Counted from the stretch's first letter, positions 1-64,000 are shown. The stretch: DNA of 64,000 nucleotides from Armatimonadota bacterium (GCA_046292385.1 JBKBRF010000006.1:137449-201448), one strand, 5' to 3'. Notes: generated from the sequence alone by a model not told the origin. Made by a program: numbers and translations.

Positions 1-36
1 GCCGAGCACTCTCTGCGCTGCCGAGGAGTGGCAGCC

Positions 37-146
37 TCTCACGCGGCCTCACCCCCGGCCCCTCTCCTGAGAGGAGAGGGGAGCTATGGGTGGAAAGCCT
101 GCCTGCCCCCCCAACGGGGAAGGACCGGGGGTGAGGCCCCGTGAGA
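37..146. repeat. REP-like palindromic element / possible terminator downstream of carB
   Basis: 37-58 TCTCACGCGGCCTCACCCCCGG is the inverse of 125-146 (21/22 match); internal hairpin CCCCTCTCCT-GAG-AGGAGAGGGG at 59-81. Confidence 0.6.
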
Positions 147-198
147 ACGCCTTACTCTCGGACCAGCCTTTGACCTTCGTAGGTTTTCTACGCCGGTG

Positions 199-3100
199 TC
201 AGCCCGCAGCGGCGAGCTGGGCGCCGGCGCAGTACTCGTCGATCGTCTTGCAGTTGGGGCGGCCGTCGCCCTCGTGCCCCTCGGCACGGGCGGTGAGGGC
301 GTCGAGCAGCGCCGCAGCGGTGTCGAGGCTGGTGAGACACGGCACGCCGTTCTCCACCGCCGCGCGCCGCAGGAGGGCTGCTTCCCGCTCGGACCGCTTG
401 TTGCGCGAGACGGTGTTGATCAGCAGGTTGACCTTGCCGTCCTGGATCAGCGAGATCAGCGTGCGGCCGCCCTCGTGGATCTTGTTCGCCTGCTCCGCGT
501 CGATGCCGTTCTGCTGGAGGTAGGTCGCCGTCCCACCCGTGGCATAGATATGGTACCCCAGCGCGTGGTACCGCCGCAGCAGCGGGAGCGCCTCTTCCTT
601 GTCCGGATCGGCGACCGTCGCGATGATCGCGCCGTGGCGCGGCACGTCGACCCCGCTCGCCACCATCGCCTTGTAGAGGGCGCGCGGGTAGTCGAGGTCG
701 GTGCCCATGATCTCGCCGGTCGACTTCATCTCCGGCCCGAGGCTCACGTCGACCTTCGTCAGCTTGGCGAAGCTGAAGACCGGCGCCTTCACGGAGACGT
801 GCTCCACCGGCCGCTCGGCGCCGCCGGCGAAGAGGCCGGTCCGGTAGCCCATGTCGCGCAGCTTCTCGCCGAGCATGCAGCGGGTCGCCACCTGCACCAT
901 CGAGACGCCGGTGATCTTGGAGAGGTAGGGGACGGTGCGGCTGGAGCGCGGGTTCACCTCCAGGATGTAGACCTCGTCGCCTTCGACCACGAACTGGATG
1001 TTCATCAGGCCGACGACCTTGAGCGCGCGGGCGACCCGGATGGCGTAGTCGACCATCTTATCCTGAACCACGCGGGAGAGCGACTGCGGCGGGAAGACCG
1101 CCATCGAGTCGCCGCTGTGCACGCCGGCCCGCTCGATGTGCTCCATGATGCCGGGGATCAGGCAGTCCTCGCCGTCCCCGATCACGTCGACCTCGGCCTC
1201 TTTGCCGACCACGTACCGGTCGACCAGGATCGGTGCCTCGGGGCTGACGTCGACCACGTACTTCATGTAGTTGAGCAGGTCTTCCCGGTTGTGGATGATC
1301 TCCATCGCCCGCCCGCCCAGCACGTAGGAGGGGCGCACCAGGACCGGGTAGCCGATCTCCTCCGCCACATCCAGCGCCGCCTCGGTGGAGCGCACGGCGC
1401 GGCCGGCCGGCTTGGGGATATCGAGCTCGCGGAGGAGCTGCTCGAAGCGGTCGCGGTCCTCCGCCATGTCGATCCCCTCGTAGGAGGTTCCGAACAGCTT
1501 CACGCCGGCGTCGTGGAGTGGCTTGGCGAGGTTGATCGCCGTCTGCCCGCCGAACTGGACGATCACGCCCTCCGGCTGCTCCTCGCGGATGATCGCGAGC
1601 ATGTTCTCCACCGTCAGCGGCTCGAAGTAGAGCCGGTCCGAGGTGTCGAAGTCGGTGGAGACGGTCTCCGGGTTGTTGTTGACCACGATCGACTCGTAGC
1701 CGGCCTCCCGCAGTGCCCAGACGCTGTGGACCGTGCAGTAGTCGAACTCGATCCCCTGGCCGATCCGGATCGGGCCGGAGCCGATCACGATCACCTTCTT
1801 CTTCGCCCCCTCCGGCCGGGCCGGCTCGACGAGATCGGCCCCGAGCCGGGCCTCGTCCTCGGTCTCGTAGGTGCTGTAGAAGTAGGGGGTTGCCGCCTCG
1901 AACTCCGCGGCGCAGGTATCGACCATCTTGTAGACCGGCTCGATCCCCTGCGCCCAGCGCAGCTCGCGGATCTCCGACTCGGAGACGCCGCACCGGTCCG
2001 CCAGGCTGCGGTCGCTGATCCCGCACCGCTTCGCCTCGCGCAGGTCCGCCATGAACTCCGGATCGTCCGCGGACGGCTTCCGGCCCTCGAACCGGTCTTC
2101 CAGCCGCACCAGGTCCCGGATCTTGTAGAGGAACCACGGATCGATGTTGCTGGCCGACTGGACCTCCCGGATCTCCCAGCCGCGGCGGAACGCCTCCGCC
2201 ACCGCGAAGAGCCGCTCGTCCGTGGCGGTGCGGAGCTCGCCCTCCAGCTCCATCTCGGTCCAGAGCGGCGCGTTCTTGCTGCGGAGCCCGTGCGTGCCGA
2301 CCTCCAGCGACCGCACCGCCTTCAGGAGCGCGCTCTCGAAGGTGCGGCCGATCGCCATCACCTCGCCGGTCGCCTTCATCTGGCTGCCGATGGTGCGGTC
2401 CGCCGTGACGAACTTGTCGAACGGCCAGCGCGGGATCTTCACCACGCAGTAGTCGAGCGCCGGTTCGAAGCAGGCGAGCGTCTTGCGGGTGACGGCATTC
2501 TCGATCTCGTCGAGCCGCATGCCGATACAGATCTTGGCTGAGACGCGCGCGATCGGGTAGCCCGTGGCCTTCGACGCCAGCGCGGAGGAGCGGCTCACGC
2601 GCGGGTTCACCTCGATCACGTAGTACTGGAAGCTCTTCGGATCGAGCGCGAGCTGCACGTTGCACCCGCCTTCGATGCCCAGCTCCCGGATGATCTTGAG
2701 CGACGCCGTCCGGAGCATCTGGTACTCCTTGTCCGACAGCGTCTGGCTCGGCGCCACCACGATGGAGTCCCCGGTGTGGATGCCCATCGGGTCGAGGTTC
2801 TCCATGTTGCAGATGGTGATGCAGGTATCCGCGCCGTCCCGCATCACCTCGTACTCCACCTCTTTCCAGCCCTGGAGATAGCGCTCCACCAGGATCTGGT
2901 GCCGCATGGAGAGCTTCAGGCCGAGCGCCCCGATCTCCAGCATCTCCTTCACGTCCCGCGCGATGCCGCCGCCGGTGCCGCCGAGCGTGTAGGCGGGGCG
3001 CACGATCAGCGGCCAGGGAAGGTCGGTCCGCTCCGCCAGATCCCGGAGCTGCTCCATGCTCTCGATGATCCAGCTCTCCGGCACCGGCTCCCCGATGCGC

Positions 3101-3510
3101 CGCATGAGGGAGCGGAACTCCTCGCGGTCTTCCGCCATGCGGATCGACTTCAGCGGGGTGCCGAGCAGCTCGACGTCGTACTTCTCCAGGATCCCCTGGG
3201 CGGCGAGCTTGGTCGCCAGGTTCAGCCCGGTCTGGCCGCCCAGGCCCGGCGCCAGGCCGTCCGGACGCTCCCGCGCGATCACCCGCTCCGCGAACTCCAC
3301 GGTGAGCGGCTCGATGTAGACCCGGTCCGCGATCTCCGTATCGGTCATGATCGTGGCGGGGTTGGAGTTGATGAGGACGACTTCGCAGCCCTCTTCGCGG
3401 AGAGACTGGCACGCCTGGGTGCCGGCGTAGTCGAACTCCGCGGCCTGGCCGATGATGATCGGACCGGAGCCGATCACCATCACTTTCTTGATTTCGGGTC
3501 TCTTAGGCAT
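199..3510 (-). CDS. carB: Carbamoyl-phosphate synthase large subunit
   Basis: [31 protein letters not shown]-terminus, duplicated ATP-grasp halves ([10 protein letters not shown] / EVNPRSSRT), C-terminal MGS domain. Confidence 0.98.
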
Positions 3511-3547
3511 CTGAATGCTTACTGCTGGTGATTGAAAAGAAAATGTC

Positions 3548-4663
3548 TTACTTGGAGCCGCCGGCCCCGCTCTGCGCTTCGAGCGCGGCGACGAAGCGGT
3601 TGAACAGGTAGGCGCTGTCCCGCGGGCCGGGGTTCGCCTCCGGGTGGTACTGGATGGTAAAGACCGGCAGCTCGCGGTGGCGCAGCCCTTCCACGGTCCC
3701 GTCGTTCAGGTTCACGTGGGTCACTTCCAGCCCGCTCTTCTCCAGGCCGGCGGGGTCGACGGCGTACCCGTGGTTCTGGCTGGTGATGTAGACGCGACCG
3801 GTCTCCAGGTCTTTCACCGGGTGGTTGCCGCCGCGGTGTCCGAACCGGAGCTTGAAGGTACCCGCCCCGAACGCCTTCCCGACGATCTGGTTGCCGAGGC
3901 AGATCCCGAAGGTCGGCTTGCCGCTGTGGATCAGCTTCCGGGCGGTCTCCACCACGTCGGCCAGGTGCTTCGGGTCGCCCGGGCCGGGCGAGAAGGCGAT
4001 GCCGTCCGGGTTGCGCTCCAGGATCTCTTCCGCGGAGGCGGTGCAGGGAAAGACCGTGGTCCGCACCCCCTGCTCGCCGAGCGCGCGGAGGATGTTGTAC
4101 TTCACGCCGCAGTCGAGCAGGCTCACGTCGAACACGCGGCCGTCGGGACGGGTGGCGGTCGGCTCCCACACGTACGGCTCCGGAGTGGTGACGCGGCGCA
4201 CGAAGTCGATCGCGGTGTAGTCGGGCGAGCTCCGCAGGTGCGCGGTCGCCTCTTCCGCGTTCATCTCGGAGGTGACGACGCCCATCATCACGCCTTGCTC
4301 GCGGAGGCGGCGGGTGAGCGCGCGGGTATCGATCCCCTCGATGCCGACGACGTTGCTCCGGTGCAGGAACGACTGCAGGTCTTCGCCGGAGCGCCAGTTG
4401 CTCGGCATCTCGCAGAGCTGCTTCACGATGAAGCCGGAGACCTGCACCCCGCGGGATTCCAGGTCGAGCTCGGTCACCCCGTAGTTCCCGATGAGCGGAT
4501 AGGTGAGGGTGAGGAGCTGACCCGCGTAGGAGGGGTCGGTCAGCATCTCCTGATAGCCCGTCATCGAGGTGCTGAAGACCACCTCTCCGGTGACGGTACC
4601 TGCCGCGCCGATGCTGCGGCCCTCGAACACGGCTCCATCTTCCAGTACCAGCAAGCTTCGCAT
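3548..4663 (-). CDS. carA: Carbamoyl-phosphate synthase small subunit
   Basis: [32 protein letters not shown] glutamine amidotransferase motifs. Confidence 0.98.
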
Positions 4664-4730
4664 ACTACCTGTCCCACCTGTCCGCCCGAAGGTCCGGGCG
4701 CTCTCTCATCCAGATCTTCACGCGGTGCGC

Positions 4731-6053
4731 CTACCCGACGAGCTCGCCGTCCCGCACGAGCACCTTGCCGTCGACGATCGTCGCCACGGCCGCCCCGCGA
4801 AGCTCCCAGCCGAGGAACGGGGTGTTCTTGCTGCGGCTGTGGAGCGTCTCCTCGCTCACCACGAAGTCGCGGTCGACGTCGAGGATCGTCACGTCACCGG
4901 GGGCGCCGAGCTCCAGCGTGCCGATGCGGCGATCGACCCCGGCCGGGAGGTCGTGCCCGTCTCCGATCAGCACCCGCGCGGGGTTCACGGTGAGCTTCGC
5001 GATCGCGTCGGAGAGGGAGACGATGCCGGGGCGGACCAGCCGGTCGAGCGTGAGCGGCACCACCGTCTCCAGCCCCACCATCCCCATCAGCGCGCGGTCG
5101 AACTCGCAGTCCTTCTCCTGGATCGCGTGCGGCGCGTGGTCCGTGGCGATGCAGTCGAGCGTGCCGTCCTGCAGCCCTTCCAGCACCGCGGCGACGTCGT
5201 CCGCGCTCCGGAGCGGCGGGTTGACCTTGGCCTGTGTGTTGTAGCCGAGGCACGCCTCGTCGGTGAGGCAGAAGTGGTGCGGGCAGCCCTCCGCGGTGAC
5301 CGGCAGCCCCTGCGCCTTGGCGCGGCGGACCAGGTCGACCGAGACGCGCGTGGAGACGTGGCAGATGTGCACGCGGCACCCGGTGAGGCGGCTCAGCTCG
5401 ATGTTGCGGGAGACCATGATGTCTTCCGCGGCGTTCGGGATCCCCCGCAGGCCGAGCAGCGTGGAGACCGGCCCCTCGTTCATCGCGCCGTCGCCGGCGA
5501 GCGCCTTGTCCTCGCAGTGGAGCGCCACGCCGCGGTGAAGCCCGTAGGCATACTCCATCGCGCGCCGCATCACCTCGGCGTTCTGGATCGGGAAGGCGTC
5601 GTCGGAGAAGAGCGCGGCGCCGGAGGCGGAGAGGCGGCCCATCTCCGCCAGCTCTTTTCCGGCATTCTGCTTCGTCATGGAGGCGAAGACGTGCACCTTC
5701 ACGCCGATCGCCTTCTCCGCCTTCTCCTGGATCAGCTCGACCACGGAGGGGTCGTCGATCGCCGGGTCGGTGTTCGGCATGCAGCAGACGTGCGCGAAGC
5801 CGCCCGCCGCCGCCGCGCGGGTGCCGGTGGCGATCGTCTCCTTGTACTCCTGGCCGGGCTCGCGCAGGTGCACGTGCACGTCGATGAAGCCGGGGCAGAC
5901 GACGCGGTCCGAGGCGTCCAGCACCTCATGCCCGCCGTCCGGTAGCCCCTTGTCGATCGCCGTGACCCGTCCGTTCTCGATCAGGAGGTCCGCCTCCGTG
6001 TCGAGCCGCTGCGCGGGATCGATCACCCGCCCGTTCTTGATCAGCAGTCCCAT
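4731..6053 (-). CDS. pyrC: Dihydroorotase
   Basis: PGFIDVHVHLREPG, MPNT, KVNPPLR, IATDHAPH; pyr operon context. Confidence 0.96.
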   Translation of the reverse strand: MGLLIKNGRVIDPAQRLDTEADLLIENGRVTAIDKGLPDGGHEVLDASDRVVCPGFIDVHVHLREPGQEYKETIATGTRAAAAGGFAHVCCMPNTDPAIDDPSVVELIQEKAEKAIGVKVHVFASMTKQNAGKELAEMGRLSASGAALFSDDAFPIQNAEVMRRAMEYAYGLHRGVALHCEDKALAGDGAMNEGPVSTLLGLRGIPNAAEDIMVSRNIELSRLTGCRVHICHVSTRVSVDLVRRAKAQGLPVTAEGCPHHFCLTDEACLGYNTQAKVNPPLRSADDVAAVLEGLQDGTLDCIATDHAPHAIQEKDCEFDRALMGMVGLETVVPLTLDRLVRPGIVSLSDAIAKLTVNPARVLIGDGHDLPAGVDRRIGTLELGAPGDVTILDVDRDFVVSEETLHSRSKNTPFLGWELRGAAVATIVDGKVLVRDGELVG

Positions 6054-6068
6054 CGAGCTGTCTTTCTC

Positions 6069-7736
<1,668 letters not shown>

Positions 7737-7755
7737 CCCAACCGGATTTCCTAAT

Positions 7756-7784
7756 ACTCTATCATCCACCCCCGGGGCTGTCAC
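7756..7784 (-). promoter_or_regulatory. Putative sigma70 promoter of the pyr operon
   Basis: Minus strand GTGACA-17 nt-TAGAGT with TG extended -10 motif, about 20 nt upstream of the PyrR site. Confidence 0.55.
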
Positions 7785-7819
7785 TGCGAACATCGCTCGC
7801 CGAGGGCTTTGGGGCGGTG

Positions 7820-7894
7820 CGGGCGTATACTGTGGGTATACGCCCGGCGGTTGAAACCGCGGCAACAACCGCACGAAGTCGGCCTGCGCCGACT
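7820..7894. repeat. Cluster of three short palindromes (REP-like)
   Basis: CGGGCGTATAC/GTATACGCCCG (7820-7846), GCGGTTGAAACCGC (7847-7860), AGTCGGC-CTGC-GCCGACT (7877-7894). Confidence 0.5.
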
Positions 7895-8103
7895 GAGGTG
7901 GCACCGCGGTGATTCCTGGCCGTCTGCATCGGAGTGCATCCGGTCAGTTTAGGGGCAGGTGCCTTCCGGATCGCCGGCAGTTGACTGCCGGCGGCGCCAA
8001 GGGCGGAGTTTACTCCGCATCCCTGCGCGTAACCGGGTGATGCTGCTTCGACTTTCCGAATGCAGTACTGGAGATCAGAGAGCGGCGTCGAGAGGACGGA
8101 GTC

Positions 8104-8697
8104 ATGTCGGAGACAGCGGTACGACTACACCGGAAGACGCGGGACGACTACCGCGCGCTGCCGGAAGGGCCTCCCTACTACGAGCTGATCGACGGAGAGC
8201 TGATCGAGATGACGCGCCCTTCCGAGCTGCACAACGAGATCGCGCTTACCCTGGCGGAGTGGTGGCGGGCACATCTTCGGACCGGGGTGGGCGGCGCGCT
8301 CTCGATCGAGCCCAACCTCTACCTGCCGAATCTCGAATCGGTTTACCACCCGGACCTGGCCTACATCGCCCCGGAGCAGCGCTCGATTCGGAAGCGGGAC
8401 GGCATCTACGGCGTCCCGCAGGTGATCTGCGAGATCCTCTCCCCGTCCACCGCCAGTCTGGACCGGTCGGTCAAGCTGAACGACTATCGCCGGGCTGGGG
8501 TGCCACACGTTTGGCTCGTCGACCCGGTGCGACCCGTGCTGGTCCAGGAGTTCGTGCTTGGCGAGAGCGGCGCCTACTCCCTTCACAGCAGCCTGACCGC
8601 ACCGGCCGAATGGGAGCCGGCGGCGTTTCCGGGGTGGACCATCTCCCTCGCGGAGCTGGATGCTGCCGTGGCGTCGGTGGAGGAGGCTAGCGAGTAG
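8104..8697 (+). CDS. Uma2 family (DUF820) putative endonuclease
   Basis: YELIDGELIEM..PS..H, PDLAY, PQVICEILSPST..LDRSVKL..Y...GVPHVWLVDP. Confidence 0.92.
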   Translation: MSETAVRLHRKTRDDYRALPEGPPYYELIDGELIEMTRPSELHNEIALTLAEWWRAHLRTGVGGALSIEPNLYLPNLESVYHPDLAYIAPEQRSIRKRDGIYGVPQVICEILSPSTASLDRSVKLNDYRRAGVPHVWLVDPVRPVLVQEFVLGESGAYSLHSSLTAPAEWEPAAFPGWTISLAELDAAVASVEEASE

Positions 8698-9331
8698 GGA
8701 GCCGCAGGCGGTAGAGGTAGAGATCCGAATCCGAAGCGAGGGGCTCCACTTCCACCCGCCAGCCTTCCCGCTCCGCCAGCGCGAAGAAGTCGGCGCTCAT
8801 CGGGCGGTCCGGATCGGCCAGGTAGGCGGTGCCGTCCGCCGCAAGCGAATCCGCCAGGACCCGCAGCAGCGGCGCATGCAGGGCGCGCTCGTAAGCGACG
8901 TCCGCGGCCAGGACCACCGGCCAGCGCCCGCGCAGCGGCCAGGCCCGCCAGTCGGCGGCGACGCACCGCACGCCGTTAAGACCGTTCCGCAGGGCGTTCC
9001 CTCGGGCCAGCACCGTGGCTTCCGGGAAACGGTCGGTCAGGGTGACACGGGCTCCCAGCGCCGCCGCGGCGAGGCCGACGATCCCCGTACCGCAGCCTAG
9101 CTCCAGCACGGGGAGGTGAGCCCAGCCGCCGCGAGCCAGCACCCACCTCGCCAGCGCCTCCCCGGCGGGCCAGATCACGGCCCAGTAGGGGAGGGCCTCC
9201 GCGTCCCGGACCTCGCCCATCAGCGCGTCGAGGTCCGGCGCTGCGTGCAACTCCAGCCGCACCTCCACTCCGGGGGAGGTGTAAGAAAGGAGATAAGGGG
9301 ATGAGTTGAGGATGGGGGGATGGCCAGCCAC
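8687..9331 (-). CDS. Class I SAM-dependent methyltransferase (Methyltransf_16 / lysine methyltransferase-like)
   Basis: PYWAVIWPAG, VLELGCGTG, LAADVAYE, LADPDRP; start uncertain. Confidence 0.88.
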   Translation of the reverse strand: MAGHPPILNSSPYLLSYTSPGVEVRLELHAAPDLDALMGEVRDAEALPYWAVIWPAGEALARWVLARGGWAHLPVLELGCGTGIVGLAAAALGARVTLTDRFPEATVLARGNALRNGLNGVRCVAADWRAWPLRGRWPVVLAADVAYERALHAPLLRVLADSLAADGTAYLADPDRPMSADFFALAEREGWRVEVEPLASDSDLYLYRLRLPTR

Positions 9332-9444
9332 CCGAACTTAGCTCCTGCTCTTACTCCTGCTCCTGCTCGCTGGCGACGCCCGGCGGTCCCGCATGTTGTC
9401 GCGAGCTCGCACTCTGGTTCTTGTGGCAGGACGCCGCGTTCCGC

Positions 9445-9710
9445 CGCCCCTCCAGGGCGGACACGAGGGCTTGCAGGAGTCCGGGGGCTGCGCTACGCGT
9501 TACCCCCGGCTAATCTCCTGCGCCCCTCCGGGGCGGTGAAATTCCGGATCGCCGGAGGTTGACCTCCGGCGGCACCGACGTGCGGAGCTCACTCCGCACG
9601 GTTTCCGGGTAGCCCTCCCGCCCCTCCAGGGCGGAACGTGGCGGCGGCTCCGAATCCGGGGGCTGCGCTGCGCTTGCGCCCCGGCTACCGTCTCGCGCCC
9701 CTCCGGGGCG
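9445..9710. repeat. Two direct copies of a ~90 bp REP-like element
   Basis: 9445-9535 and 9619-9710 both read CGCCCCTCCAGGGCGG...TCCGGGGGCTGCGCT...CCCCGGCTA...CGCCCCTCCGGGGCG; palindrome GCCGGAGGTTGACCTCCGGC lies between them. Confidence 0.75.
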
Positions 9711-9773
9711 CCATGCCCGACGCCCTCTGTCTCTCTGTCTCTCCGTCTCTCCGTCTCCGAAGGTCCCTACGTG

Positions 9774-10961
9774 TCAGCGACCGGCCGGCATCTCGGCAAT
9801 CTTGAGGTTGCGGAACGAGAGGTCCGTGGTCGGGTCGTGGCCCTGGAGGCTCACGACGCCGGGGGCGGCGCGGTAGCCCTGGCGGGCGTTGTTGTTCGGC
9901 GGGCGCATGTCGGTGAAGTCGCTCACCTGGATTCCGTTCACCCAGACCGCGATGTGCGGGCCGTGCGCCACGATCGTCTTGGTGAACCACTCGCGGTCGC
10001 TCGGAATCACGCGCCGCGCCGGCTGGCGGTTGTAGACGCCGCCGGTGCCGTAGTCGACCGGCTTGGTGCGGTCGTCGCCTTCCCACTGGTTGCGGATCTG
10101 GCTCTCGTAGCCGCTCCAGAACTCACCCGGCGTGCCGCGGAAGAAGACGCCGCTGTTCAGGTGGGTGCCGTTGGAGATGATGTCGAGCTGGAAGACGAAA
10201 TCGCCGAACTGCGCCTCGCTCTGGAGGTCGCCGTTCCCGTCCTTCACGTTCAGCCAGCCTTCCGGGGTGACGGAGTAGACCGACTTCCGTCCCGGAATCT
10301 CCTTCCAGCCGGTGAGGTCCTTGCCGTTGAAGAGGCTCTTCAGGCCGAGCGGCTGGAGCTTGACGTTCCGGAAGCGGACGGTGCCTTCGCCGTTGTACTG
10401 CAGGCCGATCGTGCCGCGCCGGTACTTCGAATCGCGGGTGTCGACCGTCTTCCGCCCGTTCAGCAGGACCACCAGGCGGTCACCGTCCGCGGTGATCTCG
10501 TAGCTGTTCCAGCGGCCGGTGGTGCGGGGCGCGCGGCCGGAGGCCCTGGCGACGTCGTTGATGCTGCCGGTCGGCCACATCGGGTGCTTGTCGTAGATGT
10601 TCACCTCGTAGGCGTTCTGCTGCGTGATCTCGCCGGAGGTGGGGCAGCGGAGGAAGACGCCGCTGTTCGCGGCCTCGTCGACCCAGAACTCCGCCTTCAG
10701 GCGGTAGCTCGGAAAGACGGTGGTGGTGCTGAGGACTCCCTTACCGCTGCCGGGCACCGCCGCCAGGGTGCCGTTCTCTACGCGCCAGGTCGCGTCGCCG
10801 CGCTGCTCCCAGCCGAACGGCGTCTCTCCATCGAAGAGAAGGATCCAGCCGTCCGCGATCTCCTTCGCGGTAAGGGGGGTGGTGCCGCGCTCCTGCGCGC
10901 CCGCCGCCGCGGCGAGCAGGGTCAGCGCTGCCAGTGCTGCAAGTCGGATGAAGTGCTTCAT
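9774..10961 (-). CDS. Secreted protein with two DUF1080 (3-keto-disaccharide hydrolase-like) domains
   Basis: Signal peptide; LLFDG..GW, NSGVF, YEVNI/YESQI, IGLQ / SLQGHDP, FRNVK/FRNLK, each present twice. Confidence 0.9.
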   Translation of the reverse strand: MKHFIRLAALAALTLLAAAAGAQERGTTPLTAKEIADGWILLFDGETPFGWEQRGDATWRVENGTLAAVPGSGKGVLSTTTVFPSYRLKAEFWVDEAANSGVFLRCPTSGEITQQNAYEVNIYDKHPMWPTGSINDVARASGRAPRTTGRWNSYEITADGDRLVVLLNGRKTVDTRDSKYRRGTIGLQYNGEGTVRFRNVKLQPLGLKSLFNGKDLTGWKEIPGRKSVYSVTPEGWLNVKDGNGDLQSEAQFGDFVFQLDIISNGTHLNSGVFFRGTPGEFWSGYESQIRNQWEGDDRTKPVDYGTGGVYNRQPARRVIPSDREWFTKTIVAHGPHIAVWVNGIQVSDFTDMRPPNNNARQGYRAAPGVVSLQGHDPTTDLSFRNLKIAEMPAGR

Positions 10962-11153
10962 GGATTCTCCCGCCTGGCCGCCAGGCTCCGCGGCCACACG
11001 GGTTCAGTTTACTTCATCTCCGGAGAACGTCCGCCGGGACCGCCCTCTAGTCGGCGCGAGCAGACGCCAGAATAGGTAGAGACGACGCCGGATCGACGCA
11101 TGTTCCGTTTTCCCGCAGGGGATCGGCGGCAGGGGAAAGGTGGCCGGAGAGAG

Positions 11154-11720
11154 ATGCGCTGGGGCTTCTTCAGGAAGAACCGCGAGCCGGAGGCGGGCTC
11201 GGCCGGAGCGGCCCCCGCGCCGGACCTCCCGTCGGCGGAGATCGACGACGAGCTCGCCTTCCTCCGGAGTCGTCCGGACTTCGACGAAGAGGAGATGGCT
11301 TCCGTCAGCCCGACGGCCGGGCCGGTGGTGACCGAGTCTCCCCGGGACGTGCGGGAGCCGTGGCAGCTCGCGGCGGAAGCGGTGGCGGCCCTGGGCGAGC
11401 GCACTCCGGTGGCTCCCCGGCCGTTCGCTACCGGCACCACCGCCTCGGCAGCGCCCGCGGAGGAGCTGACCGAAGAGGACCGCATGCTCGGCGCGCTGCT
11501 CGCGGAAGCGATGGGGCTGCCGGGAAGGGAGCCGGAAGTCGGATCCGCGCAGGTCGAGGCATCGCCCTCGGAGCGGGTGACCGGCGAGGTACTGGCGGCC
11601 CTGGTGCCGGAGTGGGCGGACGAGGCGCGCAGCCCGGCCGACCTGCTCGACCTGGCGTTGGAACGTGGTGAGAACGCGGGGCTTATCCCCGACCGCATCG
11701 ATTCACAGGCGGGTGGCTAG
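11154..11720 (+). CDS. Hypothetical acidic low-complexity protein, first gene of the ParA/Hsp70 operon
   Basis: GGAGA RBS, host-like codon usage, N-terminal MRWGFFRK, Glu/Ala/Pro rich; ends 18 bp before the next gene. Confidence 0.6.
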   Translation: MRWGFFRKNREPEAGSAGAAPAPDLPSAEIDDELAFLRSRPDFDEEEMASVSPTAGPVVTESPRDVREPWQLAAEAVAALGERTPVAPRPFATGTTASAAPAEELTEEDRMLGALLAEAMGLPGREPEVGSAQVEASPSERVTGEVLAALVPEWADEARSPADLLDLALERGENAGLIPDRIDSQAGG

Positions 11721-11738
11721 CCCGTCGTTCAGCAAGCT

Positions 11739-12848
11739 ATGCAAACGCTCGCGATCATCAGTCATAAAGGCGGCGCCGGCAAGACCAGCTCCTCCGTAAT
11801 GCTGGCCGAAGAGCTGGCGGGGCGCGGCTACCGGGTAGTGCTCGTGGATGCCGACCGGCAGCGCGGCGCGGGACTCCTGCTCGGCATCGAGCAGCCGACC
11901 GGGTCGGTGCAGCAGACGCAGCACGCCCGCCTGCGCTACTTCTGCAGTGCGGGAGTGCCGCTGCGGGAGCTACCGCAGCGCGCGCAAGAGCTTTCCGGGC
12001 TCTTCGACGTGGCGGTGGTCGACACCCCGTCGCTCGACGACCCGCTGGCCCGCGGCTGGATCCAGGTGGCCTCGCACGCGCTGATGGTGATTCCGGTGGA
12101 GCCGATCAGCATGCGCACCCTCGGCGCCGCCGAGGCGACGCTGGGGAGCGTCCGGAAGCTGAACCAGGGTATCGAGGTGATCGGGCTGCTCCCGACGATG
12201 TTCGACGAGTCGGAGTCGACGCAGCGCACGCTGATGCTGGAGCTCCGCTCGCGGCAGGGCGACGTGCTGCTGCCGGTCTCGATCCCGCAGGATTCCGGCC
12301 TCGCCCACCGGGCCGAGCAGAAGGCGGAGCGGCGTACCGCGCCAGCTCCCGCTACGCTGCAGGCCTATGCCGGCGCGGCCGACTTCGCGATCCAGAAGCT
12401 GCGCCTGGAGAGCCCGGCGGCGGCTCCGGCCGCCGCGGTGCCGGCGGCGATCGGGGCGCCCGCGGCCCCGGCTTCTTCGAACGGGGCCGCCGTCCCGCCC
12501 TGGTCGGCGCGCCGCCGCCCCGAAGCTGCCCCGGCGCCGGTGGCGGCCCCGGCCGCAGCCGTGGCGGCGCAGAGCGCTGCCCAGCCGGCAGCAGCCCGCC
12601 CGGAGCCGGCAGCGGTCGCGGCTCCCGCGGCAGCCGCCCCGGCCCCGGCACCGATGCCGGCGGCCGCACCCGCGGGCGGCGCGAAGTGGACGCTGCTCCA
12701 CACGGTGATCGTGGTGCTGGCGGTCGCGGTCGCGGTGCTCGCCACCGTGCTGTTCATGCGCACCCCCGACGCCGCCGTTCCGGCGCCCGGCGCCGGCGTC
12801 CAGCAGCCCCAGAACCCGGCGGGCGCCCCCGCCGGCCAGCCGAAATAG
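11739..12848 (+). CDS. ParA/MinD-family ATPase with Ala/Pro linker and C-terminal transmembrane helix
   Basis: HKGGAGKTS deviant Walker A, VLVDAD, VVDTP, LLPTMFD; hydrophobic VIVVLAVAVAVLATVLFM near the C-terminus. Confidence 0.88.
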   Translation: MQTLAIISHKGGAGKTSSSVMLAEELAGRGYRVVLVDADRQRGAGLLLGIEQPTGSVQQTQHARLRYFCSAGVPLRELPQRAQELSGLFDVAVVDTPSLDDPLARGWIQVASHALMVIPVEPISMRTLGAAEATLGSVRKLNQGIEVIGLLPTMFDESESTQRTLMLELRSRQGDVLLPVSIPQDSGLAHRAEQKAERRTAPAPATLQAYAGAADFAIQKLRLESPAAAPAAAVPAAIGAPAAPASSNGAAVPPWSARRRPEAAPAPVAAPAAAVAAQSAAQPAAARPEPAAVAAPAAAAPAPAPMPAAAPAGGAKWTLLHTVIVVLAVAVAVLATVLFMRTPDAAVPAPGAGVQQPQNPAGAPAGQPK

Positions 12849-12864
12849 ACGCGAGGAGCCACGG

Positions 12865-13695
12865 ATGGAGTATTCAGCTCAAGCTCAGGCAGCCTCCGGA
12901 TATGGGACCGCGGGCATCCACGCGCCCCAGGCCTCCGGCAGGCAGCGCGCGCTCCGGCGCATCATGTTCGCCAGCCAGAAGGGCGGGGTCGGCAAGACCG
13001 CGTCGGCGGTGAACGTGGCGGCGAGCCTGGGCCTCTCCGGCTACCGCACGCTGCTGGTGGACACCGATCCGATCGGCAGCGTCGGCGCCTGCTTCGGGGC
13101 CTCGGTCGCTCCCGGGCATCCCGGCCTCTTCGGCATCGAGCAGTGGGAGCTGGCCGACCTGGTGATCCCGGAAGTCGGCACGAACCTCGACCTGCTTCCC
13201 TACGCGGAAGACCGCCGCGCCATCGACTTGAACGCGCTGCACCGCTCGCTGGTGGAGCTGGGGCGGCGCGCGGCGGGTGAATACGACTACGTGATCATCG
13301 ACACGCGCCCGTCGGTGGCGGACATGACCCGGCGGCTCTGCCAGGTGGTGGACGAGGTGGTGGTGGTGTTCCAGTGCCACCCGCTCGCCTACCGCACGCT
13401 CGGCGGTATCCTCGGGCAGCTCCGCGACGCCCGGGCCGACGGTGCCGGCGCCAACCTGCTGGGCCTGCTGCTCACGATGGTCGACCCGTCCGACCCGAAC
13501 CAGGCGCAGCTCGAAACCCACATCCGCCGCAGCCTCGGCGCGGCGATGCTCCCGATCTCCATTCCCCAGGACCAGACCGTGCAGGAAGGGCTGATGGAAG
13601 ACCGGCCCGCCGTGCTCTACCGGCCCGACTCGCCGTCCGCACGCGCCTATCGGCAGTTGACGGAGCACCTGGTCAGCGCGCGGACCCTGGCGTAG
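12865..13695 (+). CDS. ParA/Soj-family ATPase
   Basis: SQKGGVGKTAS, LLVDTDP, YDYVIIDTRP, LLLTMVD, PDSPSARAYRQL. Confidence 0.92.
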   Translation: MEYSAQAQAASGYGTAGIHAPQASGRQRALRRIMFASQKGGVGKTASAVNVAASLGLSGYRTLLVDTDPIGSVGACFGASVAPGHPGLFGIEQWELADLVIPEVGTNLDLLPYAEDRRAIDLNALHRSLVELGRRAAGEYDYVIIDTRPSVADMTRRLCQVVDEVVVVFQCHPLAYRTLGGILGQLRDARADGAGANLLGLLLTMVDPSDPNQAQLETHIRRSLGAAMLPISIPQDQTVQEGLMEDRPAVLYRPDSPSARAYRQLTEHLVSARTLA

Positions 13696-13724
13696 GCCCG
13701 CGGTTTCACAACAGGTAGTAAGTG

Positions 13725-15380
13725 ATGAAAACCGTCTACTCCATAGGGATCGACTTCGGCACCAGCAATAGCTGCGTGACGTATGCGACCTACCTCGATC
13801 GTGGCGACGGCGGCGTCGTCTCCGAGCCGCTCCACCGGCCCGAGGCGATCCCGTTCCAGCACCGCGAGACGCTGCCGACGATGCTGTTCCTGGGCGACGG
13901 CCGGGAGCAGCCGCCGCTCTTCGGCGCGCTGGCGGAGGAGAAGGCGCCGTTCTATCCGGAGCTCACCCGTTCCGGCTTCAAGCTGCGCCTGGGGCATCCC
14001 CAGCACGGCCGGGAGGCGTTCCTGCTGGCCAAGCAGTTCCTCGCCCACCTGCGGGCTCGCGCCGCGGAGGTGGTGCCGCTGGGCAAGAAAGACCCGAACG
14101 TCCGCTTCGAGACCGTGATCGGCCACCCGGTCCAATGGAGCGCGGACCAGCGCGAGGAGACCCGGCGCGCCGCCGTGGAGGCCGGCTTCCCGAACGTGCG
14201 ACTGGAAGAGGAGCCGATGGCGGCGCTCTTTAGCCACCTCTGCGACGACCGCGACGGGTTCCAGCCGCGCCCCGGCAGCCGCATCCTGATGGTCGACTTG
14301 GGCGGCGGCACCACCGACTTCGCCTTCCTGCAGCTCTCGATGACGCCGGAGGAGCGCCCGGTCTCGATCCCGGTCGACCCTGCCGGCAGCGTCCCGGCGT
14401 GGGGCGACGGCCGCCGCACCTACGGCGGGCGGGACCTGGACCAGCTCCTGCTGCAGTACATGACCCGGGAGTGGGATCCGGCGATGGTGAAGCGCCACCG
14501 GCAGGCGCTGCTGCGGGAGGTCCGGCGGTTCAAGGAGGCGTTCTCCAACCGCATGCGCGACGGCGCGCACGAGCACGAGGGCCTCTGGCTGCTGGGCGAG
14601 CAGGCGGTTTCGGTGCGCCTCACCCGCGACGAGTTCGAGACGCTCGCCGCCGAGTACATCGCCCAGTTCGAAGTGCTGCTGCGCGGCGCGCTGGAAGAGG
14701 CGCGGGTGGCACCGCGGCAGGTCGGGTACCTCGTCCTCACCGGCGGTCACTCCCGCTGGTACTTCGTCGACGAGGCGCTCCAGCGGGTCTTCCCGCATCT
14801 TTCCACCGCGAGCCGCACGATCCTGCGGCACACGAACCCGGAGCAGAGCGTGGCGCGCGGCCTGGCCTACACGCCGCTGGTGCGGAGCAATGCGTCCGGC
14901 GTGATGGCCCCGGTGCGGCGCTCCGCGCATGCCGTGTGGGTAGCGGTGCCGAACGGGTCGCTGGCGGCGCAGGGCGCGCCGTCCGGCCAGGCGTGGGAAG
15001 AGCCGGTGCTGCTGATCCCGCGCGGGCAGCAGCTTCCGTTCCAGAGCCGCACGCCGCTCCGCATCCGCGTGGAGCAGCTCGCCCTGGATGCCCGGGAGGC
15101 GACAGTGAACATCCGCTTCTTCAGCGGACAGCGCCGCATGCCGCTGGGCGAGCGGGTGGCGCGGTTCGAGCGGGGATTCTGGGAGCAGCTCACCAAGTCG
15201 TTCTCCCTCTGTCTCCCGTGGATGCGCAACGTGAGCGCGGACCAGTTCGAAGTGCTGGTGGCGTGCCAGGTGGATGAGAACGAGCTGATCACGGCGGAAG
15301 TGCTGGTCACCCGCTACCTGAAGGGCAAGCCCCAGGAAGTGCAGCGCCAGAAGATGCAGCTCAGCAGCGCCGCGGCGTAG
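13725..15380 (+). CDS. Atypical Hsp70-family ATPase
   Basis: IGIDFGTSNS, EEPMAA, VDLGGGTTD, GGRDLD, LTGGHSR, PEQSVARG; short divergent C-terminal region. Confidence 0.88.
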   Translation: MKTVYSIGIDFGTSNSCVTYATYLDRGDGGVVSEPLHRPEAIPFQHRETLPTMLFLGDGREQPPLFGALAEEKAPFYPELTRSGFKLRLGHPQHGREAFLLAKQFLAHLRARAAEVVPLGKKDPNVRFETVIGHPVQWSADQREETRRAAVEAGFPNVRLEEEPMAALFSHLCDDRDGFQPRPGSRILMVDLGGGTTDFAFLQLSMTPEERPVSIPVDPAGSVPAWGDGRRTYGGRDLDQLLLQYMTREWDPAMVKRHRQALLREVRRFKEAFSNRMRDGAHEHEGLWLLGEQAVSVRLTRDEFETLAAEYIAQFEVLLRGALEEARVAPRQVGYLVLTGGHSRWYFVDEALQRVFPHLSTASRTILRHTNPEQSVARGLAYTPLVRSNASGVMAPVRRSAHAVWVAVPNGSLAAQGAPSGQAWEEPVLLIPRGQQLPFQSRTPLRIRVEQLALDAREATVNIRFFSGQRRMPLGERVARFERGFWEQLTKSFSLCLPWMRNVSADQFEVLVACQVDENELITAEVLVTRYLKGKPQEVQRQKMQLSSAAA

Positions 15381-15428
15381 ATCGCCTCCAAAAGCGATCC
15401 CGCCCCGGCGAGGTGGGGAGATTCGGAA

Positions 15429-15968
15429 ATGAGCCAGATAGAGAGTTACACGACCGAGCGGCGCGGCTGGTGGGACCGCCTGTTCGGCTCCGTGGCAGGT
15501 CGAACGGAGGGTGAGATGCAGTATGAGTTACCCGCGGACTCGCTGTTCGCCGGCACGTGGAGCGGTGGGGGCGTCTCGTCGATCGCGGACGTTCCGGAGC
15601 AGGTGAAGCACCAGATCCGGGAAGAGGCAGTCCTGGAGACGTTCAACCGGCTGGAAGCGTCGCTGCGCTTGCTGTTGTACGCCACGACGCCGGACAAGGA
15701 GCCGCCGGACGCGGAGCAGTGCCGCCAGATCCTGAACGTCTGGCGCTACGAGCTGGAGCACCGGGTGAAGCTGACGCCGGACACCTACTGCGGGGCGGTG
15801 CAGCGCTACGAGCCGGAGATGGAGCGGGCGTACACGATCGACGCGCGCTGCCAGCCGGGCGACCTGCTGCGGATCCGGGTTCCGTGCTGGAGAATGAACG
15901 AGCGGGTGGTGGTGCGCGGCGAAGCCGAGCCGATCGACTCCCCCGTCGAGGCCCCGGCCGAGCGGTAG
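15429..15968 (+). CDS. Divergent GrpE-like protein (putative nucleotide exchange factor)
   Basis: Helical middle followed by G..QRYEPEM..AY......PGDLLRIRVPCWRMNERVVVRGEA, which parallels the GrpE beta domain; directly follows the Hsp70 gene. Confidence 0.55.
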   Translation: MSQIESYTTERRGWWDRLFGSVAGRTEGEMQYELPADSLFAGTWSGGGVSSIADVPEQVKHQIREEAVLETFNRLEASLRLLLYATTPDKEPPDAEQCRQILNVWRYELEHRVKLTPDTYCGAVQRYEPEMERAYTIDARCQPGDLLRIRVPCWRMNERVVVRGEAEPIDSPVEAPAER

Positions 15969-16013
15969 AGACCCGATGCGCGGCCGCTGCCCCAACCCTC
16001 AGGAGAGCGCCGC

Positions 16014-16496
16014 ATGATCTCGCTGCACGACTACCTCCGCGCTCGCCACGGCGGCGCCTACCGCGCCCTGCTGCGGAGCCTGAACGGGCTCACGGAACAG
16101 CAGGCGCTCGAAGGCGCGTCTCCGCACTGGAAGCGCTACCGCCTGGGCACCGGGCTTGACGGCTCGATCGCGGGGATCGTCTGGCACGTCGCCGCCTGGA
16201 AGGCGGTGGCGGCGGACGGTCTCGACACCGGCCTCTTCCCGGACGCGGAGGCGGTACTGCCGGCCGAATCGACCTGGGCGGGGCTGCTCTCCTGGCTGGA
16301 GCTCTCCCACTCCCGCCTCACCCGCTACCTCGACGAGGCTCCACCGGAGGCGCTCTCCCACACCGTCACCGTGGAGGGGGAGGCGATGCGGGTCTACGAG
16401 CTGTTCGGCCACTGGATCGAGCACGACCAGTACCACGCTGGGCAGGTAAACCTGCTCCGCCAGCAGCGCGGCCACACGTTCCCCGGCGAGGAGTGA
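16014..16496 (+). CDS. DinB/DUF664-family four-helix bundle protein
   Basis: SIAGIVWHVAAW and HDQYHAGQVNLLR metal-binding His pattern; AGGAG RBS. Confidence 0.85.
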   Translation: MISLHDYLRARHGGAYRALLRSLNGLTEQQALEGASPHWKRYRLGTGLDGSIAGIVWHVAAWKAVAADGLDTGLFPDAEAVLPAESTWAGLLSWLELSHSRLTRYLDEAPPEALSHTVTVEGEAMRVYELFGHWIEHDQYHAGQVNLLRQQRGHTFPGEE

Positions 16497-16602
16497 CCCC
16501 TCTCGAGAGCTGTGCCACGGGGATGCGGGAACTGAAGAAACGGAGCAGCGACGCCGGATGCGCAGATCGCCCGCGGGGTGGAGTGCGCGCCTTCCGAAAG
16601 GT

Positions 16603-16758
16603 GTCATCCTGAAGGCACTGAAGGATCTCGGCAGCCGTGCTGGTCCGGGATATGCACGCGGGTGACGAGGACTCTGCTGCCGGTGCCCTTCCGCACGCTA
16701 TGCCTCCCGCTCCGGCTCGAGCTGGGTGACGTAGATCCTTCGCTGCGCTCAGGATGAC
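16603..16758. repeat. 156 bp palindromic MITE/REP-like element, copy 1
   Basis: Ends GTCATCCTGA...GAAGGATCT / AGATCCTTC...TCAGGATGAC; second copy at 50004-50159. Confidence 0.8.
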
Positions 16759-16835
16759 GTGAACGGAGGCGGCGCAGTGTTGCCGCAGGGCTCGTCCGAC
16801 ACGGATGGGGCTCCTGACACGACCAAAGAGTCAAA

Positions 16836-16874
16836 GAGGGGAGCGAAACCGGTTGACCCGGCCGCGCTCCCCTC
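16836..16874 (-). terminator. Probable intrinsic terminator after the FKBP genes
   Basis: GAGGGGAGCG / CGCTCCCCTC stem followed on the minus strand by TTTGACTCTTT. Confidence 0.55.
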
Positions 16875-16896
16875 CGTCCCACTGACGATCCGGCAG

Positions 16897-17475
16897 TTAG
16901 CTGCCTTTGATCTCCAGCAGCTCCACGTCGAAGACCAGGTCCGCGTTCGGCGGAATGGGACCGCCGGGAGTACCCTGCGCGCCGTAGCCCAGGTCCGACG
17001 GGATCACGAGCTGGCGCTTCTCGCCCACCTTCATGCCTTCCACGCCAATATCCCACCCCTGGATCACCCGACCCATGCCGAGGGGGAAATCAAAGGGTTG
17101 GCCACTGTCCCGAGAGCTGTCGAACTTGGTGCCGCCCTCACGGAGCCAGCCGGTGTAGTGCATCACCACGTTGTCACCAGCCTTGGCCTCCTGGCCGCTG
17201 CCCGGCTCGATGATCGCGTAGGTGAGCCCTTCCTTCACCTGATACTTGTCCTTGTCCAGCTTCGCCCAGGGACCCTCACCCGGGATCAGCGGCTCTCCGG
17301 CGGAGGCGGTGCCGCCTTCCGGCGCGTTACCGGTTTCCGGGGTGTTGCCCGTCGCCGGCTCGCTCGCGGTGTTGCCTGCGGGCGCGTTCCCGGTGTCGGA
17401 CGGCGTCTCGGCCGGAGTGCACCCCGCGGTCAGCGCGGTGAGGGTCGCCAACACGGCGATTGGAATCCATCGCAT
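16897..17475 (-). CDS. FKBP-type peptidyl-prolyl isomerase, lipoprotein
   Basis: Lipobox [43 protein letters not shown]. Confidence 0.93.
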   Translation of the reverse strand: MRWIPIAVLATLTALTAGCTPAETPSDTGNAPAGNTASEPATGNTPETGNAPEGGTASAGEPLIPGEGPWAKLDKDKYQVKEGLTYAIIEPGSGQEAKAGDNVVMHYTGWLREGGTKFDSSRDSGQPFDFPLGMGRVIQGWDIGVEGMKVGEKRQLVIPSDLGYGAQGTPGGPIPPNADLVFDVELLEIKGS

Positions 17476-17494
17476 CACGAACTCTCCTTGGTCT

Positions 17495-18310
17495 CTACTT
17501 GCCAACACCGAGCAGCTCCACCTCGAAGACGAGGGTGGAGCCCGCCGGGATCGGGCCGATCGCCCGGTCGCCGTAAGCAAGGTCCGCGGGGATCACGAGC
17601 TGGCGCTTCTCACCGACCTTCATGCCGGCCACGCCTTCATCCCAGCCCTTGATCACTTCCCCGCCGCCGAGCGTGAACGCAAACGGCTGCTCCCGGTCGA
17701 CGGAGCTGTCGAACTTCGTGCCATTGGTGAGCCAGCCGGTGTAGTGGACCTCCACCCGGTCACCCTTCTTGGCGGCGCTCCCCTTGCCGGGTGTCATGAT
17801 GGCGTACTTCAGGCCGCTCTTGGTCTTCGTGAACGCTTTCTCTTCCAGCTTCTGGGGCTTGGTGGGGGTCTCCACCACGTTGCCCAGCTTCACCAGCTCG
17901 ATCTCGAAGATCAAGGTGGCGTTGCCGGGGATCGGTCCGCCCGGGGTGCCGCGCTCGCCATAGGCCAGCTTCGGCGGGATCGTGAGCTGGCGCTGCTCGC
18001 CCACCTGCATCCCGGTGATTCCCTCTTCGAAGCCGGGGATCACCATCTGCCGGCCGAGCCGGAACTCGATCGGCTCATTCCGGTCCCGGGAGGAATCGAA
18101 CTTCTTCCCGTCGGTCAGCCAGCCGGTGTAGTGGACGAACACCTGCTGCCCGCTCCGGGCGGCGTCGCCCTTGCCCGGCTTCAGCACGGCGTATTTCAGG
18201 CCGCTCTCGGTGGTCTTGACCTTCTCCGGGTCGACCTTCGCCGGCTCGCTCCAGGCGGCGGTCGCCAGGGAGAGCGCCGCCAGCAGCGGCAGGCTCGCGC
18301 GTAGTGACAT
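17495..18310 (-). CDS. FKBP-type peptidyl-prolyl isomerase with two FKBP domains, secreted
   Basis: Signal peptide; two HYTGWL..G.KFDSS...[15 protein letters not shown] units. Confidence 0.93.
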
Positions 18311-18518
18311 GTCTAACTCCCTACTCCTCGTCGGCTCCGCCCCGCCGTCCTCTGCCTGGACGCTCCGAGCTGCGGATGCGTTAGAGAAAGATACGTGGGG
18401 CGGGGCGCCGCGTCTCTCAAAAAGAATGGGGCTCCCCTGTAAGATTACAAGGGCGGGGCCACTGCACGCGTCAGCCGGCCCGGCGCCCGCCCGTTCGAGC
18501 GAGAGAGGAGCAGCGCAA

Positions 18519-19481
18519 ATGAAGGCGATCCGAGTCCACGAGCCGGGCGCGCCGGAAGTGATGAAGCTGGAGGAGCTACCGGATCCGCAGCCGGGAGCCG
18601 GAGAGGTCCTGGTGCGCGTCCGCGCCGCCGGCGTGAATCCCGTAGACACCTACATCCGCACCGGCACCTACGCCATCAAGCCGCCGCTCCCGTACACGCC
18701 CGGCATCGACGGTGCCGGCACCGTGGAGCAGGTGGGGGAGGGGGTAGAGCGTTTCCGTCCGGGAGACCGCGTCTACGTCTCCGGCGCGCTCACCGGCACC
18801 TACGCGGAGCTGGCGGTCTGCGCGGAGCGGGACGTCCACCCGCTGCCGGACAACACCTCGTTCGCCGCGGGCGCGGGCCTGAACGTGCCGTACGCCACCG
18901 CCTACCGGGCTCTGTTCCAGCGGGCTCACGCCGCGGCGGGGGAGACGCTGCTGGTCCACGGCGCCAGCGGCGGAGTCGGCATCGCGGCGGTCCAGTTCGC
19001 CCGGGCCCACGGCATGACGGTGGTCGGCACCGCCGGCTCCGACCGCGGACGGGAGCTGGTGCTGGCGCAGGGCGCCCACCACGCGCTCGACCACCACGCC
19101 CCGGACTACCTGGAGCAGGCGCTGGCGCTGACCGGCGGCCGGGGCTTCGACGTGATCCTGGAGATGCTGGCGAACGTGAACCTGGGCAAAGACCTCCAGG
19201 TGCTGGCGCCCGGGGGCCGGGTCGCGGTGATCGGCTCTCGCGGGACCGTGGAAGTGAACCCGCGCGACGTCATGGCCCGCGAAGCAGCGGTGTTGGGGGT
19301 GCTGCTCTTCGGCGCCACCGACCGGGAGCGCACGGGGCTGCACGCGGCGATCTATGCGGGGCTGGAGAACGGCACCCTGTGCCCCGTGGTCGGCGAAGAG
19401 ATCCCGCTGGCGGAGGCGCCCCGCGCCCACCAGGCGGTGATGGAGCCGGGAGCGTACGGAAAAGTAGTGCTGGTCCCCTGA
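18519..19481 (+). CDS. NADPH:quinone reductase (zeta-crystallin, MDR family)
   Basis: [45 protein letters not shown]. Confidence 0.93.
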
Positions 19482-19576
19482 GCCAGCGCAGCACCGCAAC
19501 CCGGGGCGCGCCAGCACGTTGCTAGATAGACTAGGCTTACATCGGATTGACTTCTGATCACTCGTCAAGCTTTCCC

Positions 19577-20165
19577 GTAGTCGTTCATCTACCCGCCTGG
19601 GTGTATGAGGCTGGGCGCGGGCTGACCGTGGGCAGCCGCTTCGCAGGTACGGATGAGATAATCCCAGACTTGGCGGCGGTGGAGCCGGAGTGTGGCGACG
19701 ACGGTGAGGATCCGCTCCACGAACTGCGCTCCTACCTCCGACTGGTGGCCAAAGCTCCCTTTGCGCCATAGTACCGCGGCTCGCAGGCGGGTGGCGCGAC
19801 GACGACCACCTGGTCTACGGCCTCGATAGGCAGGAACTCGCGGAACTTGCCGGAGTGGCCGGACTGCCCGCCCCACTTCTTGCCGGAAGGCGGTTTGGAG
19901 GGGCGCTGGCGCCAGGGCGGATCGCTGGATGGTGGGCGCGAGGAGTTGCGGGAGTTCCGGTACTGCGCTTCGGTGAGTGCCCGGACTTGCTCCTGGAGGG
20001 GGAGCACGACCGCGTGGAGGTCTCGCACCATCTGCTGGAGCGTAGGGATATCCGTCGGCACGTCGTCGGTGACCGGCTCGGGGGAGACCGGCTCGTGAGG
20101 AGGCTGGCTCACACTCCAATAGAATCACATCTCCGCCCCAGCGAGTCATCCCGGTGAATGATTAC
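19577..20165 (-). mobile_element. Internally deleted IS66-family element (transposase pseudogene)
   Basis: N-terminal fragment NSRNSSRPPSSDPP..GGQSGHSG (20112-~19785) joined out of frame to C-terminal fragment LRAAVLWRKGSFGHQSEVGAQFVERILTVVATLR (to 19589); imperfect terminal inverted repeats GTAGTCGTTCA / GTAATCATTCA. Confidence 0.82.
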
Positions 20166-20168
20166 TCC

Positions 20169-20520
20169 TCATCTATCTAAACTCCACTTGAGACGATAAG
20201 CGTTTTGATACGCCGCTCGCTGGCAATCGCAACCCGACAGCTGGTCCATCCAGCCGCGAGGCCAATGCGGATGCGGCCGACCCAACACCGAGAGCAGACG
20301 ATGATTGCTTGCTTCATTCAGTGGTGGACGCCCGGCACCTCCGAACGCGCGCTCATTGATGACCTCCGCTAGCAGCAGGAACCCCGGAAGCGCCGAGAGG
20401 AAGGAGATACTCACCACGTCGCCTTCCGGCTCCGGCTCGAGACGTAGCTCAGAGCAAATCTCAACTCTATCTCCATCACCTAGCAGCCTCCCAGCAACGG
20501 AGCGTTCTCCGGAGCAAGCA
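20169..20520 (-). pseudogene. Possible C-terminal remnant of a ThiF/E1-like protein
   Basis: Open frame ICSELRLEPEPEGDVVSISFLSALPGFLLLAEVI...GCDCQRAAYQNAYRLKW resembles C-termini of ThiF-like enzymes; no intact N-terminus. Confidence 0.3.
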
Positions 20521-21196
20521 CGCCACCCGCCTCCAGCAGTCCCGTGGACAGGGTGCTCCCGAGCGCTGGAACTCCAACACCGCGGCGATAGAGCCGAGAC
20601 GGGCGGAACTTCCTCGCGGGGCTGCGGGCTCTTCAGTCTCGCTCATCGGCTCGGCGTCGAGCCGGAGATCCGCAACAAGTGGCCGGTGAGTTACTCGCTA
20701 AGCCCATCCGCCAGAGGAAGCGCCCCCTCGCTCTTCATTCACGGGAACGTGTTAGCCGACAGGCGCTCGGAGCGCCTATCATCGCTGGCTCCGAGATCCC
20801 GTACTGATTAGCTTGGTGTCAGAACCAGGAAGGCCGGCGGTTCCTCGGGTCGCACCGAGGAACGCACCCATGCCAACCAGCCTCAATCGCCGCACCCGAG
20901 AGCCCAGCAGCCAAGGCTCACGGCGATAGCCACTAGCGTCGAAAGGAAACGGTGCCCAGGAAAACAAAAACTGGCGCGTGACATGCAAGGATTGCAGAGG
21001 TCTATTGCACTCGCATCCCGAAATGGGTTCTGGTGGGCATCCTAGTCGGTGCCTCGAGCGCCAACGCAGGTGTTGGCAGCGTTGATGCCCAGTCGACCCG
21101 CCGGTGAGGCTCAACCGATCCCGACGCTACCTTGTGCTCTAGTAGGAAGCTTCATTGCGCCGGCCGCCGGCTCACGTACGAAGAAGGGAGAACAAC

Positions 21197-22420
21197 GTGC
21201 GTCACGGCTCGATAGCATTCTCGTTGTGGCTAACTGCCACCTTTGCCGCAACGCTTACTCGCGCTGGTGCGGACCCGTCCCTCCCCTTGACTGAAGCTGT
21301 CGCCCAAGCCAAGGCGCGGAACCCAGTGGCTGCGGCCGCACGCGCCGAGGCCCGAGCCGCGCGCCGCGGCTTAATAGTTGCCAGGTCCTACCCAGCAGCT
21401 CACCTCATCTATGCTCCTGCGATCACCAAAGGTGGCGCACTGGAAGAGTTACGAATCAGCCAACCACTTGAGTTCGGGAGGACGCGAGCGTCGCGTATAG
21501 GTGTCGCTCGCGCCCATGTGGCGGAGGAAGAAGCAACCGCCATCACAGAGATATCTGCACTGGTTTACGACGCGAAAAGCGCATACTTCGCCCTCGGGGA
21601 ATCCCGAGCTCTTGCCCAGGCACATGCTTCAGCCATCGAGGCTACCACGGGTTTTCTTGAGACCGCCCGCAAGCGCGTTCTTTCCGGCGTGGCGCGCCCC
21701 GAGGACGAGGCTCTCCTCCAGATGTACCTCGAAGATTTGCGCATGAGCGCCGAGGAATACGCTATGAGCAGTAGGAATGCGGCAGTTTGGCTCAACACTC
21801 TAATGGCACGATCCCCTCAGGACCCAATAGGCGATCTGGAGCCGCTTTCGGTTGTGCCGATGTCCATGACGCAGGAAGAGGTGATCGCCAAGGCGCTCCA
21901 TCAAAGCAGTTCACTGAGAGTGGATGCAGCGCGGCGCTCCAGCTTCGAGCAGCAAGCCAAGCAAGCAAGTAGTCTCGATGACCTCAAGGTAGCATTGCAT
22001 TACCGTGCGGAAGAGGTCACGCGTGACATTCGCGAACAAGGATTCGGCGTTACGTTCGTATTGCCGCTTGGCAGTCAGAAAGGCACACGTGCCGCGGCTG
22101 ACCAGAAAAGAGCGCTTGCGTTGTCGCAGCAGCATAGGGAAACAGCGACGGAAAACGCTATTCGGAACGACGTGATCACGATCATGGGCGAACTCGCGCT
22201 CCTTGAGCAGTCCCTATCAGAGCACAAAGCCCGTATCGCATCTCGACAGCACATACTCCAGACACTCACGCGAGACTTTGAGACGGGTTCCGGTTCTGCA
22301 CCCGCACTCATTGAAGCACACAGAGCATATCTGAAAGCCAGCAACGACGCCATCCGGTTCCGGGCAAGACATGCTCGTGCCAAGGCCCTGCTCGATCGAG
22401 CCATGTCCGAGACCGATTGA
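21197..22420 (+). CDS. TolC-family outer membrane efflux protein (CzcC-like)
   Basis: Signal peptide, LTEAVAQAKARNP, ISQPLEFG, two helical repeats; GGGAG RBS before GTG 21197. Confidence 0.85.
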   Translation: MRHGSIAFSLWLTATFAATLTRAGADPSLPLTEAVAQAKARNPVAAAARAEARAARRGLIVARSYPAAHLIYAPAITKGGALEELRISQPLEFGRTRASRIGVARAHVAEEEATAITEISALVYDAKSAYFALGESRALAQAHASAIEATTGFLETARKRVLSGVARPEDEALLQMYLEDLRMSAEEYAMSSRNAAVWLNTLMARSPQDPIGDLEPLSVVPMSMTQEEVIAKALHQSSSLRVDAARRSSFEQQAKQASSLDDLKVALHYRAEEVTRDIREQGFGVTFVLPLGSQKGTRAAADQKRALALSQQHRETATENAIRNDVITIMGELALLEQSLSEHKARIASRQHILQTLTRDFETGSGSAPALIEAHRAYLKASNDAIRFRARHARAKALLDRAMSETD

Positions 22421-22464
22421 CGAAAACAACCCGGTTTAGTGTCGTGTCAGGGAAGCAAATCAAC

Positions 22465-23346
22465 ATGGGCACGGAAGTTACCAAAGTATACACTGGAGCG
22501 GTCGAGTTCAACAGCTGGGCACGTGACCACACCGTGCTTATGTATTCTGACGATCCGACCCAACTTCTTGACGTTGCACTTTCCTTCTATTCACTTCCCT
22601 CGACCCATCCATTGACCCCGAGTCAAGCATTAATCGGTGGTGAGGACTTCAGGGTTTATGCAAACAACCTCGATGTCACGACTGCCGTCCTTGCCGAGTT
22701 GCAGGACATGGTCAAAGCAGCGGATAAATCTCGTCTCCGCTCAGAGTACCTTCAGGGTGCACGCTCATACATCCGGTACTTGCAAGCACTGGGCACCCAT
22801 GTGCAACAGACAGCTGGGGATCAGGCTTTCGCAGAAACCCTCGCTATGACCTCAGATTGGCCCGTGCACTTCTCACGTCTGGGAGACAGAACGTATGGAT
22901 GGAGTGGCAATCTCCACCCATTTTCTTTCCTATATCGCACCATACAGATTCCGCCCATCCTCTTATCAAAAGTATGGGTGCGCTACCGATCGGCAAACCC
23001 GATGCCACTTCCTCAAACGCTCGCCGAACTGCCACTTCGAAGTATTAGCTTCTCTTGTGGCCCGGCACCTTCGTTTGAACACTTCGACCCTAGCACGTTC
23101 AACCCCGGTGGCGTACTTGTCTATGCGCTGGAGGCCGCGTACGTTAACCCATTGGAGGAACCGCTACAGGACATCCTGAGGCAACTCGATCAACTAGCAC
23201 GTGGGTTGGAGACAGTGAGAACCGAGTACTTGGAGGTGGCTCTCACCTCGATAGAACAAATCGAGCGCGATCTAAAGGCGCTTCAATCATCCACAGTGAC
23301 TCGGCTGGAGCAATTAACGCAGGCCGTGGAGCATATTGCTCCGTAA
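22465..23346 (+). CDS. Hypothetical protein with C-terminal coiled coil
   Basis: Long ORF in low-GC DNA, tightly packed; heptad-like LQDILRQLDQLARGLETV...LEQLTQAV; start 22465 or 22417. Confidence 0.7.
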   Translation: MGTEVTKVYTGAVEFNSWARDHTVLMYSDDPTQLLDVALSFYSLPSTHPLTPSQALIGGEDFRVYANNLDVTTAVLAELQDMVKAADKSRLRSEYLQGARSYIRYLQALGTHVQQTAGDQAFAETLAMTSDWPVHFSRLGDRTYGWSGNLHPFSFLYRTIQIPPILLSKVWVRYRSANPMPLPQTLAELPLRSISFSCGPAPSFEHFDPSTFNPGGVLVYALEAAYVNPLEEPLQDILRQLDQLARGLETVRTEYLEVALTSIEQIERDLKALQSSTVTRLEQLTQAVEHIAP

Positions 23347-23360
23347 CAGGGACGCCATCG

Positions 23361-24596
23361 GTGCAACTCGGAAACTATCCAGACGACCCAACACCAGGCA
23401 CTCTGGTGACGATAAAGAAGAGGATTGACGATGCAGTAAGCAGTGTGCTCCGCCTCACGGAATCGTCGACGAAGCTTGCGGCCAGTTCAAACCGAGTTGC
23501 CACGCAGTTCTTAGATCCAAATTCGCTCCAGGGGAGATTCTGGGGGCAATCGGCAAGGTTCTCAGTGGCGGTAGCAGAGCGAACACAAGATGTCGAACTG
23601 GCCATCCAAGAACGGCGGCTCAATGCGCTAATCGGAAGCACAACTCTCCATCCGATCTCGATCACTCAAGGTGATGTAACTGCGCACATAAGACCGTTGA
23701 GAAGTCCGACCGTGATTTGGACGGGTTTGGGTGTTCCACGCGCCTTGGCTGATTGCCTGTTCATACGCACCGAGTGGCGTGTCACTGTATCGGGTAGTGC
23801 GCCCAGAGATGTGAGCATCCTTCACTCGGTCATGCTCAACCTCCCTAATGAGCAGCGTCAGATCACATTGGCGGAGACTAACGCCCCCCGGTACTTGGAC
23901 TCCAGTGGCGAAATCATCGATCCCTTTGCATCCGTACCTCGGAAGAATAGCACCCGAAGTTCACTTAAGAAGCAAACCTTTGATGGAATCACGAGGGAAC
24001 TACGAAGAATACGCACGACGCTTCCCGCTCTCCCGCGGCTACCAGCTAACTTCCGCCCGCATCTCTTTCACCGAGATTATAACCTGGTTTTCGTGGGCAG
24101 AACTCTTCCGAAGCGCCGGCAGCGATTCCCGCTTTGGGTTGGGCCTATCTTTCATAATCAAGGCATTCGCCTGAAGAAGGAGCACCTTGTGCCGGAGATA
24201 CGGAACGGAATCGAGACGCAGGGCGTAAGGCTCCAGGAAATCACTTTTAGCTATGGTTTTATTGGCCTGAAGGTGCATAGGCATGATCGCTACCGCTTCT
24301 TATGGGTAACCATAGACACGGACGTGTGGCTAACGTTTGAGTTAAGGTTTCCACAGGTTGCGCCAGCACTGCTCCGCAGCAGGGCGCAGCAAGTGGCTTA
24401 CCATTGGAAGTATGAACTAAAGAACTGCTGGCCGATATGCGACGAAGTCGGGGAGTATGTTCAGGGGCGAATTGAATCCGAGATCAGGAGACACCGCGTC
24501 TTGACATTCCCTTTCCAAGATTTGCGTAGTTCCGCTACGGAAGCTCAAGCAGGAGTCACCCCGTACGGGGTTGCAATCACGATGGAGGTTCGCTGA
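23361..24596 (+). CDS. Hypothetical protein (basic, beta-rich)
   Basis: 411 aa ORF, 14 bp after the previous stop and 1 bp before the next ATG; no recognised motif. Confidence 0.7.
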   Translation: MQLGNYPDDPTPGTLVTIKKRIDDAVSSVLRLTESSTKLAASSNRVATQFLDPNSLQGRFWGQSARFSVAVAERTQDVELAIQERRLNALIGSTTLHPISITQGDVTAHIRPLRSPTVIWTGLGVPRALADCLFIRTEWRVTVSGSAPRDVSILHSVMLNLPNEQRQITLAETNAPRYLDSSGEIIDPFASVPRKNSTRSSLKKQTFDGITRELRRIRTTLPALPRLPANFRPHLFHRDYNLVFVGRTLPKRRQRFPLWVGPIFHNQGIRLKKEHLVPEIRNGIETQGVRLQEITFSYGFIGLKVHRHDRYRFLWVTIDTDVWLTFELRFPQVAPALLRSRAQQVAYHWKYELKNCWPICDEVGEYVQGRIESEIRRHRVLTFPFQDLRSSATEAQAGVTPYGVAITMEVR

Positions 24597-24597
24597 C

Positions 24598-25410
24598 ATG
24601 GCTGACACTTTTATTTGGCGAATGGACGGCACTGCTCATAAGTCGTCAGTCGATCGCCTGCGACAGGAGATTATACACGCCCACACTTCCCAGACCCCCT
24701 TGGCCATCTCCATAATCCTTAACGCCCTGCCAGTAGAGTCTCCGCAGAGTGGCGCTGCTGTAAAGAGAGGTGCGTTCAAGATCACGGGGAAGCAGTTCGA
24801 GAACGTCGGTAGCAAGGAGTTGCGGATGCAGTTCAGCGACCCAGCACTAAAAGATTTCACCGTTACCATACCGAAGCGGATTAGTGGTGCAATCGACAGC
24901 ACAACCCCTGCTCTCCGTATCAGCTTTGACAGTTTGCTCTTAGCGGACATACCTCGGCTGGCCGAGTTAGGGATCAATAGGTCTCGGTTTCAGCGAGTAA
25001 CGGGTTTCGAGTTGTCTGCCGCTACATCGGTAACCTTTCTCGCCGACGATCTTAATCCAGACAGGTTAACATGGATTGACGTTGCGCTGACAGATGCGGC
25101 CCACCGAGCATCCACGGCGGCGACCCTAATGGAGTTGGCGATGATGGCCCCGCAGCTCGCGCGGTGTCCCGAGGTCGGGGAGGTAATGCCTGTTGCATTG
25201 AGAGCGGATGATCCGTGCTGTGGTGATGAGGAAGAGAAGATATGGTACGTCGGGCGCCGTCACGGCACCGAAGGGCAGCGCCTTTGCGAGATTGCGTGCC
25301 ATAAATTCATCGTTGGCGGGCAGGTGGCGTACGACAATGTTTGGGGCCCCGACACCAAGAAAGGCTGCAATGACTATGAGGCCTTGAACTGTCCAGGCGG
25401 GCTGTGTTGA
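24598..25410 (+). CDS. Hypothetical protein with Cys-rich C-terminal domain
   Basis: GGAGG RBS before ATG 24598; all 8 Cys lie in the last ~80 aa, ending CPGGLC. Confidence 0.75.
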   Translation: MADTFIWRMDGTAHKSSVDRLRQEIIHAHTSQTPLAISIILNALPVESPQSGAAVKRGAFKITGKQFENVGSKELRMQFSDPALKDFTVTIPKRISGAIDSTTPALRISFDSLLLADIPRLAELGINRSRFQRVTGFELSAATSVTFLADDLNPDRLTWIDVALTDAAHRASTAATLMELAMMAPQLARCPEVGEVMPVALRADDPCCGDEEEKIWYVGRRHGTEGQRLCEIACHKFIVGGQVAYDNVWGPDTKKGCNDYEALNCPGGLC

Positions 25411-25459
25411 GCTTCTAGAGGTCGCACAACTGGTCCTGCAATGTCGGTGAATTGATGAA

Positions 25460-26161
25460 ATGAAGCCACCGCTTTCGTTCGTATACCGGTTAGGTTTCCA
25501 TTGGCAGCTACGTGTCGCTCGGTGGGCTCCCCCCGCCCTAGGGGCTGTTTCCGGTAGCTTGGTAGGTTATGGAGGCAGCGGTGGGCAGGTGCTTAGCTGG
25601 ATCGCCGTATACGCGTTCGCCGCTTGGGGTGTGGGGTTCGCTTTGGGGTCCAGATGGAGAACTCTGCGGAAACTAGTACGGGGGCCAATACGCGGAGAGC
25701 CATCTTGGACAGGGGGTGCACTCGCAGCGCTTGGTGGCACCGCCATCACGTTGTGGCTCTCGCATTCAAGAATATCTTATCTAGTTTTTTTCCTAGCAGG
25801 AGTCGCGCTGAACATCGCTTACCTTGGCGCGAAGGTGCGGTGCAAAGTTTTTCGCTGCTGTGAACCGTCTCGACGACCCGTTACCAACGTTGGAAAGGTC
25901 TTCGCTGAGTCCCTCCAGGATCTCGAATTTGCTTTGAGCCTCGCCGTTGTTACAGTGGCGTTGCTCCTATGCGACGGGGGCGTACAGCGCTACGAGTTGC
26001 CAACTCCTTATCTGGGTCACGCAGCGATTCGCTTTATGGATTGGCAGTTGCGTTTGCCACTTCGCGGATGGTGCCGCAATGCTCTGGATATCGGGACCGG
26101 AGGGTTTGCCATCATAGGGGTTGCCGGAGCGTTGTTACTTGATCGCGCATCTGGTAAGTAG
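25460..26161 (+). CDS. Divergent prolipoprotein diacylglyceryl transferase (Lgt)-like membrane protein
   Basis: About 7 hydrophobic segments with ordered motifs GSR, SWTGG, AKVRCKVFRCC, LQDLE and IRFMDWQLR, paralleling Lgt GxR, SxHGG, GRxGC..GCC, QLYE and RFxxEFxR. Confidence 0.55.
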   Translation: MKPPLSFVYRLGFHWQLRVARWAPPALGAVSGSLVGYGGSGGQVLSWIAVYAFAAWGVGFALGSRWRTLRKLVRGPIRGEPSWTGGALAALGGTAITLWLSHSRISYLVFFLAGVALNIAYLGAKVRCKVFRCCEPSRRPVTNVGKVFAESLQDLEFALSLAVVTVALLLCDGGVQRYELPTPYLGHAAIRFMDWQLRLPLRGWCRNALDIGTGGFAIIGVAGALLLDRASGK

Positions 26162-26170
26162 CGCGCAGGT

Positions 26171-26634
26171 TCAGGCAGCGAGGGGTCGCCGGGCGAGCCC
26201 TGGCTTCCGCCGGGGCCGATAGTGCTGCAACCGGTCTAGGCTCCAGCAGCCAAACGGCAGCCCGAAGGCCTGCGGATCGGTCAGGGCCGTGGCGATCACT
26301 CCCGCCACTCGCTCCGGCGTGTAGGTCGGAGGCATCCCGACCGCGGTTTCTCCTGCAGCCCCACCAGCCCGCGGGTATTGAACTGCTTGAGGCAGTGCCG
26401 CACCCGCGGTTCGGAGCGCCCCACGCGCCACGCCACCGCTGGCACCCGCTCCCCTTGGACCAGTTGCCAGATCAGCTGCGCCCGCTCGACCCCGCGGGCT
26501 GATGCCGTGCAGGGATGGGCGAGTGCGCGCACCTGCTCCCGCTCTTCTGTTGTTAGATCCTTTACTCGTAGCGCCACCCCCGGATCTTAGCCGATCGGCA
26601 GGATTCTGTTCAGCACTTCCCGGATGCACCACTA
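26171..26634 (-). mobile_element. IS630-family transposase remnant (frameshifted, truncated HTH region)
   Basis: LTTEEREQV..LA...RAQLI...VRHCLKQFNTRGLVGLQEKPRSG, then after a frameshift PPTYTPE...TALTDPQAFGLPFGCWSLDRL; DDE domain missing; TA-bounded end near 26634. Confidence 0.82.
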
Positions 26635-26674
26635 AGGTAGGGAGTTAGATGATGAGCAACGAGAGGAGCCGCCC

Positions 26675-27292
26675 ATGAGCCAGTATCCCGGACCGCCGCC
26701 GCCCGCCGAGCCCCAGCGGCGGGGAACCCCCGGGTGGGTGTGGGCGCTCGCCGGCTGCGGCGGCTGCGCCGTCGTGGCGCTGATCGTGGTAGTAGTGGCT
26801 TCCGTCTTCATCACCCGCACGGTGCAGCAGGCGTTCGACACCGGGCCGGTGGACCGTGCTTCGATTCAGCAGGCATTCGGGTCCGACGTGCCGCTCTACC
26901 CCGGCAGCACGGTAGACGAGGATGCCACCCGGATCATTCGCGGATCGCTGAAGCTGGTTGGCAGCCTGGCCGGATCCGAGTTGGAAGCGGCGAGCCTGCA
27001 GACGTCCGACGCTCCGGAGGAAATCTACGCCTTCTACGACGAGCGCCTTCCGAAGCTCGGCTGGAAGCGGCTGGAGCAGGCCCCGGCGGCGGATCAGGAC
27101 ACGCGGGTCTACGAGAAGGGCGAGCTGCAGATCCACCTCACGGTGACGCAAGACGAGAACAACCCGGCGTCTACCCAGATCCTGATGATGCGGGGCCCGG
27201 CGAAGCTGCTGAAGGACGTGGGGAGCAGCGACACTCCGCCGGAAGGGAACCCGGAAGAGGAAGCACCCTCCGCGAACGCGCCGGGGACGTAG
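26675..27292 (+). CDS. Hypothetical single-pass membrane protein
   Basis: GAGGAG RBS, Pro-rich N-terminus, GCGGC plus TM helix, DVPLYPGS surface-domain motif. Confidence 0.75.
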   Translation: MSQYPGPPPPAEPQRRGTPGWVWALAGCGGCAVVALIVVVVASVFITRTVQQAFDTGPVDRASIQQAFGSDVPLYPGSTVDEDATRIIRGSLKLVGSLAGSELEAASLQTSDAPEEIYAFYDERLPKLGWKRLEQAPAADQDTRVYEKGELQIHLTVTQDENNPASTQILMMRGPAKLLKDVGSSDTPPEGNPEEEAPSANAPGT

Positions 27293-27300
27293 CCGGAGGT

Positions 27301-27347
27301 CGCCGGAACGGGAGGGAGGCCAGTCCGATCTCCCTCCCGTTCCGGCG
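27301..27347. terminator. Hairpin between convergent genes
   Basis: Perfect 18 bp stem CGCCGGAACGGGAGGGAG / CTCCCTCCCGTTCCGGCG. Confidence 0.7.
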
Positions 27348-27360
27348 CGGTCCGACGCGA

Positions 27361-27828
27361 TCACATCGCGCGCGACCGCGGGGAGGGCTCCGAGATCTCC
27401 TCGACCGCTTCGGCCAGCTCGTCTTCGAGCGCTTCGTTACCGGCGGACGCGCGCGCCAGGTCGGCCTGGGCTACGATGCCGATCACGGTGCAGTTCTGAT
27501 CCACGATCGGGATGCGGCGCACCTGATAGCTCGCCATCAGCCGGACGCACTCGTCGATCGAGGCTTCCGGTCCCAGGCTCGCGACATCCTCGGACATCGC
27601 TTGGCCGACGGTCGCCTGCTGCGGGTCGATCCGCTGCGCGACGATGCGACAGACGATGTCTCGATCGGTGATGATGCCGGTCAGCCGCCGGTTCTGCTCG
27701 TTATCGACCACGGGGATCGCCCCGCAGTCCTCCTCCCTCATGATGCGCGCCGCCTCGACGATCGGCGTCTGAGCGGTGCAGCAGGTGGGGTCCGGGGTCA
27801 TCAGGTCACGCATGGTCTGGCCTGGCAT
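27361..27828 (-). CDS. CBS domain pair protein
   Basis: DLMTPDP, GAIPVVD, GIITDRDI, VRRIPIVD, GIVAQADLA. Confidence 0.92.
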   Translation of the reverse strand: MPGQTMRDLMTPDPTCCTAQTPIVEAARIMREEDCGAIPVVDNEQNRRLTGIITDRDIVCRIVAQRIDPQQATVGQAMSEDVASLGPEASIDECVRLMASYQVRRIPIVDQNCTVIGIVAQADLARASAGNEALEDELAEAVEEISEPSPRSRAM

Positions 27829-27949
27829 GGCTACTCCTCGCCGTTCGGGGATGCAGGCGGACGGAATCCCGCCGTACACGCGTGCGATACCCCCGGCCGG
27901 AGCGGCGCAAACTCAAAGGTCACTGCGCTTTGCACCCCCGCAGCCCGGG

Positions 27950-28432
27950 TCAGTGCAGCGCTGCTTCCAGCCTATCGAGCGCCTGTTCGAGCGGGACTAC
28001 CTCTTCCTCTTCCAGGCTCCCGTCGTCGAGCAGCTCCTTCACCGGTGCCGCCGCCGTGACCCACTCCATAAAGCCGGGCGGCGCCTGCCGGACCCGCTCG
28101 CGCATCCGCCGGAGCTGCTCTGCCAGGCGCTGGCGGACGGGCGGCGGCACCCTGGACCGCTCCACTACCTGCTGGTAATCGTTGAGGTCGCTCGCGATCC
28201 CGAGCTTCACGAAGCTTCCCCACCCGAAGTAGATGGCGAGGACGGCGATCGAGAATAGACCTGCGATGATCGCGAGAATCATCCCGTAGATCCGGCGCGG
28301 GGTAGGACGGCGCGGAACTCCGGGGCTCGCGTCGCCGGAGCCGGATCCGTGCGCCGGTGACACACTGCGCGCCACCCGGACCGAGTCGGTCGGCCGGGGC
28401 GGAGGCGGGGATGACGAGGGTGGCTGCTGCAT
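27950..28432 (-). CDS. Hypothetical membrane-anchored protein
   Basis: One TM segment (ILAIIAGLFSIAVLAIYFGW) followed by a helical domain; host-like codon usage. Confidence 0.6.
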   Translation of the reverse strand: MQQPPSSSPPPPRPTDSVRVARSVSPAHGSGSGDASPGVPRRPTPRRIYGMILAIIAGLFSIAVLAIYFGWGSFVKLGIASDLNDYQQVVERSRVPPPVRQRLAEQLRRMRERVRQAPPGFMEWVTAAAPVKELLDDGSLEEEEVVPLEQALDRLEAALH

Positions 28433-28538
28433 ACGAGGCTCCGAGTCCTCGTTCGCCGGACCAGCCCGCCTTCCTGCGGCACCGCGTAGAATGCCCTTGA
28501 GGCCGCCAGCCGTGCCGCGGCCTCAAGTGAGGAACGCC

Positions 28539-29027
28539 ATGTCACTCCCCAGGCAGATACTCGGGTTCGTCGGCTGGGTGGTCGTCAGCTTCGCTGCGGC
28601 GGCGACGGGGGGCATCGCCTCGACGCGCGCTCCGTCGTTCTACGCACAGCTCGCTCGTCCGGAGTGGGCGCCGCCGGCCTGGCTCTTCGGCCCCGTCTGG
28701 AGCGTCCTCTACCTGCTGATGGGCATCGCAGCGTGGCTCGTCTGGCGGGAGGGCGGCTTCCGCCGGCAAGCTGCCCCGCTCTCGCTCTACCTGGCCCAGC
28801 TGGTCGCCAACGCGCTTTGGACCTGGCTCTTCTTCGCCTGGCGGCAGGGAGCGCTCGCGTTTGCCGAGATCGTCCTGCTCTGGCTGCTCATCGCCGCGAC
28901 CGCGGCCATGTTCTGGCGGGCAAGCAAGCCGGCCGCCCTGCTGCTCCTTCCGTACCTCGCGTGGGTCACCTATGCGGCGGCGCTCAGCTACACGCTCTGG
29001 CAGCGCAACCCCGGCGTCCTGGGCTAA
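28539..29027 (+). CDS. tspO: TspO/MBR tryptophan-rich sensory protein
   Basis: LARPEWAPPAWLFGPVWSVLYLLM, QLVANALWTWLFF, LLLPYLAWVTYA. Confidence 0.93.
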   Translation: MSLPRQILGFVGWVVVSFAAAATGGIASTRAPSFYAQLARPEWAPPAWLFGPVWSVLYLLMGIAAWLVWREGGFRRQAAPLSLYLAQLVANALWTWLFFAWRQGALAFAEIVLLWLLIAATAAMFWRASKPAALLLLPYLAWVTYAAALSYTLWQRNPGVLG

Positions 29028-29113
29028 GCTCGTAACCGCCGAGGGCAACGCGGGCCCCCTGTCGAACGGACGCTCGGCGCGGCTCGACAGGCGGGCCGGC
29101 AGCGGGAGCAGGC

Positions 29114-30463
29114 ATGGACTGGAAGCACATCTGGCTCTACATCAGTAACACCGACCTCGAGACCGAGCGGCGGCAGCTCGAGGAAGAGGGGAAGGAGCTC
29201 GGCCCCCTGGCGGAGGAATTCGCGCGGGTCCAGGCGCTCGACCTGGAAGACCCGGCGCACCAGCCGGCGGCGCAGTCGCTGCTCGATAAGACGATCGAGC
29301 TGCCGGTCCGCGCTGGTTTCCCCTACGAGGAGCCGTCGGACCTCGAGGGCATCCGCGCGCTCCGGCCGGCGAGCCGCCCCCAGCTCCCGCCGCTGCGCCT
29401 CTCCGACTCCGAGCTGCTCGACCGCGCCTACGGAGCCTGGCTGGGCCGGGTGGCGGGCTGCCTCCTCGGCAAGCCGGTGGAGGGGTGGCGGCGCCCGCAG
29501 ATGTGGGGTTACCTGAAGGAGACCGGGCGCTTCCCTCTCTCCGGCTACTTCAGCATGGATGCGCCCGCGGACGTGCGGGAGAAGTACGAGGTCACCGCGG
29601 AGCGGCCGTTCATCGAGACGGTCGAGTTCATGCCGGAAGACGACGACACCAACTACACCACGACCGGCCTTGCCATCATGAAACGGCACGGCGCGGAGTT
29701 CACCCCGCGCGACGTGGCCGACTTCTGGCTCCGAGAGATCCCGATCCTCCACACCTGCACCGCGGAGCGGGTTGCCTACCGCAACCTCTGCCTGCTCATC
29801 CCGCCGCCCGCCTCTGCCCGCTTCCGGAACCCGTACCGGGAGTGGATCGGCGCGCAGATCCGCGCCGACTTCTGGGGCTACGCCGCGCCGGGCGATCCGC
29901 AGCGCGCCGCGGAGTACGCCTGGCGGGACGCCTGCGTCTCCCACGTGAAGAACGGCATCTACGGTGAGATGTGGGCTGCCGCCATGATCGCCGCGGCCTT
30001 CGTGACGGACGACCTCCCCACCATCCTGGAAGCAGGCCTGGGGGAGATCCCCGCGCGCTGCCGGCTGGCGGAAGACGTCCGCGCGGTGATGGCCTGGCAC
30101 CGGGAGGGCGTCTCCTACGACGACGCCTCCGAGCGGATCCACGCGAAGTGGAACGAGACGCACGCCCACGACTGGTGCCACACGATCAGCAACGCGATGG
30201 TCGTGACCCTCGGCCTGCTCTACGGCGAGAAGCGGTTCGGCGACACGCTCACGCGGGCGGTCCAGCCCTGCTTCGACACCGACTGCAACGGCGCCACCGC
30301 CGGCTCCGTCATCGGCATCCTCCACGGCGCGAAGGAAGTCCCCGGCGACTGGACCGCCCCGTTCCGGGACACCCTCGCCACCGGCGTCACCGGCTACCAC
30401 CGCGTCCGCCTGAAAGACATGGCGGAGGAGACGGTGCGGCTGATCCACGCCTGCGGAAGCTGA
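29114..30463 (+). CDS. ADP-ribosylglycohydrolase family protein
   Basis: GAWLGRVAGCLLGKPVEG, EDDDTNYT, IGAQIRAD, DTDCNGATAGS. Confidence 0.9.
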   Translation: MDWKHIWLYISNTDLETERRQLEEEGKELGPLAEEFARVQALDLEDPAHQPAAQSLLDKTIELPVRAGFPYEEPSDLEGIRALRPASRPQLPPLRLSDSELLDRAYGAWLGRVAGCLLGKPVEGWRRPQMWGYLKETGRFPLSGYFSMDAPADVREKYEVTAERPFIETVEFMPEDDDTNYTTTGLAIMKRHGAEFTPRDVADFWLREIPILHTCTAERVAYRNLCLLIPPPASARFRNPYREWIGAQIRADFWGYAAPGDPQRAAEYAWRDACVSHVKNGIYGEMWAAAMIAAAFVTDDLPTILEAGLGEIPARCRLAEDVRAVMAWHREGVSYDDASERIHAKWNETHAHDWCHTISNAMVVTLGLLYGEKRFGDTLTRAVQPCFDTDCNGATAGSVIGILHGAKEVPGDWTAPFRDTLATGVTGYHRVRLKDMAEETVRLIHACGS

Positions 30464-30563
30464 GGGGATGTTTCAGGTTGCAGGTTGGCAGGTTACAGGC
30501 TGGGCTCGGCCTGTCAGAGGTCGTTCGACCGGCAACGCGGTACGATAGGTTGGGAGAGCATTG

Positions 30564-30968
30564 ATGAAGACGGTTTTTCCAGACTGGATCGACCAGGTTC
30601 AGGGCGTAGACTTCACCCCGGAAAAAGGGCTGCTCAGTGAACTGGAGCAGTGGGCTGCCGAGCGCGGCTGGGAGGTATCGGACGGCAGCAGCCTGCCGTC
30701 GGAGCTGCGACAGCGGACCGACGTGCTCCTCTCCCGGCCCGGCGAAGGGCGCTACTTTCGGATTTCGGTACTGCCGAAGAGCCGCGGCAGCTCCGGTCAA
30801 ATCCGGCTCGATGCCACCAGCCACGAGCCCTTCAGCCACCGGATTTTCGAGCTGATCTACCAATCGAACAAGAAGCGCTGGCGGGTGGAGGTCTCGACCG
30901 TACCGTTGGCCGATGACATTCGACAGGTTGGCTGGGACTGGCTAGAGGACCTGGCGTTTCGGCAATGA
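30564..30968 (+). CDS. Hypothetical protein, partner of the HEPN gene
   Basis: GGGAG RBS; stop overlaps the next start (ATGA). Confidence 0.65.
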   Translation: MKTVFPDWIDQVQGVDFTPEKGLLSELEQWAAERGWEVSDGSSLPSELRQRTDVLLSRPGEGRYFRISVLPKSRGSSGQIRLDATSHEPFSHRIFELIYQSNKKRWRVEVSTVPLADDIRQVGWDWLEDLAFRQ

Positions 30969-31417
30969 GCCAACGCCATCAGGCCGCCTTCAAGGCGATC
31001 CGCCGCGAATACGATGATGTCGTGGCCGCGCTGAATAGCGCCGCACGGGAGAAGAAGCGTGGGACGCCCGGCGTGCCGCACTACGACCCCGAGCGTCTCG
31101 CGGCGGCGATCGCGACGGCCGGTGACGCCTACGCGCTGCTCCTGATCGCCACGGCGGAAGGTTACCTGCGGGAGTATCTGCTGAGTATCGGTATTTCGCT
31201 CGGCAGTGAGCCGAAGCTGAGCACGCTCATCAGCAAGTCGTACAAGGAGATCAACCAGCGGACGAGCAGTGTCCAGCTACGCCCGAGCGAGCGGCAGGAA
31301 ATGGACGACCTTCGCGTCTGCAGGAACCGCTACGCGCACGGGCATGGACGGGAGGTGTTCCCATCCGTCCCGAGAGTCGAGGGAATCGTTTCACGGTTTC
31401 TCAGGCCGTTCCAGTAA
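30965..31417 (+). CDS. Putative HEPN-domain protein
   Basis: All-helical 150 aa protein with AEGYLRE and an Rx4H motif LRVCRNRYAHG. Confidence 0.6.
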   Translation: MSQRHQAAFKAIRREYDDVVAALNSAAREKKRGTPGVPHYDPERLAAAIATAGDAYALLLIATAEGYLREYLLSIGISLGSEPKLSTLISKSYKEINQRTSSVQLRPSERQEMDDLRVCRNRYAHGHGREVFPSVPRVEGIVSRFLRPFQ

Positions 31418-31433
31418 GCTCCACCAGAGCCGA

Positions 31434-34400
31434 TTACCGTCCCATCCGCTCACGGAGCCAGTCCACGGCGGGGCCGAGGGGGCCGAGGTTGGGACGGAGG
31501 CGCTCCCGGTAGAAGCGCTCCATCTGGTCGCCGAAGGAGGGCGGGGCGTCGCCGGGTTTCGGGAGGATGCTGTCGATGATCTCCCGGGCGACCGGCGCGC
31601 AGATCGTCCCGCCCGTGCCACCGGAGCGGACGTCTTCCACCAGCACCGCAAAGGCGAGGGTGCGCGGCTGCAGCTCGTGGTCGCTGGTGGCGAAGCCGAC
31701 GAACCAGGCGTGTCTCCCGGTGACGGTCCGGCTGCGGCCGCGGCTATCCCGGACCTTCTTGTCGAACTCCGCCGTACCGGTCTTGCCGCCGACGGTGATC
31801 CCCGGGAGACGCGGCGCGCCGCCACGGAAGAAGGCGGCGTGCGCGGTGCCGGAGGGGCTCTCGACGACCGACACCATCATCTCGCGCAGGCGCTCCGCTA
31901 CCTCGCGGGGGAACGGCTGGTAGGGCCGGCTGATCGGAGCGCCGGGGACCCCGTCCGCGGGGCGGCGGCCGTCCTTGGTCACCACCGCCTGCACCCAGTG
32001 CGGACGAGCGGCGGCGGAGTCCGAGAAGCCGGGGCGGGCGGCGCCCGCGGCGCCGGCGAGCATCGCCATCTCGAGCGGGCTAACTCGCGCGTCGATCTGC
32101 CCGAAGCCGGTGTACGGCAGGTGCTCCGCCAGCTCCTCCGGAGAGGGGAGGTGCTGCAGCTCCGCGTTCTCCATCGCCCGGTGGATGCGCTCGGGGCCAA
32201 GCCGCGCCGCCAGGTGGGCGAAGAAGACGTTGCAGGAGGTGGTGAGCGCGTACTCCATGCTGTCGGCCAGGCCCAGGCTGCCGTGACTACCCCGGCCGTA
32301 GTCGGCGATCTTGCCGACGTCTCGCCGCCAACGCTTGCCCTCGTACTCCCAGGTCACCGGCTCCGCATTCCGGCCGTTGCGGCAGGTGACGGTGCCCTCA
32401 ATCCCCTCATCCATTCCCGCGCCGGCGGTCAGGATCTTAAAGGCGGAGCCGGGGAAGTAGAGCGCGTCGCGGGAGAGCGCCTTGTTGGTGAGGATGCCGT
32501 TGCGCGGGTGCTGATCCGCGTACCGCTCCATGCGCTCGACGGTGAGCTCGTTCGGGTTGAAGGTCGGGAGCGTCACCGCGGCGAGGACGGCCCCGCTGGT
32601 GACGTCGTAGACCACGGCCGCGCCGCCGGTCCCCGGCTGGCTGCCCCAGCTCTTCACGGCGGAAGAGAGCTTCTCCGCGGCGAGCTCCTGCAGGTCGGCG
32701 CGCACGGTGAGCTGCAGGTCCTGCGGCTGCGGCGGGCGCACGACCGGGTTGTTCCGGTTCCGGAAGTACCACGGCAGCTCGTCCGGCTGGTAGCCGCGCA
32801 GCAGCGGGTCGGCGGAGGTCTCCACGCTGGCGGACTGCGCCTGGAAGCGGCCGTCGGTGGTCCAGCCGACCAACTGCGCCATGGTGTCGCCCAGCGGGTA
32901 GTAGCGCTTGCCTTCGCCGCCCTGGCGCTCCGAGCGCTCCACGCGGCGCGCGAACGCGGGCGACTCGTCCCGGATCGCGGCCAGGTCGTCTTCGTTCGGA
33001 TTGGAGACGGCGAGCAGCTTCGCGTCGGCGCTGAAGACGCGCCCCCGGGGGAACTGGCGCCGGTACCGCTCCAGGTACGGGTTCTGGAAGACGACCTTCT
33101 CCCGCGCCCGCCCGATGCTCTGCGCCGGCTGCAGCAGGATGCGATCTCCCAGGATCCAGGGACAGCCGTACAGGATCAGCCCGATCGCCGGCAGCGCGAA
33201 GGAGAAGGTGATCGGCCGGGAGAGCCGCGTGATGCCGCGAAGCACCTCCGGAGTCGCCTCGGTCGCGTCCGGGACGTGCCGGGTGGGGCGAGAGAGGTTC
33301 CAGATCGTCCCCAGCGCCAGGGCGGAGGCGATGAAGTTGGTCAGACCGGTGCTGATGAACGGAACGTTGATCCCGGTGAACGGGAAGACCCGGACCATCG
33401 CCCCGCAGATCCAGACCGCCTGGAACGCCAGGAGGCTGGTGAGACAGAACGCCAGCAGGCGGGTGCGGTCGGTCGGCGCGCGCCGCGCCGCCAGCATTCC
33501 CCGCCAGGTGAGCGCGGCGAAGAGCCCCAGCAGCGCGAGGCCGGTCCAGAGACCCATCGTCGCCGCTACGCCCGCGAAGGCGGCGTCGTTCCGCGCCAGC
33601 GGGAGGTAGGTGGGCAGGTTCTGCGTGCCGACCCCCATGCCGGTCCAGCCGCCGGAGGCGATCGCCCAGAGAATACGCGCCTGGTGGTCGCCATTCGGGA
33701 AATCGGTCACCCACGGGCTCCACCACATCTCCATCCGGTTCCGCAGCGTGTGGAACGCCAGGTTCTTCCAGGTGGGGATCGCAATCACCAGCGCGAAGCC
33801 GGCGCCGAGCAGCAGCGGCGTCAGGAGGCGACCGGTCGCCGCGTAGAGCGCGGAGAGGGTGAGGACGATGATGACGGCAGCCGGGCCGAAGTCGCGGAAG
33901 GCGTAGAAGAAGAGGCAGTAGAGCAGCACCGTGGCGAGCACCACCACCAGCTCGGTCCGCCGCTCCATCTGCAGCCGGTTCAGAGGCCAGAACCCGGCCA
34001 GCGGCTCCCGGAGGCTCCGGAGAACGCGGCTGTTGCGGCCGAGGTAATCGGCCAGGAAGAAGGCGACTGCCAGCCGGATCAGCTCGCTCGGGGTGAAGCG
34101 GATGCCGCCCGGAAGCTGCACCTGGATGAGGGCGCCGTTCTCCGCGCGGACGCCGCCGATCAATAGCAGGAGCGCGAGCAACGCCATCCCGCCGAGCAGG
34201 AGCGCGTGGAACGGGATCGACTCGTAGTAGGGCCGGTCGCCCGCCAGCCGCCACCAGACCTTCTCCTCCAGCAGCACGCTGAGCCGCCGGAAGTACTTTC
34301 CGCCCGCGGTCACCAGCGCCAGGACCGCGATCCCGGTCAACGCGCTGCGGATGTACAGCTCCGGCGTCAGCCCCGGCGAGGCCGGGCCGCGGAGGTCGAG

Positions 34401-34709
34401 ATGGTACGCTCCGCCGATCAGCAGGATCAGCGAGAGGACCGGCAGGATCACCTGGTCGCCATCGAACCGGGTCGCCGCCAGCGCTACGTGCAGCGCCAAG
34501 CACGCGCCCCAGACGGTCGCCAGCGCCAGCAGGGCCGGCATCAGCGCCTCGGACGGGTGACGCTGCGCCAGAGACGCCCCCCACGCTGCCAGCAACAAGA
34601 GCGGCAGGTTCCAGAGCAGCAGGGTCCGCTCGAGGGAGCGTCCGTGCAGGAAGGCGGAGGTCCAGGAGACCGCCTTGACCGGGGCCGTGGTTTCGATGGC
34701 GCTTGCCAT
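31434..34709 (-). CDS. FtsW/RodA (SEDS) glycosyltransferase fused to a penicillin-binding transpeptidase
   Basis: Multi-TM SEDS motifs (TPSE, RDFG, GGWTGMG, PFTGINVPFIS) followed by PRGRVF, RYYPLG and PBP motifs SAFK, SCN, KTGT. Confidence 0.92.
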   Translation of the reverse strand: MASAIETTAPVKAVSWTSAFLHGRSLERTLLLWNLPLLLLAAWGASLAQRHPSEALMPALLALATVWGACLALHVALAATRFDGDQVILPVLSLILLIGGAYHLDLRGPASPGLTPELYIRSALTGIAVLALVTAGGKYFRRLSVLLEEKVWWRLAGDRPYYESIPFHALLLGGMALLALLLLIGGVRAENGALIQVQLPGGIRFTPSELIRLAVAFFLADYLGRNSRVLRSLREPLAGFWPLNRLQMERRTELVVVLATVLLYCLFFYAFRDFGPAAVIIVLTLSALYAATGRLLTPLLLGAGFALVIAIPTWKNLAFHTLRNRMEMWWSPWVTDFPNGDHQARILWAIASGGWTGMGVGTQNLPTYLPLARNDAAFAGVAATMGLWTGLALLGLFAALTWRGMLAARRAPTDRTRLLAFCLTSLLAFQAVWICGAMVRVFPFTGINVPFISTGLTNFIASALALGTIWNLSRPTRHVPDATEATPEVLRGITRLSRPITFSFALPAIGLILYGCPWILGDRILLQPAQSIGRAREKVVFQNPYLERYRRQFPRGRVFSADAKLLAVSNPNEDDLAAIRDESPAFARRVERSERQGGEGKRYYPLGDTMAQLVGWTTDGRFQAQSASVETSADPLLRGYQPDELPWYFRNRNNPVVRPPQPQDLQLTVRADLQELAAEKLSSAVKSWGSQPGTGGAAVVYDVTSGAVLAAVTLPTFNPNELTVERMERYADQHPRNGILTNKALSRDALYFPGSAFKILTAGAGMDEGIEGTVTCRNGRNAEPVTWEYEGKRWRRDVGKIADYGRGSHGSLGLADSMEYALTTSCNVFFAHLAARLGPERIHRAMENAELQHLPSPEELAEHLPYTGFGQIDARVSPLEMAMLAGAAGAARPGFSDSAAARPHWVQAVVTKDGRRPADGVPGAPISRPYQPFPREVAERLREMMVSVVESPSGTAHAAFFRGGAPRLPGITVGGKTGTAEFDKKVRDSRGRSRTVTGRHAWFVGFATSDHELQPRTLAFAVLVEDVRSGGTGGTICAPVAREIIDSILPKPGDAPPSFGDQMERFYRERLRPNLGPLGPAVDWLRERMGR

Positions 34710-35090
34710 GCTTGAGGGGAGATGAAAGCCGGAAAGATGAAAGATCGGGCCGCACGGTGCCGGCGGCCCTCGCACGTACTACGGTATCAGGCTCGACGTC
34801 GTTCGCGTGGCCGTGCGGCGGCGTCGCCTATAGGAACGGCTCTGCGTGCGAGAGCGTTACTCTCGTCCGCCGGAGTGCCGACGCTACCAAAGAGACAGAG
34901 CACCGGGCCGGGGATAGGGGCGACCACGGCTTCCGCGCTCCGCGCTCTCCACGACTCCGTATCCCCATTCTTTGAAAACAATCATTGCGTCGGTAGAGGT
35001 GCAAGCGGACGGCAGGTTGAAGTATTGTTTGGCGCCTTTCAATAATCGCGCCGCTCCATCATCCCGCTGAGCTTCTCCCGAGGTCCGTCC

Positions 35091-38000
35091 ATGCGCCGCC
35101 TCTATTCCTCTCGCCTCCCGCTCACCCTGGGGATCGTCCTGCTTGCCTCCGCGGCGGGCGGCTGGTCCGCAGAAGACTACCGCGGCGCCGGGGCCGTGCT
35201 CCGGCAGCTCGAGATGCGCCGGACCGCGCCGCCGGAGGCGGCGGAGCCGGACCATCCCGGCGGTATCCTGCGGAAGGACCTGGCCGCCTTCCGGGAAAAG
35301 TCGGCCGCCCTGCCGCCGCAGGAGGCGGCACGTGAGTGGCTGCGGCTCGTCGACCGGTACCAGAGCCTGGACGCCGAGGCGATCGCCCGGACCCACGAAG
35401 GCGGGATGCCGCTGGGCTTCGACAGCGTCGTCGCCGCCCTGCCGCCGCCACCGGCGTGGAACGCCCTTGCAGCCGCCATACAGGCGCGCCAGCCGGGTCC
35501 GGCGAACCGCCGGATCGCCAACCTTTCGCTGCTGCTCCTGGCGCACACGCTCACCGGCGACAACGCCGCCCAGTGGCGCGACCTCGCCGCGCTGGAGGCG
35601 CTCGCCGCTAAGGGAGCTCCGGAGGAGCGGCTCCAGTTCGCCTATCCGGTTCTGCAGCTCAACCAGACGCTGGCGGAGCAGTCGGCCGATCCCCAGCGGA
35701 TCCTGAAGGGGATCGAGGCGCGGCTGTCTCTGATGAAGGTGCAGGGGGCGCACGTGCCGGGCAGGACGACTCTGGAGCTGCCGGACCTCGTGTCGCTGGT
35801 CGGCCCGGCGAAGGCGGAGGCGCTCCTGCGCCGCTACCTGCTGGAGCCGCGCGTGGAGATCTCGATCAGCAGCGGCCGGGCGACCCTGCAGCTGGCCCGC
35901 CAGCTCACGCTGGAGCTGCTCCCGAAGCTGAAGACGCCGCAGTGGACCCTCGCCCACTCGACGGATGCGGTCCGTCTCTACGAAGCGCTGGCGAAGCGGT
36001 TCCCCGAGCCGAAGGCGCCCGCCCCGCGCCCGGCGGCCCCGCCAATCGAGGCGCTGATGGAGTCCCGCAGCGACGGCGGCCACTCCACCCGGGATACGGC
36101 CCGCGTCTACTACATGCTCGGCCTCATCGCCGCCGGCCGCACCAAGGAAGCCGCCGCCCTGCTCCCGAAGGTCCGGAGCCAGGCGAGCGTGTACGGACTT
36201 TCCGAGGCGGGAATGGTGAGCCTCGAAAAGGCCGGCTTCGCTCGCGCCCTGACCGAGTTCCTGCAGGCGGCGCTGATGAAAGATCCCTCGCTGCCGCTCT
36301 GGTCGCTCTACATCTCCACCGCCGCGGCCGCGAACCGGACCGGGGAGCTGCTCGGCACGCTGCGCGCCGCGCTGGCGCGACCTCAGCTTCCCGCGGAGCG
36401 CCGGCAGGAGCTGCAGGAGTACCTGTACCGGGCGCTGCTGGCCGCGGACCAGGTGGACGAAGGGGCCGCGCTGCTGCGGAAGCTGCTGGCGCAGGAAGGC
36501 GGCGAAGAGCGCGTGGAGCGCGTCGGTCACGCGGTGACCCTCGCGAATCTGGGCCACTTGCTGAAGAAGCCCGAGTGGGTGGAAGAAGGGGTGAAGGTCG
36601 CGCGGGAGACGCTGGCCGGCAACCCGGACGGGCGCTACTTCGTGGGGTCGTTCGTCGACCTGATGCTCGATCTCGGCCGCGGCCCGGAGGCGGAGCAGCT
36701 GCTCATCGACCTGCTCGGCCGCGCCCAGCCGGAGGGCTTCGGCGGCGACGAAGCGGAGGACCGGGAGATCCTGATCACGCTCGCCGGTCTCTATCACCGC
36801 GCCGGGCGGCACGCGGACGTCCTGACCCTGCTGGACCGCGCTCCGAGCTGGGGCGCGACCGATCTCTCCGCAGTCCTGCTGGCGGCCGACGAGCGGGACA
36901 ACGTCCTCGGCTACCTTGCCGCCGCGGCACTCGCTAAAGCCGGCTCGAACGAGATGGCGGAGCGGATCCTGCAGACGGTGCTGCGGGTGCGGAACAACTA
37001 CGACCCGGCCTACGCGCTGCTGGTGGAGCTGAAGGGGCAGGAAGCGCTGCCGCTGCTGGACGACCTGGCGGCGCGCGACCGTTTCGAAGAGCGCCCGCTG
37101 ATCTGGAAGGCCTACCTGCTCCTCAAGGCGGGCCGCCTGGAAGAAGCGGAGAAGGCGGCGCGAGAGGCGGTCTCGATCGACCCGTCCGACGGCGAGCAGA
37201 AGTTCGGGCGGCGGATGCGCGTCTACGCCATCCTGGCCGACATCCGCGAAGCCCGCGGCGACCAGAAGGAAGCGGCGCTCTTCCGCGGCGCGGTGCGTGC
37301 CATCCGGATGAGTGAAGAGGCCGACCAGCTCTATGCGGCCGGGCTGCTGGATCGCGGGATCCGGCTCTACAAAGAGGCGCTCACCCACTTCGCGGACGCC
37401 TACTGCATCCAGTCGCGCCTGGCGGTCCAGCTCGCGCAGCAGGGCAAGCACGAGGAGGCGGCGCTCCACTACCGCCGTGCCTTCGAGCTGATGCCGGACA
37501 GCTTCGGCCGGATGGAGACGCACTGCTTCGGCTGCGAGGGCGTCTTCTCCGGGTCGCAGGCGCAGGGCATCGCGGAACGCGTCTTCCAGGAGCTGGTGCA
37601 GAAGACCCCGGAGAAGCCGCAGGTGCACTACCTCCTCGGCTACCTCCGCGAAAGCCAGGAGCGCTACAAGGAAGCGCTGGCCCACTTCAAGACCGCCGTG
37701 GCGAAGGACCCGGACTACATCAACGCCTGGCAGCATATCCAGTCGCTCGACAGCTACATCTACGTCACGCCCGCGGACCGGAATGCGGCCGCGCTGAACC
37801 TGCTGCGGCTCGACCCGCTGCGCCGGCACGTGGAGCCGGATCTCGGAACCGTCTCCGACCTCCGCGCGCTCTGGCAGGCCGTCGACGCAGCCCGCAAGGA
37901 GCTTCCGCCGACGCTGCCGGAGACGATCTACCCGCTCGCGGCAAGCAAAGAGCTGATCGAGAAGCGCGAGGCGCTCAACCCGGAGCTGGCGGCACAGCGG

Positions 38001-38189
38001 AACCAGATACACGCCTTCAGCATGATGCGCAGCCGGTTCGGCGGCGGCTATCCCGGGACGGGAGACCGCCAGCCGCAGCCGCTCCCACCTCCGGCGGAAG
38101 TGCTCTCCGAACACAACATCCTATCCCAGGTGGGGCAGTTGATCGACTCGTCCCGGGAGTCCGGAGTGAGAGTGTTCTTCGATCAGTGA
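35091..38189 (+). CDS. Large secreted tetratricopeptide-repeat protein
   Basis: Signal peptide, TPR-like helices in the C-terminal half, HCFGCEG motif. Confidence 0.8.
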   Translation: MRRLYSSRLPLTLGIVLLASAAGGWSAEDYRGAGAVLRQLEMRRTAPPEAAEPDHPGGILRKDLAAFREKSAALPPQEAAREWLRLVDRYQSLDAEAIARTHEGGMPLGFDSVVAALPPPPAWNALAAAIQARQPGPANRRIANLSLLLLAHTLTGDNAAQWRDLAALEALAAKGAPEERLQFAYPVLQLNQTLAEQSADPQRILKGIEARLSLMKVQGAHVPGRTTLELPDLVSLVGPAKAEALLRRYLLEPRVEISISSGRATLQLARQLTLELLPKLKTPQWTLAHSTDAVRLYEALAKRFPEPKAPAPRPAAPPIEALMESRSDGGHSTRDTARVYYMLGLIAAGRTKEAAALLPKVRSQASVYGLSEAGMVSLEKAGFARALTEFLQAALMKDPSLPLWSLYISTAAAANRTGELLGTLRAALARPQLPAERRQELQEYLYRALLAADQVDEGAALLRKLLAQEGGEERVERVGHAVTLANLGHLLKKPEWVEEGVKVARETLAGNPDGRYFVGSFVDLMLDLGRGPEAEQLLIDLLGRAQPEGFGGDEAEDREILITLAGLYHRAGRHADVLTLLDRAPSWGATDLSAVLLAADERDNVLGYLAAAALAKAGSNEMAERILQTVLRVRNNYDPAYALLVELKGQEALPLLDDLAARDRFEERPLIWKAYLLLKAGRLEEAEKAAREAVSIDPSDGEQKFGRRMRVYAILADIREARGDQKEAALFRGAVRAIRMSEEADQLYAAGLLDRGIRLYKEALTHFADAYCIQSRLAVQLAQQGKHEEAALHYRRAFELMPDSFGRMETHCFGCEGVFSGSQAQGIAERVFQELVQKTPEKPQVHYLLGYLRESQERYKEALAHFKTAVAKDPDYINAWQHIQSLDSYIYVTPADRNAAALNLLRLDPLRRHVEPDLGTVSDLRALWQAVDAARKELPPTLPETIYPLAASKELIEKREALNPELAAQRNQIHAFSMMRSRFGGGYPGTGDRQPQPLPPPAEVLSEHNILSQVGQLIDSSRESGVRVFFDQ

Positions 38190-38246
38190 GGCGTCTCGCT
38201 CGCCAGCGGGCCCACGGAGCGGATCCCTGGGCGCGCTGGCGAGAAA

Positions 38247-38440
38247 CTGTTGGCGAAACCGGGAGGCTCGCTTCCGCACTCCACAGACCGGACCGGAAGC
38301 GAGTCCCTCTGGTGCAAAGGGAGACTGCCTCGGTGAAGTCTGTGGAGTGCGGTGGCTCGCCACCGCTTCCCCGCCAGGGGAATCTCGCCGGAGCGCTCGG
38401 CCGTCGGTCATCATCCTGCCCAGGCTGGTTTCGCCAACGG
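38247..38440. repeat. ~194 bp MITE-like element between convergent genes
   Basis: Terminal inverted repeats CTGTTGGCGAAACC / GGTTTCGCCAACGG; internal perfect 15 bp inverted repeat CCGCACTCCACAGAC; homologous to 49748-50353. Confidence 0.72.
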
Positions 38441-38489
38441 GAGACGACGTGTCGGCTGCATCCCGCGTGAAGTGGGAAACCCCTGCGGG

Positions 38490-39830
38490 TCAGACCGCTT
38501 CCACGATCAACAGCGTATCTCCCACCGCGATCACGTCTCCGGGCAGGAGCCCGGACCGGACCACCCGCACGCCGTTGACGCGCGTGCCGTTGCGGCTCCC
38601 GAGGTCCCGCAGGACCCAGGCGCCGCTCCGCGGCTCGATGCGGGCGTGGTGGCGGCTCACCTTGGCGTCGGCCAGGCGGATGCGGTTGTCCTCTTCCCGC
38701 CCGATCGTCACCGTCCCCCCGAGGGGGATCAGCGACTGTTCCACGCGCAGGGCCAGGCCGGAGACGGGTGGCATGGCGATCGTTCGGTCCTCCGGGTCGG
38801 GTAGGGGCTGGGCCAGCTCGCCCGGCGACGCGTGTCCCGCGGCGGCCGGCGCGCCGATGACGGTGGTCTCGCTCTCCAGGATCTGCTGCACGTGCGCCGC
38901 GAGAGGGGAGGGGGTGCCCGCCACGCCGCCGGGAAACCGCGGATGGCGGAACCGGAAGCAGTGCTTGCCGATCTCCACCAGCGCGCCGTCCCAGAGGGCA
39001 GCCTGCCGGACCGGCTCCCCATTCACGTGCAGCATCGGGATCGCGGATACCTCCCGGATCACCGGGGTGGGGGTGAGGGTCAGGACTGCCTGTTCGGCGG
39101 CGAGCGAGCGGTCGCCAAACAGCGGCACTTCCGCCGAGTCGCTGCGCCCGATTCGCGTGGGGCTGCGATAGATCGGGACGATCTGCCCTTCCCGGGGCTC
39201 CGAGAGGAAAGCGAGCCAGCAGGCGCGGCAGACCTGATCGCCGAGGGCCAGGCCCAGCGCGGCGGCGGCTCCGAAGACGACCATCACCGGCAGCGGCGCG
39301 AGCTCGGGTCCCAGGAGAGCGCCGATCGGGAGCGCGAGCAAGCCGCCGACGAGGCCGCCCAGGCTGCCGCCGCCCGCCGCCGCCGCGGCACGCCGGCTCG
39401 AGCGGGAGAGCAGCCCGAGCGAGGCGCCCGCCGTCGCACCGGTCACGAGCCCGGCGGGAACGAGCGGAACCGGTGCCGCCGCGAGCACGCCGGAGATCAG
39501 GATCCCGGCGGCGAGCCCCAGCGCCGCGCCGATTCCCCCGGCCAGGGCGCCGCGGCGGGCGAGGCGGGTCGCGCTGCCGCTCCGGAGCTCGTCCGCGGCG
39601 GCGAGGGCCGCGCTGAGCGTGCTGGTGGTGACGAGACTGAAGGCGAGCAGCGGAGGAGCGATCCACTCCGAGTCCGGCATACTCGAGGCGAGCCAGCGGC
39701 TGGCGGGCGCGGTGAGGTGGAACGCCACGAAGCCCGCCGCCGCGCCGGCCAGGCACTGCGTCCGGACCGCCTGCGCCGCGCCGGGGTCGAGCAGCCGGGA
39801 GAAGACCGTGCGCCGCGCGATCAGGTTCAC
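38490..39830 (-). CDS. Multi-pass membrane protein with two FHA domains
   Basis: Gly/Ala-rich TM region; degenerate FHA (IGRSD..VNGE) and canonical FHA (IGR..N, VSRHHA, DLGSRNGTRVNG). Confidence 0.85.
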   Translation of the reverse strand: MNLIARRTVFSRLLDPGAAQAVRTQCLAGAAAGFVAFHLTAPASRWLASSMPDSEWIAPPLLAFSLVTTSTLSAALAAADELRSGSATRLARRGALAGGIGAALGLAAGILISGVLAAAPVPLVPAGLVTGATAGASLGLLSRSSRRAAAAAGGGSLGGLVGGLLALPIGALLGPELAPLPVMVVFGAAAALGLALGDQVCRACWLAFLSEPREGQIVPIYRSPTRIGRSDSAEVPLFGDRSLAAEQAVLTLTPTPVIREVSAIPMLHVNGEPVRQAALWDGALVEIGKHCFRFRHPRFPGGVAGTPSPLAAHVQQILESETTVIGAPAAAGHASPGELAQPLPDPEDRTIAMPPVSGLALRVEQSLIPLGGTVTIGREEDNRIRLADAKVSRHHARIEPRSGAWVLRDLGSRNGTRVNGVRVVRSGLLPGDVIAVGDTLLIVEAV

Positions 39831-39913
39831 GGCGCGGCCCCGGCCGGCGCCCCTATCCCGCGACTTCGACTACGCGGGGCGGCAGAGTGGGGGCGGGGGA
39901 GGCTCCGCATGGC

Positions 39914-42817
39914 TCATTTCTGCGACGAGGAGCGGGTCTGCAGCTTCTCGCGGCTGCGCGCGGCCCACGTGCTTTCTCCATAGAGATCAACTACTCGCTG
40001 CCAGGTCTCCTGCGCCGCCTTCGGATCGCCGAGCTTCTCGTAGCACTCGCCGGCGCGGTAGCTCGCCTCCGCCGCCACCTCCGGGAAGCGGCCGAAGAGG
40101 GTGGCGCTCCGCAGATACTCCGGCAGCGCTTTCTTCGGCCCGTCCTTCAGGAAGAGCGTCTCCGCTTTAAGAAGGTGGGCCCGCGCGCCGTACCAGCCGT
40201 TCGCGGGGACGCCTACCTCTTCCGCCAGGGCGCGGGCGCGGTCGAGCTCCCCCTGCATCAGGTAGGCGAGCGCAGCGCCGACTTTCGCCTGCATCACCAG
40301 CTCGACGGCGGGGGTCTCGCCCGTGCTTCCCTTCAGCAGCGGCTCGAGCTGCTCCAGCGCGTGCCGGTCCTTCTCCAACTGCAGGAACGCCTCCGCCGCG
40401 CGGACCCGGCTCTCGACGGCGAGTGGGTGCTTCGGAAAGCGGAAGGCGAGCGCGGCGAACGTCTCCGCTGCACGCTCGTGATCGCCCAGCCGGCGCAGCG
40501 CCCAGCCCAGCTTGTAAGCGGCAGCCGGAGCCGCCGCTCCCGCCGCCCCCGCGGCGCGACGGTAGTGCTCCGCAGCTTCGGCGAACCGCCCCGCCGCGTA
40601 CTCTAGCTCGCCGAGGCGGAAGCTGGCGTCCGCGGCCAGGGGATGAGACGTGAGCTCCGAGACGAGCCGCTCGAACGAAGGGCGCGCCGCCTCCGCGCGG
40701 CCCTGGTCCAGTGCCGCCCACCCGAGGGCGTAGAGCAGCGCCCCGGTCTGGGCGGGGGAGGGCTTGCTCTCCAGAGCCTGCTTCAGCAGCGTCTCCGCCT
40801 CGGCGGCCTTTCCCTGGGCGGAGAGCAGGCGGGCTGCGCCGAGCGCAGCGTCGACCCGGATGGCGGCCCCGGCCTCCGGGCTAAGGGCGCGGCGATACGC
40901 CGCCAGCGCGGCGGTACGGTCGGCCGCCTTCTCGTAGACGGTCCCCAGGCGGAGCTGGAGCGCCGCGTCAAACGCGGGAGAGGGCGCGTCGGCCGCAATC
41001 TGTTTCAACTGGTCCTCGAGCTCGGCCGGGCGGCGGGTGACGACGGCGAGCTCCGCCAGCCCGGCGCGGGCGCGGAGCCGCGCGGCGCGGTCCGGCTTCT
41101 GCGCCAGGGCCTGGTTGAAGAGTGCGGCTGCCTCCGCCGGCTTGCCGTCCCGCAGGAGCTTCTCGCCCTGCTCCAGCACCCCATCCGCGAGCGTCACCGT
41201 GCCCTTGAAACGCGTGGCGATCAGCTCCTCCACCGCCTCCGCTTTCGCCGACTGGCGGGTGTCGCGGTAGTGGTTCAGCAGCACGCGGGCCGCCTCGGGC
41301 GCGTCCGGGCTGCCCGGGTGCTTCTCCAGAAGCTCGGAGAGGCTGGCCACTGCTTCCTCTGGGCGGTCGAGCCGAAGCTGTGCCCGTCCCCGGATCGCCA
41401 GCATGGCGGCGCGGTGCGGCGGCTCCAGCTCGTCCTTCAGCAGCGCGTCGGCGCGCTCGAGCGCGCCGCGGGCATCCCCCTGCTCCAGACTCGCCCGGGC
41501 CAGCAGCGCTCCCGCCGCTCTCCCCGCTGCGCCGCCGCGGCCGGCGAGGGGGGCGACCGCCGCCGCGGCTTCCTTCCACTCTTCCCGACGAAGGTGCAGG
41601 TCGGCCAGCTGCAGCGCGGCCTGGTCCCGCAGCTCGGGCTCCCCCTTGCCTCCCGCCACCGGCTTGAGCAGGGCGATGGCGGCGGGAAGGTCTCCGGAGC
41701 CGATCCGGATCTCCGCCAGCCGCAGCGCGCCGAGGTCGCTCCAGCTGCCGGCGGCGCGGTCGGCGGCGAGCGCGGCGTAATGCTCCGCGGCGGCCGGCAG
41801 CTTACGGTCTTCCATCTCCAGCCGGGCGAGGGTGAAGCGGGCCTCGCCGGCCACCACGCGGTCTTTGTCGTCGAGCAGCGCCTGGTAGCGCTTCCGCGCC
41901 TCGGCCGCGTTCTTCTCCGCCAGGTAGCTGTCCGCGATCCGGAGCTGCGCCTCCGGCCCGATCCCCGCGCGGGCGAAGATGACGCCCGCCGCCTCGAACG
42001 CCGCCCGGGCCACTTCGTAGTCGCCGCGCGCCAGGGCGACCCGTCCCAGTCCGAGCTGCGCCCGCGGCGCCTGGGCCTCATCCGTATAGAGCCGCAGGAT
42101 GCGCCGGAACTCCGCCTCCGCTTCGGAGGGCTTCTCTAGGACGAGGTAGGCTTCCCCCGCGGCGAGCGCCGCCTTCGGCGCCAGCGGGTCTCGCCAGTAG
42201 CGCTCCGCCAGCGTGCGGTAGGCGACCGCGGCCTCCCCGGTGCTGCCCGCCAGACGGTGCGACTCGGCAAGCTGGAAGAAGGCGCGCGGCGCCTCCGGGA
42301 AGTCGACCCACCGGGTCACGCGGTAGTAGGCCCTGGCCGCGTCGGCGTAGCGCTCCGCCGCGAAGTGCAGCTCGCCCAGGAGCAGCGCCACGCGCGGTCC
42401 GAGCCGGTCATCGTACTCGGTCAGGCCGAACGCCTCGTCGAGCGCCTTCACCGCAGCCGCGCTCTCGTCCCGCGCCGCGTGCACCCGCGCCAGCCCGAAG
42501 AGCGCCCCGGCCCGGACGGGGTCGGCCGGCTTCCCCTCGAGCACCGCCGCGAACTGCTTCTCCGCCTCGGCCGGCTTCTTCAGCTCCAGCAGGGCGTCGC
42601 CCAGCCGGAGCCGGGCCTCCGGCGCCTTTGCATGCCGCGGGTTGACGGAGAGGAACTTCTCCAGCGCCGGTACCGCCTCCGCCCACTTGCCGGACTGTAC
42701 CAGCGCGGCGGCCGTGGTATAGGCGGCGTCTCCCGGCATCTCCTCCGCGAGCACCGGCATCGTGACGGCACACAGCCCCATCCACAGCGCCAGCACCCGG
42801 CGGCCCTTAAATAGCAT
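39914..42817 (-). CDS. Secreted TPR protein (CpoB/BamD-like repeats)
   Basis: Signal peptide, many A..A...LG..YP.S-type repeats; start 42817 or 42838. Confidence 0.85.
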   Translation of the reverse strand: MLFKGRRVLALWMGLCAVTMPVLAEEMPGDAAYTTAAALVQSGKWAEAVPALEKFLSVNPRHAKAPEARLRLGDALLELKKPAEAEKQFAAVLEGKPADPVRAGALFGLARVHAARDESAAAVKALDEAFGLTEYDDRLGPRVALLLGELHFAAERYADAARAYYRVTRWVDFPEAPRAFFQLAESHRLAGSTGEAAVAYRTLAERYWRDPLAPKAALAAGEAYLVLEKPSEAEAEFRRILRLYTDEAQAPRAQLGLGRVALARGDYEVARAAFEAAGVIFARAGIGPEAQLRIADSYLAEKNAAEARKRYQALLDDKDRVVAGEARFTLARLEMEDRKLPAAAEHYAALAADRAAGSWSDLGALRLAEIRIGSGDLPAAIALLKPVAGGKGEPELRDQAALQLADLHLRREEWKEAAAAVAPLAGRGGAAGRAAGALLARASLEQGDARGALERADALLKDELEPPHRAAMLAIRGRAQLRLDRPEEAVASLSELLEKHPGSPDAPEAARVLLNHYRDTRQSAKAEAVEELIATRFKGTVTLADGVLEQGEKLLRDGKPAEAAALFNQALAQKPDRAARLRARAGLAELAVVTRRPAELEDQLKQIAADAPSPAFDAALQLRLGTVYEKAADRTAALAAYRRALSPEAGAAIRVDAALGAARLLSAQGKAAEAETLLKQALESKPSPAQTGALLYALGWAALDQGRAEAARPSFERLVSELTSHPLAADASFRLGELEYAAGRFAEAAEHYRRAAGAAGAAAPAAAYKLGWALRRLGDHERAAETFAALAFRFPKHPLAVESRVRAAEAFLQLEKDRHALEQLEPLLKGSTGETPAVELVMQAKVGAALAYLMQGELDRARALAEEVGVPANGWYGARAHLLKAETLFLKDGPKKALPEYLRSATLFGRFPEVAAEASYRAGECYEKLGDPKAAQETWQRVVDLYGESTWAARSREKLQTRSSSQK

Positions 42818-43002
42818 CGATCCGATCCCCCGCCGCACGCGGCAACTCGTCAGGCACCCAGTTTAGAGTTTCGGGCGCCGTGAGCCGGAAGCCTCCGCGG
42901 AAGAGGCGTGTCGTCGCTCCCGCTGCGAAAAGCCAATTGCTCCAGGCACGCGGAGCCCGGGTCCAAGTCTACCATCGCCCCGGTTCGGGGAAGAGTCGCA
43001 GT

Positions 43003-43227
43003 ATGAAGATCGCCCTCGGAGTGCTGCTCGCCTTCCTGATCGGCGCCGGATGCCGCTGGCTCGACCTCCCGGTTCCCGCGCCGAACCGCCTGCTCGGCGC
43101 CCTGCTGATCGTCTGCGTGACGCTCGGCTACCTGGGGGCCGACTACTACCTCACCCGGCGGGAGGGTCCGCCCACCGCCGTCTCTCAGGCTCCGGAGAAC
43201 CCAAGACAGCGAGGGCTCGCTCCATGA
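43003..43227 (+). CDS. XapX / DUF1427 small membrane protein
   Basis: LLAFLIGAGCRWLDLPVPAP..LLGALLIVCVTLGY. Confidence 0.8.
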   Translation: MKIALGVLLAFLIGAGCRWLDLPVPAPNRLLGALLIVCVTLGYLGADYYLTRREGPPTAVSQAPENPRQRGLAP

Positions 43228-43294
43228 AGGAAGCGCCCCCGGCCGTGTGAGACCTCTGCTTAGGCGGCAGAGCGGAAGAGGCGGGGGTACTTGC

Positions 43295-45091
43295 GTGGGA
43301 GAGAGGCCGGGGAACAGACAGGCACTGCAGCTTCGTGCCGGACCGCTCACCCTGCTCTTCGAGCCGGAGCTGGCCTTCCTCCGATACGTCCGCCTCGGCT
43401 CCACCGAAGTGCTGCGCGGGATCTACGCGGCGGTACGAGACCAAAACTGGGGCACCGTGCCGCCACGCGTAACGCACCTGCAGGTGGAGCAGGCGGCGGA
43501 AAGCTTCCGGCTCTCGTTCGACGTCGAGTGCATCCAGGAGGAGATCGACTTCGCCTGGCGCGGCACCCTCACCGGGGACGCCAGCGGCAGCGTGACCTAT
43601 CGCATGGAGGGTGTGGCTCGCTCCCGCTTCCGCCGCAACCGGATCGGCTTCTGCGTGCTGCATCCGGCGTCGGTAGCCGGGCTCGACTGCCGGGTGGAGC
43701 ACGTCGACGGCTCGCTGGAGGAGGGCCGCTTCCCCGACCGTATCGCGCCGCACCAGCCGTTCTTCCGGATCCGCGCGCTCACGCACCCCGTGGGGAGCGG
43801 CGTGGAGGCGGAGGTGCGGCTCGACGGCGACACGTTCGAGATGGAGGACCAGCGGAACTGGACCGACGCCTCGTTCAAGACCTACTGCACGCCGCTGGGC
43901 CTACCCTTCCCGGTCGAGGTAGAGGCCGGAACCCGGATGAGCCAGTCGGTCACCCTGCGCCTGCGCGGATCGGCGCCGCCGGCCATCGCCGCGCCCGAGG
44001 CGCCGGTGGAGATCTCGCTGGATGACGCACGCCGGCACCCGCTGCCGGAGATCGGCCTCGCGCTTGGTCCCGGACCGATGACCGAGCAGCAGCTCGAGCG
44101 TCTGAAGCGCCTCCATTTAGGGCACCTGCGCGTGGACCTCCGCCTGGACCTTGGCGACTACCCGGCACGCCTCCGGCAGGCAGTGGAGGTCTCGGCGGAG
44201 CTCAACTGCCGCCTGCACCTGGCGCTCCACGTCACCGACGACGCCGAGGCCGAGCTGCGTGCGCTGGCGTCGCTTACTAAGCTGGACGCGCTGCGGGAGG
44301 CGACCTGGCTCGTCTACCGGCACCGCGGACAGGCGGTCACCGAACCGTGGGCCGGGCTCGCGCGCCGCATCCTGGAGGAGCGGCTGGGGTCGGTCACCGT
44401 GGGCGGCGGCACCGATGCCTACTTCACGGAGTTGAACCGCGGGCGACCGCCCCTGCCGGAGGGGGCGCCGGTCAGCTTTTCACTCAATCCACAGGTCCAC
44501 GCGTTCGACGACGCCTCGCTGTTGGAGACGCTGGAAGTGCAGGGCCTGACGGTGCGGGACGCACAGGCACTCTACCCCGGGCACCCGGTCTACGTCTCCC
44601 CCGTCACGCTGCGCCCCCGCTTCAACCCGGCCGCCACGGACCTGGGGGCGGAGGAGCTTTCGCCGGCGGACCCTCGGCTGAATCAAAACTTCGGCGCGGC
44701 GTGGACGCTGGGCAGTCTCTGCAGTTTGATCTCGTACAACCCCGCTTCGATCACCTACCACGAGACGCACGGCGCCGCCGGAGTGATCGGCCGGCGGGCG
44801 CCCGAATCCGCGCTCGCGGAAGAGCATGACGTCTCGCCTCTCTACCGCATGTTCGCAGAGGTGGGCGAGCTCGGCGGAGGTGAAGCTCAAGCCAGACTGC
44901 TCGGCTCGCCGCCGTGGGCGGCGGCGCTCCTGCTTCGAAACGGCGAACGCCGGCGCGGGCTCGTAGCGAACCTCACGGGAGAGAGGCTGACTGTCCGTCT
45001 GCGGGGCCACCCGAGCAGTCCGGAGCCGGACGAGCTGGCACCGTACCGCGTTGCAATCTTTGAGGACCATGGGGTCCGCCGGGGAGAGTAG
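43295..45091 (+). CDS. apnL: Probable D-apionate lactonase
   Basis: VRDQNWGT, NRIGFCVLHP, FEMEDQRNWTDASFKTYCTPL, GGGTDAYFTELNR, QVHAFDD; apiose-pathway context; start uncertain (43247/43295). Confidence 0.75.
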   Translation: MGERPGNRQALQLRAGPLTLLFEPELAFLRYVRLGSTEVLRGIYAAVRDQNWGTVPPRVTHLQVEQAAESFRLSFDVECIQEEIDFAWRGTLTGDASGSVTYRMEGVARSRFRRNRIGFCVLHPASVAGLDCRVEHVDGSLEEGRFPDRIAPHQPFFRIRALTHPVGSGVEAEVRLDGDTFEMEDQRNWTDASFKTYCTPLGLPFPVEVEAGTRMSQSVTLRLRGSAPPAIAAPEAPVEISLDDARRHPLPEIGLALGPGPMTEQQLERLKRLHLGHLRVDLRLDLGDYPARLRQAVEVSAELNCRLHLALHVTDDAEAELRALASLTKLDALREATWLVYRHRGQAVTEPWAGLARRILEERLGSVTVGGGTDAYFTELNRGRPPLPEGAPVSFSLNPQVHAFDDASLLETLEVQGLTVRDAQALYPGHPVYVSPVTLRPRFNPAATDLGAEELSPADPRLNQNFGAAWTLGSLCSLISYNPASITYHETHGAAGVIGRRAPESALAEEHDVSPLYRMFAEVGELGGGEAQARLLGSPPWAAALLLRNGERRRGLVANLTGERLTVRLRGHPSSPEPDELAPYRVAIFEDHGVRRGE

Positions 45092-46123
45092 ATGAGCAAG
45101 CTTCGAGGCGCTCTGATCGGGTGCGGATTCTTTGCGCGAAACCACTTGCACGGGTGGGCGGAGGTGGAGGCGGCAGCGATCGTCGCGACGTGCGACGTCG
45201 ACCGCTCCCGCGCCGAGGCGTACGCGCGGGAATTCGGCATTGCCGCGGCCTACGCCGATCCGGCGGAGATGCTGGTGCGGGAGCGGCTCGACTTCGTCGA
45301 CATCGTCACCCAGCCCGGCACCCACCGGGAGCTGACGGAGCTGGCTGCGTCCCGCGGGGTGCACGTGATCTGCCAGAAGCCGATGGCGCCGAGCCTGGAA
45401 GAGGCGCGGTCAATGGTCGCCGCCTGCCGGGCCGCGGGCGTGCGGTTCATGGTCCACGAGAACTTCCGCTGGCAGCGGCCGATGCGAGAGCTGAAGCAGG
45501 CGAGCGAGGAGCTGGGAGAGCTCTTCTTCGGACGGATCACCTGGCGCACGCCGTTCGACATCTACCACTACCAGCCGTACCTGGCGGAGGACCCGCGCTT
45601 CATCATCGCGGACCTGGGGGTGCACCTGCTCGATCTCGCCCGGTTCTTCCTGGGGGAGGTGGAGCAGCTCTACTGCGTCACCCGGCGCGTGAACCCGCGG
45701 ATCCAGGGAGAGGACGTGGCGACGATACTCTTGAAGATGCGGAGCGGCGCGGCGTGCGTGGTGGAGGCGAGCTACGCTTCTCCGCTGGAGGACGACCCGT
45801 TCCCGCAGACGCTGGTTTACCTGGAGGGCTCTGAAAAGACCGCGATCCTCTCGCCGGGGTTCGAGCTCACCGTCACCCGGCCCGGGGAGACGGTCCGGCG
45901 CGACGTCTCCCCGCCCCTGCTCTCCTGGGCCAGCCCCCCGGCACACGCAATTCAGGAGAGCATCCCGTCGCTGCAGCGACACTGGGTGGAGTGCCTGCGG
46001 GAAGGGCGGGAGCCGGAGACCTCCGGAGTCGACAACCTGCGGACGCTGGAGCTGGTCTACGGCGCCTACGAGTCGGCGGAGACCGCGAGGGCGGTGAATC
46101 CGCACGGGGAGCAAACTCGATGA
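45092..46123 (+). CDS. apsD: Gfo/Idh/MocA oxidoreductase, probable D-apiose dehydrogenase
   Basis: GCGFFARNH, CQKP, VHENFRWQ, DLGVHLLD, PETSGVDNL; operon context. Confidence 0.75.
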   Translation: MSKLRGALIGCGFFARNHLHGWAEVEAAAIVATCDVDRSRAEAYAREFGIAAAYADPAEMLVRERLDFVDIVTQPGTHRELTELAASRGVHVICQKPMAPSLEEARSMVAACRAAGVRFMVHENFRWQRPMRELKQASEELGELFFGRITWRTPFDIYHYQPYLAEDPRFIIADLGVHLLDLARFFLGEVEQLYCVTRRVNPRIQGEDVATILLKMRSGAACVVEASYASPLEDDPFPQTLVYLEGSEKTAILSPGFELTVTRPGETVRRDVSPPLLSWASPPAHAIQESIPSLQRHWVECLREGREPETSGVDNLRTLELVYGAYESAETARAVNPHGEQTR

Positions 46124-47376
46124 GCGACCGCATCCTGGCACGCTACCGGATCGAGACGCCGCACCCGGTGGAGCGGGCGGCGGAGATGCTGGCGGGGGAG
46201 CAGTCGAGCGGCACCTTCGTCCAGGTCCCGGGAGAGACCGAGGCGCTGCGGGCCCGGCACCGGGCGCGGGTCGAGGAGATCGTCCGCTTACCCGACGCGG
46301 AAGCCCCCGGACTGCCCGGCTCCCGCCCGCCGAAGGGGCACGCCGGGCCGGTCTCCTACCACCGCGCGGAGCTGCTCGTCTCGTTCCCGCTGGAAAACGT
46401 GGGCGTCAACTTGCCGACCCTGCTCTCCACCGTCGCCGGCAACCTGTTTGAGCTAAGCGAATTCTCCGGCCTGAAACTGCTCGACCTCGAGGTTCCCGCC
46501 GCCTACACCGAGCGGTACCCCGGACCGCAATTCGGAATCGAGGGCACGCGGCGGCTCTGCGGGGTCTACGACCGCCCCATCCTCGGGACGATCGTGAAGC
46601 CGAGCGTCGGGCTCACCCCGGCACAGACGGCGGAGCTGGTGCGGGAGCTGGCGGAGGCAGGGATCGACTTCATCAAAGACGATGAGCTGATGGCCGACCC
46701 GCCGCACTCGCCACTCGCGGAGCGGGTGGCCGCGGTGACGCGGGTGATCCACGATCACGCGGACCGCACCGGCAAGCGGGTGATGTACGCCTTCAACATC
46801 AGCGACGAGCTGGACGCGATGCTCCGGCACCACGACACGGTCCTGCGGGCGGGAGGCACCTGCGTGATGGTGAGCCTCAACAGCATCGGCCTCTCCGCCC
46901 TCTCGCACCTGCGCCGCCACTGCGCGCTGCCGATCCACGGCCACCGGAACGGGTGGGGGATCTACGCGCGCTCGCCGCACCTCGGCATCGAGTTCACCGC
47001 GTTCCAGAAGCTGTGGCGCCTGGCGGGGGCCGACCACCTTCACGTAAACGGCATCGCGAACAAATTCTGGGAGCCGGACGATTCGGTCGTCCGCTCCGTA
47101 CAGTCGGTCCTCACCCCGCTCTTCGGCGGCTACCCGGCGATGCCGGTCCTTTCCTCCGGCCAGTGGGGCGGCCAGGCGCCGGAGACCTACCGGCTGACCG
47201 GGACCACCGACGTGATGTACCTGGCCGGCGGCGGCATCATGGCTCACCCGGACGGCCCCGGCGCGGGACTGATCGCAATCCGGCAGGCGTGGGCGGCCGC
47301 GGTCGAGGGCGTGCCGCTGGAAGAGTACACGCGGGAACGTCCGGAGCTGCGCCGCCAGTTGGAGAAGTTCGCGTGA
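46120..47376 (+). CDS. RuBisCO-like protein (form IV), probable 3-oxo-isoapionate-4-phosphate decarboxylase or transcarboxylase (OiaX/OiaT type)
   Basis: GEQSSGTF, GTIVKPSVGL, GIDFIKDDE, HGHRNG, GGGIMAHPDG; adjacent to a DUF1537-type kinase. Confidence 0.88.
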   Translation: MSDRILARYRIETPHPVERAAEMLAGEQSSGTFVQVPGETEALRARHRARVEEIVRLPDAEAPGLPGSRPPKGHAGPVSYHRAELLVSFPLENVGVNLPTLLSTVAGNLFELSEFSGLKLLDLEVPAAYTERYPGPQFGIEGTRRLCGVYDRPILGTIVKPSVGLTPAQTAELVRELAEAGIDFIKDDELMADPPHSPLAERVAAVTRVIHDHADRTGKRVMYAFNISDELDAMLRHHDTVLRAGGTCVMVSLNSIGLSALSHLRRHCALPIHGHRNGWGIYARSPHLGIEFTAFQKLWRLAGADHLHVNGIANKFWEPDDSVVRSVQSVLTPLFGGYPAMPVLSSGQWGGQAPETYRLTGTTDVMYLAGGGIMAHPDGPGAGLIAIRQAWAAAVEGVPLEEYTRERPELRRQLEKFA

Positions 47377-48734
47377 GCCTTCCGGACCGGCTGCTGTTGG
47401 CTTACTACGGCGACGACTTCACCGGCTCGACCGACGTGATGGAAGCGCTCACGTCGGCCGGCCTCCGGACTGTGCTGTTCCTGCAGCCGCCCACCGCGGC
47501 AGAGCTGACACGGTTTCCCGGGGTGCGCGCGGTGGGGGTGGCGGGGACGAGTCGCGCCATGTCGCCGGAAGAGATGGACCGAGAGCTGCCGCCGGCTTTC
47601 CGATCGCTGGCCGCGCTGGACGCGCCGCTGGTGCACTACAAGACCTGCTCCACCTTCGACTCTTCCCCATGGATCGGGAGCATCGGACGCGCGCTGGAGT
47701 TGGGGCAGGACGTCCTCGGCTCGCCGTGGGTGCCGATGGTGGTCGGCGCGCCGGTGCTGGGCCGCTACTGCGCCTTCGGGAACCTCTTCGCGCGCTCGGG
47801 ATGGGAGAGCGAGGTCTACCGTCTCGACCGCCATCCGACGATGCGCTACCACCCGACGACGCCGATGGACGAGAGCGATCTCCGCCTCGTCCTGGCACGC
47901 CAGACCGACCGGCGGGTCGCGCTCTTCGACCTTCCGGCGCTCCAGCAGGGTGCGGCACACCGGGAGGCCCGCCTTCAGGCGGTGCTCGGGGAGGGTCCGT
48001 CCGGCGTGCTTTTCGACACCGTTTCCGATGCCGACCTGAAAGCGATTGGGGAGCTCGTCTGGGAGGAGGCGCGGGAGCGGCCGCTCTACGCGGTCGGCTC
48101 CTCCGGCGTGGAGTACGCCCTCACCGCCCACTGGCGCGCCCGGGGCCGGCTTCCGGAGCCACCGAAGCTAGCCGTCGAGGCGGTGGAGCAGCTCGTTGTC
48201 GTCTCCGGAAGCTGCTCTCCGGTCACCGCCCGCCAGATCGCCTGCGCGCTGGAGCACGGCTTCGAGGAAGTGCCCCTCTCCGGAGAGCGGCTGGTCGACC
48301 CCGCCGAAGCGGAAGCCGAGCGCGCGCGGGCCGTCGCGCGGGCGGTAGAGGCGGCGCGTCGCGGCCGAAGCGTGATTCTCCATACCAGCCGCGGCCCGGA
48401 CGATCCCCGCGTAGCGGCGACCCTGCAGCGGTTGGAGGGGGAGAGCGGCCGTACCGCGGCGATCCTGGGGGATGCGCTGGGTCGCATTCTGGCCGAGGTG
48501 CTCCGAGCGACCGGCCTCCGCCGCGCGGCCACCACCGGCGGCGACTCCTCCAGTTACATCGCGCGGGCGCTCGGCGCCCAGGCGCTGGAGATGGCCGCCC
48601 CTTGCGCCCCCGGCTCTCCGCTCTGCCGCGTCACCGCGCCGGGCGAGCCGTACGACGGCTGCGAGATCGTCTTCAAAGGGGGGCAGGTGGGGACGAGCGA
48701 CTTCTTCTTGAGAGCGATGAGTGGGAGTCGTTAG
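47373..48734 (+). CDS. oiaK: Four-carbon acid sugar kinase family (DUF1537), probable 3-oxo-isoapionate kinase
   Basis: YYGDDFTGSTD, HYKTCSTFDSS, SGSCSPVT, GGDSS, KGGQVG; GTG overlaps the RLP stop. Confidence 0.82.
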   Translation: MSLPDRLLLAYYGDDFTGSTDVMEALTSAGLRTVLFLQPPTAAELTRFPGVRAVGVAGTSRAMSPEEMDRELPPAFRSLAALDAPLVHYKTCSTFDSSPWIGSIGRALELGQDVLGSPWVPMVVGAPVLGRYCAFGNLFARSGWESEVYRLDRHPTMRYHPTTPMDESDLRLVLARQTDRRVALFDLPALQQGAAHREARLQAVLGEGPSGVLFDTVSDADLKAIGELVWEEARERPLYAVGSSGVEYALTAHWRARGRLPEPPKLAVEAVEQLVVVSGSCSPVTARQIACALEHGFEEVPLSGERLVDPAEAEAERARAVARAVEAARRGRSVILHTSRGPDDPRVAATLQRLEGESGRTAAILGDALGRILAEVLRATGLRRAATTGGDSSSYIARALGAQALEMAAPCAPGSPLCRVTAPGEPYDGCEIVFKGGQVGTSDFFLRAMSGSR

Positions 48735-48746
48735 GCGACAGGTCTT

Positions 48747-48900
48747 TATTGCGTATCGCGTATTGCGTAGCGGCAAGTGAGTCCTGCTTTGCGGTAGACC
48801 CTGCCGAGCGGCAGGCTCCTCAGGCGATTCGCCCGGCAGGATCTACCGGAACGACAGAGGAGCATTCCGCCACGCGATACGCGATACGTCGGAATACGCA
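48747..48900. repeat. Nested inverted repeat with heptamer tandem repeats
   Basis: (TATYGCG)x3 at 48747-48767 is the inverse of (ACGCGAT)x2 at 48872-48888; inner 16/18 inverted repeat 48793-48810 / 48830-48847. Confidence 0.6.
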
Positions 48901-48913
48901 CGGAGACATCACG

Positions 48914-49747
48914 ATGACCACGATTGCGCTGATCGGGGCGGGCGGAAACATGGGCACCCGGCTCTCTCGGAGCCTGGCGGGGGATGCGGAGTACGCAGTG
49001 CTGCACGTCGAGTCGGGCGAGCGGGGTCTCGCGCGGCTGCGGGAGCGGGGGATCGAAGCGGTGCCGGCGGAGGAGGCGGTGCCGCGGGCGGACGTGGTGA
49101 TCCTGGCGGTGCCGGACCACCTGATCGGACCGGTGGCCGCGGGCGTGGTGCCCCACATGCGGAGCGGCGCGCTGGCCATGTGTCTCGATCCCGCCGCGCC
49201 GCACGCCGGGCGACTGCCGCAGCGGGATGACGTCTCCTACTTCGTCTGCCACCCCGCGCATCCGCCGGTGTTCAACGACGAGACCGACCCCGAGGCGCGC
49301 CGGGACTTCTTTGGCAGCGGCAAAGCGAAGCAGTCGGTCGTCTGCGCCTTGATGCAGGGACCGGAGGAGGCCTACGCCCTCGGCGAGGCGATTGCCTGCC
49401 GCATCTTCCGCCCGATCCTGCGCTCGCACCGGGTCACCGTGGAGCAGATGGCGATCCTCGAGCCGGCGCTCTCCGAGACGGTGACGGCGACCTGCATTAC
49501 GATCATCCGCGAGGCGATGGACGAGGCGGTCCGGCGCGGCGTGCCCGAGGCAGCGGCGCGCGACTTCCTGCTGGGCCACATCAACATCCCGCTTGCTATC
49601 GTCTTCAACGAGATCGAGTGGCAGTTCTCCGCCGGCGCGCAGCGCGCGATCGAAGAGGGCAAACGGAAGCTGTTCCGGGACGATTGGAAGCGCGTCTTCG
49701 AACCGGAAGAAGTCCGCGCCAGCGTGGAGCGGATCGCCAACGGATGA
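48914..49747 (+). CDS. apnO: Probable D-apionate oxidoisomerase (6PGD C-terminal-like family)
   Basis: IALIGAGGNMG, LDPAAP, HPAHPPVFNDE, CALMQGPE, MAILEPALSET, RDFLLGH. Confidence 0.8.
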   Translation: MTTIALIGAGGNMGTRLSRSLAGDAEYAVLHVESGERGLARLRERGIEAVPAEEAVPRADVVILAVPDHLIGPVAAGVVPHMRSGALAMCLDPAAPHAGRLPQRDDVSYFVCHPAHPPVFNDETDPEARRDFFGSGKAKQSVVCALMQGPEEAYALGEAIACRIFRPILRSHRVTVEQMAILEPALSETVTATCITIIREAMDEAVRRGVPEAAARDFLLGHINIPLAIVFNEIEWQFSAGAQRAIEEGKRKLFRDDWKRVFEPEEVRASVERIANG

Positions 49748-50353
49748 ATACTGTTGTCGAAATCGGGAAGCTGCCTCGGCGCCCCTCTAGCGCGGGTCGC
49801 GAAAGCAAGCGCCAGTTACTGGGAGCAAGCATTCGCACTGCATAGGCCGGACCGTGACAGATCTCCTCTGGTCAAAAGGGAGACTTCCACGGTGCAGTTT
49901 GTGGAGTGCGGTGGCTCGTGTCCACCCACTGAAAAGTTGGTGCGCCCGGAGCGCAGCGTAGGGTTTGCCAGTGAGAACGAGTGGCCCTACCGTCCTCCAC
50001 CCAGTCATCCTGAACGGGGTGAAGGATCTCGGCAGCCGTGCTGGTCGGAAGTACGCAGGCGGGTGACGCGGACTCCGCTGCCGAGGCTCTTCCGCACGCC
50101 AGGCCTGTCGCTCCGATGCAAAGGTGGCGACGTAGATCCTTCATTTCATTCAGGATGACTGGCATGGTAAATCGAAGGCGGCCGGGCTTTTCCCGCCCCT
50201 CCCGAGCGCGGGACGGTGGCAAATCTCACCTGCGCCGACAGCGGCGTAACTTTACAGCGCGCAACACTCGCCACCGCTTCCCCGCTAAGGAAATCCCGCC
50301 GGAGGGCTCGGCCGTCGGTGACCCAGCTGCCCCGCTGATGTCGCCAACAGTAT
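49748..50353. repeat. Composite MITE-like element of the 38247-38440 family, with a nested insertion
   Basis: Terminal inverted repeats ATACTGTTGTCGAAATC / GATGTCGCCAACAGTAT (15/17); left and right parts homologous to 38247-38440. Confidence 0.68.
50004..50159. repeat. 156 bp palindromic MITE/REP-like element, copy 2
   Basis: Same length, ends and internal sequence (GAAGGATCTCGGCAGCCGTGCTGGTC, CTTCCGCACGC, GACGTAGATCCTTC) as 16603-16758. Confidence 0.8.
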
Positions 50354-50373
50354 CCGAATAGGGGTGTTCCTTT

Positions 50374-51282
50374 ATGCCCGAGATTCCGGACCTGGAAGCT
50401 TACCGTCACGCGCTCCGCTCCCGGATGGAGGGGGAGACCTTACTCCGGGTGCGGCTGGGCAGTCCGTTCCTGCTCCGGTCCGTAGAGCCGCCGGTCTCCG
50501 CCTGTGAGGGCCGGGTGGTGCGGGAGGTCCGCCGGCTCGGGAAGAAGCTGGTGCTGGCGCTGGCGGGCGACTACTTCCTGGTGCTGCACCTGATGATCGC
50601 GGGACGGCTGCAGTGGAAGGTCTCCGGGGCGAGGGTGCCGGCGAAGGTGGGGCTGGCGGCGTTCGACTTCCCCACCGGCACGCTCACCCTCACCGAGGCC
50701 GGCACGAAGCGGCGGGCGGCGCTCTACGCCGTGGCGGGGGAGGAAGCGCTGCGGGAGCACGACCGCGGCGGCCTGGAGGTGCAGTCCGCCACGCTGGAGC
50801 AGTTCCTCGCCGTGCTGCACAGCGAGAGTCACACGCTGAAGCGGACGCTGACCGACCCCCGCCTCTTCGCCGGCATCGGAAACGCCTACTCCGACGAGAT
50901 CCTCCACCGCGCCCGTCTCTCTCCGCTGAAGCTGACCGGACGCGTGAGCGACGCGGAAGCCGCACGACTCTATCTTGCCGCGCGCGAGGTGCTCGATTCC
51001 TGGACCGCCGCCCTGATCGCCGAAGCGGGCGACGGCTTTCCGGGGAAGGTCACCGCCTTCCGAGAGGAGATGGCGGTGCACGGCCGCTTCGGCCGGCCGT
51101 GCCCGGACTGCGGCTCTCCGGTGCAGCGAATCGTCTATGCGGAGAACGAGTGCAATTACTGCGCCACCTGCCAGAACGAGGGGCGGATACTTGCCGACCG
51201 TGCCTTCTCCCGGCTCTTACGGGAGGACTGGCCGCGGACCTTCGAGGAGTTGGAGGACCGGCGCGAGCGGCTGCAGCCCTAA
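50374..51282 (+). CDS. Fpg/Nei family DNA glycosylase/AP lyase
   Basis: N-terminal MPEIP, HLMIAGRL, H2TH GIGNAYSDEIL, zinc finger CPDC..CATCQ. Confidence 0.93.
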   Translation: MPEIPDLEAYRHALRSRMEGETLLRVRLGSPFLLRSVEPPVSACEGRVVREVRRLGKKLVLALAGDYFLVLHLMIAGRLQWKVSGARVPAKVGLAAFDFPTGTLTLTEAGTKRRAALYAVAGEEALREHDRGGLEVQSATLEQFLAVLHSESHTLKRTLTDPRLFAGIGNAYSDEILHRARLSPLKLTGRVSDAEAARLYLAAREVLDSWTAALIAEAGDGFPGKVTAFREEMAVHGRFGRPCPDCGSPVQRIVYAENECNYCATCQNEGRILADRAFSRLLREDWPRTFEELEDRRERLQP

Positions 51283-51413
51283 CCCTGCCTGGACTCCAAC
51301 TTTCGGAGTACTGCCAGCCCATTCGCTCCAACTTTCGGCGGATAGTCCCGCCCGCGGCGGCTGCCGATACAAAGCTCGGCGTGGATGCCCGGTCCGGACC
51401 CTCGAGGTGGAGC

Positions 51414-51914
51414 ATGAGACGAGCGAGAACGCGCAGGGGCATGAGCTTCCTGGAGATCATGGCGGGGCTCTTCGTTCTGGCGCTGACGATGGTCACGGCG
51501 ACGGCGCTCTTTCCGCTTAGCTCCCTGCTGCGGGACAAGTCCGGCGGCTACTCCCGGGCCGCTTCGGTGGTGCAGCACAAGCTGGAGCAGCTCCGCGAGC
51601 TGGAAGCGGATCAGCTGACCGCCGCCAACCTGCTGTCGCTCGGGATGATCGACGCGGAGAACGATACGGCCGTCCAGACGGTAGTCGATGAGGCGGGCAT
51701 CTCCAGGCTCTCCTCGCTCCCCCTCACGTTCAACACTGTGGACGAGCTGGCGGACGAGCTGGAGAATGCCTCCGGCACGGTCCAGCTCACCGACGTCGGC
51801 TCCGACCTGGTGCAGGCGGAAGTGGTGCTGACCTGGACCGGGTACCGGGGCACCAGCAACCGCATCGAGGCGACGACCTACGTCGCGGACATTTCCGCCT
51901 GGAGGGAGCCATGA
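51414..51914 (+). CDS. Type IV pilin-like protein (PilV-like)
   Basis: Class III signal RRG|MSFLE followed by a hydrophobic helix. Confidence 0.8.
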   Translation: MRRARTRRGMSFLEIMAGLFVLALTMVTATALFPLSSLLRDKSGGYSRAASVVQHKLEQLRELEADQLTAANLLSLGMIDAENDTAVQTVVDEAGISRLSSLPLTFNTVDELADELENASGTVQLTDVGSDLVQAEVVLTWTGYRGTSNRIEATTYVADISAWREP

Positions 51915-52420
51915 TCCGCTGCCGCTCCCGCCGGGGCATCACCCTGCCCGAAACCGTCATTGTGGCGATCGCGTTCGTGCTGCTGCTCGGGGGGATCATC
52001 ACCCTCGGCTCTACCGCGGCGTCCGAATGGTCGCAGGGCAGCTCCAAGGTGATGGCGGACGATAATGCCAGCCTGACCATGCAGCTCCTGCGACAGGACA
52101 TCCGCCAGGGGATCCGCGCCTCTCTGGGCGCCACTAGCTCGGAGCTGTACGTGGTTCGTCCCGCGGTGAACGCACAGGGCGACTACAACCGCTACGAGGA
52201 AGGCGAGACGGTGCGCTACTACCTGCAGAGCAACAAGGTCTACATGCGGGTAGGCACCGGCAATCCCCGGGAGCTGGGCAGCGGCATCAGCGCGCTCGAG
52301 TTCACGGTCGACGGCCACACCGTGTTCATCGACCTGACCGCGTCCCAGAAGAACGCGATCCACCGCAAGGAGACGGAGCTGCGGTCCGAAGTGACGCTCC
52401 GCAACGGCATCGACCCGTAA
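51911..52420 (+). CDS. Type IV pilin-like protein (PilW-like)
   Basis: RRG|ITLPE prepilin motif; ATGA overlap with the previous gene. Confidence 0.8.
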   Translation: MIRCRSRRGITLPETVIVAIAFVLLLGGIITLGSTAASEWSQGSSKVMADDNASLTMQLLRQDIRQGIRASLGATSSELYVVRPAVNAQGDYNRYEEGETVRYYLQSNKVYMRVGTGNPRELGSGISALEFTVDGHTVFIDLTASQKNAIHRKETELRSEVTLRNGIDP

Positions 52421-52446
52421 CGCTTTCCCCTCGCTGGAGCCCTGAC

Positions 52447-54114
52447 ATGGCACGCAGAACCCGGCGCGGCAGCGCCCTAATCCTTGCGCTCTCGGTGCTG
52501 ATGGTCGTTTTCCTGGCCGGCTCCGCCGTGCTCTCGCTGAGCCTGCAGGCGATGCGGCGCGGCCGCCTGGACGCCCTCCGCGTGAGGGCGATGGCGTTCG
52601 CGGAAGCGGGTGGGGAGAAGGCACTCGACTACCTCCGCCGCACCGCGCCGGACGGCACCACCACCGGCATCTGGCGCACTGCCGGCCATACCGAAGCCGT
52701 CGACGCCGGAGGCGACTACACGATCTCGGTGGCGGACGGCACCGGCGACAACGCGGGCAAGCTGGTGATCACCTCCACCGGCCGCGCCACCGACGGCACG
52801 CTGACCGCGCGCCGCTCGATCCGGGTCACGATCAAGCTGGAGCGGGAGGACGTCTCCGTTTGGAACAACGCCATCTTCGGCGGCGTGGGGCAGGCCGGGC
52901 GGAGCATCAACGGCAACGTGCAGATCCGGGGCAGCGTGCACCTGCTCGGGGATGGGGAAGAGTTCACCGATCTCGACGGCGACCAGCGCTGGGATGCCGG
53001 CGAGCCTTACCTGGACACCAACCGGAACGGCGCCTGGGACCCGGGCGAGCCCTATACCGACATCGACGGGGACGGCCGTCGGGATCCCCGAGAGCCGTTC
53101 CTCGATGTGAACGGCAACGGCACCCGCGACCCCGCTCTAACGGTGACCGACCTGAGCAGCGAGTTCTCCGGCGACGCGAAGATCGGCAACAACTACGCCG
53201 GCATGCCAAGCTCGCTCCGGAGCCTGATTCCCGCGCTCCCCACCACCAGCTTCGAAGGGGAGACGGTAGAGACCCTGAACGCCAAGCTGCGCGTGAAACA
53301 CGGCCGGGTGAACATCTCCGGCTCCGCGACGGCGGGCGATCCGCAGGCGCCCGGCGGCTCCCCGATGGTGAAGGAGACGCTGAACGGCACCTATGTAAAC
53401 GACGGCTGGGGCGGCAACAAGGGCGCCAGCCAGGTCTACTCGGACAACGGCACCAGTACGAAGTACAACCTGGGGAATATGGTCCGGTTCCCCACGCTGA
53501 TCGAGCCGGTGACCAAGAACGGCGTCTCGTATGCCAGCTACATGGACTACCTGCGCGACGCCGGGATGGTGCTGAGCGGCAGCCTGACCATCAAGAAGGG
53601 GACCGCCTACGGCCCCATCTCGGACGGTCGCGGCAACAGCCTTTCGGTCGATACCGCCGGCAACATCGACATCCGCGGCATCGTCTACGTGAACGGCGAC
53701 ATCAAGCTCGAGCGGAACGGCGGCGATCAGTCGATGCGCTACACCGGCCGCGGCACCCTGGTGAGCACCGGCAGCATCTCGATCAGCACGCACCTGGTCC
53801 CGGCCACGGCGTTCTTCCCGCAGCAGAACGTCATCGGGATGATTGCGCGGCGCGACCTGAACCTGGCTACCGGCAGCGGCGACGCGCAACTTTACCTCTC
53901 CGGCGCGTTCTACGCGCAGCAGAAGATCACCAGCGTGAAGCAGAACGAGCTGGTGGGGACCTTCGTCAGCAGCTACTTCGCGATGCAGAACGTGCCCCAC
54001 ATGTACCAGGTGCCCACCCTGCCGGACAACCTGCCGCCGGGGATGCCGGGCTCCGAGCGGATCTGGGTGAAGACGATCCGCGTCGACGGCTGGCGCGAGG
54101 TGGCGAGCTCGTAG
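52447..54114 (+). CDS. PilX-like minor pilin with large C-terminal domain and Ca-binding-like repeats
   Basis: RRG|SALI (no Glu5), AMAFAEAG, ITSTG; four 15 aa repeats of the GEP(F/Y)xDxNxNGxxDP type. Confidence 0.8.
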   Translation: MARRTRRGSALILALSVLMVVFLAGSAVLSLSLQAMRRGRLDALRVRAMAFAEAGGEKALDYLRRTAPDGTTTGIWRTAGHTEAVDAGGDYTISVADGTGDNAGKLVITSTGRATDGTLTARRSIRVTIKLEREDVSVWNNAIFGGVGQAGRSINGNVQIRGSVHLLGDGEEFTDLDGDQRWDAGEPYLDTNRNGAWDPGEPYTDIDGDGRRDPREPFLDVNGNGTRDPALTVTDLSSEFSGDAKIGNNYAGMPSSLRSLIPALPTTSFEGETVETLNAKLRVKHGRVNISGSATAGDPQAPGGSPMVKETLNGTYVNDGWGGNKGASQVYSDNGTSTKYNLGNMVRFPTLIEPVTKNGVSYASYMDYLRDAGMVLSGSLTIKKGTAYGPISDGRGNSLSVDTAGNIDIRGIVYVNGDIKLERNGGDQSMRYTGRGTLVSTGSISISTHLVPATAFFPQQNVIGMIARRDLNLATGSGDAQLYLSGAFYAQQKITSVKQNELVGTFVSSYFAMQNVPHMYQVPTLPDNLPPGMPGSERIWVKTIRVDGWREVASS

Positions 54115-54144
54115 CCCGCTCCGCCGCTCCTGGAGTGGCTCCGG

Positions 54145-54177
54145 CCGGCCGGCGAGGGTACCCTCGCCGGCCGGTTT
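54145..54177 (+). terminator. Intrinsic terminator after the pilin-like operon
   Basis: Perfect 30 bp palindrome CCGGCCGGCGAGGGTACCCTCGCCGGCCGG followed by TTT. Confidence 0.7.
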
Positions 54178-54249
54178 GCGTCTGCGGAGAGAAACCGCGG
54201 CAGGGGAGTTGGGCCTCCGGGGGGAACGCAGTCCCGGCGCAGTGCCGCT

Positions 54250-54279
54250 TTGACACTCGCGATGCCCGAGTGCTAACAT
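54250..54279 (+). promoter_or_regulatory. CIRCE operator overlapping a sigma70 promoter
   Basis: TTGACACTC-N9-GAGTGCTAA (CIRCE consensus TTAGCACTC-N9-GAGTGCTAA) upstream of hrcA; contains TTGACA and TGcTAACAT. Confidence 0.9.
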
Positions 54280-54360
54280 TCGGGTACCGTCAGGCACGAA
54301 TTCAGCCGACGAGACGTACAGTGCTTGCCTGGGGTACAGGGCAGATCGACGACGCTTCCT

Positions 54361-55398
54361 ATGGAGCTTGATCGCAGAAAAGAGAGCATACTGCGGGCGA
54401 TCGTCGTGAACTACGTCCAACGGGCGGAGCCCGTCGGCTCGCACTTCCTCGCCAGCCAGGAACACCTGGGAGTCCGCTCCGCGACGATCCGGAACGAGCT
54501 GGCGGAGATGACCGATCTCGGCTACCTGCGCCAGCCCCACACCTCCGCCGGCCGCATTCCGTCCGACCGCGGCTACCGCTACTACGTCGACCACCTGATG
54601 AGCTGGGAGCGGCTCTCCTCGCCGGACGCGCGCGCCCTGCGCGGCGCGCAGAAGGTGAGCGAAGGGGACCTGGAGCAGCTGCTGCTGCAGACCTGCCGGG
54701 TTCTCTCCAGCCTGACGCGCTACACCGCGATGGCGACCCCGCCCACGGGCGCGGAGCCGGTGATCCGCCAGGTGCACCTGGTCCAGGCGTCACCCAAGCG
54801 CCTGCTAGCGGTGGTGGTGCTGGACAATGGGCAGGTAGTCCACCGGTTCTGTGAGATGGGCCAGGCGCTTTCCCCCGGGCAGGTGGACCAGCTTTCCAAC
54901 ATGCTCGGCGAGCTGCTGCGAGACGTGGAAGCGAGCGGCGCCGGTGCCGTCTCGCTGCCGGAGGAGCTGACGCCCTATCACGAGGAGCTGCGGCTAATCC
55001 TGGCGGCGATCCACCGCGGCATCGAGGGAGAAGAAGGCGACCTTTACCTCGACGGCGCCAGCCATATCCTGGAGCAGCCGGAGTTCCGGGATTCGAACAA
55101 GGTGGAGCCGCTGGTCCGGCTGCTGGAGGCGCGCCGCTCCGCCTTCGAGACGCTGCGCCGGCTTCTGCGCGAGCAGCAGAACGTCACCGTGTCGATCGGG
55201 CAGGAAAACCCGCACGAGGCGATGCAGGAAGTGAGCCTGGTGACCGCGCGCTACGTGGCGGGTCCCAGGATGTACGGATGGGTGGGAGTGCTGGGGCCCA
55301 CCCGCATGCACTACGAGCAGTCGGTTTCGGCGGTGCAATACGCCGCTCGGGTCCTCTCCGAGACGCTGGAGCGGCTATCGCTAGACGAAGCGCCGTAG
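54361..55398 (+). CDS. hrcA: Heat-inducible transcription repressor
   Basis: EPVGS, SATIRNELA, QPHTSAGRIPSDRGYRYYVD, GVLGPTRMHY. Confidence 0.97.
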   Translation: MELDRRKESILRAIVVNYVQRAEPVGSHFLASQEHLGVRSATIRNELAEMTDLGYLRQPHTSAGRIPSDRGYRYYVDHLMSWERLSSPDARALRGAQKVSEGDLEQLLLQTCRVLSSLTRYTAMATPPTGAEPVIRQVHLVQASPKRLLAVVVLDNGQVVHRFCEMGQALSPGQVDQLSNMLGELLRDVEASGAGAVSLPEELTPYHEELRLILAAIHRGIEGEEGDLYLDGASHILEQPEFRDSNKVEPLVRLLEARRSAFETLRRLLREQQNVTVSIGQENPHEAMQEVSLVTARYVAGPRMYGWVGVLGPTRMHYEQSVSAVQYAARVLSETLERLSLDEAP

Positions 55399-55509
55399 CT
55401 GCTCCCCGGCCGCCGCTGCGAGCCCCTTCCGCGGAGAAACCGTTCCGTTCGGGCCGGCCGGGGTAACATGGGTAGGGGGAGACCGGCCCCCCAGCAGCCA
55501 GGTCTTGTA

Positions 55510-56091
55510 ATGAGGTTTCCGAGGATGGGTCGCAGACAGCAGGCACAGGACGAAGAGCTTATCACGGCGGAGGGCGCGGCGGAGTCCGAGGGCGAGGACT
55601 CCGGTGAGGAGACCGCCGCCGCCAGCGAGGCTGGAGGCGATGCGCTGGCTGCCGCGCAGGCCGAAGCGGCCGACTGGAAAGACCGCTACCTGCGGTCGCT
55701 GGCCGACATGGACAACGTCCGCCGCCGGGCGAGGATGGAGGCGGAGGACGCGCGGAAGTTCGCTAACGAGAAGGTGATCTCCGATCTCCTTCCGGTCCTG
55801 GACAACTTCACCCGCGCCCTGGATGCCGCGAGCCAGACCTCCGATCTCGAGGCGCTCCGCAGCGGCGTAGAGCTAATCCACCGGCAGCTCAGCGATGCGC
55901 TGGAGCGGCACGGGCTGGAGCGGATCGAGGCGCTCGGCCAGCCGTTCGATCCGAACCTGCACGAGGCGATCATGCAGGTAGAGGCGTCGGACGGGCAGGA
56001 GCCGCACCAGGTCGTGGAGGAGCTTCGGCCGGGCTATCGCCTGCACGAGCGCGTGGTGCGGCCGTCGCTGGTGAAGGTCACCGCCGGTTAG
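55510..56091 (+). CDS. grpE: Nucleotide exchange factor GrpE
   Basis: ADMDNVRRR, LLPVLDNF, FDPNLHEAI, GYRLHERVVRPSLVKV; start 55510 or 55525. Confidence 0.96.
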   Translation: MRFPRMGRRQQAQDEELITAEGAAESEGEDSGEETAAASEAGGDALAAAQAEAADWKDRYLRSLADMDNVRRRARMEAEDARKFANEKVISDLLPVLDNFTRALDAASQTSDLEALRSGVELIHRQLSDALERHGLERIEALGQPFDPNLHEAIMQVEASDGQEPHQVVEELRPGYRLHERVVRPSLVKVTAG

Positions 56092-56117
56092 CTCCGGGGC
56101 CGGTAATCCGAAGAGCG

Positions 56118-56146
56118 AGAGGCGAGGGCTCAACCCCCTCGCCTCT
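56118..56146. terminator. Hairpin between convergent grpE and kinase genes
   Basis: AGAGGCGAGGG / CCCTCGCCTCT 11 bp stem. Confidence 0.65.
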
Positions 56147-56151
56147 TCTGC

Positions 56152-58599
56152 TCAGTGGCCCTCGGGCGGAGCCGGGGCTACGCGGAAGGCCTGGAGGACG
56201 CGGTGGAGCTCTTCCGGGTCGACCGGCTTTACGAGGTGCCGGTCGAATCCGGCGGCGAGGGCGCGGTCGCGATCCTCCGGCGTGCCGTAGCCGGTGAGCG
56301 CCACCAGGAAGATCTCCCGGCCCACCTCGACACCTCGGATCGCCTGCGCTACTTCGTACCCGGTGAGCCCTGGAAGCCCGATGTCGATCAGGGCGGCGTC
56401 CGGGCGCAGCTCCTGGGCCAGCAGCACGCCGGAGCGCCCTTCCGAAGCGGTGTCGACGCGGTAGCCCATCAGCTCCAGGAGATCTCGCATCGTCTCCCGA
56501 GCGTCTTCGTTGTCTTCCACCAGCAGCACGTGCCGGACCGCCCGCTCTCCCGAGCCGCGCCCACCGTTCTTCGGCTCATCGAGGGGCAGCTCCAGCACTG
56601 GGCCGGTGGAAAGCGGCAGGCGCACGTCGAACTCACTCCCGCGGCCGGAACCCTCGCTGACCACGCCGACGGTCCCACCGTGCAGCTCGGCCAGGTTGCG
56701 GACGAGCGTAAGGCCCAGGCCGAGACCACCTGCCGACCGGTCGAGCGCCTGCGCGCCCTGGGCGAACGGATCGAAGACGCGGCGCAGCATCTCCGGAGAG
56801 ATGCCGATCCCGGTGTCGCGGACGACGATCGACGCGGCCGCCGTGGAAGAGCGGTCCGGCAGGGTGCTCCGCCGCACCGCCACCCGGATCTCGCCACCGG
56901 GCTCCGTGTACTTGGCGGCGTTGTTCAGCAGGTTGGAGACCACCTGTTCCAGGCGGGTCGGATCGGCGTCGACCCAGAGCGCCGTCTCCGGCAGCTCCAG
57001 ATCGAGACGATGACCCCGCTCTTCCAGCAGGCTGCGGCAGCTTTCTACGGCGTGCCGAACCGCCTGCGCCACGTCGACCGGCTCCCGGCGCAGCTCGATC
57101 TTCCCCCTGCTGATCCGCGAGACGTCGAGGAGGTCGTCGACCAGCCGGCCGAGGTGCCCGAGCTGGCGCGCCACGGTTTCCCGGTGCTGTGTCTCCTGAT
57201 CGCTCTGGGAGCCGATCCGCGCGAGGATGTGGAGGGCATTGTTGATCGCGCCCAGCGGATTGCGCAGCTCATGCGCCAGCATCGCCAGGAAGTCGTCCTT
57301 TCGCTGATCCGCCTCCGCCAGCTCCTCGGCGCGCTGCTTCAACTCCCCGATCAACCGGGTGCGGTCGACCGCCATCGCGACCTGGTCGCAGAGGGTCTGG
57401 ACCAGCGCCAGGTCGTCCGGATCGAAGCGGTCGCAGCGGCGCGACCCGAACGAGAACGTGCCCATGAGCTGCCCGTGCGCGAGCAGCGGGTAGCAGGCGT
57501 AAGCGGAGACGCCAAACGAGCGGATCAGCTCCACGTCCGGCAGGCCGGGTCCGGCCCCGGCCGCTCCGTCGGCGGAGGTGCTCGTCGTATCGCTCCGCGC
57601 CATCACACCTAACGGAATGACGCCGATGCGCTCCGCCGTGATCGGGTCGAGGCCGTAGTGGGAGGCCAGAACAAAGCTGTGGGCGTCCGGCGAGACGAGG
57701 TAGTTGAGATAGATGTCGAGGTGGAGGTACTCGCCGACCCGCCGGTAGAGCTCCGCGATCCAGTTCTCGGGAGCGTCACCCAGCAGCAGGACGCTGGCCG
57801 CTTCGGAGAGGAGCTTGAGGCGGTCGCTGCGGGCCTGCAGCGTCTCCGCAGCGCGCTTTCGCTCGGTGATCTCCGAGAGGATGCAGACCGATCCGCTCGG
57901 CTGCCCGGTATCGCTCGCAATCGCGTCGGCGGTGATGCGGTACCAGCGCTCGCCCAGGCGCACCTGCCGCGTCTCGCGCGCCAGCTCTTCCGGCAGGCTG
58001 AGCCCGGGCAGATCGTCACCGGCGCGAAGCTGCTGGAGCAGGAGCTCGAACGGCTTCCCTTCCGCGTCCGCGGGGGAGGGGAGCTGCAGCATCCCTGCGG
58101 CGGCCCGGTTGCACCGGCGAATGAATCCCCGGCCGTCCAGCAGGCAGACCCCGTCCGAGATGGCGTCGAAAGTCTGCTGCCACTGGCTCGCCAGCGCCCG
58201 GGCCTCTTCCTCCGCCGTGCGGATCCGGAGCAGCGCGCGGACCGTTGCCAGCAGCTCCGTCGGCTCTACCGGCAGCGTCAGGTACGCGTCGGCGCCGCTG
58301 TCGAGGCCGTGGACGCGGTCTTGCAGGTCCGTCGCCAGCCCGGAGAGGTGCAGGACCGCGGTGGCAGCGGTTTCGGGATTGCTCTTGATCCGGCGGCAGA
58401 TCTCGAAGCCGTCCAGGTCCGGCAGGTTGATGTCCAGGATCATCAGATCCGGGTTCTTTTCCGCCAGCGCCAGCGCTTCCTCACCCGTACCCGCCTCGTA
58501 GACCTCGAAACCGGCCCGGCGCAGGATGCGGGCGACCGCATAGCGGTTCGACTGGTTGTCATCCACCGTAACGATGATCGTGGGCGGCGTCTCGGGCAT
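56152..58599 (-). CDS. Hybrid sensor histidine kinase (REC-PAS-GAF-HisKA-HATPase-REC)
   Basis: N-terminal receiver (VDD, LDINLP), AHELRNPL, NLLNNAAKY, DTGIGI, GLGLGL, C-terminal receiver (IDIGLPG, KP). Confidence 0.93.
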   Translation of the reverse strand: MPETPPTIIVTVDDNQSNRYAVARILRRAGFEVYEAGTGEEALALAEKNPDLMILDINLPDLDGFEICRRIKSNPETAATAVLHLSGLATDLQDRVHGLDSGADAYLTLPVEPTELLATVRALLRIRTAEEEARALASQWQQTFDAISDGVCLLDGRGFIRRCNRAAAGMLQLPSPADAEGKPFELLLQQLRAGDDLPGLSLPEELARETRQVRLGERWYRITADAIASDTGQPSGSVCILSEITERKRAAETLQARSDRLKLLSEAASVLLLGDAPENWIAELYRRVGEYLHLDIYLNYLVSPDAHSFVLASHYGLDPITAERIGVIPLGVMARSDTTSTSADGAAGAGPGLPDVELIRSFGVSAYACYPLLAHGQLMGTFSFGSRRCDRFDPDDLALVQTLCDQVAMAVDRTRLIGELKQRAEELAEADQRKDDFLAMLAHELRNPLGAINNALHILARIGSQSDQETQHRETVARQLGHLGRLVDDLLDVSRISRGKIELRREPVDVAQAVRHAVESCRSLLEERGHRLDLELPETALWVDADPTRLEQVVSNLLNNAAKYTEPGGEIRVAVRRSTLPDRSSTAAASIVVRDTGIGISPEMLRRVFDPFAQGAQALDRSAGGLGLGLTLVRNLAELHGGTVGVVSEGSGRGSEFDVRLPLSTGPVLELPLDEPKNGGRGSGERAVRHVLLVEDNEDARETMRDLLELMGYRVDTASEGRSGVLLAQELRPDAALIDIGLPGLTGYEVAQAIRGVEVGREIFLVALTGYGTPEDRDRALAAGFDRHLVKPVDPEELHRVLQAFRVAPAPPEGH

Positions 58600-58612
58600 G
58601 GGGAATGTCTTA

Positions 58613-60760
58613 TTACGGGGCTACGACGGCCAGGCCGGCCTTCAGGAGCGCCTCGCGGATGCGCGCGACCGCGATCTCGCGCGGAGCGGAATCTTTCGAG
58701 AGAATCGCCACCGCCTTCTCCGCAAGCCGCCGGCGCTCCGGCTCGCTCAGGCTTTTCCCGCTGTTGATGATCACGGGGATATCCCGAGTCCGGGGATCCG
58801 CGCGCAGCTCGTCGAGTACCTGGAAGCCGGTCAGGTCCGGCATCACCAGATCGAGGAAGATCGCGGAGGGTAGTGCCGTCCGCGCCGCCCGAAGTCCTTC
58901 GTGCCCGGACGCTGCCTCGCAGACGGCGTACGGAGTGTCGCTCAGCAGGCCGCGGAGCAGGTAACGCGAGACCTCGTCATCATCGATAATCAGGATACTC
59001 GGCCGCCGCTCCCGGGCGGTCAGGTTCTGGAGCTGCTCCATCAGCCAATCCCGGGTGATCGGCTTGGCGTGGAAGGCGTCCGCACTGGCTTCCAGAGACT
59101 CTCGCTCTGCATCCAGCAGGGAGACCACCACCACCGGCACGCTGCGGGTCCGCTCGTCCCGCTTCAGCTCGGCCAGGAACGGCCACGCCAGGTCGGGCCC
59201 CATGACGATATCGAGCACCACCGCCGCCGGCACCTCCCTCGCCACCGCCTCCCGCGCCTCCGAGAGCGTGGTGGCGTGGGTCACCCGAAACTGGGAGCCC
59301 TGGAGCATCTGGTTGTAGACGCTTCGCATCCCGGCGTCGTCTTCTACCACCAGCAGCGGTCGCCGCTCGTCCAGTCCGCTCGCTCGTGCTCCCGGCACCG
59401 GCGCGGGCTCATCTCCCGCCGCGCTCGGGAGTACGCGAGGGATCACCGCGTGGAAGGTCGAGCCGACGCCGGGAGTACTCTCCACCCTCACAGAGCCGCC
59501 GAGCAGCTCCGCCAGCTTCCGGGAGAGGGGGAGCCCCAGTCCGGTACCCTTTACCTGTTTCTGCAGGCGGCTCTCCACCTGGGAAAACTCCTCGAAGATC
59601 CGCTCCAGATCCGCCTCCGCGATCCCGATGCCGGTGTCCGAGACCGAGAACTCGAACATGTCATCCCCCAGGAGCCGCGCGGAGACGCGGATCTCTCCGC
59701 GCTCGGTGAACTTGAGCGCGTTGGAGACGAAGTTGCGCAGGATCTGCGAGAGCTTTCCCTCGTCCGTAATGAGCTCGGGCAGGCTCCCATCCGATTCGAC
59801 GATCAGCGTCACCGCCTCGCTCTGTACCAGCGGGCGGAACATGCCGCGCAGGGCCCCGAACAGCTCCCCGACGCTCACGCGCGTGGGGTGGACGTCGATC
59901 TTTCCCGACTCGATCTTCGCCAGGTCGAGCAGGTCGTTCACCAGCTCGAACAGGTCGGTCGCAGACTTCCGGATAAAGCCGACCTGCCGCTCCTGCTCCG
60001 GGGAGAGCGGGCCGTCGGCGCGGTCGAGAAGCAGCCGGGAGAGCATCAGGATCGAGTTCAGCGGGGCCCGGAACTCGTGGCTCATGTAGGAGAGAAAGCG
60101 GGACTTCAGCTCGGAGGCCTGCTGGAGCGCGATCGCCTTTTCGTCGAGCTCCGCGTAGAGCGCCAGGACGCCGCGGTTGGTATCTTCCAGCTCCTCGTTC
60201 AGCCGCTGCACTTCCGCCTGCCGCTCGCGCAGCTCATCCAGCGCCCGCAGCAGCTCCTGGTTCTGCTGTTCCAGCTCCGAGACCGGATCGCCAACCGGCG
60301 AAGTCGCCAGCTCGCGGCCGATCCGAGAGATCACCTGCGGGGTGACGGGAGGAGCCGCCGGCGGCACGCGCTTGCTCATCGAAACCCGCGTGCCGCCGCC
60401 CGGCTCCGACTCGATCTGGAACGAGTCCATCAGACGCCGGGCGCCGACGATGCCCATCCCCATGCCGGTGCTGGACCGGTAGCGACCGGAGAGGACCGTA
60501 CTCAGCTGCTGGATGCCGGGGCCGCGGTCGCTAACCTCGATCCCGAGCGCCGGCGCGTCGGCCGCTTCCACCCGGTAGTCCACCCTACCGCCGCCGGCGT
60601 ACCGGAAGGCGTTGCGGGCAATCTCCGAGACCGCGGTGGCGATGCGGGTCTGCTCCTGGCCGCTGAAGCCGAGACCCTCCGCAATCTGCCGCGCTCGCTG
60701 GCGCGCCGCCACCACGTCCCGCTCCGTGCGCAGCTCCACGGTGAGCAAACTCGTGGTCAT
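58613..60760 (-). CDS. Hybrid histidine kinase with N-terminal RsbT-like ATPase domain and two receiver domains
   Basis: IATAVSEIARNA..DRGPGI; SHEFRAPL, NALKFT, GTGLGL; two REC domains. Confidence 0.92.
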   Translation of the reverse strand: MTTSLLTVELRTERDVVAARQRARQIAEGLGFSGQEQTRIATAVSEIARNAFRYAGGGRVDYRVEAADAPALGIEVSDRGPGIQQLSTVLSGRYRSSTGMGMGIVGARRLMDSFQIESEPGGGTRVSMSKRVPPAAPPVTPQVISRIGRELATSPVGDPVSELEQQNQELLRALDELRERQAEVQRLNEELEDTNRGVLALYAELDEKAIALQQASELKSRFLSYMSHEFRAPLNSILMLSRLLLDRADGPLSPEQERQVGFIRKSATDLFELVNDLLDLAKIESGKIDVHPTRVSVGELFGALRGMFRPLVQSEAVTLIVESDGSLPELITDEGKLSQILRNFVSNALKFTERGEIRVSARLLGDDMFEFSVSDTGIGIAEADLERIFEEFSQVESRLQKQVKGTGLGLPLSRKLAELLGGSVRVESTPGVGSTFHAVIPRVLPSAAGDEPAPVPGARASGLDERRPLLVVEDDAGMRSVYNQMLQGSQFRVTHATTLSEAREAVAREVPAAVVLDIVMGPDLAWPFLAELKRDERTRSVPVVVVSLLDAERESLEASADAFHAKPITRDWLMEQLQNLTARERRPSILIIDDDEVSRYLLRGLLSDTPYAVCEAASGHEGLRAARTALPSAIFLDLVMPDLTGFQVLDELRADPRTRDIPVIINSGKSLSEPERRRLAEKAVAILSKDSAPREIAVARIREALLKAGLAVVAP

Positions 60761-60762
60761 CG

Positions 60763-61776
60763 TCAGCTCCTCGTGGTCTCACGCGCGGCGAGCACCGTCA
60801 GGTCGTCCCGGCCCCGGTTGAAGTCCCGGTAGAGGGCGGCGGCAACGAGGCTGGGGTCCCGGCCCAGGAGGCCGGGGTAGCGGTCGAGGCGCCACTGGGT
60901 ACTGACGCCGTCCGAGCTCATCACGAGCAGTGCCCCCGCAGGCCAGGCGTAGGTGAACTCCTGTACCTTCCGCATCTGGTGCCCTACGGTACCGTTCATC
61001 GAAACCAGGCTCGTGCTCTTCCCGCTCGAGAGCACCACCCCCGCGATGTTCCCGACGCCGGCGTAGCGCAGCTCTCCGGTACCGCGGCGGAGCTCCGCGA
61101 TCGCCACGGCGGAGCCCCGGGTATGCCGGGTGCCGGCATGGATCTCCTCCAGCAGCTCGCCGGGGGACCGGCCGGGATTCTCTCGGACGATCTCGACGAC
61201 CGCCGAGGAGGCTTCTGCCGCGTAAAGGCCGTGCCCCAGGCCGTCCGCCACCACCAACAGGGCTCGATCGCCCTGGTCCAGCACCAGCCAGGAGTCGCCG
61301 CAGCGCTCCTCACCCTTATGCGGCAGGTTGACGACCCCCTGCCGGAGCCAGCCGCCGGCCGGACCGCCCGCGCGAACTCGCGCGACCAGGGTCGTGCCGA
61401 CTTCCGGGACGGAGTGGAGATCGAACTCGGACGACTGCCGCGAGATCGCCCCCAGGCCGGTTCCGGGGGTGCCGATGGTGGAGAATCCGTCGCGCAGGCA
61501 GGCGCTCACGTCGTACATGCCGGGACCGCGGTCGACGGCGACGATCTCCAGCAGGGGAGAGACCTTCGCTCCGGCGCGCAGCAGCAGCTCACCGCCGCGG
61601 GCATGCCGGGCCAGGTTGTTGCCGATCTCCGTCATCAGCAGGGCGACTCGACCCGCATCCGCGTCCGACATCCCGATGCGAGCCGCGAGCTGCGCCGCAA
61701 AGCGCCTCGCCTCGCCGACCTGGCTCTCGTCTCCGATGGTAAAGCCGGTCGTCTGGCCGACGCCGCTCACTTCCAC
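60763..61776 (-). CDS. rsbX: RsbX-like protein: HATPase fused to a SpoIIE/PP2C phosphatase
   Basis: EIGNNLARHA, DRGPGM, CGDSW, VADGLGHG, GVGNI, SDG, DDLTV. Confidence 0.8.
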   Translation of the reverse strand: MEVSGVGQTTGFTIGDESQVGEARRFAAQLAARIGMSDADAGRVALLMTEIGNNLARHARGGELLLRAGAKVSPLLEIVAVDRGPGMYDVSACLRDGFSTIGTPGTGLGAISRQSSEFDLHSVPEVGTTLVARVRAGGPAGGWLRQGVVNLPHKGEERCGDSWLVLDQGDRALLVVADGLGHGLYAAEASSAVVEIVRENPGRSPGELLEEIHAGTRHTRGSAVAIAELRRGTGELRYAGVGNIAGVVLSSGKSTSLVSMNGTVGHQMRKVQEFTYAWPAGALLVMSSDGVSTQWRLDRYPGLLGRDPSLVAAALYRDFNRGRDDLTVLAARETTRS

Positions 61777-62171
61777 CTCGTAATCGTCACGGTGGTTCCT
61801 TCCCCGGGCCGGGACTGGATGTCGAACTCATTGACCAGGCGGCGGGCACCGCCCAAACCGAGTCCCAGGCCTCCACCGGAGGTATACCCATCTTTGAGGG
61901 CCTGCTCGATATCGGCGATTCCGGGCCCCTCGTCCATAAACCGGAGACGGACGCCTTTGCGGATCCCCTCCTGAAGCAGCTCCAGCTCCACCTCGCCTCC
62001 GCCGCCGTACAGCAGGGTATTCCGCGCCAGCTCGCTGGCCGCGGTTACCATCTTGGTCTGGTCGACCAGGCTGAAGCCCTGCTTCTGCGCCCCCTCGCGG
62101 GTCGACTGCCGCACCGCCACGACGTCTGCCTGGGAGCGTATGGGGAGCCGTTCACTCCTGAGGACTGGCAT
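61767..62171 (-). CDS. rsbT: Stressosome serine kinase / anti-sigma regulatory factor
   Basis: [44 protein letters not shown]. Confidence 0.93.
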
Positions 62172-62547
62172 CCGCGGCGTCCTCGTCTTCTACTACTACG
62201 GAGCGCCTGAGCAGCTCCATGCCGCGCTCTACGTTCAGGGCGGTGCGCACGCCGGGCAGCGACAGCCCCAGCTCCACCAGGGTGATCGCGACCGCCGGCT
62301 GCATCCCCACGACTACGGTGTCGGCGTCCAGGATGCGGGCCATGGAAGCGATGTTCGCGAGGACGCGCCCGATGAACGAGTCGACCACCTCCAGCGACGA
62401 GATGTCGATGAGCACGCCCCGGGCACCGGTCTCGCTGATGCGGTTGGTCAGGTCATCTTGCAGCGTCAGCGCCAGGCGGTCGTGCATGTCGACCTGGATC
62501 GTAACGAGCAGGAAGGGACCCATCCGCAGGATCGGGATTCTCTCCAT
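62152..62547 (-). CDS. rsbS: Stressosome STAS protein
   Basis: [30 protein letters not shown]. Confidence 0.93.
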
Positions 62548-62563
62548 CTCTGCCTCCCGAATT

Positions 62564-63427
62564 CTACGCGCGCGCCCGGCCGCGGCTGATGGAAGCGCCG
62601 CTCCGCTGGAGGGCGAGGGTGAAGGCGTCCGCGAGGGTCGCCTTGGTGATGACGTCCTGCAGGTCGACCCCCAGGTGGACAATCGTCTGCGCGATCTGCG
62701 GCCGGATGCCACTGATGATGCAGTCCGCCCCCATCAGCCGCGCCGCGGTGACCGTCTTCAGCAGGTGCTGCGCCACCAGCGTATCGACGGTAGGCACGCC
62801 GGTAATGTCGATGATCGCCACCTCCGCGCCGGTCTCCACGATCATCTGGAGCAGCGTCTCCATCACCACCTGGGTCCGGGCGCTGTCGAGCGTGCCGATG
62901 ATCGGCAGCGCGAGGATGCCTTCCCAGAGCTTGACTACCGGGGTGGAGAGCTCCAGCAGCTCTTCCTGCTGGCGCGCGATCACCTCTTCGCGGGTCCGCT
63001 GGTAGATCTCGGTCACGAAGAGGCCGAGGTGGTCCAACAGCAGGGACGCGCACCAGGTCTCCGCGGCCAGCTCCTCGCCGCTGAGCTCCGCGCGGAGGCG
63101 GTCGAAGAGCGGTTTCTTGAACGAGAGGATGAAGGTGGCCGTCTGCGTCGGCGTGAACCCCTGCAGCGCCCGGTTGCGAGAGATCTCCGTCAGCAGTTCC
63201 CGCACGTCCCGGTATTCGGGAGCGTGGACGTTCTCCACGTTGCCGGCGTTCACCGCCTGCCGGAGCAGCCGCAAGAACTCGGAGCTTTGCCGACGCGACT
63301 CCGCCTCCGGGATCAGGTCGTCCCGCCGCACGCCGGAGCGCTGCTGCTCCGCCAGCCATTCCGAGAGGAGTGCCTGCTCGTGGGCGGCGAGGATGGACGG
63401 GATGCGGGTCTGCTGGGGGGCGCTCAT
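62564..63427 (-). CDS. rsbR: Stressosome sensor/scaffold (N-terminal globin-like domain plus STAS)
   Basis: [48 protein letters not shown]. Confidence 0.93.
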
Positions 63428-64000
63428 GCCGGATGGCTCCTGTAGCGGGTACTTCTCAATCCAGGGCAAGCGAGACAACGGCTCCAGGCGGGGCGGGGCA
63501 GGTACCACGAAACCGCCGGGGGTTGGCGGCGGAGGCGCAGCGGCAGGCCGGAGTGAGGCTCACTGTGGGGTATTATACCGGTGGCGTCATCGGCCGTATC
63601 GCCGCAGGTGTGGCCGCGGCATTTCTGCTTCGGGGCGAAGGCTAAGCTGCCGTTGTGCTCTGCCGCCTGCCGAGAAGCAGCGTCGATGCCGCGGGGCCGA
63701 CCCCGAGCCCTCGTCGGCCGATTCAGCTCCCCCGTTCGGGGGACAAGCCTCCCGCGACAAAGGCCTGGTTCACGGACCGCCGTCGAGCTACCGCCCCTGC
63801 GCCTAGATACCGTTGGCGGAATCAGCAGAGCGGGTTGTATCAGGGGGCACCGGGCACTTCGACGACATTCCCGCGTTGCGGGAAGCGGTGGCAAGTGTCA
63901 CACGCTGTAAAGTTACACCACTGGCGGCGCAGGCGAGATTTGCCGCCGTCCGCGGTTCGGGAGGGGCGGGAAAAGCTCGGCCGCCTTCGTTTCCCCATCC

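Follow-up and report, generated by a model that had tools for sequence, protein, structure and literature searches.

A lineage-specific five-gene operon in a small Armatimonadota class, with a membrane-tethered ParA module possibly coupled to its own Hsp70 and a putative exchange factor

In a 64,000-nucleotide window from an Armatimonadota bacterium, two ParA/MinD-type ATPases, an Hsp70-family protein and a GrpE-like protein were encoded side by side, raising the question of whether these proteins belong to one machine and what such a machine would do. The initial annotation, made from this window, had described six co-oriented genes with gaps under 50 bp. All six open reading frames were confirmed on the + strand between 11154 and 16496, with intergenic gaps of 18, 16, 26, 48 and 45 bp in order. 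GC3 was 0.84-0.93 across the six, which is typical for real genes in a genome of 70% GC. No + strand terminator-like site was found inside the operon, and none occurred before 16892. The upstream neighbor was a minus-strand gene at 9774-10997; a + strand reading frame at 9771-11075 was rejected as the antisense shadow of that gene. Our preferred reading, to which we assign a probability of about 0.45, is that a membrane-tethered ParA module is coupled to a private Hsp70/exchange-factor machine, encoded by five genes in an operon specific to one small class of uncultured Armatimonadota. It is the operon structure that points to this coupling.

The extent of the unit was determined from related loci, comprising five other genomes of the same family (f1) and metagenome contigs. 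The ParA2 gene lay directly 5' of the Hsp70L gene in 8/8 related loci with sequence there, ParA1 was found in 6/6, and the GrpEL gene followed 3' of Hsp70L in 7/7. These counts agreed with the earlier view of a conserved cluster rather than a chance adjacency, and the neighborhood check on homologue co-occurrence found the linkage in all sufficiently long related loci, within one small class. The sixth gene (16014..16496), a member of the DinB superfamily (DinB_2, E 3.3e-10), had been counted as part of the cluster, and this placement was not upheld. DinB was absent from all four related loci whose downstream sequence reached 1 kb or more, and no DinB homologue occurred at any related locus. 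The conserved unit was therefore five genes rather than six, as DinB was not kept with the cluster; in this genome it is co-oriented and possibly co-transcribed with the other genes.

Sharing an operon could also mean that two independent modules are expressed together without physical cooperation, with ParA1, ParA2 and the adaptor serving membrane positioning or signaling, and the Hsp70L/GrpEL pair acting on clients of its own. For example, a genome of another family (G016) carried an Hsp70L/GrpEL pair without any ParA, with GrpEL upstream of Hsp70L, in housekeeping surroundings (RuvX, YceG, HAD and glycosidase genes), so that Hsp70L and GrpEL were adjacent in two families and in two arrangements. 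A paralogous Hsp70L was solitary in eight loci. Together, these occurrences indicated that the modules can work apart. ParA1 orthologues were limited to family f1 (6/301 genomes of the phylum), and as Hsp70L and GrpEL occur elsewhere free of ParA, the ParA genes look like a later addition. However, wherever a related locus was long enough, ParA1-ParA2-Hsp70L-GrpEL appeared in an unchanged, tightly spaced order, while the downstream neighbors of this four-gene block changed from locus to locus, which argued against independence. Furthermore, 19 contig sizes were common to the Hsp70L and ParA1 match tables, three of them from a second, more distant Hsp70L clade (57-62% identical), suggesting that the same Hsp70L-ParA1 linkage exists on further contigs, including in that clade. 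All linked loci came from close kin, a single class of eight genomes, and the co-occurrence may therefore have arisen independently only once, or twice at most. Taken together, two independent modules appeared to us unlikely, and we continue with the coupled ParA-Hsp70 module as the preferred reading.

ParA1 (11739..12848) and ParA2 (12865..13695) both scored above the cut-offs for CbiA (E 4.8e-16 and 1.3e-15, respectively) and AAA_31 (E 3.4e-12 and 2.9e-21). The deviant Walker A motif with its signature lysine (KGGxGK[ST]) was intact in each, as KGGAGKT in ParA1 and KGGVGKT in ParA2. The two proteins were mutual closest paralogues in the genome (33% identity, E 3e-20), and neither reached an NCBIfam equivalog cut-off, with ParA_partition scoring 63.7 and 68.6 against 180, and the top match of ParA2, BcsQ, scoring 79.5 bits against 157.85. 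ParA2 is a ParA/MinD-type ATPase and the soluble paralogue of ParA1. ParA1 was laid out as an ATPase (approximately residues 1-225), an Ala/Pro-rich disordered linker, a C-terminal transmembrane helix at 322-340 and a short tail; residues 322-340 formed its single strongly hydrophobic 19-residue stretch. The C-terminal hydrophobic helix was kept in 7/7 orthologues and in the 3/3 more distant long forms that were read, which was consistent with the initial proposal of a membrane-anchored ParA. The accompanying statement that no parB, minC or minE gene lies nearby was likewise correct, as ParB_N had five matches in the genome (98% complete) and none on the 201-kb contig carrying the operon (C6), while MinE and MinC had none in the whole genome.

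Orphan ParA/MinD positioning systems include MinD-MinE, McdA-McdB, PomXYZ and ParC/PpfA. The Armatimonadota locus resembles these in having deviant Walker A ATPases without ParB, and in a small disordered partner gene, encoding a basic N-terminal peptide, that adjoins the ATPase gene. It differs in having two paralogous ATPases, in the Hsp70 and putative exchange-factor genes of the same operon, and in the anchoring of one ATPase by a transmembrane helix on a long linker rather than by an amphipathic helix.

The candidate partner is the product of the first gene (11154..11720; 188 aa, GC3 0.84). An alternative start exists at 11100; the start at 11154 was backed by a GGAGAG motif just upstream of the ATG and by the N-termini of relatives. 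No family was assigned to this protein in Pfam, NCBIfam or PADLOC, and it was disordered in the Atlas model (pLDDT 0.50, pTM 0.21). Of seven first-gene proteins in the family, five contained an FHA domain (PF00498); L023 accounted for two of these, and L025, L026 and L040 for one apiece, corresponding to four of six related loci. The domain was missing at this locus and at L027. Neither a profile search nor tblastn found FHA in the first-gene protein of this locus, and when FHA proteins of relatives were used as tblastn queries, only 11154-11309 and 11463-11693 matched. The protein retained two motifs, the basic-aromatic MRWGFFRK at its N-terminus and an acidic helix motif at its C-terminus. 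The protein was initially described by its acidity, which was confirmed (pI 4.21); its identity was revised, as it is an FHA-less, cut-down form of an FHA-domain (phosphothreonine-binding) protein. The FHA domain is dispensable, being absent both here and at L027.

Hsp70L (13722..15380) probably starts at the ATG at 13725. Its match to PF00012 (E 3.9e-21) covered residues 130-388 only, and its domains comprised a nucleotide-binding domain (NBD) at 1-390 and an SBDbeta-like region at approximately 395-547. In the AF2 model (pLDDT 88.2, pTM 0.85), residues from approximately 1/5 to 551 aligned to DnaK 2-508 or BiP 24-530. Full-length ATP-state DnaK/BiP chains aligned over 447-457 residues (Z 34.6-35.4), whereas NBD-only chains aligned over 332-349 residues, about 100 fewer (Z ~35, rmsd 2.6-2.9), and the model thus predicts that SBDbeta is present. 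The chain stops at residue 552, at the position where the lid of DnaK would start, leaving no SBDalpha lid. K87, E164, DFGTSNS and GGGTTD were invariant in 23 members of the Hsp70L family and aligned with the genome's own DnaK, and P136/R144 were conserved, so that Hsp70L is predicted to be catalytically intact. Modeling therefore portrays Hsp70L as a lineage-specific, lidless Hsp70 composed of NBD and SBDbeta.

No hydrophobic interdomain linker was found in Hsp70L, as DILLLDV of the genome's own DnaK aligned to an unrelated stretch. The J-domain profile (PF00226) had seven matches in the genome, six above cut-off, and none on the contig, in agreement with the initial observation that no J-domain gene is nearby. 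With neither a linked J-domain gene nor a DnaK-type hydrophobic linker, a classical J-triggered Hsp70 cycle is doubtful, and a J-protein encoded elsewhere could serve Hsp70L.

The product of the fifth gene, GrpEL (15429..15968; 179 aa), had been called GrpE-like, and this description was consistent with the predicted fold and failed for the sequence. The AF2 model (pLDDT 79.0) predicted helices at 57-112 and a beta domain at 116-168. Foldseek ranks 1-9 were all GrpE/GrpEL1 chains (best E 6.5e-3, TM 0.39-0.41), and in the VIA comparison GrpE was the sole fold covering both subdomains, with T. thermophilus GrpE at Z 6.9 (rmsd 4.2, 118 residues) and the next GrpE at Z 4.6. In a Foldseek-independent search of 48,161 chains, GrpE came top at Z 6.8, without standing above helical bundles at Z 5.2-6.4. 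For GrpEL, no family was found in Pfam, NCBIfam or PADLOC, with no Pfam match at E up to 10 among 17 members. Comparison with 24 Armatimonadota GrpE sequences by hhalign gave probabilities of 0.5% and 0.6%, the second alignment being colinear over 85 columns and not significant. A six-frame genome search with PF01025 found the housekeeping GrpE and missed the GrpEL gene. This result, together with the 26% identity of Hsp70L to the genome's own DnaK, supported the initial separation of the pair from housekeeping DnaK/GrpE. We regard GrpEL as a putative private nucleotide-exchange factor of Hsp70L, as suggested by its modeled fold.

The Hsp70L/GrpEL pair is similar to DnaK-GrpE(-DnaJ) in its SBDbeta and an Hsp70 NBD whose catalytic residues are intact, and possibly in the predicted helix-plus-beta fold of the small protein beside it, which may be of GrpE type. 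It is unlike that system in its missing helical lid and DnaK-type hydrophobic linker, its lack of a linked J-protein, and an exchange-factor candidate that is unrecognizable as GrpE by sequence. Regulation differs as well. The housekeeping hrcA-grpE locus carried a CIRCE element at 54250-54276, no CIRCE was found near the five-gene cluster, and the operon is outside CIRCE/HrcA control. A parallel for a dedicated chaperone may be found in Myxococcus xanthus, in which sglK is presumably preceded by a grpE-like gene, grpS. SglK and StkA of this species are non-heat-shock Hsp70 paralogues that serve a cell-surface or motility process (PMC8265645, PMC4319316), and Hsp70L would resemble them as a specialized paralogue rather than a general-folding chaperone. 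However, SglK has the full length of a DnaK-type protein and complements a dnaK mutant of E. coli (PMC8265645), whereas Hsp70L is predicted to be lidless, and the accessible parts of these papers describe no ParA partners for SglK or StkA.

The top NCBIfam matches of Hsp70L were HscA models, which raised the possibility of a delivery machine for metalloclusters or membrane proteins, combining a ParA pair of the Mrp/NBP35 or Get3/ArsA type with an HscA-like Hsp70. ParA2 passed PF10609 (NUBPL iron-transfer NTPase) over its full length (43.8 bits against a cut-off of 27.1), weak P-loop matches to ArsA/Get3/BagA were found, and C141 of GrpEL was nearly invariant. However, the HscA score of 80.1 bits was far below the cut-off of 620, the generic AAA_31 and CbiA profiles outscored PF10609 on ParA2, and the Get3/ArsA matches were confined to the first 40-50 residues. 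A CxxC motif characterizes Mrp/NBP35 proteins, and this motif was missing from both ParA1 and ParA2. Nor was any IscU, IscS or HscB gene found nearby, or a J-domain on the contig. A delivery machine is therefore highly improbable.

Membrane-anchored ParA proteins and Hsp70s have also been linked to conflict systems, and the operon could be directed against phages or mobile elements, with the anchored ParA acting as a sensor or switch and the Hsp70 as an NTP-dependent switch. The proposed PCTM system, as outlined in the accessible part of a 2026 preprint (bioRxiv 10.64898/2026.10.19.760177), pairs an upstream gene with a ParA that has a TM domain at its C-terminus. Similarly, ParA1 carries a transmembrane segment C-terminal to its cytoplasmic ParA domain, and its upstream gene would be functionally linked. 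Our comparison with PCTM is one of architecture, apart from the authors' definition by the ConB2 ParA clade. In the Armatimonadota loci, the upstream gene encodes an FHA or disordered acidic protein and not SLATT, 2TM, caspase or CPPC-4h as in the accessible PCTM description, no periplasmic sensor domain follows the ParA1 helix, and a second ParA, an Hsp70 and a GrpE-like gene come after it. The HSP70+GrpE theme itself was reported in GTPase-centered GAP1-N2 conflict systems, some with an Hsp70 that has no peptide-binding domain, by Kaur et al. (2020; PMC7159879), in the part of that study available to us. A dedicated Hsp70/GrpE pair inside a multi-NTPase operon is common to those systems and ours. 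However, the defining components of GAP1-N2 systems are given there as DO-type GTPases together with FNIII-repeat proteins that carry a DnaJ or TPR fusion, none of which is encoded here, and no GTPase, tubulin or J/FNIII protein was found nearby.

Weak PADLOC matches (PDC-M28B, E 9e-6 to 7e-5, for the ParAs; PDC-M61B, E 1.9e-4, for Hsp70L) could be taken in favor of a conflict system, but they spanned the P-loop region only. No nuclease, SLATT, caspase, TIR or similar effector domain was encoded by the operon. Its GC of 0.69-0.73 was host-like, and its chromosomal place was fixed, with the same divergent upstream neighbor in four of the five related loci that extend 2 kb or more upstream. The operon was present in nearly all members of its family, whereas defense islands are usually patchy. 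We consider a role in conflict improbable. A literature search returned no named system and no description in print with this gene set, as the initial annotation had stated.

Under the preferred reading, in which the ParA module and the Hsp70/exchange-factor machine are coupled, ParA1 would be held at the cytoplasmic membrane by its long flexible linker and C-terminal transmembrane helix. ParA1 and ParA2 would form ATP-dependent sandwich dimers there, probably heterodimers. The N-terminal basic-aromatic peptide of the adaptor may engage ParA1/ParA2 or the membrane, and its FHA domain, where present, could tie the assembly to Ser/Thr-kinase signaling. Through contact with the ParA proteins, Hsp70L might cycle on a client inside the assembly, such as the adaptor, the ParA1 linker or other cargo, and thereby build, release or reset the assembly, while GrpEL would recycle Hsp70L. 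By such a mechanism, the operon may provide its hosts with a spatially positioned chaperone or remodeling module, as it joins two positioning-type ATPases, one of them tied to the membrane, with a stripped-down Hsp70 and its own GrpE-like helper.

The source genome belongs to the phylum Armatimonadota, is 7.0 Mb in size, and is 98% complete. The cluster lies on its contig C6 and consisted of six plus-strand ORFs, encoding an acidic protein (11154–11720), the ATPases ParA1 (11739–12848) and ParA2 (12865–13695), the Hsp70-family protein Hsp70L (13722–15380), the 179-aa GrpE-like protein GrpEL (15429–15968), and DinB (16014–16496). GC3 was high in all six (0.84–0.93), the intergenic gaps were 18, 16, 26, 48, and 45 bp, and the GC content of the operon was host-like. 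The description of six co-oriented, closely spaced genes in the initial annotation was correct. The start of the first gene at 11154 had a GGAGAG motif just 5' of it and agreed with the N-termini of its relatives. No plus-strand terminator-like sites were found within the cluster, a sigma-70 promoter scan returned 0 sites, and there were no Rfam matches across the whole window.

Upstream of the operon was a divergent, minus-strand gene of the 3-keto-disaccharide hydrolase family (9774–10997; PF06439, E 1.7e-75), and downstream was a convergent FKBP isomerase gene (16897–17580). A plus-strand ORF at 9771–11075 was rejected as the upstream gene, as it is an antisense shadow of the real hydrolase gene, which explains its tblastn matches. 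Two genes upstream of the hydrolase gene was a gene for a putative restriction endonuclease of the Uma2 family (8104–8697; E 3.5e-31). Further along the window, 20300–26200 formed a low-GC island (GC of 0.54–0.61, compared to 0.67–0.74 in its surroundings) with six co-oriented plus-strand ORFs, one with an outer-membrane efflux protein (OEP) domain and five without a Pfam family; the island had no Rfam match and is therefore not an rRNA operon.

Comparison with related loci defined the unit. Inclusion of DinB, as initially proposed, was not upheld, as the gene was found in 0 of 4 related loci with at least 1 kb of downstream sequence. ParA1, ParA2, Hsp70L, and GrpEL recurred together in related loci, in agreement with the expectation that the cluster genes co-occur elsewhere. 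Among loci whose Hsp70L was 66–77% identical, ParA2 was directly upstream of Hsp70L in all eight with sequence there, ParA1 was present in six of six, and GrpEL was downstream of Hsp70L in seven of seven; the divergent hydrolase gene was retained in four of the five with at least 2 kb of upstream sequence. A search of 41 Armatimonadota genomes found Hsp70L relatives at E better than 1e-100 in eight, namely all seven genomes of the source organism's family and G016, a genome from another family. The class of the source organism comprises 8 genomes only, 7 of which carried Hsp70L, and across the 301 phylum genomes ParA1 orthologues (E ≤ 1e-25) were limited to six members of the source family. 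The distribution of the operon is thus narrow and lies within uncultured Armatimonadota.

A paralogue of Hsp70L (52–59% identity), accompanied by neither ParA nor GrpEL, was present at 8 distinct loci and also on contig C60 of the source genome. In a quick tree with Hsp70s of the source genome as the root, this lone paralogue fell outside a single group, formed by the ParA-linked clade, a 57–62% clade, and a G016-type clade. The match tables of Hsp70L and ParA1 shared 19 contig sizes, 12 of which held all three genes. Three equal contig sizes suggested, indirectly, that linkage to long ParA1-like genes extends to the 57–62% clade; by the same indirect evidence of equal contig sizes, many further contigs may carry both Hsp70L and ParA1-like genes. 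In G016, one or two Hsp70L genes directly followed GrpEL in housekeeping surroundings, with no ParA. This solitary pair favored the main alternative to a joint machine, in which the ParA module and the Hsp70L/GrpEL pair simply share a transcript; however, gene order and spacing were constant in all linked loci, which counts against that alternative.

Full-text literature searches covering Hsp70, ParA, GrpE or exchange factor, FHA (a phosphothreonine-binding domain), and Armatimonadota found no description of the gene set, and the earlier statement that no named system matches it held. Among the literature consulted, the nearest themes were the PCTM architecture, a proposed system of a ParA with a C-terminal TM domain (2026 preprint, bioRxiv 10.64898/2026.10.19.760177), HSP70 with GrpE in GTPase conflict systems (PMC7159879), and the specialised Hsp70 paralogues of Myxococcus (PMC8265645, PMC4319316). 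What appears to be new is the pairing of an Hsp70/GrpE-like half with two ParA proteins, one of them tail-anchored. The preprint and the GTPase systems are precedents for reading the operon as a conflict system, but this fits poorly with its fixed chromosomal place, its near-universal presence in the family, and the absence of an effector. The operon contained no effector-type domain and no gene for a GTPase, a tubulin, or a mobile element.

ParA1 and ParA2 both exceeded the cut-offs of CbiA and AAA_31, which are ParA/MinD-type families, and neither reached an NCBIfam equivalog cut-off. Both contained a deviant Walker A motif with its signature lysine, and they were each other's closest relatives within the genome (33% identity). 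In ParA1, the ATPase domain was followed by a linker rich in Ala and Pro, a single strongly hydrophobic helix, and a short tail. All 7 orthologues examined had this architecture, as did all 3 of the more distant forms, in which the linkers spanned 150–250 residues.

The Pfam Hsp70 match of Hsp70L was confined to part of the nucleotide-binding domain (NBD). The structural model was confident (pLDDT 88.2, pTM 0.85), aligning over 447–457 residues with full-length ATP-state DnaK/BiP (Z 34.6–35.4) and over 332–349 residues with NBD-only chains. The alignment stopped at DnaK residue 508, where the lid starts. Compared to the genome's own DnaK (26% identity), Hsp70L retained the catalytic lysine and glutamate and both phosphate loops, and the hydrophobic interdomain linker was missing. 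As the catalytic residues and phosphate loops are kept and the alignment ends where the lid begins, Hsp70L is a lidless Hsp70 that is predicted to be catalytically competent.

GrpEL belonged to no family in any library searched. A profile search of 1.84 billion proteins yielded 34 representatives, none of which provided a bridge to GrpE; 16 distant members were without a Pfam family, and two weak multi-domain matches were discarded as TPR or low-complexity proteins. The GrpEL model (pLDDT 79.0) consisted of three helices followed by a small beta domain. In Foldseek, ranks 1–9 were all GrpE/GrpEL1 chains, with a best E of just 6.5e-3. A second-look aligner superposed GrpEL on Thermus thermophilus GrpE across both subdomains (Z 6.9, rmsd 4.2, 118 residues), and the GrpE fold alone covered both parts of the protein. 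A Foldseek-independent search also placed GrpE at the top (Z 6.8), yet not above helical bundles. The designation as GrpE-like thus applies at most to the predicted fold, and all sequence tests failed. A six-frame GrpE HMM search of the genome recovered the housekeeping gene and not GrpEL, two profile-profile comparisons against 24 Armatimonadota GrpE sequences gave probabilities of 0.5–0.6% (the second alignment was colinear over 85 columns but not significant), a PDB sequence search with the GrpEL profile returned nothing relevant, and the nearest named Atlas cluster was GrpE at 0.87, below the level that counts. It is reasonable to use "GrpE-like" as a fold-level reading drawn from the model rather than as a statement of membership in GrpE. 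Several Armatimonadota genomes (loci L161–L168) had a second, Pfam-recognisable GrpE right beside a second Hsp70, and private GrpE–Hsp70 pairs therefore seem common in the phylum.

The first protein was acidic (pI 4.21) and disordered, and an Atlas look-up gave no result. Relatives encoded at the same place a 250–300-aa protein with an N-terminal basic-aromatic motif, a second conserved motif, an FHA domain (E 1e-10 to 3e-16), and a C-terminal acidic helix motif. Of 7 first-gene proteins, 5 contained FHA, and these came from 4 of 6 loci; in the window copy, as in the L027 copy, both ends were retained and the FHA core was absent. Contigs from four DNA sequencing runs were compared with the region. 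In run X1, which may be from the source sample, one contig covered 10800–12032 with zero differences, so the short first gene shows no obvious sign of an assembly break in that run. Among the pieces listed from the independent run X2, none bridged 11232–11424, leaving the FHA loss without independent confirmation. With FHA in most relatives, this adaptor would usually read phosphothreonine. Locus L023 (3225–4960) had two tandem FHA first-gene copies upstream of ParA1, 38% identical to each other. On contig C60 of the source genome (L013, 4986–8900), consecutive genes encoded an FHA protein, a Ser/Thr kinase, and a vWA protein at a distance of 3.7 kb from the lone paralogue of Hsp70L, and this FHA domain was the genome's best match to the operon FHA proteins of relatives (44–50% identity). 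In another genome (L017), an FHA protein was 1.5 kb from the paralogue. Elsewhere in the window (38490–42838, minus strand), a 974-aa TPR protein was adjacent to a 446-aa protein whose C-terminus carries an FHA domain; neither had an apparent relation to the operon.

The reported lack of nearby parB, minC/minE, or J-domain genes was borne out: ParB and J-domain matches were absent from contig C6, and MinC and MinE matches from the genome. The genome's dnaK and dnaJ were on another contig, C62. The only CIRCE site (an inverted repeat with 2 mismatches) preceded hrcA-grpE (54250–56091 including the repeat), and the operon is therefore outside that heat-shock regulon.

The firm part of these findings is a five-gene operon for a membrane-tethered ParA, a soluble paralogue, a disordered adaptor, a lidless Hsp70, and a partner of predicted GrpE fold. 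In the favored interpretation, the ParA proteins would form ATP-dependent dimers at the membrane, the N-terminal peptide of the adaptor would engage either them or the membrane, and Hsp70L, recycled by GrpEL, would remodel a component of the ParA–adaptor assembly. A bolder proposal is speculative, and we assign it a probability of 0.15: a membrane-tethered ParA heterodimer would be cycled, or have its cargo remodelled, by a private Hsp70/exchange-factor machine that works independently of J-proteins and fills a MinE/ParB-like role.

ParA/MinD ATPases and Hsp70s are among the best-studied ATP-driven switches of bacteria, and we know of no machine in which they act jointly. A conserved ParA–Hsp70 operon would point to a new way to build or reset a membrane-associated assembly. 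Its striking features are a ParA on a membrane tether, a lidless Hsp70 without a J-protein, and a candidate exchange factor too diverged for sequence profiles. The operon adds to the Hsp70s that may operate independently of a J-domain trigger, and may illustrate how GrpE-fold factors escape annotation. If the bolder proposal is true, the tethered ParA with its private Hsp70 machine would constitute a novel type of ParA positioning system. In a bacterial class with no detectable MinC or MinE, such a system might position the division site, or some other structure of the envelope, under the control of Ser/Thr kinases.
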